Below are positions 1 through 58,034 of a DNA stretch of 58,034 nt, one piece after another (position 1 is the stretch's first letter; the number at the start of each line of letters is the position of its first letter). Made by a program: the position numbers and the translations under genes. The notes beneath the pieces are model-generated. The model did not search any database. It was not told the origin of the DNA and saw nothing but the letters and a program-made list of their open reading frames with translations. Source of the stretch: Catajapyx aquilonaris (lineage: Eukaryota); NCBI GenBank assembly GCA_000934665.2, contig JYFJ02002385.1, positions 1 to 58,034 of the forward strand. The letters run 5' to 3'.

Positions 1-2698
1 CCAGGAGAAACGAAATAGAATTATAATCATTCATGCATTTTATTGTTATACTTACGTCAATGCACAAATTCCAGCCCACAATGATGAACAATATTACAAT
101 GATTGAACATTTTAAAGTTTCTGCAAATATGTAAAAAAAAACTCGAAACACTAATATTTATCACATGCAAATTTCTTATTCTAATTGGCATGTAGGTTAG
201 GGATCAAAATATGTAGACCACTAATATATCGTGGAGCAAAAGGGGCGTGTTCCCATTTTTTCCTATGGCTTATTATGTTTCTGGGAGACTTATGAATATT
301 TCCTGTGTATCGCACACTGGTTGACACGATTAAATATTATGTTTCCTGTATAACTATACGCTGATAATAATTTAAATTTTATTTGATGCTTTACATCCAA
401 CCTGCTATAAGATATCTCAAAAATGTAATAATTGAAGATTGTCCGGGTCAAAATAGCATGTTACATTACACACACGCAAAAAATAATCATGTTGCACCTT
501 TCCAGGTAAGACTGAGGTTTCTTTTATTCGTTTTGACATAAATCAAAACTGTTATCTGAATTAATAAGACTGTGTTTCTGCCTTTTTTTGTTCATAACAC
601 TTCTCTTCTAGCTGCATGTCTACAGTTCCATGTGGCGAAGAACGAAAATTCAAATTCCGAGGATGAATTTTGAGACAAGTCATCCTCAAGGCATTCAAAA
701 TGTAAGTACTGTATAAACTACTCCATAGTATGAGCAAAGTAGCCCTGGAAGCCCAGATCGACATTTAATTAGAGTGTATTCTTGTAATAAAAATCAATAC
801 GAGAAGAAATTGCATAAGGTGACAGGATGTCCGTCCAGAAGCGGCAGGAGGTGCTCTCAATGAAAAGAATATTTTGCATAATGATGCTTTAAAATAGTTA
901 AAGTCATGCTGACGTACTTTTGAAGTGCTCGTGTTTAAAATTTGTCGCCAACACTACACGGTAGAGCGAGTCCCATCTCCGTCTTATGCAAATTATTATT
1001 ATTACGGAAGAGGATGGCCAGCTGTTTGCAATGGGTTACATGAGTGCACTATATCGTCATTCGATTTAAAGAAAATTTCATACAGTGATAGCCTACATAA
1101 TATACGATACATACAATTTTCTCGTATGTATCATACGCTTGACGAATTTCCAAAATAATGATGACAAGGCAAAATATTATCCAGTATTTCGGTAGCAAAA
1201 TCAAAAGAAAGATATTGTAAAGAGCAGCGGCGCACCCGGGCCGCACCCCCCCCCCCCAAATGTTTGAAATTTCATTATAAATTACGAATTCATACATTTT
1301 AATTGAAAAAGTGCTACAAATTTCATCAAATATGCCCCTATTTAAATCTCCCACATTCACCTAAGCTCGTGTGTCCTTGAACCCCAACTTTTTTCCAGGT
1401 ACTGTAATTTACTCAGTTTACAGATGCGTGTCAACATTAAATTTCCATACAAACATAAGAAATATTATTTTTCAGAACAACATCTGCAAGATCCAGGTTC
1501 CAATATACAATAATTTATGTGGGAAAAAAAGAGCAGCCGTTCAAACTAGTACCGCCGCAGACTGGCCAGTTCCATCACGCCTACTTGTAGCAGTTGGAGT
1601 GAGGTCATCCTTCGTTGGTGTCGGCTGTGAAAGACTGGTCATAGGTCAATCACAGCCCACACCAGCCTCATGAAAACCTGATCAAAATAATAATTATTGT
1701 GCCAGTCGTGGCCCAACAATGCCGCATTGTTGTTCTGGATGGCACAGCAAAAGGGACATTGTTTACTCCCTCTGTTGATGTGTGACGGCATCTCCATCAT
1801 CTGTCTTATTTGATCTCAATCATGGACATTTGGCTGTATGCAGATATTACCCAACATTCCAACAATGCTCTGCTTGTCCGTCCCTCGCCCTGCCCAGAAT
1901 TCTCCTGTTTCCTTCCACAATCAAAATACATCAGCAGCACTGTCTCATATTAAGGTAGCCTCATTGAAATATGATATATCCAATTTTAATTTTTAATGTG
2001 CCTGACACTTGAAAACCTACTATGGAGATGAAGCAACATATGATTCGAACGTACAATCTATTGGTTGGTAAATGAAACACGCTAATCTCACTTCCACCGG
2101 TGTAAGTTTGACAGGATATGCGTGTGACAAGATCCGCATGACATCAGGTGTGAAACAAGGAAGAGCTGATCAAGTTAATCGCATGTCATTTCTGACTGCG
2201 TTATGTCATCTATCCTGATCATATTCTGAATGGACAAGAAATTGATTCTGCAAGAGTGATTACTGGACTGTCTAACCAGCGTGGTCAGGTACTCTCTGTA
2301 AGAAGTGTAATCACACTTAATCATGAGTAGGATCCAGTACACATGAAAAAGTATTACTCCTAACGCAATTGTACGGAGATGATTCGTGCAACCAATGTTA
2401 CGTTGTCTGTCCGGAAGTCAAATAAAGAGTATGAGGACTACAACAATACGCACGAGGACAATGAGCTACACAGAACACTATGGAATAGCCAGACCTTTTT
2501 ATTTCACTGGATGTACTGCCTCATACTGAATATTACAATATATTACACCATGACAGCTGAATAAACAACAACAAGGCCGGAAAGTCTTCCAACGCACCTA
2601 TTCAAGCATTTCAGAATGGTCATGAGCACAGAGTTGATACATATATGATCGAACAAAAACAAACAGACTTGGAGTCTGATTTTAGGGTGTGAGAGAAC

Positions 2699-4731
2699 AT
2701 GACTATCGCTAAATCGTTACTGCTCCTCGTTGTCTTCACCGCCCTTTTCCAGGTAATAATTATTATTGTAATCATTTTTTGCTTTGACTTCGATTCTCAT
2801 GCGCACAAATTCGATCATCAATTTCTTTGCAGATTTACCGAGGTATGTAATGTAGGAGGCATGTCAAAGATGCATACGGCTGGTTAACCTCACCTTTTCT
2901 GTTATTTCTTTGATTTATGTAAGGCGAAGATGAATACGAAGAGTGTCCCGGTATGTCCAAGAGATGCGTCAATTCCTTCTACCATCCAATCGTGCGGGTA
3001 AGTAGACAAAATACATGTCGCCCATACCCAGCCCGCAAATGCGAGTTACAAACATTTGAAAGTTACATTGTAACTGTAATGTCTTAGGAGGGCTCCTTCA
3101 GCAATGGGCTCGGTTCAGCGTGTAGGGATATCCTGTAGTGGCGCATGCGTATTCTTGATGGTAGATCTCGATGTGTAAGAGGGAGTGAGTACCTTGTGAA
3201 ACTGGAGGAGTAACTCACACAGTTGTGTCTATCCTTGCTGTTGGTACCTCGTAAGATTATGAATGAAACTGTTTATAAACCTTGCATGCTTTTGACTTGT
3301 GCAGGGCTGCGGAATTGTGACAAAACCATCCGCGGCTGCACTCAAGACATGTGCTGCAAATTTAGGAATTGAACTTCCTTGCTTCACTCTGGCTACCTGC
3401 GACTTGGGAAATGTCGTTCAGTGCTTGGAAAGCGAAGGAAACCTACAAACCGAAGTCAACTTTCAAGAGGAGAGCATTCAGAAGGTTGGCATCAATGTAT
3501 ATTTTTAAACGTCGTCTTTTCTGCAATAACTCTCAATAGAGTCATAGTCAAACAAATAATATAACTATGAATCATTCAATGATTTTCCACCATTTCTTTT
3601 TCGAAAAAAATATTGTGAATGAAATGAATGTGTTTTTTTATTTCAGGGTCTGGTGTACTGCTTGATGACGGAACAGCAATTGGTAGGATTTCAAACAAAC
3701 TTCTAATGTTAATTACTTCTTACCACTGTAATATGCATTCACATTGAAGCGGGAACCAAATATCAAATTATCAGTTTCTGAAAACTTCATACAAATTGTT
3801 GCATATTGTTGGATCAAAGTATTTAATATTTATGTTTCTATGTAATTACAAGATGGACCCCGATGGAAATTGCATCATTGACACCATATGCTCGCATTTG
3901 TCGGATCGTTTCTTGGGAGGAAATGCCGTTGAGGAAAGCAGCCGTAATGCGTTGCAACAATGTCTAGACACTCCTCCTGCAGATGATGGCAAGTATAGTC
4001 AGGTTCACACGGCTAAAACGACAGATTAATATTATTCTTCTCATTATAGGAAGAGATCCGAATTTCCAAAAAGCTGAACAAATTTTAATGTGCATGACAG
4101 GAGCCGTATACGATGTAAGTTCTGGTAACCTCTTCTATAAGAGGCACTTTGATGCAATTATGCTGTCACTTAGAGTAAATTTGAAAAATATGCAGTACGA
4201 TATTAGACCTACAAGCATATTTCCAAATGTATGTCTTAATCTCAGAGGATTACTGAATGTGTGGACCAAGCATGCCAACAACTCCTTGACACTCCTGGCC
4301 TCGAGGAGGAGGTCAGCAATCTACCCCCAGGACACACTTTTGACAACGGATTCACTCAACCTGAAGCCACTTCTGAGGGAACTCCTACTGAAGAAAGTTC
4401 TGATGCTACCGAAGAAAGTTCTGATGCTACTGAAGCTACTTCTGCTGATACTGAAGCTGCTTCTGCTGATACTGAAGCTGCTTCTGCCGATACTGAAGCT
4501 ACTTCTGCTGTTACTGAAGCAACGACACAGGCAGCAGAAACAGGAGGCGCATGTGGAGGCGATAAAATGTGGACAGATAAGCAAGGCAGAGTGAGAGAAG
4601 GCAAACAAGGCCAATGGTGTGGCCAAAGCGGCACCTGGGAACCTGCTGACGATGATTGGAAGAAAGGCTACAATGAATGGAAAAAAGAAAATCACCAGTC
4701 CAGCGACTCATCCTCCAGTGAAGGAGATTAG
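2699..4731 (+). CDS. Array gene 1: secreted Cys-rich (OBP-like) protein with Glu/Ala/Ser/Thr stalk and Trp-rich C-terminal module
   Basis: Exons 2699-2752, 2833-2842 (10 nt), 2924-2997, 3305-3484, 3647-3682, 3853-3988, 4050-4114, 4246-4731 join in one frame: MTIAKSLLLLVVFTALFQ-IYRG-EDEYEECPGMSKRC... All introns are GT-AG except 3989-4049 (GC-AG). The structure is the same in five paralogs. Confidence 0.88.
4390..4515 (+). repeat. Coding 21-bp tandem repeat, 6 units (EESSDAT/EAASADT)
   Basis: Visible periodicity gaagaaagttctgatgctact / gaagctgcttctgctgatact. Confidence 0.9.
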
Positions 4732-4950
4732 CATAACAATTTTGAGCACTACTCTACACAATAAAATGTTTGATCTAAGTTATCATGTGTAATTAAATGA
4801 CAAATTTTAGTTGTTCTACATTAATATCGCAGATGCTTTTAAATAACTAACACGAGTTTCATTTTTATGGAGTTTTTTTTTCTACACATCATCCAATCTG
4901 TGTTGGAACTTATGGATGATCTAGCTTCCAAATACTGTAAGTTATGTAAG

Positions 4951-5093
4951 TCTATATAAATAAAGCCGTCTGTGATCTGTCTGTCTGTCGTCTGTCTGTC
5001 TGTACCGCCTGCCAACCGTCATTTGCCTACCATCTGTGGTCCACCTCCAACACCTTCAACCTATCCCACTGGAAACGCCGACCGTCATTTGTC
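4951..5093 (+). mobile_element. Non-autonomous Helitron-like element fragment
   Basis: Starts TCTATATAAATAAAGCCGT, contains a (CTGT)n tract, and shares ccgcctgccaaccgtcatttgcct with the copy at 28772. The 3' end is not resolved. Confidence 0.55.
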
Positions 5094-5598
5094 AAAGAAG
5101 TACAAAATTCACAAGCAACAGAGTGCGACTATGTGCGACTTTGTTATTTTATGACTCCAGGAAGCATCCAACAGTATACCTTGGAATCATCATATGACGT
5201 TTGCAATATTATGATAACTTTTTTCTAAACTATACAATTCGCCATATGATTGATCTGTGCACTCCGAGTGTGGGAAAAATGTCAACAAAAAAATCATTCA
5301 TTATACAATGACCATCATGAGCTTATTTCAAGGTCAGCCGGAATCAGGCACTTTCGAAATCAGGTGTAAGCTAGGATGTAATCAGATAATTACAAGTAGG
5401 ATCCAATGATTACATATAATTATAATAATTTTTCATATTCTGAAAAATTATTACATCTAGTCATAAGTAATAAGTAGAGGTGAACACAGGACAGGGGATT
5501 TCGTGCAAGCAAGGTTCCGGTTTCTGTACGGAAGTCAGCTAAGGAGGCGGAGATGTGGACTGAAACAAAGAGGACGAGAAAAATGAACTAGACAAAAC

Positions 5599-5606
5599 TG
5601 ACGTCA
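5599..5606. promoter_or_regulatory. CRE palindrome TGACGTCA, also at 9244-9251, 12321-12328 and 15104-15111
   Basis: Perfect 8-mer retained at the homologous position upstream of genes 2-5 while the flanks diverge. An ETS-type (C/A)CGGAAGT lies about 70 bp upstream (5528, 9173, 15030) and at the homologous site of gene 1 (2411). Confidence 0.5.
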
Positions 5607-5821
5607 CTTTTGAATTGCGAGAGCTCATTGTGGCACTGGAGGTGTTGTCTCACATCGAATTGTAAATTACATAAAACCTGAGTGAATACAATAGGACCGG
5701 AAAGTCTTCCGACATACACGCATCCCTGGAACATATACCGATGATACAGAATGGTCACGAACAGAGCTGATTTATAATATTGAACAAATAGAAACATACT
5801 TATTTTCGGTTGTGAGACAAC

Positions 5822-8520
5822 ATGACTCTCGCAAAATCGTTTCTGCTCCTCATTGTCTTCACGACCCTTTTTCAGGTAATAATGCTCTCTCGTATTCATA
5901 TATTTGTTGTGATTCTTGATTCACATCGACATAAATTGAGCACCATGTTCTTTTCAGAGTTACAGAGGTATGGAGAACAGAAGGCACATATTTCAGGACA
6001 AATACATGTTTCAAACATGGGATACTGACATGTACATTGCAGGGCATGCAGTAGATTTGTGATAATATTATTCTGACACCAACAGTAGGCGGTATAAAAT
6101 TGACATTTTCAATACTTGTGAGACAATCGGTTGAAACGAAAAAGTGAGCAATCTAGTTTTTATCGCCAAAAACAGTATTTAGGCAGATATTGTGTGCGTG
6201 ATTCCTTTGTCTTAATAGTTAATGAGATGTCATTAATTGTCGTCAGACGATATTTTGATATACCACGTATTATTATATTATAGCAGAACGAGAAGCCTAA
6301 AGAAATACTGTAGATTTTCTATACATTGTGACATAAGTGATGCAATCGCAGAGATTGTTGACATCACCGTTTGTTTTTATTTCCTTGATTTACGCAAGGG
6401 GATGAAGCTGCAGATGAATACGAAGAGTGTCCCGGTATGTCCAAGAGATGCGTCAATTCCTTCTACCATCCAATCGTGCGAGTAAGTTAGCCAGCATACT
6501 ACAAACCTCCAGTAAGTTTATAACAACTCTTGTGACCTGCGCAGGGCTGCGGAATTGTGACAACACAAGCTGCGGCTGCCGTCAAGACATGTGCTGCAAA
6601 TTTAGGAATTCCAATTCCTTGCTTCACTCTGGCTACCTGCGATTTGGGAAATGTGGTTGAATGTTTAGGCAGTGACGAAAACAGACAAGCCGAAGTCAAC
6701 TTTCAACAGGAGAGCATTCAGAAGGTTTGGGTCCAGCATGTTACATTGCTCTTTTTCTTTGTGATATGTAATACCAGGTAATACTCAAGGGATTGAAGCA
6801 AACAATGTGGTCTAATTATGAAGCCTTCAACTCCATTCTATCATTTTTTTCAGAAACAATGTTACGAATAAAATGAACGTGTTCTTCATTTTAGGGTCTC
6901 ATGAACTGCGTGATGACGGAACTGAATTTGGTAAGATTTCTTATTACCACTTTATAATGTTACTACCTCTTACCAATTTATTGTAACTGGTATTTAGACT
7001 TTGTTAAGTCAAAGTGCTTATTTTAAATAAAATTGAACCCGGAAAATTCGAGTTATGATCATATAACTTGAACAAACCTTGCCTAATTCAAAAGTGGCTC
7101 GCAGTGTAAAAATAACTTAAGAAAATATCATTATTAATGTAGTGATATATATTATTTTATGTTCTTGGTGGTTTCAAGATGGAACCAGATGGAAGTTGCA
7201 ACATTGATACCATATGCTCACATGTGGTGGATCGTTTCATGGGAGGAAATGCCCTTGAGGACAGCAGCCGCAATGAGTTGCAACAATGCCTGGATAGTCC
7301 TCTGCCAGAAGATGATGGCAAGCACTATCGTTATGATGGCCAAGAATCACTATTTAATACTTTCTATCTCATTCAATGTAGGAAGAGAACAACTATTCCA
7401 AAGAGCGGAACAAATTTTAACATGCATGACAGACGCCATAATTGACGTGAGTTCTGGCACCCTCTGCGATAACAGGCACTTATAGATGCAAACATGGCCA
7501 CCTACACGTACTATACCTATATCATTTGCAATAGCTTTTTTAAATGTGTGGTTTATTATATCCTTAAAGGGACACTCCACTCAAATAACAAGTTTGGCTC
7601 CTAAAATCGGGCAGAAAATCCTGAATCCGGAGGTGCAATCCGTTTTTCGCTACGCGGAACGGTAATCCCAGGGGTCAAAGTGGGGAAATTCAAATAGTGC
7701 GCTAGAAGACTCTGGCCGTCCGTCAGCGACGCCCTCGAGACCTTGGGAACTGGAGGGCTGCCCCCGCTTGCCCGCGCGCTTAGGACCATCCCAGAGCGGT
7801 GCAGCCCTCCAGTTCCCCTGTTCCCCGCGTGGCGGCGCAGCTCATTAGCAGACGACTCACTTTGACACCTCGCCCTGGGATTACCGTTCCGCGTAGCGAA
7901 AAACGAATTGCACCGTTGGATTCATGGTTTTTTGCCCGATTTTCAGAGCCAAACTAGTTTTTTGAATGGAGTGTCCCTTTAAGTAATTTCCCTAATGGAT
8001 ATCTTATATATCTCAGAGGGTTACTGCATGTGTGGACCAAGCGTGCGAACATCTCCTTGGCACTCCTGGCCTCGAGGACGAGGTCAGCAATCTACCCCCA
8101 GGACACACTTTTGACAACGGATTCACTCAACCAGAAGCCACTTCTGAGGCAACTCCTACTGAGCCAAGCCCTGAGCCAAGCCCTGAGCCAAGCCAGGAGC
8201 CAAGCCCTGAGCCAAGCCCTGAGACAAGCCCTGAGCCAAGCCCTGAGCCAAGCCTTGAGCCAAGCCCTGAGACAAGCCCTGAGACAAGCCCTGAGACAAG
8301 CACTGAAACGACCACTGAGACAACCACTGAGACAACCACTGAAGCGCCTAAAAAATGTGAAAGTAAACGTACGTGGAAGGATAGCAAAGGCAGATTACGT
8401 AATGAGGAAGGCAAAGTGTGTGACGAAACCACTGGCGAATGGCAAGAATCTGATTCTGATGACGAGGACTGGAAAGAATGGGCCAAGAAATATAAGGGAA
8501 TGAATAACAAATATGATTAG
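5822..8520 (+). CDS. Array gene 2: paralog with EPSP/ETSP/ETTT stalk
   Basis: Exons 5822-5875, 5958-5967, 6399-6481, 6545-6724, 6895-6930, 7179-7317, 7382-7446, 8017-8520; open frame; GC donor at 7318; MITE in the last intron. Confidence 0.88.
7568..7978. mobile_element. MITE with long TIRs and TTAA target duplication (Kolobok/T2-type)
   Basis: TTAA (7564-7567) | AGGGACACTCCA ... TGGAGTGTCCCT | TTAA (7979-7982). Imperfect TIRs exceed 100 bp. GC-rich core. Absent from the homologous intron of the other paralogs. The purine-purine start fits Kolobok rather than piggyBac (CCY). Confidence 0.85.
8161..8340 (+). repeat. Coding 12-bp tandem repeat, 15 units grading EPSP to ETSP to ETTT
   Basis: gagccaagccct, then gagacaagccct, then gagacaaccact. 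Confidence 0.92.
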
Positions 8521-8903
8521 GGGAGGAATTGAACGTCCAGTCATTTCAGTGAAGTCGATTAGCATAATATTTATGACCACTAGACTACTCTTTACGGCTC
8601 ATTGACATTATCAGGTGTACATAATAAACCACTTCATTGTGGCCCTATACATATATGCCACTATAGCATCTGGATATTCCCTGAGAAAGTACATTCTTTT
8701 CAGCATTAATAATCTGTTACGATTAATATTGGCTATGAAAGTTTGTCTTAGGTCTCTACTGCCATGACCTGTTCCCATCGGAAAATGGAAAGTAAAATAA
8801 ATTCTGCGCAAGGCAGATTATTATTATCAACCCACTTGTTCAATGTTTTTCTACGCTATTCACATGAGATATTACTGTCACATGTATTATCTCTGTTATA
8901 TTA

Positions 8904-9049
8904 CAGTGTTGGACATTAATCGAGGCATAGTGCTAGCGACATTTTCCGAAGCGGCAGAAGAAGGAATCTTGCCCGGCTTGCTTCGATTCCTTCTTCTGCC
9001 GCCTCGGAAAATGTCGCTAGAACTATGCCTCGATTAATGTCCAACACTG
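8904..9049. mobile_element. 146-bp fold-back MITE with CAGTG...CACTG ends (Tc1/mariner-like)
   Basis: About 65-bp near-perfect inverted arms around a 16-nt spacer. TA is present on the left flank only. Confidence 0.7.
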
Positions 9050-9548
9050 AACTCCTCGTATTACCCCGCAATTAAGCACCTGATGTCCCTGTCACTGTTA
9101 TGAAATAAATACCAAGTATGTCGGAGAGTTTCAAACCATCGTCCTTCGTGCAACCAATGTTGTAGTTTCTGTCCGGAAGTCAGATAAAGAGGCGGAGAAG
9201 TGGACTGCAACAGAGAGGAAGAGGGAAATGCACTGCACAGAACTGACGTCAATTTGTCATAGGAAAATTGACACTGTAAAGAGGTTTGATCCTGCCAACC
9301 ACAGAATTCGAGGAAATAGTCACTGAGCTTTATGCACATTTGAATGGGGATATCAATTTGCGTCACTGCGGTACTGTCTGATATCAAAGTGCAATTACAA
9401 CATGACCGTCAAATGAGTACATCAAGGTTGGAAAGTCTTACTGCACAAGCTTTTATGGAAGTTACAGGTGCAGGATGGTACGAGAGTTGACACATGATTT
9501 CGAACAAATACGACCTGGTTGGAGTCAGATTCTAGGTTGTGATGCAGC

Positions 9549-11800
9549 ATGATCCTCACGAGATTACTGCTCCTCATTGTCTTCACGACCTTTTTCCAGG
9601 TACTATATTCTCTTAGTCTCCATTTTTGTTTCAACTTAGATTCCCATATACAAAAATAATTCTATCGCCATTTTCTTTGCAGCTTTGCCCAGGTACAGTA
9701 CGTGTAGGAGTCACATGTATCTTTCCCAGAAAAAGGGTTAGTGTATAGTTTGTTGACCTCACTTTTTGCTATTACTTCCTTGATTTATGTAAGGGTACGA
9801 CCCAAGCGAAGATGAATACGAAGAGTGTCCCGGAATGTCCAAGAGATGCGTCAATTCCTTTTTTCATCCAATCATGAGGGTAAGTATAGTCTGCAGCATT
9901 TTCGTTCGGAGTGCGGAAGCCCATGATGAACATTACCACACCCTGATTTTGTAATGTCCAAATTACGTCGCCTTCGATGTACGTACCTGCAGGGCTGCGG
10001 AATTGTCACAGAGGAAAGCGTAGCTGCACTCACGAAATGCGCTGCTAAATTGAGCATCCAACTTCCTTGCTTCACTGGTGCTACCTGCGACTTGGGAAAT
10101 GTCGTTCAGTGCTTCGGAAATGAAGAAAACAAAAAAGCCGAAGTCAACTTTCAACAGGAGTGCTTTCAGAAAGTAACAAATGAGTATTTTCTTAAGTTGA
10201 TTTCTTTGCAATAATTAAATCATTCGCTGATAAGTATGTAATCCCCTAAGTATTCAAAGAAACGATGTGGTCTGCTATATGAATATTTCAACGCCTTTCA
10301 GACACAATATTGTGAATGAAATGAAATCTTCATTTCAGGGCTTGGTGTACTGCCTGATGACGGCAATGAATTTGGTAGGATTCTTTAATTAAGGCATTAT
10401 TATATGGATTTATATATTTTTGTGTTTGTGCTAAATTGCAAGATGGATATTGCTGGTGGTTGCAAATTGGACATCATATGCTCTCATGTGGAGCAACGGT
10501 TCTTGGGAGGAAATGCCCTTGAGGACAGCAGCCGCAATGAGTTGCAACAATGTCTGGACAGTCCTCTGGGAGAAGATGATGGTAGGTATTCTGGTTCAGT
10601 TGTCCAAATATCACAATTTAACACTTTGCATCTCATTGCAGGAAGAATTAAAATATTCCAAAAAGCGGAACAAATTTTTATATGCATGACAGATGTCATA
10701 ATCGACGTAAGTTCTGGTAATCTCTAAGATATGACATGCACTTTGATGCAAATAATGAGGGCCTAACCATCTGTAGTCCTATGTAGTTTATTAAACCCCT
10801 AAATAATTTTCCTAATGTAACGTTATGTCTTATATCTCAGAGAAGTACTGCATGTGTGGACCAAGCGTGCGAACAACTGCTTGGCACTCCTGGCCTGGAG
10901 GAGAAAGTCAGCAATCTACCCCCAGGATACACATTTGACAACGGATTCACTCAACCAGGAGCCACTTCTGAAGAAAGTACTGCTGCTACAGAAGTCAGTA
11001 CTCCCAGTACTCAGCCTACAGAAGAACCAAGCAGTGAACTTACAGTGTCAAGCACTGAATCAACCACTGAATCAACCACTGAATCAACCACTGAATCAAC
11101 CACTGAATCAACCACTGAATCAACCACTGAATCAACCACCGAATCAACCCCTGAATCAACCCCTGAATCAACCCCTGAATCAACTACAGAATCAACCACC
11201 GAATCAACCACCGAATCAACCACCGAATCAACCACGGAACCAACTACTGCATCAACCACCGAATCAACCACCGAATCAACTACCGAATCAACCACTGAAT
11301 CAACCACGGAACCAACTACTGAATCAACCACCGAATCAACTACCGAATCAACCACGGAACCAACCACGGAACCAACTACTGAATCAACCACCGAATCAAC
11401 TACCGAATCAACCACGGAATCAACTACTGAACCAACTACTGAGTCAACTACTGAATCAACCACCGAATCAACTACTGAATCAACCACCGAATCAACCACT
11501 ACCTCTGAAGCAACAACCACCTCTGAAGCAACAACCACCTCTGAAGCAACAACCACTACCTCTGAAGCAACAACAACAACAACAGCAAGCGCAAGCACAT
11601 GTAAACCCAAGAAAAAAATGTGGAAGGATGAACAAGGTAGAGATCGTGGTGCCAAAAAAGGCCAATGGTGTGACGAAAGCAGCGGCAAATGGAAACCTGC
11701 TGACGATGATTGGCAAGCAGGCTACGAAAAATGGAAAGAAGAGCATCCGGGTGAGAATCAAGGGACCAGCGATGAATCCGATTCTCCCGAAGAAGATTAG
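9549..11800 (+). CDS. Array gene 3: paralog with long (ESTT)n mucin stalk
   Basis: Exons 9549-9599, 9683-9692, 9794-9879, 9993-10172, 10339-10374, 10443-10581, 10642-10706, 10841-11800; all GT-AG; open frame. Confidence 0.9.
11057..11500 (+). repeat. Coding 12-bp tandem repeat, 37 units (ESTT and variants), followed by SEATTT units
   Basis: gaatcaaccact periodicity; 444 nt / 12. Confidence 0.93.
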
Positions 11801-12511
11801 CATAACATTTTGGAGCACTACTCTGTATGTAATGAATTTATCTAAAATATCATGTATAATTAAATAACCAATGCATATGTCGCTGCACCTTTTCAATATT
11901 TCAGAAAAAAACAACAGTTTTCAACGCTAACCCTTTACAAAATTAATGTGATTAGTAATGGCGTGGAAAATGCTGGGTATCTTACATGAGTCATCTTATT
12001 CGTGACAATGATAATGAGCAGGTTGCAAACTATTATGACGCAAGCCACGACACAATAATTATGTTCATCAAATGCTAAATGATGGAGTATCGCATATACA
12101 CACCAGTGATATACCACGAGGTCCAGAGTTCGATCCCCTGGTTGGACGAAGGATTTTCCCACGCTAAAAAAGCTATGATGAGTCATCTATCGTGTAATTG
12201 TAATGAAGTTAACACAGTACAGGGGAGTGGTCCTTCGTGCAACCAAGGTTCGGTTTCTACGCGGAATCCAGCTGATGCGGACTACAACACAGAGGACGAG
12301 GAAATTGAGATACACAGCACTGACGTCATATTATTTCACTCCAGGTACTGTCTCATGCCAAAGTGTAATGACACCAGCATGAAGGCTGAATGAAAACACC
12401 AAGGACGAAAAGTATTCATGGACCAATGCAGGATGGTCACGAGCAGAGTTGACACATGATTTCGAATAAATATAAACAGACTTTGAGTCTGATTTTAGAC
12501 TGTGGGACAAC

Positions 12512-14458
12512 ATGGCTCTCATGAGATCGTTACTGCTCCTCTTTGTCTTCACGGCCCTTTTCCAGGTAGTTATATACGCTCACCTTCATTTTTGTTTGAA
12601 CTTGGATTTTACGCACAAATAATTCAATCACCACTTTCTTTACAGATTTGCCCAGGTAGGGGATGTATGAGTTTGTTACTGTGTATAGTTAGTTGACCTC
12701 TTGCTGTTATTTTGCTTTATTTATGTAAGGGGATGAAATTGCTGAAGATGAATACGAAGAGTGTCCCGGTATGTCCAAGCGATGCGTCAATTCCTTCTAC
12801 CATCCAATCGTGCGGGTAAGTAGCCAATTTCGGCATTTCCATCCCACTCAGATTTTTGGAGGTCCAAATAAGGTCATTTTTTGTAGTCAATGTTAAGTCA
12901 CTAATTAGCAATGAAAATAATGTGCCACCTACAAACCTCCAGTGTAACAATGCTTGTGTCCTGTACAGGGGTGTGGAATTGTGACAAAACAAGCCGTAGC
13001 TGCCCTCAAGACATGTGCTACTAAATTAGCCATCCAGCTTCCTTGTTTCACTCTGGCTACTTGTGATTTGGGAAATGTCGTTGAATGTTTCGGCAGTGAA
13101 GAAAACAGACAAGCAGAAGTCAACTTTCAACAGGAGAGTATTCAGAAGGTTGGAGTACATTTCCTTGCTCGTTTTTTTGTGTAATAATGTAACCCATCAC
13201 AGGTTATGAAGCAAACAATACAAGAATCGACAAGAATACAATCATGAAGAGGAAGCATGTTTGCAAAAGTGACATTAGTGAAATGAATGTTGTCCTTTCA
13301 GGGCCTGGTGTACTGCATGATGACCGAAGTGAATTTGGTAATATTCCCTTACACTGTATTAAATGTCTTATTTTAAATTTAATTATACTACACTGTATTT
13401 ATGTTTTGGTGGTTGCAAGATGGATCCTGATGGAGGTTGCAGCTTGGACACCATATGCTCTCATTTGGAGCAACGGTTCTTGGGAGGAAATGTCCTTGAA
13501 GACAGCAGCCGCAATGAGTTGCAACAATGTCTGGACAGTCCTCTGGCAGAGGATGATGGCAAGTACTCTGGTTCACATGAACAAAAATCACAATTTAACA
13601 CTTTGCATCTCATTGCAGGAAGAGATCGAGTTTTCCAAAGAGCTGAACAAATTTTAATATGCATGACAGATGCCATAATTGATGTAAGTACTGGTAACCT
13701 CTTCTGTAACATGCACTGATGCAATAATGCAAACCTGACTTGCAGACTTGGCTTTTTAAAATGCGTAGCTTATTAAACATGTGAGTAACTGCCCTAATGT
13801 ATGTCTTATATCTCAGAGGAGTACTGAATGTGTGGACCAAGCGTGCGAACACCTCCTTGGCACTCCTGGCCTCGAGGAGGAGGTCAGCAATCTACCCCCA
13901 GGACACACATTTGACAACGGATTCACTCAACCAGAAGCCACTTCTGAAGCAACTCCTACTGAAGAAAGTGCTGCTCCTACTGAAGAAATCACAGAACCGA
14001 GCACTGAATCAACTATTGAACCAATCACAGAGTCAACCACTGAATCAACCACTGAATCAACCACAGAATCAACCACTGAATCAACCACTGAATCAACCAC
14101 AGAATCTACCACTGAACCAACCACTGAACCAACCACAGAGTCAACCACAGAGTCAACCACTGAACCAACCACAGAGTCAACCACTGAATCAACCACAGAG
14201 TCAACCACAGAGTCAACCACGGAATCAACTACCGAATCTACCACTGAATCAACGACAACGACAACAGAAAAAGCAGGCACATGTGAAGGCAAGAGAATAT
14301 GGGAGGATAAACAAGGTAGAAAGCGTGAAGGCCAAGATGGCCAGTGGTGTGACCAGAGCGGCAACTGGCAACCTGCTGACGATGATTGGAAGGAAGGCTA
14401 TAAGCAATGGAAAAAAGAAAATCACAAGGAATCCAGATCGTCCAGTGAAGAAGATTAG
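12512..14458 (+). CDS. Array gene 4: paralog with (ESTT)n stalk
   Basis: Exons 12512-12565, 12646-12655, 12730-12815, 12969-13148, 13302-13337, 13420-13558, 13619-13683, 13817-14458; GC donor at 13559; open frame. Confidence 0.88.
13982..14257 (+). repeat. Coding 12-bp tandem repeat, about 23 units (ESTT/EPTT)
   Basis: gaatcaaccact / gagtcaaccaca periodicity. Confidence 0.92.
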
Positions 14459-15426
14459 CAAAGCAGTTTTGAACACTACTTTATCATGATGACTAATTAC
14501 CTTGACAACCCTAATATTTTGTTGTTCATTTGATGCAAATATAGCCTAACATTTGTCTAGCAGTAAGTAGCATCATGGTGGATCTGTCTACCACATTTTC
14601 AAGTATGAAATTATAAACAAGTTCACCTTGTGTGACTTTCTCATTATTATTTTTAATGACACCTCATCACCCAGTAGGTATCATTACGTGACCATAAAAG
14701 GGCAGAGGACATGACTGAAATAGCTGATTGAATATGTGGCAAATATAACTTGTCACCACAACGGCGAACAAGAAAAGGCCGGAAAGTTCTCTCGTGGTAC
14801 ATGCAAGGGGTGAGTACACTAGCACACACATATGCATGACGGACGCAACTATTCGTATACAAGTTGTTAAGTATTTACTTTTAAGCGTGAGAAACGAACA
14901 TCTATTCTATCAAGACAAAACGACGCAATACTAACTGATTTTTTTACGAATTTTTCTCATGAACATGCCAGTTGTACAGAGGGAGTGGCTAACCATACTC
15001 CTTCATGCAGTCAAGGTGGGGGTTTCTGTCCGGAAGTCCGCTGAAGAGGAGGAAATGTGGACTAAAACAAAGGCCCGGACGAGGAAGATGAGCTACACAA
15101 AACTGACGTCAATTTGTAATAGGAAGATCGACAATGATGTCAACAGGATTTGATCTTGCAACACTCGGAATTTGAGTAATGCGTCATATTGACTGACATA
15201 CGTAGAAAAGATGCGTCAAATTGGAATTGCGAGATCACTTTGCGTCACTGGAGGTATAGTCTCATAACGAATTAAAATGACATGAATGTTGAATTAAAAC
15301 AACTAGGCCTACGACACACGCATATTTATAGAAAGTACCTATTCAAAATCGCGACGAATGGAATTGACACATGATTTCGAATAAATATAGACAGATTTGA
15401 AGTCTGATTTTAGGTTGTGAGAGAAG

Positions 15427-17300
15427 ATGACTCTGATGAGATCGTTGCTGCTCCTCATTGTCTGCACTGCCCTTTTCCAGGTAATCACAATCAGCATTTA
15501 TGTTTTGAACTTCGATTCCCATATGCCTTGCCATATGCTCAAATAATTCGATTACCACTTTCTTTGCAGATTTGCCCAGGTCAAGGCCCAGGTATGTAGT
15601 GTATAGAAGGCATAACATATTATCGCCGGGTGTGAATGTGAATACACACTTGCAAGAAAGTTTATTTGGGCTAATTATAGTACAAATTAAATTCTCATCG
15701 CCGCGCACCGTTTGATATAACTTATCAGGCATCATCAAGATTAGTGTATAATTTGTTTTTGCTGTTATTTCTTTGATTTATTGAAGGGTACGACCCAAAC
15801 GAAGATGAATACGAAGAGTGTCCCGGAATGTCCAAGAGATGCGTCGATTCCTTTTTCCATCCAATCATGAGGGTAAGTATCTCCAGCATTTTCGTTCGCC
15901 TACAGAAAATGCCTAATGACCAGTCCATAACTTACATTACTACAAGACTTTGATTTTGTAATGTCCAAATGTGAATCGTACAGGGCTGCGGACTTGTGAC
16001 ACAGGAAAGCGCTGCTGTAATCACGAAATGCGCTGCTAAATTGAGTATTCAACTTCCTTGCTTCACTGGCGCTACATGCGACTTGGGAAATGTTGTTCGG
16101 TGCTTCGGAAGTGAAGAAAACAGACAAGCTGAAGCCAGCTTTCAACAGGAGAGCTTTCAGAAGGTATGTGGACACTATGAAAATTTTACCGCCTTTCAGA
16201 CACAATATTGTGCATAAAATGAGTGTATTCTTCATTTCAGGGTCTGGTGTTCTGCATGATGATGGAAATGAATTTGGTAGGAATACCTAACAACTTTGTA
16301 GTGTACCTTACATTTAAACACTTAGTAATATATATTTTTGTGTTTATGCTATTGCAAGATGGATATTGCTGGTGGTTGCAAATTGGATACCATATGCTCG
16401 CATTTGGCGAACCGGTTCTTGGGAGGAAATGCCCTTGACGAAAGCAGCCGCAATGAGTTGCAACAATGTCTCGACAGTCCTCTGGCAGAGAATGATGGTG
16501 AGTATTCCTGTTCACATGGACAAGAAGATCACAATTTATTAAATCGTGATTTAATTTAACCCTGTGCATCTCATTGCAGGAAGAATGAAACTTTTCCAAA
16601 GAGCGGAACAAATTTTAATATGTATGACAGACGCCATAATCGATGTAAGTTTTGGTAACCTCTTCTCTAACCAGGCACTTTGTTGCAATATTATGCAAGC
16701 CTGACCAGTGACCATGTGTATGCCTCTCATTCACAGTAACTTCCCAAATGTGTAGTTTATAAAAGCCGCTAAGTAATTTTCCTATTGCGTCTTATATCCC
16801 AGAGGAGTACTGAATGTGTGGACCAAGCGTGCCAACACCTCCTTGGCACTTCTGGCCTGGAGGAGGAAGTCAGCAATCTACCTCCAGGACACACATTTGA
16901 CAACGGATTCACTCAACCAGAAGTCACTTCTAAAGCAATTCCTTCTGAAGAAAGTGCTGCTCCTACTGAAGCAAGTACTGAAGCAAGCACCGAAGCAAGC
17001 ACTGAGGCAAGCACTGAAGCAAGCACTGAGGCAAGCACTGAGGCAAGCACTGAAGCGAGCACTGAAGCAAGCACTGAAGCAAGCACTGAAGCAAGCACTG
17101 AGGCAAGCACTGAAGCAAGCACTGAAGCAACTACACCCACATGTGACGGCAATAAAATGTGGAAAGATGACCAAGGTAGAGTGCGCGAAGGCGAACAAGG
17201 CCAATGGTGCGACCAAAGCGGCAACTGGCAAGCTGCTGACGATAATTGGAGAAAAGGCTACAGGCAATATTGTAACGATAATCCAAGTGCATGCCAGTGA
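15427..17300 (+). CDS. Array gene 5: paralog with (EAST)13 stalk and remodelled C-terminus
   Basis: Exons 15427-15480, 15570-15591 (or 15570-15579), 15787-15872, 15984-16163, 16241-16276, 16359-16497, 16580-16644, 16803-17300; GT-AG; open frame. Confidence 0.88.
16968..17123 (+). repeat. Coding 12-bp tandem repeat, 13 units (EAST)
   Basis: gaagcaagcact periodicity. Confidence 0.93.
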
Positions 17301-17388
17301 ATCCAGCTCGTCCAGTGAAGAAGATTAGCATAACAATATTATTTTGAGCACTACATTACAATCATAATGACTAGTTAGCATGTTGACT

Positions 17389-17506
17389 TAAATTACGTAT
17401 TTCAATGCTTTTATGCATATTCTGCTGCTTCACCTTTTCAATATTCTGGAATATTGAAAAGGTGAAGCAGCATAATATGCATAACAGCATTGAAATAGGT
17501 AATTTA
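17389..17506. repeat. 118-bp near-perfect palindrome just downstream of gene 5
   Basis: 58-bp arms with 3 mismatches, centre 17447-17448. Confidence 0.92.
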
Positions 17507-19219
17507 TTATTAATTAGGTACTAATGTGATTAGTAGGCTAATATATTATGTACATAGTGGGTATCTTCCGTGTGGAGTGTGAATATCAGGCATCTTAATC
17601 GTGACGGTAATATTTCGCAGGTTGTAAAGTTTTGCCACAATAAAATTGATGACTCCTCCATAATTCCATGGGGGATTCGACAGTACTTCGCAATAGTCTT
17701 ACAGTTGTAACCTAATAAAAGTTAATTTTTACAATACAGTTGGTAATTTGATTGGCCTGTGTATACATCTCTCATTTCTTCATAGCACGTTGGAACTATT
17801 AAATAATAAGAATAAATAATATAACTTGTGGATCATTTGATGATCCGGTATGGTCTGATGGTCTGAATGATTCAGGACTTTCTACAGAAGTCGTACTAAT
17901 GACTTCAGACAACATCTCGATAAATACATCTGCCGTGAAATACCTGCATGCATGCATGCACACACTGATTGTGAGCTTTGAAAATCATGGCCCGAATAAC
18001 ATTAGGTGGGGGTGGATTTTTAGCAGATCACGCAATTACTTGATCATAAAGAGGCAGAGGATATGACGGCAAGAGCTGATTGAATATGTTACAATTATAA
18101 ACAAACTGAGATCCTAAAAACGGAAGTGAGTCAACTAGCCGGAACTGGACAGCTGACAGAAACATATTCGCACGTTATCAATTGGACTGGTTCGTAGTTG
18201 ATAACATATGCGAATAATTTTTGCGACACATCGAAATAAATTACTATGTAAACTTACAGAAATGAACCTTATAATTTGTTCTCAACTTTTATTTTGTATT
18301 AGAAGTGTATTAATATGCGCAAACAGCCACAATGACTACCTATTATTATTATTACTGTGATTAGAGTGACATATTCAACAAAGGTAGAATTATTGAGAAA
18401 CAGCAATGCCAAGTAGTGAATATGACTCTGATTGTCTCGATGATCTGCATCAGTCGATAACAATGCCATGTACAGGGAAGTGCTATGTAGTGTTAAAATG
18501 TGATCGGTTACTCGAAGTCACGCGGATCAGTGGCAATACAATAGTTACGTTAAGATTAGTGATTTATAATATACCAACCTATTACGAAATTTCCACTCGT
18601 GTACATTGTGATTTAGTTTCATTCCACAATATTCTTCTCCAAAAATTTGGAAAAAAAATAAGCAACTCAAACGTACCTGCAAGGCTGCAACAGTGAAACC
18701 GCTACTGATAATGAGCTCACCGATTTCTCCCAGAAACATTCAGCGCCAGGTAGACTAATATAGCCCAAGAGAACGACATCTTTCTACTAGGGATAGATCC
18801 ATTTCAGTGCCTACGCCTCAGCAATGAAACAATACACCCTGTATAATACTATTGACAAGCACAGCCACAGTACCTTCTGCATCCGTTGTCAATCAGAAGA
18901 ACGCAACTAAAAAATTATCAGGAATTACCCTCTAATGCATATAGAAAGGTTGCGTAACTCGCTTTGGATGTCATGTCATTTCAAATATATTGTTTTCATT
19001 AACCACGACCATACCAACTGTCAGATGTCGTGAAAGAAACAGAGGCCCCATCAGGAAAGGGGGTATATAGAGAAGTCCCAAAATGACAAAGCCTTCGTGC
19101 TTCCTATGAGTGACAAGGCCACCATGCATAATATTCGGGATAATGAATAGGAGCGACTTACGTGCACATTATAAATCAGGTTGATGTCGATTGCAGCCTG
19201 GTTTATTCCAATGGTCATC

Positions 19220-21268
19220 ATGAATCCGGTGAAGAAATTGCTCTTCTCGATGCTCTTCTCAGCCTCGTTTCAGGTATAGGCTAGCACTTCTTGTAATTCT
19301 TTTTTCCCCACAGTTCAGTATTTTCTTTTATTTTCAGCTTTACCACGGTGCGTATGTGACACTTCAGTAATATATTATTACGTGGTGTATCATATCAGGC
19401 CTATGCACTGTACTAAAACATTGCCCGAAGTCTGTTACTCGTTACGTACATAAGTAATGCTTGCAATTTCTGCATTAAAGATTTCAGTAATTTTTTGTGA
19501 CATTGTCAATCTCACCTCTGATGTAATGTCTTTTACTCTGTACCTATACATTTTTGGCCATAAAGGAAGCGAAGACGAATATGATGGCTGCCCCGGTATG
19601 CAGAAAAAGTGCGTGGATTTATTTTATCATCAAGTATGTCGGGTAAGTGAGCTACAATTTTCCTCTTATATACAATAAATATTATTAGCTGATAATATTA
19701 AGTTGCGTGGACCTGCTTATAATAATCAGCTAAGTACCAATTGGAACATCCTGTGCATTAAATTTAAGAAATGTGGACTGGTGACCTCAGAGGCTGCTCT
19801 TGCAGTCAAGTCATGCGCTGCGCAATTGGACATTACTCTGCCATGTTTCATTGAAGCTACATGTAGCTTGGGGAATGTCGTCGAATGTTTAAACCAAGAA
19901 GATGATTATCAAGCAGCAGAAGAATTCGAAAGACTTGGCAAAGAAAAGGTACAGTAATCAGATGATACCAAGTTGGTACAACAGGTTCTCTGATCGAGCC
20001 TATTGTCGCGATGGCCTTATCCTTATGCTAAATTTTATTTTCAGGGTCTGATACTGTGCATTCTGATGGAGATGAATCTGGTAAAATGTCATCGCATTTA
20101 TTATTTTTTTGCTATTAGTATTTTTCTGGTATTTTCCATTGTCGATGCATTTGGTTACCCAGTGGTTACCCGTAGGTGGATTCCGAGGGAAACTGCTTGC
20201 TTGAAGAAGTGTATCCGCACTTGGCAAGCCGTTACTTTAAAGGCGCAGCACTAGATGAAAACGGGCAATCAGAGTTGGAATCATGCTTGAGCATCCCTCC
20301 TGAGGATGATGGAGAGTATTGCACATTAGAATGCAAAGAAAATATATGAATAATGACAGTCTTCTATAATTACAGGAACAAGAGACATCGCTTACGTACG
20401 GGCGGAGCATGCGTTCATGTGCATGTCAGATGCAGTAATTGATGTAAGAGTGACAATAAGTCACAACTTTCATATTCTTATCTGGTCCTCTACATACCCC
20501 AGGAAGCTACGAAATGCGTAGATGAAAGCTGCGACTGTTTCCTTTCCATCCCTGGAGTAGACCAGATTAGTGACGGACTCCCTGAAGGATTTGGTTCATC
20601 CAGTGAGTGCATGGACGGAGTGCCTCCAGGTAAGAATAAGTAACATTTCCATATTCATATAACACTTGCGCTAATAATTATTATAACCCTGTCTCTGTAC
20701 AGGAATCGGCGTGACTATACCAGATGTTGATATAACTGTTCCCGATATTGATGTAACTGTTCCAAGTGTGGATGTTCCAGACATTGAAGTTCCAAATGTT
20801 GATCTTCCTAGCGTTGAGGTTCCAAACGTCGATCTTCCTAGCGCTGAGGTTCCAAACGTCGATCTTCCTAGCGTTGAGGTTCCAAATGTTGATATTCCTA
20901 GCGTTGAGGTGCCAAATGTGGATGTTCCTAGCGTTGAGGTGCCAAATGTGGATGTTCCTAGCGTTGAGGTTCCAAATGTGGATGTTCCTAGCGTTGAGGT
21001 TCCAAATGTGGATGTACCTAGCGTTGAGGTTCCAAATGTGGATGTACCTAGCGTTGAGGTTCCAAATGTGGATGTTCCTAGCGTTGAGGTTCCAAATGTT
21101 GACGTTCCAAGCGCTGATGTTCCTAGCGCTGACGTTCCTAGCGCTGACGTTCCTAGCGTTGACGTTCCAAGCGCTGACGTTCCTAGCGTTGACGTTCCAA
21201 GCGCTGACGTTCCCAGTGTTGACGTTCCAAGCGCTGATGTTCCAAGCGTGTCAAAACCTCTTGGATAA
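19220..21268 (+). CDS. Array gene 6: divergent paralog with (VPSVD/VPNVE-type) pentapeptide tail and no Trp module
   Basis: Exons 19220-19273 (in-frame ATG also at 19211), 19338-19347, 19566-19642, 19769-19948, 20045-20080, 20176-20311, 20376-20443, 20503-20629, 20703-21268. The 54-, 10-, 180- and 36-nt exons and most Cys positions match the array. The sixth intron needs a GA donor or an alternative weak site pair. TATAAA at 19170-19175. Confidence 0.78.
20759..21250 (+). repeat. Coding 15-bp tandem repeat with a 30-bp higher-order period, about 33 units ([VLI]P[SN][VA][DE])
   Basis: gttccaaatgtggat alternating with gttcctagcgttgag. Confidence 0.92.
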
Positions 21269-22653
21269 ATTATTCTTTCAACCAAAATCCATTCAGCAAA
21301 TAATCTCCTCGTGTTTGTGCTCGTAACTACATTATGATATTAATCAATTAGCCTATACATCTTCCTTCCTTATAATTTGCTACTTATTTCAATGAGTAGC
21401 ACACGTAACAGTCACGCCCATAAAATATGTATGTCACCATGCCTATATTTTGTACATGCCTACTTTATAAGGCTCACAATAAAGTGTCAAGGCAATTAAT
21501 TTTCAGTCTACTCTCAGCACTGTATTAAACCGAATATACCAAAAGCGAAATAAATTACAATATTATTTTACAAACTGGAATGATCATGCTTGTTATTTAC
21601 ATCGTAATCTAGGTATCGTATAGGCTGCAATCCACGGAGAGTCTATGAATATGTACAATCACGGTTATAAAATGATACACAGTGGAAAATCATACCTGTT
21701 AGGTCATACAGTAAATGATTATCTGCAGGCACATATTATAGTACACAAATGAGGATTAGCTCTAATAGTACGTACTAAGGTCATTAAGTTCACACAAATT
21801 GTTTATCTGTCACAATCACAGTCAAAAGTGTTCGTATAACCTTACCAGCACAATCTGCTATTGTTTGTATCACTATGATGCAAAAAAATGAACAATAAAT
21901 GGTTGCAGACAACGCAGTAACACCTCGTGTGATAACAGCGGATTCAGATAATAACGGACATTTTGATAACCTTTACCATTAAAGGTGAAAGTCATATGCT
22001 ATAACTCATGCTATAAACTCTAGCTGGAAATTTTGAGCACAGATTTCTGTTCATTTGCCATTCTTGTGGGAAAGGAATGAAGAGACAACCTTTCCATAAT
22101 ATACATCCTAGAATTCATATTGAACTATTCAGATGTAAGGCTCATCCCCTAGGCTACTCTGTCTAATAGACACTTCTTCCATTCAGTTTCGATATTAGCT
22201 GCACCTTAACTATATTGTGCAATCAATATCAGGCAATGACATTGAGATTTGAAGAAGGTTATATTAATATTTAATTTCTGTACACGTATATTGGAGTACA
22301 TACACACATGCTATACCGACACATTCCTGTCTCACTTGCCTCTATAAATCCAGATTCAACATTTTCCCTCACAATCCATGTATTGAAATTAGCCCTTAAG
22401 GATATAGCTTCAATAATACGAAATGTCCATAGCAGAAATCAACACAAGCTCATATCGTCATGATAGTACAGGAAAAACCAAAGCCTACAACTTCTGAAGT
22501 GGTTGTTCCCCACTTGAAAGTACGTGGATTCCCAACAGTCGCTATCTTTAAAAAAAATTACCCTGGCGTCATCTCTCCCCTAGATTGGCTGTTTTCAGGT
22601 CATATATATAAAGCCCGCTAAACTGATCGCACTGCACATCCACACATAGAACA

Positions 22654-24463
22654 ATGAAAGTCCTACTCATACTAGCCATTGTGGCTGCAGTTGCGGTCGC
22701 ATCACCCTCACCTCTTCATCCTCTCTCTGACGAATTCATAGAACACATCAACTCTGTCCAATCATCATGGAAGGTAAGTACACTAATCTGTGTACATGAC
22801 AAATAATACAACTTAATTCTATAGGCAGGACGCAACTTCCCAAAAAGCACATCCATATCATACTTGAGACACCTGATGGGAGTGCCACTTAAGGTAATGA
22901 GGCAGAAGAACGAGCACCGTCAAAAGCAGGTATTCTCACAAAGAATAGCTCTCCCAGACTCATTCGACGCCAGACAACAATGGTCCAATTGTGAGAGCAT
23001 CGGAGAAATTCGAGATCAAGCTTCATGCGGATCCTGTTGGGTAAGTGATGCACTCATTTCATTTTGTTTGAATGAGCTATTAACCATGCTGAATTTTCTA
23101 GGCGTTTGGAGCCGTGGAGGCAATGACGGACAGAATTTGCATACATTCTGGCGGAAAAGTAAATTTCCGATTTTCTGCTCAAGATCTGCTGACTTGCTGC
23201 TATGAATGTGGGGATGGTTGCAACGGAGGAGATCCAGGAGCTGCATGGGACTACTGGACCAGTACGGGCATTGTCAGCGGTGGTCCTTATGGCTCCAAGC
23301 AGGTCAGTTGTTGCTTATTTAAATGGACACGCCACTCAAAAAACAAGTTGGGCTCTAAAAATCGGGCAGAAAATCCTGATTCCGAGGGTATAAGCAGTTC
23401 TTCTGAGAGACGAACGGTAAGGCCAGGGCGAGCGGTCAAAGTCTCAGAATTTGCGTCGTCTGCTAATGAGCTGCCCCGCCAGTCTCGCTCATTCCACTAG
23501 TCTGCGCCGCCACCGGGTACTAGGCGAAACTGGTTTAGACTTGAAAATCGGGTCTGGTCGGGAGGTGTCCGGATGAAGACTGTGGCGCGGACCAAAGATG
23601 GGGTCGACCGGGGTAACCAAAGATGGTTGAGGATTATCCCAATTTCTTCCCAGACCCGGGAGAGGCGCTGCTATTTTGCGCCAGATTCGAATTGCTGAAC
23701 TTTGACGGCTCGCCCTGACCTTACCGTTCGTCTCTCAGGAAAACTGCTTATACCCTCGGAATCAGGATTTTCTGCCCGATATTTAGAGCCCAACTTGTAT
23801 TTTGAGTGGCGTGCCCCTTTAAAATGTAGTTAGCAAGGTGACATGTTTTGTGATTAAAGGGATGCCGTCCTTACACCATCGCCCCATGTGAACATCACGT
23901 TCCTGGTCCTCGTCCAAATTGTACCGAGGGACCTACACCTAACTGTGACCAAAATTGCATCTCCGAATATACTTCTGCTTCATACAACGACGATTTGCAT
24001 TATGGTGAGTTTGTATGGGCCGAAACGCGCACGGTGATCATTTGTAATACCATTTAACGCTGTTTCGTCTGACAGGTGATAGCTCTTATGCTGTAAGTTC
24101 AGATCCAGCCGACATCCAACAAGAAATATACACCAACGGACCTGTGGAAGCCGCATTCGACGTGTATGCTGATTTCCCTCAGTACAAATCAGGTGCGTCT
24201 GACCTTATCTATCGGATGGTATTGCCTTACTGTACACATTTGTCTCTCACTTTGCAGGTGTGTACCAACATACAGATGGGGAGCTTCTGGGTGGTCATGC
24301 AGTGAAGATCTTGGGTTGGGGAGTTGAAGATAACACGCCCTATTGGTTGGTAGCCAACTCCTGGAACACTGACTGGGGAAATAAGGGATTCTTCAAGATC
24401 CTCCGTGGCAATGATGAATGTGGAATCGAAGATGGCATTGTTGGAGGAATGCCCAAACTGTAA
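22654..24463 (+). CDS. CTSB: Cathepsin B (papain family C1A), copy 1, intact
   Basis: Exons 22654-22773, 22825-23040, 23102-23302, 23860-24004, 24076-24192, 24258-24463. Signal peptide, HPLSDEFI propeptide, [10 protein letters not shown], occluding loop [32 protein letters not shown]. Confidence 0.96.
23323..23818. mobile_element. TTAA MITE related to the 7568-7978 element
   Basis: TTAA at 23319-23322 and 23819-23822; TIRs of about 120 bp sharing ggctc-taaaatcgggcagaaaatcctga with the first MITE; absent from the same intron of cathepsin copy 2. Confidence 0.88.
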
Positions 24464-24970
24464 ATTTCATTGTAATATTGTCATCGTAATACAGTTCAAA
24501 AGTTACTGTGTTTACAATTCACTTGGTGTAATATCCCCTTTATACCTATCCGTGCGTGCGGTGTCTCCAAAGCTCATATTTCATGATAATATATTCCGCT
24601 CAGGTGTGGGATTAATCATGGCGGTCTCACAGGTATTCATTAATTGAAGTTACAGTACGGCTAGTGAGAATGAATGGCTGGTAACAATTTGTCAATGATT
24701 ATAATATTTCTCGTTAATTAATTCAACATGAATCTACTGCAGTCTCCGCATGTGAAATATTTACACCTATACGACATTCTGGGTCCTTATTTATTATTAC
24801 TATCCACTGTCAAAAAAACATCGCAGCTGAGTTGAAATTAGCTCACATATCAATATAAAAATTATTTACGCGGGAATTAAGTTTAGAAGATTTATGTGTG
24901 AATTGAACATGAACCGACCCAATTCCTTTTCTACTGGTCTTTATTGACCCAAGCTTCCCATCTTATGCAC

Positions 24971-25051
24971 GTTGATGTTCCTAGCGTTGAGGTTCCAAAT
25001 GGTGACGTTCCAAGCGCTGATGTTCCAAGCGTGTCAAAACCTCTTGGATAA
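24971..25051 (+). pseudogene. Orphan 3' fragment of array gene 6 (VDVPSVEVPNGDVPSADVPSVSKPLG*)
   Basis: Near-identical to the end of gene 6 including the stop and downstream sequence; no upstream exons. Confidence 0.88.
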
Positions 25052-26223
25052 ATTATTCTTTCAACCAAAATCCATTCAGCAAATAATCTCCTTATGTTTG
25101 TGCTCGTAACTACATTATGATATTAATCAATTAGCCGGCATTTTCCTTGTAAAATTCGCTACTTATTTCAATGAGTAGCACGCGTAGACATTTTCATTCG
25201 AAGTACCGGCTGTCACATACACGAATACAGAATAAAAGTATGAAACTAACAAGCATTTATTTACTGAGCATACAGACAAGCTGCATAAGTACTGTATAGT
25301 AGCCAATGCTTATACGGCAATACTTTTCTCTGTAATGACTGAAAACCCGCATAAAAATAGAACAAAGATTTTTGCATCAATATTTAATTGAAATTAACTC
25401 TATTATTATATTTCCACCTAGAATCTATGAATATGAACAATAACGGTTATGAAATGATACGCAGTGTAATCATATGTGATAACAGCGGATTCAGATAATA
25501 ACGGACATTTTGATAAACCTTTACCATTAGTGAAAGTCATATGCTATAACTTATGCTATAAACTCTAGCTGGAATTTTTGAGCACAAATTTCAGTTTATT
25601 TCCCATTCTTGTGGGAAAGGAATGAAGAGACAACCTTTCCATAATATACCTCCTAGAATTCATATTGAACTAAATTCAGATGTAAGGCTCATCACCTAGG
25701 CTACTCTATCTCATAGACACTTCTTCCATTCTGTTTCGATATTATAGCTGCACCTTATCTATATTGCGGATTCAATATCAGGTAATGACACTGAGATTTG
25801 AAGAAGGTTATATTCATATTTAATTTCTGAAAACGTATATTGGAATACATACACACATGCTTTACCGACACATCCCTGTCTTACTTGCCTGTATAAATCC
25901 AGATTCAACCTTTTCCCTCACAATCCATATATTGTATTGAAATTAGCCCTTAAGGTTATCCTTTCAATAATAAGAAATCTCCATAGGAGAAATCAACACG
26001 AAGCTCATATCATCACATGATGGTACAGGAAAACCTACAGCCCACAACTTCTGAAGTGGTTGTTCCCCACTTGAAAGTAGTCTACATGGATTCCCAACAG
26101 TCGCTATCTTTTTAAAAAAATACCCTGGCGTCATCTCTCCCCTAGATTTGTCAAGATTGGCTGTTTTCAGGTCATATATAACGCCCGCTAAACTGATCGC
26201 ACTGCACATCCACACATAGCACC

Positions 26224-27566
26224 ATGAAAATCCTATACTCATACTAGCCATTGTGGCTGCAGTTGCGGTCGCATCACCCTCACCTCTTCATCCTCTCTCT
26301 GACGAATTCATAGAACATATCAATTCTGTCCAATCATCATGGAAGGTAAGTAGGCCCACACTGTGTATCAACATTTCAAGAGGAATTGTTCTTTTTGAAA
26401 TGTTGATACACGATAAAATAATACAACTGAATTCTATAGGCCGGACGCAACTTCCCAAAAAGCACATCCATATCATACCTGAGACACCTGATGGGAGTGC
26501 CACTTAAGGTAATGAGGCAGAAGAACGAGCACCGTCAAAAGCAGGTATTCTCACAAAGAATAGCTCTTCCAGACTCATTCGACGCCAGACAACAATGGTC
26601 CAATTGTGAGAGCATCGGAGAAATTGGAGACCAAGCTTCATGCGGATCCTGCTGGGTAAGTGCACTCATTTCAATTTGTTTTAATGAGCTATTAACCATG
26701 CTGCATTATCTAGGCGTTTGGAGCCGTGGAGTCAATGACGGACAGAATTTGCATCCATTCTGGCGGAAAAGTAAATTTCCGAGTTTCTGCTCAAGATGTG
26801 CTGACTTGCTGCCAGGAATGTGGGGATGGTTGCAACGGAGGAGTTCCAGGAATTGCATGGGACTACTGGCTCGGTATGGGCATTGTCAGCGGTGGTCCTT
26901 ATGGCTCCAAGCAGGTCTGTTGTTGCTTAAATTTAATGTAGTTAGCAAGGTGACATGTTTTGTGATTAAAGGGATGCCGTCCTTACACCATTGCCCCATG
27001 TGAACATCACGTTCCTGGTCCTCGTCCAAATTGTACCGAGGAACCTACACCTACCTGTGACATGAATTGTATCCCCGAATATACTGGTGCTTCATACAAC
27101 GACGATTTGCACTACGGTGAGCTTGTATGGGCCGATCATTTGTAATGCCATTTTAACGCTGTTGTTTGGTCTGACAGGTGCTAGCTCTTATACTGTAAGT
27201 TCAGATCCAGCAGACATCCAACAAGAAATATACACCAATGGACCCGTGGAAGCCGCATTCTACGTGTATGCTGATTTCCCTCAGTACAAATCAGGTGCGT
27301 CTGACCTTATATGTCGGATGGTATTGCCTTACTGTACACATTTTGTCTCTCACTTTGCAGGCGTGTACCAACATACAGATGGAGCGCTTCTGGGTGGTCA
27401 TGCAGTGAAGATCTTTGGTTGGGGAATTGAAGATAACAAGCCCTATTGGTTGGTAGCCAACTCCTGGAACACTGACTGGGGAGATAAGGGATTCTTCAAG
27501 ATCCTCCGTGGCAATGATGAATGTGGAATCGAAGATGGCATTGTTGCAGGAATGCCCAAGCTATAA
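26224..27566 (+). pseudogene. CTSB: Cathepsin B copy 2, frameshifted in the signal peptide
   Basis: ATG AAA ATC CTA TAC TCA TAC TAG: a 2-nt TA insertion relative to copy 1 gives a stop at 26245-26247. Exons 26224-26345, 26440-26655, 26714-26914, 26972-27116, 27178-27294, 27361-27566 are otherwise open. IRDQ is changed to IGDQ. An assembly error is not excluded. Confidence 0.8.
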
Positions 27567-28372
27567 ATTTCATTGTAATACAGTTCACAAGTTAAACAAA
27601 CTTGCAATCTACGTACTTGTAATATCCCCTTTATACCCATCCGTGCGGTGTCTCCAAAACTCATATTTCATGCTAATATATTCCGCTCAGGTGTGGGATT
27701 AATCATGGCGGTCTCACAGGTATTCACTAATTGAAGTTACAGTACGGCTAGTGAGAATGAATGGCTGGTAACAATTTGTCAATGAAATAATAATTCTCGC
27801 TAATTAATTCAACATGAATCTACTGCAGTCTCAGCATGTGAAATATTTACACCTACGACATTCTGGGGTCCTTATTTATTATTACTATCCACTGTCAAAA
27901 AAACTTCGCAGCTGAGTTAAAATTAGCCCACATATTAATATAAAAATTATTTAGGCGGGAATTAAGTGTAGAATATTTATGTGTGAATTGAACGTGAACC
28001 GACCCAGTTCCTTTTCTACTGGTCTTTATTGACCCAAGCTTCCCATCTCAGCGTGGAGCATTCTATGAATTATCTTGCAGATGTGACACAGCGTGAATCC
28101 GATCGATTTTGACAATATCAAGGGCGTATACATAACCATCTTCCACTGTTGCCTTTTCATTACAATTATTGAAAGTTCATTACTCAATTGCTGCCTGTTG
28201 ATCAAATGGAGATGGCAAATGGGGTTAGTAACACACTGATGAGTTATTGGAAATTATGTACATTTTCTGATGATTTTATTGGGGAGAATAATACTGGGTG
28301 CTATGTGTTTGGGTGCCATCACAACGAACGAAACATAACTGTCTTCTATGCTGCCAGTTATGACGTTGTTGT

Positions 28373-30935
28373 CTATAGGACATACCTACGATACACAGGT
28401 ACTTCCGGCTCCACTTCCTGATTATCACGTAGAAGTTGCGCCAGAGAGTACAGGCTCGTCGGTTCAGTACGAACCTACTTACATATAAGTAAACCATATT
28501 ACTAGGCAGCATGTTCACAGTGCTGGATAGACTTACCTGGCGCTTTTTGGTCACCATGAACCTTTTGGTCGGGGGAATCCCCCAGTGACCATTGTTGTCT
28601 CTATTGCGCCACGAGGCTCTCTTCTGAGGTGAAAAAATAACAGGACGAAGGTCAACATTGGGCATGATTGGATGCAGCGGACCATAAGGAGAGCGACGGA
28701 GCATTCCGAAGTGGCCATACGGAGCATCATCCCATTCCTCTGTAGGATCACAAATATATTACAATTACTAATCTATATAAATAAAGCCGTTTGTGAGTCT
28801 GTCTGTCTGTCCGCCTGCCAACCGTCATTTGCCTGCCATCTGTGCTCCACCCCCAGGCCGGGAGAGGATGGAGGTGTTGGGGGTTGACTACAGATGGCAG
28901 GCAAATGACGGTTGCCGTTATACAGGCGGGAGAGGTTGAAGGTGCCGCAGCATCGTACCGTCTCTAGCAGTTTCTTCAGAATTGGGCCATCCGTACACCT
29001 CATTGTCATCCGGATTTGGTTCTTCTTCATAGTTGTCGTAGTCATCACCATAGCGGAATATGTTGCGCCTGAATAGTATTTAATATAGCACATCCGACTT
29101 TAAGTGGTACAGTGTCTCACTTACTTGATTGGATATCGGTATTTGGGTCCAGCTGCATTCGCTTCCAGGAGAGACATCAGAGTCAAAAGGTCATCACGAT
29201 CCAAGTCCAGTTCTCTCTTGAAGCGTCCATTTTGCTGGGCTCTCAGAAGATCGGATAGTGCGGTCTGGTATCTGAAATCCGAACTGTTTACAGTGTTACA
29301 CCCTGTAGAGAAAAATGTATCCCGCTCATGCTTAATAATCAGGATGAGTTAAAATATTGTAGACCTTACCCTGTGCGTACTAGGGGTGCCCTCTTGACCT
29401 TTCCACCACTTCGCTTTGAACGGTCATATCGGTTAAAGTAAACTTCTTGCCATTGCTCTAAAACAAATGCGGCATAGATCATATCTAGCTGATACGACCT
29501 TACTGCGTCAACTTACCAGGAAAACTACTGTAAAATCCGGTTTTGGCAGCACTCACGGTCAAATCTCGAGGTATTGGTGGCCGGACTTTAGGTAGGGCTG
29601 CAGGTAGTACGAAACCATGGGAATTGAGCTGAACTCTGTTTTCTGAATGACTGGCTTCATCCACAGGAGACGACTCATTATTTCCACTTGAATTGCTCTC
29701 TAAAACAGTGCAAATAATTGCTCTCAATAAGCAGTAACATAACAGACGTAACAGTACAGTGTGCTAATCTACATACTGCATCAACTGGATATTTGCACAC
29801 GTAAAATTGCAATAGCCCGATCAGGTCAAAAACTAGCTCAACCTCGACATTTATCAACGTGCCCATTTAACCACGAGGCGTGACAAAGCGTGGCCATTCC
29901 GTTCACGCCAATATCAAATAACCAGCATATTTTGCAGATAACATCACAGGGCAATGAGGGCATTCCCTGCATTGCATGGATCCTAAAGGGAAGTTCTGAC
30001 TTATTTAAAGATCTGGGCAGGTGACGCTCATAATAGTCACAAATATGATTTTAATCAATATATTAATTTTAACAAATTTCAGTATACTTTTAAAATTTTC
30101 CTTGCTAGCTTTTTTGAACAAGGCTATATTACAGAATATATGTAATATCTTTCCACTTTCAGAATAATTAACCGCGTGCCTCGCAGAGCCGCCTCGCTTG
30201 CATGGAAGAGCCCAAATTATCGCTACGAACTCCTTTGCCCCCAAATGCGTGCCACTTAAAACCCTGTTCCGAGTTGCACTTTACATTACCTCGCTTGTCC
30301 AATTCAGGAAAGTATCCTGCAGCAAGAGCGTCTGCTATATTTCCTACCAGCTTATTCTGTTGGTTTCCAAACATCAGAACTTCTTCAGCTCTCTTTTCTG
30401 TTAGGGATACAAAATCATCAACATTACTATGTATTTATTTTTTTTAAACAAAATTTAACTCCTATCATGACTTTTGTCGGTCAATGTCTGCATATAGAGA
30501 CAGATCACGTGTTCTTCCGCAGGTGAGGATCAGATCAATATAATGCGCCGAGTTTTTTTTCTGATTTTTTGTGTTTCATTTAATGAATGTACATCCGGCT
30601 GAGAAGCCTTACATTATTGCGTTACAGTATTTCACTCAGGTAAAAATCTCACGCCTGATTTATTTTTTCCAGGAAATTTTCTGATGAAATAAAGGTTTCC
30701 AAGGGAATGAAACCTTATTAATCCAACTCTATAGCGATGAAAATTTCCACGAAGCTTTATATAATTAAAAAAAAAGCAGAGTGCTCGACATAGAAAAGTC
30801 AGATATTAAATTACTTGGTTCTGTTGGCGGCGGCTGTGGCGAAGTGGCTTCACTTTGATGCTGGGTGTTCGGCACGGTAGCTCCAGATGCCAATGCCAGA
30901 CTTGTGAGAATGACGACGAATGATGAGGGACCCAT
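28373..30935 (-). CDS. NVP: NVP-like neuropeptide precursor (prohormone-2 family)
   Basis: Minus-strand exons 30935-30815, 30397-30290, 29699-29517, 29457-29370, ~29283-29125, 29068-28959, 28739-28537, 28474-28373. Signal peptide MGPSSFVVILTSLALASG and many KR sites. Motifs I recognise from insect prohormone-2: KRAEEVLMFGNQQN, RFKRELDLDRDDLLTLMSL, KRFMVTKKR, C-terminal VPVYRRYVL*. The exon 5 acceptor is uncertain. Confidence 0.85.
28772..28950 (+). mobile_element. Helitron-like element in an NVP intron, same family as 4951
   Basis: A|TCTATATAAATAAAGCCGT, (CTGT)n, and a perfect 25-bp internal inverted repeat caaccgtcatttgcctgccatctgt / acagatggcaggcaaatgacggttg. Confidence 0.6.
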
Positions 30936-33663
30936 GATTACCTACTGGCAAAAGACCATGGACCTATATGTGCATAGCAAAAAATTATTTCAAGCTTAAC
31001 CCTTTTTAAATCAAAATTCCTATGTCTGCGAAGAATATTTTTTTTGTTAAATATTGAAAATATTTTCTGGAGAAGTGTCCTATATATATAGGACTCTATA
31101 GGCCGCTAAAATGGATTTCAGCTTCAAATATCACCTTTAATATTATTTCGCAGCATCTCACCCCACAGTTTGTTATGGCTTCAATTTATTTTTGGAACCT
31201 TTGGTTGTGTGTCTTTCGTATAGCCAAACAAAGGCGGAGTGGCCTCTATGTCGTAAGCTAAGGATAAAATAGGTTTACAATTTTGCTGCCGACTCCATGG
31301 CTCGAGATTACCCAACCCTTTATTGTGGGTACCCGTGTTTCTCATGAAATATTCATCATAATATCCCTCAGGAGCTATAATTCTTTTAACTTGCTCCGTG
31401 CGCGGGGTATAATAAGAACAGCGCAATGCGTTTTACTGATAACATTAACATGACTGGATGGGACGTATAGAGCACACAAGTTTTTCTGGTGAATAATATT
31501 GAAGTGTATGCATTCTTCAAAGTGTGGCAGTTCAGGTCAGGAAACTCATCTCGGCCACAATTTTCATGGAGCGAGACAGGATTATAAGCGGTAATGAGAC
31601 TTAAATTAGACACCGAAATGGCATGCTATACTTTCAACGAATGTAGAGAGGTTTTATCGTATTGATTCAAACTTTAGTTGACATTTTGGACATGCCACAA
31701 GCCACACTTAATCCGCAATAAAGGCTCTGGAATTAGTGTCACCCGAGCCAAAATCTACTACGTGTGTTTAAAATGTACATAAGCCAATGAAGATCTGAAA
31801 TGCAGAACTGTCATATTCACATATGATTTTGGATTTGACGCTTGAAGCAATATTAATTCATTCTACAAAACTGCAATTTCTCTATCTGTCTATCACATCA
31901 ATTTGACAATCAGAAAAGCAATTCCTGTAACTGAGTTTTGACCAAATTGTGACTGTGATTCCAATTCTGTCATTTACTATTCTAATTAACTTAATTTACA
32001 TTGTACCTATCTGAAATTTTCTACATCCACATTTACAGAATTGAGTGCACCCCTCTCAACTGTAAAATAATAACGTACGGTACAGATTACATAACATAAT
32101 TCTCCAATATAACCCATGCGTCTATAGTAAATATTTTGATTAATTTGCATTGATCATCCAATTTGCTAATGTAATGGACACACATATATCTACTGTATTA
32201 ATGGTATCCACGTGTGACAACCTAACTGGGGAAAAAAACGAACAACCCATGCAAAAAAGAGAATGATGTACGACCTGAGCAACGTCGTATAAGTACACCT
32301 TGGGAGGTGAGGTGCAAAACCCAGCAGACCCCTTTGATCCCCCTCTGGCTGCTGCTCCACACACCTGTTCCCCCAGCACACACCTTCGATTCCAAGCCCA
32401 CCTTACGTGGCGTCCAGGTCCATCACGCTTGCGCCTCTCACTAGCTCAAAACGACCCACCCCACTCCAAATCTACCATTCTCCTCATCCAACCACTGATA
32501 TTCCTTCCTTATCATTTTTTATATGTTTTCCATATTTGATATACTTCCAAGATGAAAGATGGTGTCAATGACAGGAGTTTTCTGAGATTTACCTGAAGAA
32601 TCTTGTAGATTTGATTTTCTTGAAAAAAAAAAAAAAATCCAGCATTCAGCTCCTCCAGTTTTCCTTCTGCACTACTTATCTGGGCTATTATTAGCATAAC
32701 TGCAGAGGCAGTTTCTAGGGGCCTGGATGCGCATGGAGACAGGAAATGGGGCGGATATGGCTGTGATTGATGGTCAAAATTGCGGTTTGTCCCACTATAT
32801 AGTCAGGTCATATTGAAATTCATGTTCAGAAATATGCTCCAGATTCATGGAAACAGCAATTATGTAAAATTGAACAGTTCTCAAGTCAGAACGTTACTTC
32901 CTTCTACAATCACATATGGCACTCCATTAATTAGGGGTGTGCACAGTTGATTACACATTCCACAGCCTTTCCAGCATGAGTCTCACCCACTTGTTGCTAC
33001 ACGACCATGTATGGGGCTCATAACTATAGAGTAAAGCCCTTGGCAACGTATAGTTCCATTATTTCCTGCCATCAAGTTCGATCAATATCTCGCAGCAGGG
33101 AAAAAGGAAAATTGGCATGTAATAATCCAGGCAAATTGAGGTTATTTTCAGCAATCGGATGGTTATTTCCAGGGGAGCCATTATTGCTCCTTTTTTATTG
33201 TGCCAGTACAGATGGAGCTATTTTTACAGCCTTTTATTTCTAGAGCTAATGGAATCGATGCTACTGCTGTTCTTTCATCTCGACAGGAAAAAAATGGCAT
33301 TTTCCTGATCGCGGTAGAAGAAAAATAGTTTCACTTTTCCCACACAAAAATCAAGCACATGATGGACAGAATTATATCCTATCAACTTTTGGACTCTCAC
33401 ATGTATCGTGAGAACGAAACCGAACTTTCCTAAGACCGTTGTGGCTAGCTGGCCAAATATGAGGGTTACTACTCAGTCCATGAATATCCATCGTGGCTAC
33501 TCTGCCCAGGGCCAGGAGAAAAGGCCTGGTGTTTAAAGAATGTCAGAAATGACTACCGCACCGCACCCTCCCTTGGGAACCTCCCGTCCTATCACAGGGT
33601 AAATAAATAAAAATAAAAATAAAAATCCATCATCAAGAGAGGATAACTATATGATACTTGTTC

Positions 33664-33665
<2 letters not shown>

Positions 33666-33710
<45 letters not shown>
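33666..33710 (+). repeat. (GACA)n microsatellite
   Basis: About 11 perfect units. Confidence 0.95.
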
Positions 33711-33712
<2 letters not shown>

Positions 33713-33896
33713 GCCTCATCTTACAACACCTTTTAATACACCTCCAGAAGAGATGTGAAACGGACTCCATTATATGTAAATTGACTCTACAGCTACAGGG
33801 GCCAATTACGCCCCGGGGCAAACAGGCCCACACGAGAAAGCACTGGACTCTATACCGACACAACCTGGAGAATGTTTGCAAACATTACCGGAAGTC

Positions 33897-34157
33897 ACCG
33901 AAACAGGTTGGTATGGTGGTTATAAGGAAGTCACTCTGACTGCTAATCGTCTTGGGTTCGAATCCCAGGGCCGTGGTTTTATGTGCTTTTCCACGTTCCC
34001 CCCAGGACAATTCCGGGATCGTTTCCGTATAATAGGCCACAGCCGCTTCCTTCCTTCCCTATCCTTGGCCCCATCCAATGGTGGTATTCTACCCCCCTAT
34101 AATGGAGCGCCGATTCTCCCAATGGGGTAAAATAAATAAATAAATAAATAAATAAAT
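33897..34157 (+). mobile_element. tRNA-derived SINE
   Basis: A-box-like tggtatggtgg (33909-33919), B-box gggttcgaatccc (33954-33966), non-tRNA body, (TAAA)n tail ending at 34157. Confidence 0.72.
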
Positions 34158-34610
34158 CGCAGATGATCTAGCGGCCCACACAATCAGGTCCAATTGCATA
34201 TTCGATAGCAATCTTGTCGACCAATCGCGATAAGTCAGCGCATGCGCCTTGGACAACGGAAAAAAGGGTTGTCGCCTTGATCGTGTAAACATCCATAGCA
34301 GGACACAACATCATCATCATCACGTGTTGACGCTTTGTGGTAATCACGCGACTGATAACGAGACAGAAACATCCCCCAACTGGCCAACTCGTGACAAGGC
34401 AGATTCCGGACCCAGTTGGTTCGAGTCGCCTTTGGTCCTGCTGTGGTGTACGTGCTTCCCGCAGAAAGTTTCTTCTTGACCCACTGCACTACATAGTGGA
34501 AGCCGCAGAGAAGGGGAAATTGGGAAGGTAAACCGCACTTCACATTGGGAAAGGAAAAGGGCAAGGGCATGGCCAAGTACTGACCATCATTGTGCTTGCA
34601 GGGTCCAGAC

Positions 34611-36681
34611 ATGAAGGGGCTTCTCATCCTGGCTGCGCTGGCCGTGGCTGTTGCCGCAGAGGTCCATCCCCTCTCGGACGACATGATCAACCTAGTCAAC
34701 TCCATGCACACTACTTGGAGGGTGAGTCGGATGTCGGACCAGGGATGCTGCCCGTGCTGAGCGAAGTCTTCAAGTTTTGAGTGGATGCATTACATGCCAT
34801 TGAAAAGCCTTCGCTAACAATTTGTGTCACGCACTGCCTCGGTGTTCCTATACGAATGGGAACTAATGCTTTATCATTGGGCATTGTAAACAGATAATGA
34901 TGGAAAGATGTGGTACCAATTTTACTTTATCTGGCATGTCCATATGTCACTTTAATCATCATTAATGTGCAAAGTCCAAAATCCTGTCCGTTCTCTCAAA
35001 AGCACGTTGTTGATAACATCCCAACATTAGTGCTGTCCAAGTATAGCAAGTGGAAATTCAGAAAGCAAATGTATGGCATTTAAGACCTGCTCAAGTTGCA
35101 ACACCACTTTCTTTACAGGCTGGACGCAACTTTCATCCTGAGACATCCATGGCGTACATTCGAGGACTGATGGGAGTGCACCCTGATTCTAGTCTGTACC
35201 GCCTTCCAGAGAAGAGGCACAGCCTGGAGAATGTGGTGCTTCCAGAGGAATTTGACTCGAGGCAGAACTGGCCCGAGTGTCCCACAATCAGGGAAGTCAG
35301 GGACCAGGGATCGTGCGGCTCCTGCTGGGTAATGCCTACAGAATTTGTCTGATGTTCTTAGGTAACGGTGTTGACAAGTGCTGCAAGTTTGAAGCAAAAA
35401 TGAAATAGATTGAAAGGGGAGACCTTGACCGCCAGACTTGAAGGGAATCCAGAACTATTTGATAGCATTTTTTTACTAGAAATGGTGACGTAATTAACAT
35501 CTCTCGGAAATCAAGAGAGTATGACAACATGGCTGTTGCGACTGACATATGATATGCCAAATTGGATGTGGTCGTGAAATGTGATAGGCATATCTTTATG
35601 TGGCTTAGAGTGATGTTAGCATTTGTAAAAATAATGGAAAATACTTTTTTACTTTGTAGTATGAGTGGATAATGGCATGGATTGTGGGTCATGTCCTAAT
35701 ATTGGCAAATTGCCATTTTGAAATGTTTTCTTCTCAGCCAACATCTTCTGACACTGTTCCCATATTTCAGGCTTTTGGAGCTGTGGAAGCGATGTCTGAC
35801 CGTGTTTGCATCCATTCAGGAGGCAAGGTGCAGTTCCACTTTTCTGCTGAAAATCTGGTGTCTTGCTGCCACTCCTGTGGGTTTGGCTGCAATGGAGGCT
35901 TTCCTGGTACTGCTTGGGAGTATTGGGTTCACAAGGGTATTGTCAGTGGTGGACAATACAGCTCACACCAGGGCTGCCAGCCATACGAGATCGCCCCTTG
36001 TGAACATCACTCCACAGGGCCTCGTCCCAACTGCACTGAGGGAGGGAAAACTCCAAGGTGTGAGACCCTCTGCGAGCAGTCGTATGACGTCCCTTACAAG
36101 AAGGACCTGCACTACGGTACGATCTAAGGCTGATCATGTAACATCGTTTCATAAAGGATATATCACGCTGCTTACAACTTACAATAGAGACGCAAGGACA
36201 GTATTCTTTGGTCTCAAGTTTTGTTGGCGAGTTGCATGCAAGTTGAAAGTTGCATCTCGAAGCATAGAAATAATACTACATTATGAGTTCGTTGATTCTC
36301 CTAGATTAAACAGCGTACTGTTCTTCCAGGTTTACACATTATTATGCGCTTATTACAGGTCGCAAGTCATACAGCATTGCCCGCGAAGTAAATCAGATCC
36401 AGAATGAGATATACCAGAATGGTCCTGTGGAAGGAGCATTTACAGTGTATGAAGATTTCCTTCTGTACAAGGAAGGTGTCTACCAGCATGTTTCTGGAAA
36501 AGTTTTGGGAGGCCATGCCATCAGGATCCTAGGCTGGGGAGTGGAGAATGGCACTCCCTACTGGCTGGTGGCCAATTCATGGAACACGGACTGGGGTGCA
36601 AATGGCTTCTTCAAGATTCTTCGTGGGAGTGACGAGTGCGGGATCGAAGACGAAATTGTGGCAGGCCTGCCAAAAGTATAG
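34611..36681 (+). CDS. CTSB: Cathepsin B copy 3, intact, canonical type
   Basis: Exons 34611-34721, 35119-35328, 35771-36116, 36359-36681. [42 protein letters not shown]. Probable 5' UTR intron 34528-34601. Confidence 0.96.
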
Positions 36682-37048
36682 GATGACCTAGGATTATGAT
36701 TTTAGGGAGGGGACTAGGGAGATGGTTTCGTGTTCCTTGCAGTTTTCAGTGTGAGATTGTATTTTGTACCTATTTGGCTACATACATACGGACTGTTTCA
36801 TAATGATCCCCACAGACTTCTAGGGTGAATGCGTGCGGTTCAGAGGATCCCCTCATGTAGTAGTATAATTTTGTCTCTACAACCTCATTACCAAGATGAT
36901 TTCATTGAACAAAAAGTGGATTAGTCCATCTTTTGCATTGTGGGACAATATTGAGCCATTGCTTAATTAGATCATTACTTAAATTTAAATGGCATTGTAA
37001 TGCCTAAAATAAGTGAAAAAGGTACAGGTGGAGGGACACATACCTGCC

Positions 37049-37103
<55 letters not shown>
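37049..37103 (+). repeat. (AAT)n microsatellite
   Basis: About 18 perfect units. Confidence 0.95.
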
Positions 37104-37104
<1 letters not shown>

Positions 37105-38885
37105 GTGCAGTGCTTTGACCTCTCTTGTGGGGTAAGTTGCACTGACTTGATTATTTTCCACATACGTAGTACTACAAGTACAGTATATCGCTCAAAAAGA
37201 TGGGAGACGATTTTGCACTGAAACCAAATGCAAAATAGGCTCCATCTTTTTGAGTGATATAGTAGCCTACTTGAGTACTTGGGAACCTTTTGCTAATTAC
37301 CTCTGTCTACGGGCAGAGGCAGTGGTTTGATTGGGAAGGAGCCAAAGCAAAGGGGTAGATGGGAGAGGAAGTGCAAGGTGCAACTCCAATATCTGGTATG
37401 AGTTCATTTTGTGAGTTCCCCTGGGTTGTTAGTCTCAAGGAATCCCTCAAGAAGCCAGAGATGACCCAATGCTGCACGAGATGAAAGGGGCTTGGGATCA
37501 CACGAAGGACCCTTCCTTCCATGAGCGCGTACGTTACTGCAGGGCTATGATGTCTCCTCCATACTTGCCAGTGTACTTTATACTTTTTGGTTGCAGCTCA
37601 TTGGAAATCAAATGATGCCTCTACATGAAGTCCTCTAGTTCATAGGAGTTCACCCTAAAAAGTCGTCAGAATCATTATGAAACACCCTGTGAATGTACTG
37701 TATACAGTTATACACAATGTAAGTTTGTTTTGGAGTCACCTTTTTAAAAGGGTAAACAAAGCCCAACAGTGACACGTGTGAGTAATCTCTTTTTACTGAT
37801 TTGTGAAAATAAACTTAATTTTGACTTTTTGTGTGTGTTTACTTGATTGTACGGTATTTGGTATAGCAAACAAAAAAAAAAACTCCACTTTTGGGAGGAC
37901 GTTGAGGAAACATATGCAGACCCTTAGACCTGGAGAGACAGGTTGCCGCATACTTAGGATGCACCCTGCCTACCCTTGTGGACCACTCTAAAACACATTG
38001 ATGCAATCCCCACTGCACAAATCAGCATAACCAACGCGTAGTGCCCTGCAGGCTGCTCTCTGATATGGCCTCCTCATCCCACGTATGTCAAGTGGGTTAG
38101 TGACATCACAGGAAGAATCCGAAGAATTGAGGTGAGATGCATGTAACGATACTAAGAGCTTGGTTGGAGGACGCTTGCTGTGGAGATAATAAAACAGGCT
38201 CACCCACAGGCTGTGCAAAGAAGGTTGTCCAAAGATGGGCCTGTGCAAGGACATGTCGGGTTGTTAGCACGTGGGAGGAGGAGGAGGGCACAAAGATGAC
38301 GTATGCACCTGCTTGTTCCCAGAACAGGCATTGTTAGTAGGCGGACCACACTACAACTAGTTGGAAGGACAGTGTTGTCAAAGAGTGTCTCATAAGTGAT
38401 ATCGTCCAATAGATGGTTTCAGAGTTGAACATGATGGACCAAAAGACATCTCAAATTCCTCTTGTTCTTGGGCGTGGTGAACCGGTTTCATGTGTCTGAA
38501 AAGGGCGTACACTTTTTTTCTCCTACCATTTTTACCTATCCCAAAATTTTACCACATTTAAATAAAATGGATATACGCCATGCAATTTTGAGGGTCATGA
38601 CCAATCTACTAATTTGGCATAATTTCAATACCACAATGCAGCGTTGGTGGGACCATACGTGGGATATGGCGTAGGATGCTGAAAGAATGTGGTTTAGCAC
38701 CATCCTAAACATTTGGCCAGAGAAAGTGGGCGTATAAAAAAGGAGGGCAACAGAAAAAATAAACGACCACGATTAGGAAGTAATCACCCGGTGACAATTA
38801 ATGGTCAGTCTGCTTACACAAAAGAAGCTGGGTCAGCTCCAAGAGGGCCCCAAAAGAAGTGGAACACCTCATTCGTAAATATTTT

Positions 38886-39500
38886 ACTAGAAAAATGTGA
38901 GCGAAGCGAAGGTTTTTCTAGTGGGCAGGCGAAATCACTCGCTTCTCTCCATTTTAGACTTTTTCGACAGAAAAAGTCTTATAGCACGGCTCTGTCTGTC
39001 TGTGGACATGTATCAGACAGAGCCGTGGTGTAAGACTTTTTTAAAAAAAAATCGGGTTCCGGGTTCGAGAGTTTTTTCCAGAAAAAAGTCTTATAGCACG
39101 GCTCTGTCTGTCTGTGGACAGGTATCAGACAGACAGAGCTAGACTTTTTATTTTATTTTCGGGTTCCGGGTTCACTCTCTCCGCCCGATCCGCCCCTTTC
39201 CCCTGGCTGCCCCCCTATTCCCACTACCTCTTTCCCCCACCACCCCTGAGTCTGCTCCTTCCTACTACCCCCTGATACCTGATACCTGTCCACAGACGGA
39301 CGGACGAACAGAGCCGTGCTATATGACTTTTTTAAAAATTTTCGGGTTCCGGGTTCACTCTATCCGCCCGATCCGCCCCTTTCCCCTGGCTGCCCCTATA
39401 CCCCTGTGCTCCCTCCTCCTACCCCCTGATACCTGATACCTGTCCACGGACGGACGGACGGACAGAGCCGTGCTATAAGACTTTTCGAATGAGAAAAGGT
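38886..39500. mobile_element. Helitron/Helentron-like non-autonomous element with internal direct and inverted blocks
   Basis: Terminal hairpin ACTAGAAAAA...gagcgaagcga...TTTTTCTAGT (38886-38922). The block aaaagtcttatagcacggctctgt...gtggaca-gtatcag occurs twice forward and twice inverted. Confidence 0.55.
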
Positions 39501-41858
39501 CGAAAAGATGGGTTCTCTAGGATACATTTTTAAATGGGGAAATTGCCGAAAATGAGTTATGGGTGGTTCCAGTCCCAGTCCCGTGACGGACGTTGGGGAC
39601 AATATCAGTATAAACATTAAAAAAGTCTACTCTAATCACGCTCACGTGATTTGCCAATCTCGTTTCTACTGTATTTAGTACATATTTTAGTATTATATGA
39701 CCAGAGGACTGTCTGGAGCCACCTGCTGCACCACCTCCTCCATAGTACCATCCTCCTCCTCCACATCTTCACCTTGCCCCGCCTGCTTTGGCCACCAGCC
39801 TGGCCTACATCTCAGTCCTTCTCTTCGGCCCAACTCGTACACACCACCAGTCGCGCCCTCAAGGTGTGGGTGCCAACTCCTGTGTTATTTTCGGATCGCG
39901 GAACATTTTCTTACATCGGAGTTGGAGGCATCAGTGGTGAGGAGAGAGGAGGACATATTCTTCTGTGGACCATCCCAGAGTGACACTTTGCCGAATTAGC
40001 AGGTAATGTCTACATTACATGTAGGCCTAATTAAACAATATGAACAGTGAACTTGGTCCATATAGTTAATTGCTGATACACATATGAAATACGTACTTAC
40101 TGATAGTATGACCGGCATTGTCTTCATACAATACAATACAAAATGGCATATTACGTAACTGGGTGTTGTAACGGCCTGAAAATGTGGATGATTTGCAGGG
40201 AAACTGGAGAGGCTGAGGAACCAAAATAATTCAGTGAGTCAAACGATATTTCAGAACTAGCACCATTATTGTGAGTAATAAGCATCTTTAAGTTGAAGTT
40301 CTGACCTAGTTTTTGGGAGTGACCAACAGAAAGGGAAAGGATACCCTTGAGGATTACGTAGGCCGGTTTTCATTGCCATTTTTGGGCAATATAGCCAGGT
40401 AATGGGACACGTGCCTATGACCTGAGGATGGCTCCAGTGACCTTGATAGCTAATTAGAATATTCACAGCTGAATGCTCTTTATAGAGTTAAGCCGGTGCT
40501 GCATCCGACCAAATCTGTACAAATGGTACAAACTGTGTCGAGGTAACTGGCAAGGTGAGACCTTGGAAACTCTAAACCTTGTGAAGGATAGTTTCGCCCT
40601 TATTTGGTCACTTATCAAATTCGTAAAACTGTGTTGCGAAATCCACTACCTGAATAATGACGACACAACTACACGTACCTCGGTACCTGTATGAATTAAC
40701 TGGAGATTTATCAAAGAGGTACGGGCGGCGGTGGGGCGAAGCCCAAGGGCTTCGCCCCATTCGCATATAATATTTGTACATAATTTTACGAGTCATTGCC
40801 CCCATGTCTATAAATAAGCCCATCGCTCACATGGAAAATGAGGAAGAGCTCCAGTTATTTTTTTAACCACCAGTTTTTCAACCAGTTAATCACAGTTCTA
40901 AAATAAACGCATGACCTGACGCCAGTGAGGGTGCCATTATCGGCTATTATGGGTACTGTATCGCATTTATGCAGCAGGATGCTGACTTCAACTTATGCAG
41001 AATAGTGTCAGCCATCTATTTCGAATACCATCATCTAATTCTGGCTATTCCAATGGCTATCTGGCAAAGCATACCCGGAATACTGATAAGGACTGGTGTG
41101 CGAAGTTGTTATGACAGTGACATGTTGCTGGTTGTGTCAAGGTGTTATGGGCATGGGGAAAAGTGTGAAATGATGATGTATTGTTGACAGAAGCTGTCAT
41201 GACATTTTTAAAACAGGTCCTTTTTTATATACTTCCCTGCTGAATTTTGATCAGAGTCACATACACCACAATAGACTTGACACAAATACCAGTAAATAGG
41301 TTACTCAAACTATAGGCCTATTTATTTATTCGAGCATGTTTTGAAAAAAGGGTTTGCCAAGTATCAAATGGGTCGTGGTAGTCTTTGGCACCTCTTGGAG
41401 CAGTACATGTAGGCCTTGCTTCCGGTTGGGTGAGGCTCAACTGCCCCCCTTTTTTTTTGCTACGTCCTCACCCTTGAGGTGACGTTTCATGGGTTACGAA
41501 CGTATGGGTGTGATGATGATGATGAGCCAAGAAGAGGAAACTCCTCCTCTGGTTAGGTAACTGATGCTCTTGAAAGTGGTTTAACTGGCACACGCACAGC
41601 CTATAAGTAGGCCTACGCATATTGTGTGTGTGGGTCTAGGGAAAAACAATCGTAGGATTAGAGGAGCTATTTATGGGACGTTTATTGGCTGGGCTTTGTA
41701 AGTTGAGATGTTTAGACAGTGTGTAAAAAAATGGCATTGTTGGTACACATTTTTTACAGGTTCAATACAGGCAATATCTGAGTAACTGCATAATTATCAG
41801 TTCAAAATATGTAACACAGCTGCTGATATTATTGCAATATTATGTCAATGGGAATGAA

Positions 41859-42296
41859 TACACCGGGTGTTTCCAAAAGTAACTTGTAAATTAATAATTC
41901 ATTTTAGCCATTTTGATAACTAGGACTTGATATGAACATAACACGATTTTTTCTCCAATGTACATATTATGAATAGAATGTCATGCTTGCAATCAGACAC
42001 CTGTTTTTCGTGTACCAATCCTTCCTCAATCATTTGTCTGGGTGACAAATAGCGGTATTGCAGGCGATGAACAAAACCAAATTGCAAGGTCATCCGGAGC
42101 TAAGTATACACTCTTTACAAGTGTTTTAATGGTAGACTAGAGCAGAAAGTATAGGTCTTCTTGACAAACACTGACAGTCCTAAGAGCTTGTTTTCCACAC
42201 TGTTGACTCTCCAACATACTCTGCATGGTATACACAGTTGTATCATTCACCAAAAGTCGAACCAGAAAAAGTGTCAATTTTAAAACACCGGTTATA
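41859..42296. mobile_element. Possible degenerate Tc1/mariner-type non-autonomous element
   Basis: Imperfect ends tacaccgggtgttt ... aaacaccggttata with flanking TA. Confidence 0.3.
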
Positions 42297-43348
42297 ACAA
42301 TGACGTCAGTTCGTTACGCAAGGTCATGAAATGAAGACATATAGGTTTTTACCGCGACATGATTGTGCACAGTGAGTGAGTACACCGACACATGTGTGTA
42401 GGTGTTTTCTACGGCGTAGGCACAGTATAGGATAGGATCATACTGGGCTGCTGCAAAGGGAGATGAAATTTTGGAACTTGTCCAGGTCAAAACCTGGATG
42501 GGACTCGACAAGTGATCCTAGGTAAATTTAGAAACGTTATGTTCTCAAGCAATGCTTTTTATTTTTTTGAGTGTCTGACCAGCAAATATGTATATAGACA
42601 GTTTTGAAAAAAATTTGCGGAAAATGTTAGCAAGTTGAAAATATTTTTTAAGGTTAGATTACGGTACTTTTAGTAGTTGGTTACTAAAAGGTTAAAATTT
42701 AAGTCAGTTTTGCGAAGTGGCTGTTTTTTTATTTCTTATTAATGTTCAGGGTAATTTGCTCATTTCAGTGTAGAAAAATTATACTGATTTTCATCAATAT
42801 TACTTGCTGAATAAAAATTGAAGCATAGACTCTAAATAAGGTTGTAATTCAAATTAGTAGTTTTGGGACATGCGAAAAAATCAGAACAATGTTTGACAGG
42901 TTACGGAATGCGTTAAGTTTCGTACTTACAGTTAGTGCAGCCAATGATATTAAAACAACTTATTTAGCAAATAACATATCTTAATGTGCTGACTGCACAG
43001 CAAAAACAAAATGGTGGGTCTCAGAAAACAGGTATTCTATAGGTCAGCAGAGTGCTATAGTCGCAGGAATAGACGTTACGTCGCACCAGTAAGAAAACAG
43101 AAAAATAGGGAACAAAAAAAACGCCAAAGTATACATTTCCGCATGTCATTTTCACAAATATTTGGCGAATAATATAATAAAATTCAAATCAAATTCTTTG
43201 AATATTTGAATAGAGCATGCCAGTATGCTAGATGAAATTGCACTATTTTGACAGTATGGGCATGGCATCTCTTGACTTTCAGGTGACAGGCTACTATGAT
43301 CCTGCAGAATTAGAAGGGCATATTAAGACAAATATTTAAACGTTCAGA

Positions 43349-46300
43349 ATGAGCTACACAACCACTGAAACGAAGACCGTGATAAAACGGAGCAGTCCAG
43401 AGTGGGACAATCGCCTTGGTAAGTTTAAGTGCACGTGCTGGCTGTGTTATGCAATGTCTTTTGGAAGTCTGTCCTCTTCATGCCTCCCACGTAAGACGGC
43501 GGATCGGATTTTCCCAAGGTCTTAGCCTTAGGGTTCCATTATCACATCGGCACATGACCACCTGAGCTGCATTTCTGACTCTCATGTGCTCGTAAATAAC
43601 ATTTTATGCGTGACACACATGATGTCACTAGAGACCACCATCTGCATACTCTAGTTCGGATGCGAGATGTAGGTTTGCTGCTGGGTATGACAAAATGACA
43701 CATACAGAAAAAGAGCATAAATATTTCTTTCAAAAAATATGCATGCATTTGAAATCTATAAGGCAAGTGTGCACCTTTTCAAAGTATGCCAACCATTATT
43801 ATGACCCTCACAAACAGCCTTCGACATTAGCAGCTGAACTACGTGACAGCTAGTGTAAACGTCACGCACATAACTCTTTATCCCACGCAGGCAATATTTG
43901 GTGCACTGCATGCAGCTTGAGGAATAGGGCCATAACTTTCACATTGATGAAGTGCTGATGGTTGTTGTTGACCATTGGGGGCAGACCTTTTTTGTGTCCA
44001 AATGCTGATCTGTACAGGCAAATATTCGAACTCAAATTCGCAACTTTTGGCACAAGCAAAAAAGTTGCAAAATATTTGGCACATGCAGCATTCCTATTTG
44101 TTCTTGACGACTAACTGCTAGGAAATGCTACGGAGTCTTATTTCTGTTAGCAAATTTCTCATGTCATTTGTCCACTGTCCATGTCAACAAAAAGTGCACG
44201 CAGCATTGCTCATTACCCTGCCTGCTGTGATGTCGCTTTATGCCTGACACCGTACCATCCAAAAGCCGGTACATGTGTGTAATAATTGTGTTAAGTTTCA
44301 CCCACTTGGACCACCCTGTAACACCCAATAAAACCTGTTGTATGCCCAGTGCACTGCATACCAATGAACAACTCGTAACATCATGAATACGCGATAATCA
44401 TGACGGGCACCCAGCCAGGCAAGGCAATCACTGTTCCATCATTTATTAAAGACCCGATGGCTAATGAGGTTCTTCCACTATGCAGACAGGCTTCTGGAAG
44501 ACCTCCAGAGAAGCGTGACACCACAGCCAGGAGACATGAGCGCCACAAGCACCAGAAGAGCCGAGTTCCAACAGTACCGGAGCAGCAGCAGCACTCTTCC
44601 AAGTCGGACCACGAGGGCCGTATCCGACAGCCCAAGAGCCGGAAGGGCCGGAGAGAGCCGTACAGTTGAGTTCCACACGTACAGCAACGGAGGACCACAG
44701 TCCACCGCAGATCGAGTCTCTTTCTTGACCCCTGCCAACACCACCACGGAGCTCAAAGAGACATCACCAAGTCTCTACTCATACGATGGGGTATGTAAAG
44801 TTCACACAATGTTGATTAGATCCCAGACGTCCTACGACGCGACGCTTGCGTTTCTACCGTGACCCCAAGAGCTATACCGCCGGAATAGTTCTTGGGGTCC
44901 GACGGGGTCCGACTTGGGGGTCCTACGCGACGGGGTCCGACTTGGAGGTCCGACGCGACGGGGTCCGACTTGGGGGTCCGACGCGACGGGGCGGGGTCCG
45001 ACTTGGGGGTCCGACGCGACGGGGTCCGACTTGGGTTCTCTTCTTTTTCCTCTTCGTTTCTGTCTTCATCTATTTATGTCTTCTGATAGCCAGATAGCCA
45101 GAGTTGCTTTGGCTTCTTCCTAATGGAACTTATTTAAATCCAATCCACCAGACACTGATGAACAGTTCGAAATATGGCGTAGGTCCTGTAGAAACATGCT
45201 CATGTTCCTGAAAGCTTCCTTCGTCGGCGCCTCCGTTCTGAATCAGCATCTATTTATAGCCTAAGTCTATTTAAAATGTCAGTCCACACAATAGTATAAC
45301 CTACGATTCAAGGGTGACCTCTTTCTCTCTACCACAAAAAAAAAATTGAAAATAAGATATTCAATACCTAAGGGCTTGTTGGGCGGAATGTGTAAATGTC
45401 ACGCGAATTGTAAATCTTTTTCAAGGGTAACCTGACCTGTTCTTTTGTTCGCAGAAAAGCTACAGCTCACAGCAATCACAGAGAAAGGTGACTACTTACA
45501 AGACGGTTACTCATGAAGCCCTGCCATCCACAACCACGGGTATGATCATTAGGATAATTAATTAATTAAATTGTTAAATGTCTTATATATGATGCAGTGG
45601 TCCACACCGAAACACGACCTGGCACCGGGACAGCTACCCAGTACACGACATCGTCGAGTGTGTCTCCACCCGATGCTCGGTACCAGCAGAATATCACCGA
45701 ACTTGATAGCCTCATCAACGATCTCAACAATGCACGAAAATTTGGGTATCAGGATACTCCCAAGAAAGGTGTATTTTTCAGCAATTTTGCATGCATAAAA
45801 GTATGCTTCTGAAGCTTGCTGGATAATAACACAGTATTAATTATTACAGAAACGACCGTGACTAGAGAAATTGTGGACGGCAAAGTCATCCCGTACTCTC
45901 AGACTACTACCATGTACGTACAGGCGGTACAGCTACAGTTTGCAGTTTAGACGTGAACTATTCATTTGCTTGTCTTTTGTGCAGGGAACCATTGAGTCAC
46001 AGCACACCACAGAGCCAGAAATACACTTCAAGTAGCTACAAGACATACCAGGGATATGCAACTAAATCAAGCAGTAGCACCACTGCTCCTCAGCTTGACA
46101 TACCAACGTAAGAGGCACATGCGTTCTTTATTTTAATGGTGGAACATGAGTTAATAACATGTCATTCATGCAGGTATGGACAGGGTCGTGGCAGATCCCC
46201 TGGACGTGAGACAATCACCACCACAACGAGGCACCTGCCGTACCCTGATCAAGTATTATCCATACCGGATGACCATACCACGAGTGAGTATTTTGCTGGG

Positions 46301-47961
46301 TGCACATAACGCACATTATTGATGGACTCTTCATGCAAGCAATCTGCTCTATCGACAACGACAGAGGTTAATGAAAAAAATTATTGTGTTCGCATGTCGC
46401 CTCAGGGGTCCTCACATTATTAGATTTACATGTTACAATATACTAATTGGCTCATAAACATGCTTTATTTCTTCTGAGTACATCCAAATATAGATTGCAA
46501 TAATAAAACTCTCTGACAACATATGTAATTTTGCAGGCTCAAGTCAAAGGACAATCAGGACATACTACTCTAGCGATCAACCAGCTGATTTGCCAGCTCC
46601 TAGGTCATACTCACCAGTTGGACGTCCACACTCACCGGTTGGTCGCCCACACTCACCGGTTGGTCGTCCGCACTCGCCTACTGGTCGCTCACAATCTCCA
46701 CCTGGATCACAGTCCATCACCACAGTCAAGAAGACATTCTATGTCACTGACATCCCTGGCGAAGGAGGCTCACCACGTCCTCAATCCCCCAGTCGCCCAG
46801 GGTCTCCTCCTGGATCCAGGACATCTTACTTCTCTCCAGATGGTCCGACCAAGACCTACTCTGTGGAGGGCCCTCCTGGGTCTCAAACAATCAGGACAGT
46901 TGAGACATACTACTCGTCAGATCAGCCGCAGCCACCGGAGAGGGCTCGGCCTCACTCACCGCTGCAGGTGGTGGCCAGACCACATTCTCCAGTGACTCCA
47001 CCTCCAGGCTCTACTACTGTAACCACAATCAAGACGTTCTACGGCAGTGAATATGTGCCGCCTGCTCCTCCTCCACCCCCTCCGCCTACCTATGTCACCA
47101 CCAACAAGACATACTACTCGTCATCATCTAGCAAACCCTTCCCTGGAGATATTGAACCCCTGCGAGTCTTGTACCAGCCTGGAGTGCAAGAACTACCACC
47201 ACCTCAGCCACAGCAACCATCGTACAGCCCGCAGCCACCATACAATCAGCATCCACCAGGCAGCACCGTGACCACTTATCGCTACACGACAAGCAATGGG
47301 CCCTCGTCCCCACCCTACGGTGGCCATTCTCCAACACCACCTTTCCCCACAGGAGGTCCAGGTGATGAACAGCAACCTCCCAAGAGACTGGATGACCTCA
47401 TGGCATCTTTTCCTGACGTGAGTAGACTGTAGAATTAGCTTGCAAAAGGGTTAGTGTTCATTTTAATCTGCCACTCTCATTTGTGTATGCTATCAGGATG
47501 GCTCTCGGCAGCCACTTCTACCCCAGGACTCGAGACGCCCACCTCCCGGACCTACCATAAACCACAGGACGGAGGTGAATGTGTATGAGGACAGGCTTAA
47601 GCTGCAGGAGAAGGAGAAGGAGAAAGCTAGAGAGAAGGAGAAGGAGCGTGTAAAGGATGGAGCTGCCAAAAGGGTCCCTACCAATAACGTTTCAGGGCCT
47701 CCTGTCTACTATCCTCCAGGAGAACTCTTCACTGGGACGATGCAAGAAGGAGGTGCTGCACAATCAGGGGTGAGCCACACTGCCACTTTGCACTCTTTTA
47801 CACCTAAACGATACGTTAATTGGAACTTTCTCTTTGTACAGGGCCGCATGAAGGAGTCTTACAAGTATAAGTCTGGCGCGAAAGAAAGCAAAAGTAGCGG
47901 AGGAGCAGTCGTCCCAATATGCCTTCCCTTGTGCTGTGCCATGCCCTGTGTCATATTGTAA
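43349..47961 (+). CDS. Pro/Ser/Thr-rich disordered protein with LD-like motifs and C-terminal CaaX (CVIL)
   Basis: Exons 43349-43418, 44486-44790, 45455-45539, 45598-45768, 45850-45913, 45985-46107, 46174-46283, 46537-47417, 47497-47769, 47842-47961, all GT-AG and phase-consistent. Optional 27-nt exon 46340-46366. Probable 5' UTR exon ending at 40002. Confidence 0.82.
44894..45035 (+). repeat. GC-rich intronic minisatellite (unit ~28 bp, ggggtccgacttgggggtccgacgcgac)
   Basis: About 5 imperfect units built on a ggggtccgac sub-repeat. Confidence 0.85.
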
Positions 47962-48602
47962 CATTTCAACTCTGCATTACTGAACCTCCCACCTTAATCT
48001 CCTAATTAACATGTGCCTTACTGTACTACCTGTTATGACCGTTTAGATACCACAGCATATTACTCCATACTAACAAACCAAACATGCATGTTACAGGTTG
48101 CTTGTCTGAAGAATAGACCTTAGGCCTTCAGTCGTGTGATTGAGATTACAGTAAGTAAATTGGCCTGATGGTTCTGGTATAACTGTGGCTGGGTGGAACT
48201 GACCTCACACAATAAAAAGCATTTGCTTAATTACTGACTGTTACGTAAAATCCTGTTATGACATTTTAGTAACATGTACTTTATAATGTTGAGAAGCATT
48301 AATTTAATTATTTTCCCCTTCCATATCACGATAATGGTCTGTCATTCGCAATCATACAATAGTACAGTAGAGTAACTTCTGTAAGCTTTGCTCGTTAGTA
48401 ACCAAAAACAAACAAACATGGATTTGAGAATAGCGTACTCCAACACTCTATTTTGCATTATTACGTACAAGAAACCTCTGGATGGAAAGAATACACTGTT
48501 ATGCACATTGTATCTGTGTCAATACAATAATAATCATATTTTACGCCTGACACTATCTGCAGTTGAACTTTTCTCTTACAAGTAAATAAAAATGAATTTA
48601 GT

Positions 48603-49811
48603 CTAATCCCACCAGAAACTAACTGAAAAACTGACAGAGAGAGACCTCACATAATGCCAGCATTTTGCAGGAATGTACAACATTTCCCCTTCTTTCAGTT
48701 CGCACTCCGTGTACTTAGCTTCGGCAAAATTAGGAAACACTTCCAAATCAGGAAACTCGACATCCACCTGACTTGTGTTAAAAAGCAGTGGACTATCATG
48801 TGGGTACAACTTTTCAGTCTCGGACTGAGAATACAAGCGAACATACTTTCTTCCTACGACTTGACTCAAAAAATTATGCTTCGGGTCATAATGAAGTGGA
48901 GAAATGGTACCTTGCGGTCCGAACCATGCGTTTATATCCACGACTTCATCCTGGCCCACACAGCAATACTCGGGGATGAAAATGTCCTCCTTCAATTCAG
49001 GAATCTGATCGAAGAGCTGGTGCTGAGCAAGGTAACCCTTCAGTTTTCCAGTGTCATTCATAAACTTGGCGATGAATTCATCCACCGTCATGAGGCTCTG
49101 AGTCCAACTGTCCTCTGTGTACTTGGATCCTATTTCAATGGGGACGGTTCTGCAGCCTGCAACTGTACTAAGGTACTCTACGCTCCATCGCCTATCACTC
49201 ATGGCCGGCCAGTGGTTCATGCAGTTCAGAATTTTCACTGGAACATCTGCTTGCAGATGGTTGACAATAAACTCCTCCAGTGTGGGACAGTCCAATTCCA
49301 ACATTGTCCTTTGCTTGTCCAGACTCACAGGAATGCATGTACTAGTTTCACTTGCAGCTATTCTCTGCTTCTTGACGTACAAGCCTGAATAATGTGTGCA
49401 TTTACTGGCCACTTTTTGAAGGATATTGTCAAGTACAGGAGCTCCAAGAAGCAAACCCATATCGCATGTTTTAATAACATCATCCAGAGCAGACTCAGTC
49501 CTGTTGCCGTGAAGCAAAGCAAAGACTTTGAAAAGTGATGCGTATGAATACAAGTGTCGCCACACAACAGGAACATCCTTCCAATGACCAATGTTTAAAT
49601 TTTCCCACGAATAATCGATGAGTGCCTGGGCATCCCACATCATGTCTTTGTAATCAGAACATTTTTCGGTCAAACTGTCCGTACACTTGTCAATTAGCTT
49701 CCAAACTGACTCATTAATGCAAGGATCTTTAAGAATGTCTAATTCAAGTCCATCTACATTAATTGGAATGATGCTAAGCACATCACATGGCCAAGTAATT
49801 TCTTCTGCCAT
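48603..49811 (-). CDS. KDM8: JmjC-domain protein KDM8/JMJD5, single coding exon
   Basis: GCRTVPIEIGSKYT, GYLAQHQLFDQIPEL, NAWFGPQGTISPLHYDP (HxD), WHYVRSLSVSFSVSFWW. Likely start is MAEEIT at 49811, just after a ctgcag acceptor. Confidence 0.93.
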   Translation of the reverse strand: MAEEITWPCDVLSIIPINVDGLELDILKDPCINESVWKLIDKCTDSLTEKCSDYKDMMWDAQALIDYSWENLNIGHWKDVPVVWRHLYSYASLFKVFALLHGNRTESALDDVIKTCDMGLLLGAPVLDNILQKVASKCTHYSGLYVKKQRIAASETSTCIPVSLDKQRTMLELDCPTLEEFIVNHLQADVPVKILNCMNHWPAMSDRRWSVEYLSTVAGCRTVPIEIGSKYTEDSWTQSLMTVDEFIAKFMNDTGKLKGYLAQHQLFDQIPELKEDIFIPEYCCVGQDEVVDINAWFGPQGTISPLHYDPKHNFLSQVVGRKYVRLYSQSETEKLYPHDSPLLFNTSQVDVEFPDLEVFPNFAEAKYTECELKEGEMLYIPAKCWHYVRSLSVSFSVSFWWD

Positions 49812-52800
49812 GCTTATGAGCTGCAGGCCAGCATGAAGTGAACCTGGAGAGTGAAATGCAAGTAAGTGGAACATCAATTTAAAATGATACGTGAACAGGA
49901 AAAAAGGGATTCCGAAAGTGATACACCATGGAAAGTGCATTAAATTGGATCTTGCTGACAATTACTATGCATGGTGAAATCTGTATTTCTGTTGTGAAAT
50001 ATTATTTTAAGATTTATCAATCCAGAAATGTTAAGAATAATGTACCGGTAAATAATTATAAGGCACAGTACCATTGCACTTTTACAAAACAAAAATTACT
50101 TGATATTTTTAAAGGGAAGAAGAAAAAGAAGAAAACGGGTGAACTGCTCCTTTCAAATGCATAATTGGGCAAAAAACTAATTAACTAAACTTAAACACAA
50201 TTTAACAAGTCTATACCTAAGGTATACACCCCTGTCAGTGGAATGTGTCACGTAAAACTCTCAGACAAAGAGAAATCCACACCAACTGCCAACCACTCCT
50301 CTCCCCCTCAACACAAATATTCTGAAACCAGAAACTAAGCTCGCCTACATGAACATGAACAGTACAGGTCTGTCCGTTACATTGTTTTATTTGCTTCAAC
50401 CATAAATACAGTGATGTTACCAAATTCTCTCATCCCAAAAACAATCACCATTACCAGAAGGCTTGTGTTACTGAAAAATAAATAGTTTGGTGCTCTGCAT
50501 TGCAGGAAAATCTGCCAACCCTTACAATCCAAGAGAAATATCAAACTTGAGTTTGTGTTGCAGTTTTTTTTTTCTTCTGTCCAGAAGAAATAAATAAACA
50601 TTAACATTACAAACAAGTGTCCATTACGTCCAGGATCAGCTCTGGGTAGGTATCCCCTGACAAAGAAAAATGACTAGCAGATATTATTCAGCCACGTCGT
50701 AGAACTTAAATCAGTGAAATAAATGCTTCTCATGTAGGCCTTTCATAAGCCACGGTTAGGAAGGAAGTCATACAATAACACATTCAAGTCAAATATACTG
50801 TAGAAAACAATCAGCATTATTCGCCCTCAACACTTTGCAATTGTCGATTTTAAAAAAAGTCCCAGCATGAGCCAGCGGCTAAATAGGGCAGGTACAGCAG
50901 GTCAGTTTCATATATGCACAGTAATTTTGTAACTATGTCACAAGTTTTTGTGTTATGGATCTGTGATATGGAGCGAAGTTGTGTTGTTTAAGACGTGTTA
51001 TTTCTACAGTAAAAATCTCAAACCAGGCAGAGGCAGCCAGTGCAACTAACATGTCTTGCCTAGGTTAAATCGGAAAAGGTTATGGTTATGGATGGGCAAT
51101 TTCAAAACTTGAAATCCTGCCTCCTGAAGGGGACAGAAACTTAAAAACTCTTCTGTCCAGATCACATATCTTGACACAACTACCACACCTCTCTAACAAG
51201 AAATCTGAAAGACATCGAAGGTACTTCTCTCATTCAAAATGTATAAAACCATTCAAGAAATGAAACATTGCAGGCACAGTACTTCTATGACCCAGTTCTT
51301 ACACAAGACAAGCGCATTAGGTACAGCACAAGAGTTTACAATTACCAGTAGTAAAATAAAGTGCAAAGATAATCAAGTTCGTAAGGGTAGGCATGAAACT
51401 TCAGCAGCTCAGAAAGTGCCACCCACACATTGCAACGCACCTCTTTCAATATAGTATTTAACTTCCCCTCACTAGTTTCACACTCATCATCATACATGAC
51501 GGTAACCCCTGTTTTGAGGAGACATAATTTATGCACGGCCCACTTTAATATACAGAATCCCCATCCTTTGCAATATTGTATCCTGTAGCGTAACTATCTT
51601 TCCTTCGTCAAAGTAGTTTCAAAGTTGAATATTAGTGACTAGCCTTCATGCAGACAATTGTGTATATGATAATGCCACTCTACAATTTGACAAAATTTTC
51701 CCTTAAAAGACTGTTAAGTTAGTCTAAAACCACTGTCAATGTGACGTGTGAAAGAACATGTCCAAGAGTATTAACACTATTAAGACTATCAGAATGGGTT
51801 TGCATGTGACCTTCACATTGCTTCACCTTCCGTACATTCGATAGAGTATTCCAATCTACTTTTAATTCACTTTCACACTTTTTTTCTTCTGAGACAAGCC
51901 CTAGTGTCAGCAGCCGTTACACACAAGTGCGCCAATAAAAAATATTTCTTTCATTACAGTCACATGCATGGTCACATGAGATAAGACTAACAGAACTAGT
52001 TGAAGTGCAAAAAGTACAAACTAGTCTTTGAATTCCAGACCACACAGCCTACTAGGTAAGAAATTATGCTTTGATATAATATCTAGACACAGGCGTATCA
52101 AATCAGTGCAGCCTTTGCGATCAGGTAATGTCTGCCAAAAAGACAACCCTTAGCTTCCAAAAAGGGCAACATTGCATGCCTTTTTTGTACTATAATAATG
52201 GGCATAAGCAATGAAAAAAGTGACAAATTCTTACCGAGATAATATCACAGAAGTGCGGGTTTTTCTGACGATTACTGTTATTTGCTCTTTCTAGATCAAC
52301 ACTACCTAAAGCTTGTCGATTTACAAAGCACTTCCGAGGTAGGATTTGAGATATAACTACCCGATATCAGGAAAGGCTAATCTAAGCACATCCACTATAG
52401 ATTCTCACAACATTTCACAAAAAGGATTCATCAGACATCCTTCAACTCCCACTTGAGGTTACTGTGTTGTAGTCAGAGAATCCATAACAGGTTGCCTGAA
52501 TTGTTCTCTAAAGTCAAGAAACGTCATCTTTGATATAAAATTTTCTGGGCAATCCATACAGTGTTGCCATCAGAAAGGAATCTAGTCGACTATTTAAGCT
52601 GGAACAGAAGTCATGGCGATTACTATTATGAGCACAACATGTCGAAGTAATGTTTGGATACATTGATTAACAAAATTGCGTTGATTTGTTCTGACTGCTT
52701 TGAATCACCAAATAAAACTTATCTTACCTTCTAATAGCCAGATAGTTTTAGTTATTTTGGCTTCTTCCAAGCAGTCTAATCAATTTACTAGAGTGACCTC

Positions 52801-53384
52801 TCAGCAAACATTCCCTCTCTTCTTTTTGTTTCTCTCTCCATCTGTCCCATCTTTTTATCTTCGAATATAGCCAGATAGCCCCAGTTGCTTTCACTCCTTC
52901 CTAATCAAACCAAACCAAGTGTTTCATTGTACTTAAATAACACGACTGCAACTAGTTATATGCGCATGACTAATATTTGCACTGATTTCAATAGCTTTCA
53001 GGTTAAAAGACATGCACTACGTAAATAATCACATTTCTTTCCAATTCTACTCTCTACCGAAACACAATTTGACAAGTTTCCCATGTTTTCAGTAGCATAC
53101 AATTAACGTACTCCAGAGGAACCTAACTTAGTCTGTGTGGCCTGGAAATAAGACTTTGACTTATTGAGAACCTTACAATTATTTATTCACAAACATTGGT
53201 ACTGACTGTTGTTTTCTAGCCACAAAATCTGCCTGTCGTGAAGCAAAGTATTCACTTCAAGGCTGAATTAGTTACATAAAAGTTCCATAATTGGGTAAAA
53301 TTTCTTTTAATTTCAATTATTGACATCATGCTAATGCTCCCTACAACCCACATGCTACAGCGAAGATATTAAATGGATGGAATA

Positions 53385-54908
53385 CTAGTAACCATTACGA
53401 AGAAAGTAAACCTTCAATTTCAAAGGTGTGTCGTCATCACCCGTGTCTTCAGATGTAGCACTTGCTTCAGCTTCCTGGGCCTGTTGCTTCGGAACAACTT
53501 GGTCACCGTAATAGTCAATGACCTTCAGTTTGGGCTGCCTGAGGACGACCTGCTCCAGCACACTGTCCTCAATATTCCCACACTGCTCCAGATCGAGGTA
53601 TTCCAAGTAGGGCAAGTGGGTGGGAATCAGATGGAAGCCGGCCCCAGAGATCCTCACCACTCCAATCATGTCCAGCACATGAAGCATGGTGCACCCACGA
53701 ATAATATGCTCCACTCCCTGGTCAGTCACATCCCAGCACCAGCACAGGGCCAAGTACGTTAGAAGCGGACAGTTGGCTGCCACATTCTGCACACACGCAT
53801 CATTCAGATTTGAACACTCCGAAAGGTCCAAGTGGACCAGGCTGCTGACGTTCTGAGGGGTTGCAAACAGACAGGTCAGGGCGCTAGCACTAAGCTCAAG
53901 GCCTCGCTTGATTCGAAGCCAGTGCAGGGAATTTAAGCCACCAATGCCAGTCAGCAGCCCCTCGTCGGTCATCAGATCTGCAAAGGAGATGCCCAGTACT
54001 AGTAGTTTCTTGCACTGGCTCACACTCGAGAAGGTCAGGTCAGTCAGGTCCTCCCCATCCAGCACCAGCTTCTGAAGCTCCTCCTTCCGCTCCTGAATTA
54101 CAGCCCGCATTTCTTGGTCCCATATTCTTGGAATCCCGTCGACATTGAGATCCTCCAAAAACAGGCAGCTACGTGCAATGGTCAGGAGGCTTGCCCCGTC
54201 CAGGCTGAGGCAGTGGGAAAGGTTAAGCCTCCTGAGGTTCTTGAACTGCGATATAGTTTGGCAGCAGTGGTCACCCACCAGCCGACTTCCTTCAAGATTC
54301 AGGCGGCGAACCTGAGGGCACTGACTAGCCAGGTGAGCCAACACGTCTTCATTGAGCCCATCACTGAACCGGACACTCAGCACCTGCAGCTGTGGGCAGG
54401 AATCACCGACCTTATACAGGATGGCATCTGCGTCCTCCCGGCTTTGGAGGGACAGCTCCTTCAGGAGGGGTGCCTGAGACAGGAGACTAAGCACCACCGG
54501 AAAAGGGGTCAGCTCATCACTGATGAAGCTCATCCTCTGCCACAGGGTGTTATCATGAGCAAGACGGTACCACTGGCGACACACGGGAGACACAGTAGAG
54601 CACAACTCCTCCACAGTGAAATGAGAGAATATCTTCAGCTTAATCTCTTCTGGTAGGCCTTCAAAGCATGGTTTCCACTCCTCTTCATCACCTGGCACCT
54701 CCCTGTCCTCCATCTGGATGCGGGGCTCACCCACATCCTCTTCAGCTAGTTCCTCACATGCACGACTGGGACCAGCAGCCTCCTTGCTGCTCTCACCTGC
54801 TTCCGCACTTCCTTGATCTTTCGCGTCACACTCTGCATCTCTGATCCATCCATTCTTGGTTGGATACGAGATGCCAATACACTGCAGGCTACAGTTACCC
54901 CTTTCCAT
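53385..54908 (-). CDS. F-box/leucine-rich-repeat protein (FBXL family), single coding exon
   Basis: F-box LPEEIKLKIFSHF...VCRQWYRLAHDNTLW followed by Cys-containing LRRs (LxxLxLxxCxxLxD). First ATG at 54908, after the acceptor at 54962-54964. Confidence 0.92.
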   Translation of the reverse strand: MERGNCSLQCIGISYPTKNGWIRDAECDAKDQGSAEAGESSKEAAGPSRACEELAEEDVGEPRIQMEDREVPGDEEEWKPCFEGLPEEIKLKIFSHFTVEELCSTVSPVCRQWYRLAHDNTLWQRMSFISDELTPFPVVLSLLSQAPLLKELSLQSREDADAILYKVGDSCPQLQVLSVRFSDGLNEDVLAHLASQCPQVRRLNLEGSRLVGDHCCQTISQFKNLRRLNLSHCLSLDGASLLTIARSCLFLEDLNVDGIPRIWDQEMRAVIQERKEELQKLVLDGEDLTDLTFSSVSQCKKLLVLGISFADLMTDEGLLTGIGGLNSLHWLRIKRGLELSASALTCLFATPQNVSSLVHLDLSECSNLNDACVQNVAANCPLLTYLALCWCWDVTDQGVEHIIRGCTMLHVLDMIGVVRISGAGFHLIPTHLPYLEYLDLEQCGNIEDSVLEQVVLRQPKLKVIDYYGDQVVPKQQAQEAEASATSEDTGDDDTPLKLKVYFLRNGY

Positions 54909-55144
54909 GATCCCTTGCTGTTTCTGATCCGCACGCCACACTTTGTGTCAATTACAAGGTTCTGCAATGGAATTCAGAGTCATAATGCCCATATGCGTTA
55001 CATCCCTAAGAAGCCTAGTTACGGTAGGTACTAACACACCAGACTTCATTTTTCGACAGAGAAAACCCACTTCAAGTAATTGAAATCAGCAAGGTCCAAT
55101 AAATGTAGTTAAAAGAGGGAAAGTGATAGTCCGTGTCTCCTCAC

Positions 55145-55430
55145 CAGCCTGCTCCGTACAATCCGGCCGTCTCTCCACCTTTGGAATGCGTAGGAACCGT
55201 CGGAATGCGGCTCGAACTAGGTCAAAAGACGAGTTCGATTGGCGGCCATCTTGAGGTCCGGACACTCCCTTGGCAGCCCTCTTATCCCACCCGTTCAGAG
55301 GGGAGGGTTGCCGATTTGGCGCTGGTGTCGCTCCAGCAGCAATTTATCGACAAGTGGCGACCCTGGCGGCGGACGAAGCCTCGCAAACGATGCCAATAGC
55401 ATATCGATAGTATAGCGACAACGTGGTAAG
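55145..55430. promoter_or_regulatory. Bidirectional housekeeping promoter (FBXL / NOC2L)
   Basis: CpG-rich segment between divergent genes. DRE TATCGATA at 55402-55409; YY1-like GGCGGCCATCTTG at 55241-55253; outward-facing splice donors near 55144 (-) and 55426 (+). Confidence 0.7.
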
Positions 55431-55508
55431 GGCTGCTGAGGAGACAATCCGCCTGAAATCAAAGAGTAGGCTACCTTCCAGCCTTTCTGGAACAGCCTGG
55501 TGGTGGCC

Positions 55509-57973
55509 ATGAACCAGAAGGGCAACCAGAAGAAGAAGAAGGGGAAGATGGGCAAGAAGAACCGGTCAGTCCAGCCGCATCATGCCGCTATGCGGAATGT
55601 TCATGCTTGTTGGTTTCAGGTTGAGCGGTGGGGCCAAGAGTGAGCAGGAGGAGAGTAGGCTGGCTGAGCTGAGCGTGGATGAGTTCATGCAGGGGGACCT
55701 CTGGGAGGCAGGGTCGGACTCAGACGCTGAGGCACCAAAAGCGCAGGGGAAGAAGAAGAAGCAAAAGGGCAACGCTACAAGTACGGCCAAAGTTGATTGG
55801 GAATGGGAATGGACCAGCTAGTATACCGCTTCGTTGTATACTTTCCAGATAATAAGGGAAAACCTGCTCGTAGGACAGCAACGGATGCGGCCAATCACAA
55901 AGCTGCACTTGGGAAGCTGAAAGATATTGATCCTGAATTCTACGACTTTTTGAAAGTAAACGACAAGAATCTGCTTGAGTTTGACATCTCGGATGATGAC
56001 AGTGACCCAGAATTGTCTAAACAAGACGATGATGAGGATGCTGTGCACAAGCCTCCAGAGTCATTGGAGGTAAGAAGTGTAACATATATATTTTGCGATA
56101 TTTTGAGAGCTTTTAATCACAAAAATGATGTTTGCAGGTGGCAAGTGACGAGAGCGACTACGAAGCGGATGACGAGGTCGCTTCTCACCGTCCCAAGAAT
56201 GCAGTCACCATCGCCTTAGTCAGGGAATGGCAAAACCTTCTTGCCACTGACAAGTAAGATTATTGCCATCACATCCTTGCATCAGCATTTCAGACGTGAC
56301 TGATACCTTATGTTGTTTGCAGGAGTGTAGCGACCATAGCAGAAGTGACACATGCATTCCAAGCAGCATTAGAGCAGGTGGAGGGCTCGGAGGAGACTGG
56401 AAAGTTTCGAGTGGAAGGTGGCGCCACGTTCAATGCGGTTGTCCGCCTTTGCCTTCTGGACCTGCTGCCTGCGATTCGACGTGTGATGAAGGTTGGGGAG
56501 GGCACCATCACTGCACCAGCGAAGAACAAGAAGTGGACCAAGCTGAAGCCACACTTGCGTCCATACTTGGTGGCATTGGTGAGGTTGATCCATGCCGTTG
56601 CGACCCCAGCAGCCAGGCGTACCCTTCTGAAACATGCCTTGGATCTGATCCCATTCTATGATGCCCACCCACGTGCAGCTAAGGCGCTTCTCAAGGAATG
56701 CCTTCAGTTGTGGGGTGCTAGCGAGGATGAGTCAGTCAGAGTGGTGTCGTTCATGGCAGTGTTGCGCCTGGTTCGCACTCGTCCCTCTGCATTCCATGCC
56801 CCAGCTGTCAAGCGCATGTACACTTCGTATGTCCAAAACTCTCGCTTCACATCTCCATCCAGCTGGCCCCTGCTGCTCTTCTGCTGCCAGTCACTCTGTG
56901 AAGTTCTTTCACTTGATGTACAGTTGGCATACCAACATGCCTTTGTGTACATACGACAACTAGCCATCCACCTGCGTAATGCCCTGACCCTTAAGGCCAA
57001 GGACTCTGTGCAGGCCGTGCTCAACTGGCAGTTTGTCCATTGCCTGCGGCTCTGGGCCCATCTGTTGGGTATGCAACCGCAGCTGAAGCCATTGGTGTAT
57101 CCCTTAACACAGGTCATACTTGGTACGTTAAAGTTGGCACCAACTTCCAAGCACTATCCCCTCAGGCTGCAATGCGTGTCCATTCTGACGAAGCTGAGCC
57201 GTGAGACAGGCGTCTTCATCCCTGTCGTCCCCATGGTACTTCAGGTGCTCCAGACGTACAAGTTCAACAGCAAGCATACCAAGGTGTCAATGAAGCCTAT
57301 GGATTTCAGCTGCATGCTGAAAGCATCCAATACGCAGATGGCAGAGAATGGGTTCAAGGATGCATTGGTGGATGGCCTGTACGGAGCAATGCTGGATTAC
57401 TTTCACTCGCAGTCGCACCGTATTGGATTTCCTGAGCTAGCCCTTCCTGCACTGGTGCAGATTAAGACGTTTTTGAAGATGTGCAAGGTGACGCCCTACA
57501 CAACCAAAATGAAGCAGTTGGCAGACAAGATCCGGGCCACCAGCCAGGAAGTTGAGAAGAGGCGGAGAGCTGCTGGGCTAACCATTTCAGACCAGGTGGC
57601 AGTTGATGCATGGGAGGCACAATCTAAGGTCAAGGGCACGCCTCTGGGTGACCTGCACACGCAGTGGAAGCGAGAGAAGGCGAAGCAGGCAGTGAGGAGC
57701 GGACTGAAAACCGACATGGATGACTATGGTCTGCCGACGCTGACGAAGAAGAGAAAAGCACCAACAGGCAAGGAGGATAAATTCGAAGGGTTGTTCCCCT
57801 CGGATGAATCAGATGACGAAGAAATTGGGTTCATGCCAGTCAAGAAGGCAAAGCAGGACAGCGAAATCCAGGAGGATGTTCCTGTCAAAGAAGAGGAATC
57901 CAGCGAGGAAGAGGAGGAGAACGATGATGATGGAGTTGAAGACATTGTGGAGGATTTTAACATGTCTGATTGA
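55509..57973 (+). CDS. NOC2L: Nucleolar complex protein 2 homolog
   Basis: Exons 55509-55564, 55620-55780, 55849-56069, 56138-56253, 56323-57973. Motifs LAELSVDEFM, LKDIDPEFYDFLK, AYQHAFVYIRQLAIHLRNA, NWQFVHCL, IGFPELALP, and an acidic tail. Confidence 0.95.
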
Positions 57974-58034
57974 ACAAATATACATGTTTTTTGGAGAAAC
58001 TTTCATTTTTAATTCAACTTGAACTCTATGACCC

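Follow-up and report, generated by a model that had tools for sequence, protein, structure and literature searches.

Within the window (the whole stretch of 58,034 nucleotides that was analysed), positions 2699-21268 are occupied by six gene models on the plus strand, built from coordinates alone:

2699..4731, plus strand: gene 1, 8 exons, 346 aa (2699-2752, 2833-2842, 2924-2997, 3305-3484, 3647-3682, 3853-3988 with GC donor, 4050-4114, 4246-4731)
5822..8520, plus strand: gene 2, 8 exons, 356 aa (5822-5875, 5958-5967, 6399-6481, 6545-6724, 6895-6930, 7179-7317 with GC donor, 7382-7446, 8017-8520)
9549..11800, plus strand: gene 3, 8 exons, 508 aa (9549-9599, 9683-9692, 9794-9879, 9993-10172, 10339-10374, 10443-10581, 10642-10706, 10841-11800)
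12512..14458, plus strand: gene 4, 8 exons, 403 aa (12512-12565, 12646-12655, 12730-12815, 12969-13148, 13302-13337, 13420-13558 with GC donor, 13619-13683, 13817-14458)
15427..17300, plus strand: gene 5, 8 exons, 355 aa, 20 Cys (15427-15480, 15570-15579, 15787-15872, 15984-16163, 16241-16276, 16359-16497, 16580-16644, 16803-17300)
19211..21268, plus strand: gene 6, 9 exons, 420 or 419 aa (19211-19273, 19338-19347, 19566-19642, 19769-19948, 20045-20080, 20176-20311 with GA donor or 20176-20315 with GT donor, 20376-20443 or 20383-20443, 20503-20629, 20703-21268)

The genes share one exon skeleton: i) an exon 1 of 51-63 nt with a hydrophobic translation; ii) a micro-exon 2 of 10 nt in all six; iii) an exon 3 of 74-86 nt; iv) exons 4 and 5 of exactly 180 nt and 36 nt in all six; v) exons 6 and 7 of 136-139 nt and 65-68 nt; and vi) a long last exon, with one extra intron in gene 6 relative to genes 1-5. 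The original prediction of six same-strand paralogs with a common skeleton, open in genes 1-5, is thereby borne out, and all six spliced frames are in fact free of internal stops. The 43 introns all end in an AG acceptor; 39 of them are GT-AG, three are GC-AG (intron 6 of genes 1, 2 and 4) and one is GA-AG (intron 6 of gene 6). For gene 6 it had been claimed that the frame is open given one unusual splice site: the frame is open and the GA donor was found, but this donor is not required, because a canonical alternative (a GT donor at 20316, with an AG acceptor 7 nt further down) is open as well. The 10-nt micro-exon and the GC/GA donors illustrate annotation pitfalls, and they may be the reason why a gene prediction for the family is absent from the searched databases.

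Between genes 1-5 the exons are 76-92% identical and almost gapless, whereas the introns are 49-74% identical with many gaps, so the likeness of the genes goes beyond chance. It is highly improbable that the array is silent or decaying and not expressed as modelled: the GA donor at the homologous position in gene 6 would suit such a reading, as would gene 4, in which no AATAAA or ATTAAA hexamer was found within 400 nt past the stop (the other five genes have one), but six frames intact over 43 introns, exons conserved well above introns, the canonical alternative splice in gene 6 and head dN/dS values well below 1 (see below) all argue against it. A single polyprotein in place of six genes was rejected, as start, hydrophobic N-terminus and stop recur in every unit. 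The long minus-strand ORFs over the repeats (e.g. 20671-21339 and 11011-11721) mirror the low-complexity repeat frames. Ten intergenic or antisense ORFs within the array gave no Pfam match above cutoff, and the window had no match in Rfam. A foldback element lies inside intron 7 of gene 2 (570 nt). On the sequence evidence, the array is a lineage-restricted paralog family of six real tandem protein-coding genes.

Each of the proteins is composed of a Cys-rich head and a stretch of tandem repeats, followed in genes 1-5 by a Trp-rich C-terminal module. The repeats and modules are located as follows:

4386..4520, plus strand: gene 1 spacer repeats, 21-nt unit, 6.4 copies
8159..8343, plus strand: gene 2 spacer repeats, 12-nt units, PEPS/PETS type
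11048..11574, plus strand: gene 3 spacer repeats, 12-nt unit x 37.8 (TEST type), then an 18-nt unit
14002..14253, plus strand: gene 4 spacer repeats, 12-nt unit x 21, TEST type
16940..17130, plus strand: gene 5 spacer repeats, 12-nt unit x 13.8, TEAS type
20720..21245, plus strand: gene 6 repeats, 30-nt unit x 16.2, Val/Pro/Asp/Glu-rich
4549..4728, plus strand: gene 1 Trp module with acidic Ser-rich tail, from alignment and fold
8353..8517, plus strand: gene 2 Trp module, the most divergent, 47% identical to that of gene 4
11597..11797, plus strand: gene 3 Trp module with acidic tail, from alignment
14279..14455, plus strand: gene 4 Trp module, the sequence folded (three short strands and a helix at 37-53, mean pLDDT 79.9)
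17139..17297, plus strand: gene 5 Trp module, whose tail has two additional Cys

All six N-termini score as hydrophobic (mean Kyte-Doolittle over residues 5-18 of 1.62-1.91 in genes 1-5 and 0.74 in gene 6), and the proteins are apparently secreted. They contain 16, 16, 18, 17, 20 and 16 Cys (genes 1-6), and 13 Cys columns that are invariant in all six, together with one that is common to five, make up a 14-Cys head skeleton; this even count (13 + 1) fits the expectation for an oxidised extracellular domain. The signal peptide and 14-16-Cys core that had been proposed are thus recovered as a hydrophobic N-terminus and 14 conserved head Cys. The head (pI 4.1-4.5) is the best conserved part, with 73-83% identity among genes 1-5, and gene 6 is the divergent member (42-46% identical to the others). 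The dN/dS comparison across paralogs, proposed earlier as a check, yielded 0.23-0.52 for the head in 14 of 15 pairs (one pair was saturated) and 0.22-0.64 for exons 3-8 when pooled per exon, and indicates that the head is under purifying selection. Folding of exon 4 alone gave a pLDDT of 56.2, too poor for use as a search query. The exon 3 peptides weakly matched two small disulfide-rich families in Pfam, Inhibitor_I67 (bromelain inhibitor VI; 15.1-18.4 bits in 4 of 4 scanned, cutoff 25) and ShK (13.9-15.4 bits in 3 of 4 scanned, cutoff 20.9), with scores below the cutoffs and with only 2 Cys (3 in gene 6) in place of the full Cys pattern of either family.

The head could be the active part, i.e. 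a soluble ligand-binding, inhibitory or defence protein that the spacer and the Trp module only localise or present, the expansion then being a diversification against varied targets. Its being the best conserved part and the sole part kept in gene 6, the below-cutoff resemblance of exon 3 to inhibitor- and toxin-like models and the three cathepsin B genes directly downstream would agree with this, but the weak Pfam matches span only the two-Cys stretch, the head dN/dS gives no sign of the positive selection that is typical of arms-race effectors, and proximity to cathepsin B is no evidence of a functional link; we therefore consider this reading improbable.

The acidic repeat stalk of the original prediction holds, with tandem arrays in all six genes and a pI of 4.1 for the spacers of genes 1-5, which consist of 35-65% Ser+Thr, 21-25% Asp+Glu and 0-3% Lys+Arg. 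The repeat unit is different in every gene and the longest spacer is that of gene 3, which makes the family a compact example of how repeat spacers change fast while the flanking domains stay fixed. Pro is low in the repeats of genes 1 and 3-5. Gene 6 carries a tail of VPNVDVPSVE-type repeats and has no Trp module. Measured against a loose definition of mucin-like proteins, tandem repeats are present with the above Ser+Thr content in genes 1-5, and O-glycosylation is putative. Glu is as prominent in the spacer as Thr/Ser, so its sequence can equally well be read as one for phosphorylation or cation binding.

The secretory kinase acts on S-x-E, and caseins and their relatives bind calcium through Ser-Glu clusters; secretory calcium-binding phosphoproteins are secreted, acidic and carry clustered S-x-E phosphorylation sites that bind calcium. 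The family might consist of acidic matrix phosphoproteins that bind calcium or mineral in cuticle, shell or eggshell, with phosphorylated spacers and tails and the Trp module as a chitin anchor. Such a role would be in line with the acidity of every domain (the C-terminal part has a pI of 4.7-5.1), the absence of N-glycosylation sequons, the S-x-E/D motifs, which number 1-20 per spacer (gene 2 has 12, gene 5 has 14), and the Ser/Asp/Glu-rich tails at the ends of genes 1, 3 and 4. It has little probability in our view, as Thr dominates the repeats of genes 3 and 4, which have just 3 and 1 S-x-E/D motifs, respectively, and neither Pfam nor the exon 4 profile search revealed likeness to a known mineralisation protein.

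The small Trp-rich domain that had been noticed in genes 1-5 is clearly present: the module comprises 52-66 aa and holds all Trp residues of the proteins (5, 4, 5, 5, 4 and 0 in genes 1-6). Twelve positions, including 2 Cys and 3 Trp, are invariant across the five modules. Structure prediction per domain, another of the checks suggested beforehand, gave the module a confident fold, with the mean pLDDT listed above obtained from only five sequences. For reference, the WW domain has a sheet of three strands and two Trp spaced by about 22 residues.

We then searched for relatives. In Pfam, none of 33 exon or ORF peptides scored above threshold. An HMM profile made from the six exon 4 peptides was run against 1.84 billion representative proteins, where a 60-position profile needs about 37 bits for an E of 1e-3; the four matches at E ≤ 1e-3 (best 40.2 bits) were spurious, being multi-stretch alignments to TPR-repeat or highly repetitive proteins. 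Word-based searches yielded 12 candidates for exon 4 among proteins of 106-2000 aa (none at E ≤ 0.01) and two for the gene 3 Trp module among proteins of 175-559 aa (none scoring). Sequence searches of the PDB were not significant (exon 4 reached an E of 2.3 at best, and the Trp module one of 0.045, to a BIR domain), fold searches of the PDB gave no relative, and the ESM Atlas returned no usable match for the Trp module and only unnamed clusters for exon 4, at 0.91 and with low recognition. Scanning metagenomes with the exon 4 alignment produced 51 pattern matches, of which one passed tblastn (L001, 45% over 29 residues); it was dismissed as a chance match, lying in a 363-aa ORF on a contig with all frames long and open, as in high-G+C bacterial DNA. 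Likeness to the Cys repeats of copepod luciferase was dropped as well, for lack of such a match in the exon 4 profile search. Peptide motifs of the family had no match in full-text literature, and a keyword search gave nothing relevant by title or abstract among the matches listed.

The family is accordingly without detectable relatives in the sequence collections searched, and the claim that its architecture is not a recognised one stands for Pfam, profile, PDB, ESM Atlas and text searches, with the head covered as exon pieces. Since the head was searched only exon by exon (pieces of 21-60 aa), this result is weaker than it sounds. There is a small chance that a known family escaped detection in this way, given that every head search and fold used exon-sized pieces, for which the bit score demanded of a 60-position profile is high, and that the source lineage is poorly sampled: the best database matches of the conserved neighbour NOC2L are at most 48% identical, which points to databases without close relatives of the source organism. 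Set against this is the failure of the Pfam, profile, word-based, PDB sequence and ESM Atlas searches alike to reach any threshold.

Small aromatic-rich, disulfide-stapled modules joined by glycosylated spacers are the usual means of tethering proteins to polysaccharide or mineral surfaces. Secreted repeat proteins that are confined to one lineage abound in animal genomes. The reading that we prefer, with a probability that we put somewhat short of even, is that these acidic three-part extracellular proteins are structural parts of a mucin-like or glue-like secretion or coat; secretion, modification, binding, tissue and role are what we infer from the sequences. The head of some 180-200 aa would be locked by seven disulfides between its 14 conserved Cys. 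The spacer would be extended and unstructured, built of short Thr/Ser/Glu(/Pro/Ala) repeats, with a different unit and length in each paralog, and, being O-glycosylated and/or phosphorylated, it would keep the head off whatever the Trp module attaches to, which may be chitin or some other polysaccharide, or a different component of the matrix. In genes 1-5 the proteins would end in this disulfide-stapled module of about 50 aa (three short strands and a helix, 4-5 Trp) and an acidic Ser-rich tail, and gene 6, with its Val/Pro/Asp repeat and no Trp module, could be a differently anchored or free variant. A bolder version, rather unlikely but conceivable, sees in the head a seven-disulfide fold without precedent and in the Trp module a small binding domain of a new type (e.g. 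for carbohydrate or matrix). The array would then supply the chief proteins of some specialised secretion, be it an adhesive, a coat of egg or cuticle, or a gut or mineral matrix, and the invertebrate lineage concerned would be one that is missing from current protein databases.

Several known systems resemble the array family in part. According to the passages on them in PMC6352337, the Drosophila glue genes encode a signal peptide, include Cys-rich members, have fast-evolving Thr/Ser-rich repeats that are predicted to be disordered and vary in motif and number even between neighbouring paralogs, are tightly linked, and have a conserved C-terminus that is short (in Sgs3, about 50 aa), and they are hard to find outside their lineage. 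The array family is like these salivary glue proteins (Sgs1/3/4/5, Eig71Ee; the Sgs3-7-8 cluster at 68C), as those passages portray them, in its N-terminus, Thr/Ser repeats with a unit that changes from paralog to paralog, short conserved C-terminus and linked Cys-rich paralogs. It differs from Sgs in that conservation lies in a large head (about 200 aa, 14 Cys), the repeats are rich in Glu and for the most part poor in Pro instead of Pro/Thr/Lys-rich, and the genes have 8-9 exons including the micro-exon; no Sgs sequence was among the matches of the Trp-module word search or the exon 4 profile search. By analogy with the glue genes as described there, the general kind (signal peptide, Cys-rich ends, fast-evolving Thr-rich repeats, tandem cluster) is well known. 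The novelty that had been claimed is upheld only in so far as no described family matched, but not for the general layout (PMC6352337, same passages), and the label of a system was overstated, as these are six paralogs of one gene and not cooperating parts: the array stands as an orphan family of interest, not as a new system.

Insect intestinal mucins and peritrophins combine chitin-binding CBM14 domains, which have a six-Cys pattern, with mucin domains. The array proteins likewise have small disulfide-bonded aromatic-rich domains and Thr/Ser-rich spacers, but their Trp module has 2 Cys versus the 6-Cys peritrophin-A pattern, and CBM_14 gave no Pfam match at E ≤ 1 in the 33 exon or ORF peptides. 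Gel-forming mucins (VWD-C8-TIL, PTS repeats, cystine knot) are similar in having Cys-rich ends around a repeat domain and predicted secretion; the array proteins are, in contrast, small (346-508 aa), and VWD, C8, TIL or cystine knot was not found in Pfam at E ≤ 1, with the head as exon pieces. Fungal cellulases consist of a catalytic core, an O-glycosylated Ser/Thr linker and a small CBM1, and their globular head, extended linker and small disulfide-stapled aromatic-rich module make them the analogy that best shows how such a layout could function; the likeness is in layout only, as the array head has no enzyme signature, Pfam gave no CBM1 match and the source is an animal. If expressed as modelled, the family adds two domains without recognisable relatives, the 14-Cys head and the Trp-rich module of about 50 aa, and a new surface-tethering module would interest the bioadhesive, matrix and biomineralisation fields.

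Directly downstream of the array lie three cathepsin B genes, and in the same region a remnant of gene 6 was found:

24968..25186, plus strand: gene 6 relic with the last repeats, the stop codon and the 3' flank of gene 6

Apart from this relic, tblastn with two spliced models detected no further gene copy elsewhere in the window. A suspected seventh gene at 24970-25032 was rejected, being only a duplicated fragment of the gene 6 tail, which tblastn matched at 24968-25048. The relic was brought along when the downstream cathepsin B gene was duplicated.

Stop-to-stop translation of the window (animal DNA, G+C ~40%) showed that one set of short open segments recurs six times on the + strand (2699-21268). 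The exon ends were set by reading the sequence and from the flanks of conserved landmarks, and the six models were then rebuilt from the coordinates alone. None of the spliced models contained an internal stop (genes 1 to 6: 346, 356, 508, 403, 355 and 420 aa), and since each unit has its own start and its own stop there are six genes; a single polyprotein was ruled out on the same ground. The array observed in the original prediction was thus confirmed and refined: genes 1-5 are open as stated there, and the proposed skeleton with a 10-nt micro-exon and exons of 180 and 36 nt reappeared in the coordinate-built models.

Exon skeleton shared by all six genes
Exon 1: 51-63 nt, hydrophobic N-terminus
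Exon 2 (micro-exon): 10 nt
Exon 3: 74-86 nt
Exon 4: 180 nt
Exon 5: 36 nt
Exon 6: 136-139 nt
Exon 7: 65-68 nt
Last exon: long

The micro-exon is required for the reading frame, because the length of exon 3 is 2 mod 3 in all six genes and becomes a multiple of three when the 10 nt are added. Gene 6 carries one extra intron, upstream of its repeat tail. The introns are short (59-570 nt), all 43 acceptors are AG, and the donors comprise 39 GT, three GC and one GA. The GC donors (GCAAGT/GCAAGC), which were absent from the earlier account that named the gene 6 site only, all belong to intron 6, at homologous positions in genes 1, 2 and 4; for this intron genes 3 and 5 have a GT donor and gene 6 has GA. 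Gene 6 had been considered open given one unusual splice site; the GA donor is present and gives an open frame, but it is not needed, since a GT donor 4 bases downstream (20316), joined to an AG acceptor 7 bases past the first, is equally open and yields a protein one residue shorter.

The predicted three-part layout (Cys-rich core, acidic repeats, and a Trp domain in genes 1-5) was borne out in the spliced models. Residues 5-18 are hydrophobic (mean Kyte-Doolittle 1.62-1.91 in genes 1-5, 0.74 in gene 6), which fits a putative signal peptide. The Cys-rich head (~200 aa, pI 4.1-4.5) has 13 Cys columns without variation across the six genes; a 14th is present in five, and gene 6 lacks it and gained other Cys. 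As the conserved count is even, the head would fit seven disulfides. Past a conserved Cys-free stretch begins the spacer, which consists of short tandem repeats that are different in every gene:

Gene 1: 7-residue Ala/Asp/Thr/Glu/Ser unit
Gene 2: PEPS/PETS
Gene 3: TEST
Gene 4: TEST
Gene 5: TEAS
Gene 6: 10-residue Val/Pro/Asn/Asp/Ser/Glu unit

In genes 1-5 the spacers contain 35-65% Ser+Thr, 21-25% Asp+Glu and 0-3% Lys+Arg (pI 4.1). The Trp module that closes these genes (52-66 aa, 4-5 Trp, 2 conserved Cys, 12 invariant positions in the five-sequence alignment) is followed by a Ser/Asp/Glu-rich tail in genes 1, 3 and 4. From the same alignment AlphaFold2 predicted three short strands and a helix (37-53), with a mean pLDDT of 79.9 and 81-91 across residues 1-50. 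One main rival reading, that the proteins are acidic mineral- or calcium-binding phosphoproteins, would draw on the many S-x-E/D motifs in spacers and tails and on the pI of 4-5 of every part. No N-glycosylation sequon (N-x-S/T) occurs in any of the six spliced proteins, which is unusual for secreted proteins of 346-508 aa.

Exon identity among genes 1-5 is 76-92%, nearly without gaps; intron identity is 49-74%, the gap columns numbering from hundreds to thousands, and that of the 300 nt of upstream DNA is 64%. The comparison of dN/dS across paralogs, suggested as a check in the original prediction, gave Nei-Gojobori values for the head of 0.26-0.52 within genes 1-5; in comparisons with gene 6 they were 0.23-0.30, and one pair was saturated. 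Pooled per exon, dN/dS was 0.22-0.64 for exons 3-8, 0.70 for exon 1 (signal region) and 1.12 for the micro-exon, the last from 40 codon pairs only; the Trp module was looser (0.20-0.95). These values and the intact frames argue against another main rival, a silent array. The most similar stretch in genes 1-5 is formed by codons 1-45 of the last exon (e.g. 13817-13951; 92% DNA identity), which are Cys-free and lie between head and spacer. Because dS is lowest there (0.158 vs 0.29-0.51 elsewhere), gene conversion may contribute, or else constraint at the nucleotide level. Five genes have AATAAA or ATTAAA at most 400 nt past the stop, and neither was found within that distance in gene 4. Similarity among genes 1-5 continues for at least 180 nt ahead of the start codon and includes several conserved blocks (2499-2698 for gene 1 and the corresponding 200 nt of genes 2-5); a TATA-like hexamer at -41 occurs in genes 4 and 6 only.

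The profile and structure searches used contiguous translations, so that the head, spread over six exons, was covered as exon pieces only. With this coverage no relative was detected, in agreement with the original prediction that the architecture is not a described family. In Pfam, no family exceeded its own cutoff for 33 exon or ORF peptides; the best real-looking rows were exon 3 (two Cys) against Inhibitor_I67 (15.1-18.4 bits, cutoff 25) and ShK (13.9-15.4 bits, cutoff 20.9). Extensin for the gene 6 repeats (49 bits, cutoff 105) was a low-complexity match. A profile search with the six exon 4 peptides against 1.84 billion representatives returned four matches at E≤1e-3, all repeat proteins aligned in 5-9 stretches and therefore rejected, and the sole match of a metagenome scan, in a bacterial-looking contig, was judged to be chance. 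For exon 4 and the Trp module, neither word-based searches nor PDB sequence searches found a relative, and the ESM Atlas gave no usable match; exon 4 alone folded poorly (pLDDT 56). A text search for 12 of the family's peptide motifs found no match in published texts. The neighbourhood contains:

~22627-24463: cathepsin B-like gene, copy 1, directly downstream of the array
~26220-27566: cathepsin B-like gene, copy 2 of the recently duplicated pair
35047-36681: a third cathepsin B-like gene, more divergent than the pair (last exon: Peptidase_C1, E 6e-33)
48603-49961, - strand: KDM8-like JmjC/cupin protein, 452 aa, unusually long single-exon ORF
53385-54947, - strand: F-box/LRR protein, 520 aa, unusually long single-exon ORF
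56300-57973, + strand: NOC2L, 557 aa, unusually long single-exon ORF

None of these suggests a functional link to the array. The best database matches of the conserved NOC2L are from branchiopod crustaceans, at no more than 48% identity, followed closely by thrips, amphioxus, lobster and Lingula; the source lineage is therefore thinly represented, and the matches point to a bilaterian that leans only weakly towards crustaceans. With such sampling, an orphan-like appearance is what one would expect of a secreted family that evolves fast. A further main rival is that a known family was missed because the searches used exon pieces.

The order of head, spacer and end module is the layout of tethered extracellular proteins. 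Cellulase-type proteins, with a core, a glycosylated linker and a small binding module, are a functional analogy, as are the insect peritrophin-mucins. The nearest described kind appears to be the Drosophila glue genes, alike in layout and clustering: their proteins have a signal peptide and a short conserved C-terminal part, their disordered Thr-rich repeats vary even from one paralog to its neighbour, some members are Cys-rich, and the genes are tightly clustered (PMC6352337). The array is one paralog family, and its general kind is familiar; the architecture put forward earlier is real and was assigned to no family, but it is not the new system proposed. On the strength of this layout we tentatively take the family, at somewhat under an even chance, to supply structural parts of a secretion or coat, in which the Trp module would be the end that attaches. 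The head would be locked by disulfides, the long charged Thr/Ser-rich spacer would tolerate rapid repeat turnover, and the small end module, rich in aromatic residues, would be disulfide-stapled; that the proteins are secreted, how they are modified, what they bind and in which tissue are all inferred. The main rival concerning the head makes it the active part, ligand-binding or inhibitory.

A tandem duplication of ~3.7 kb within 21151-28048 contains the cathepsin B-like gene (copies 89-91% identical in DNA); along with it, the final repeats of gene 6, its stop and its 3' flank were brought to 24968-25186. Gene 6 therefore already adjoined cathepsin B when the protease gene duplicated. Apart from this tail relic (24968-25048), tblastn with two spliced models found no further copies in the window. 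A MITE-like foldback element of ~430 nt (7561-7990; 73% match to its own reverse complement) lies in intron 7 of gene 2, and a related element of ~500 nt (inverted arms 23315-23481 and 23685-23822) in an intron of cathepsin B copy 1; copy 2 lacks this related element, which was therefore mobile after the duplication. Two paired Pro-rich ORFs on the + strand (46494-47961; 312 and 164 aa) matched no Pfam family; the pair shows PHSPVGR-type repeats (tandem array 46609-46700), and its C-terminal end is rich in Cys. At 44900-45035, where ORFs overlap on both strands, a G+C-rich 28-nt unit is repeated in tandem for 4.7 copies.
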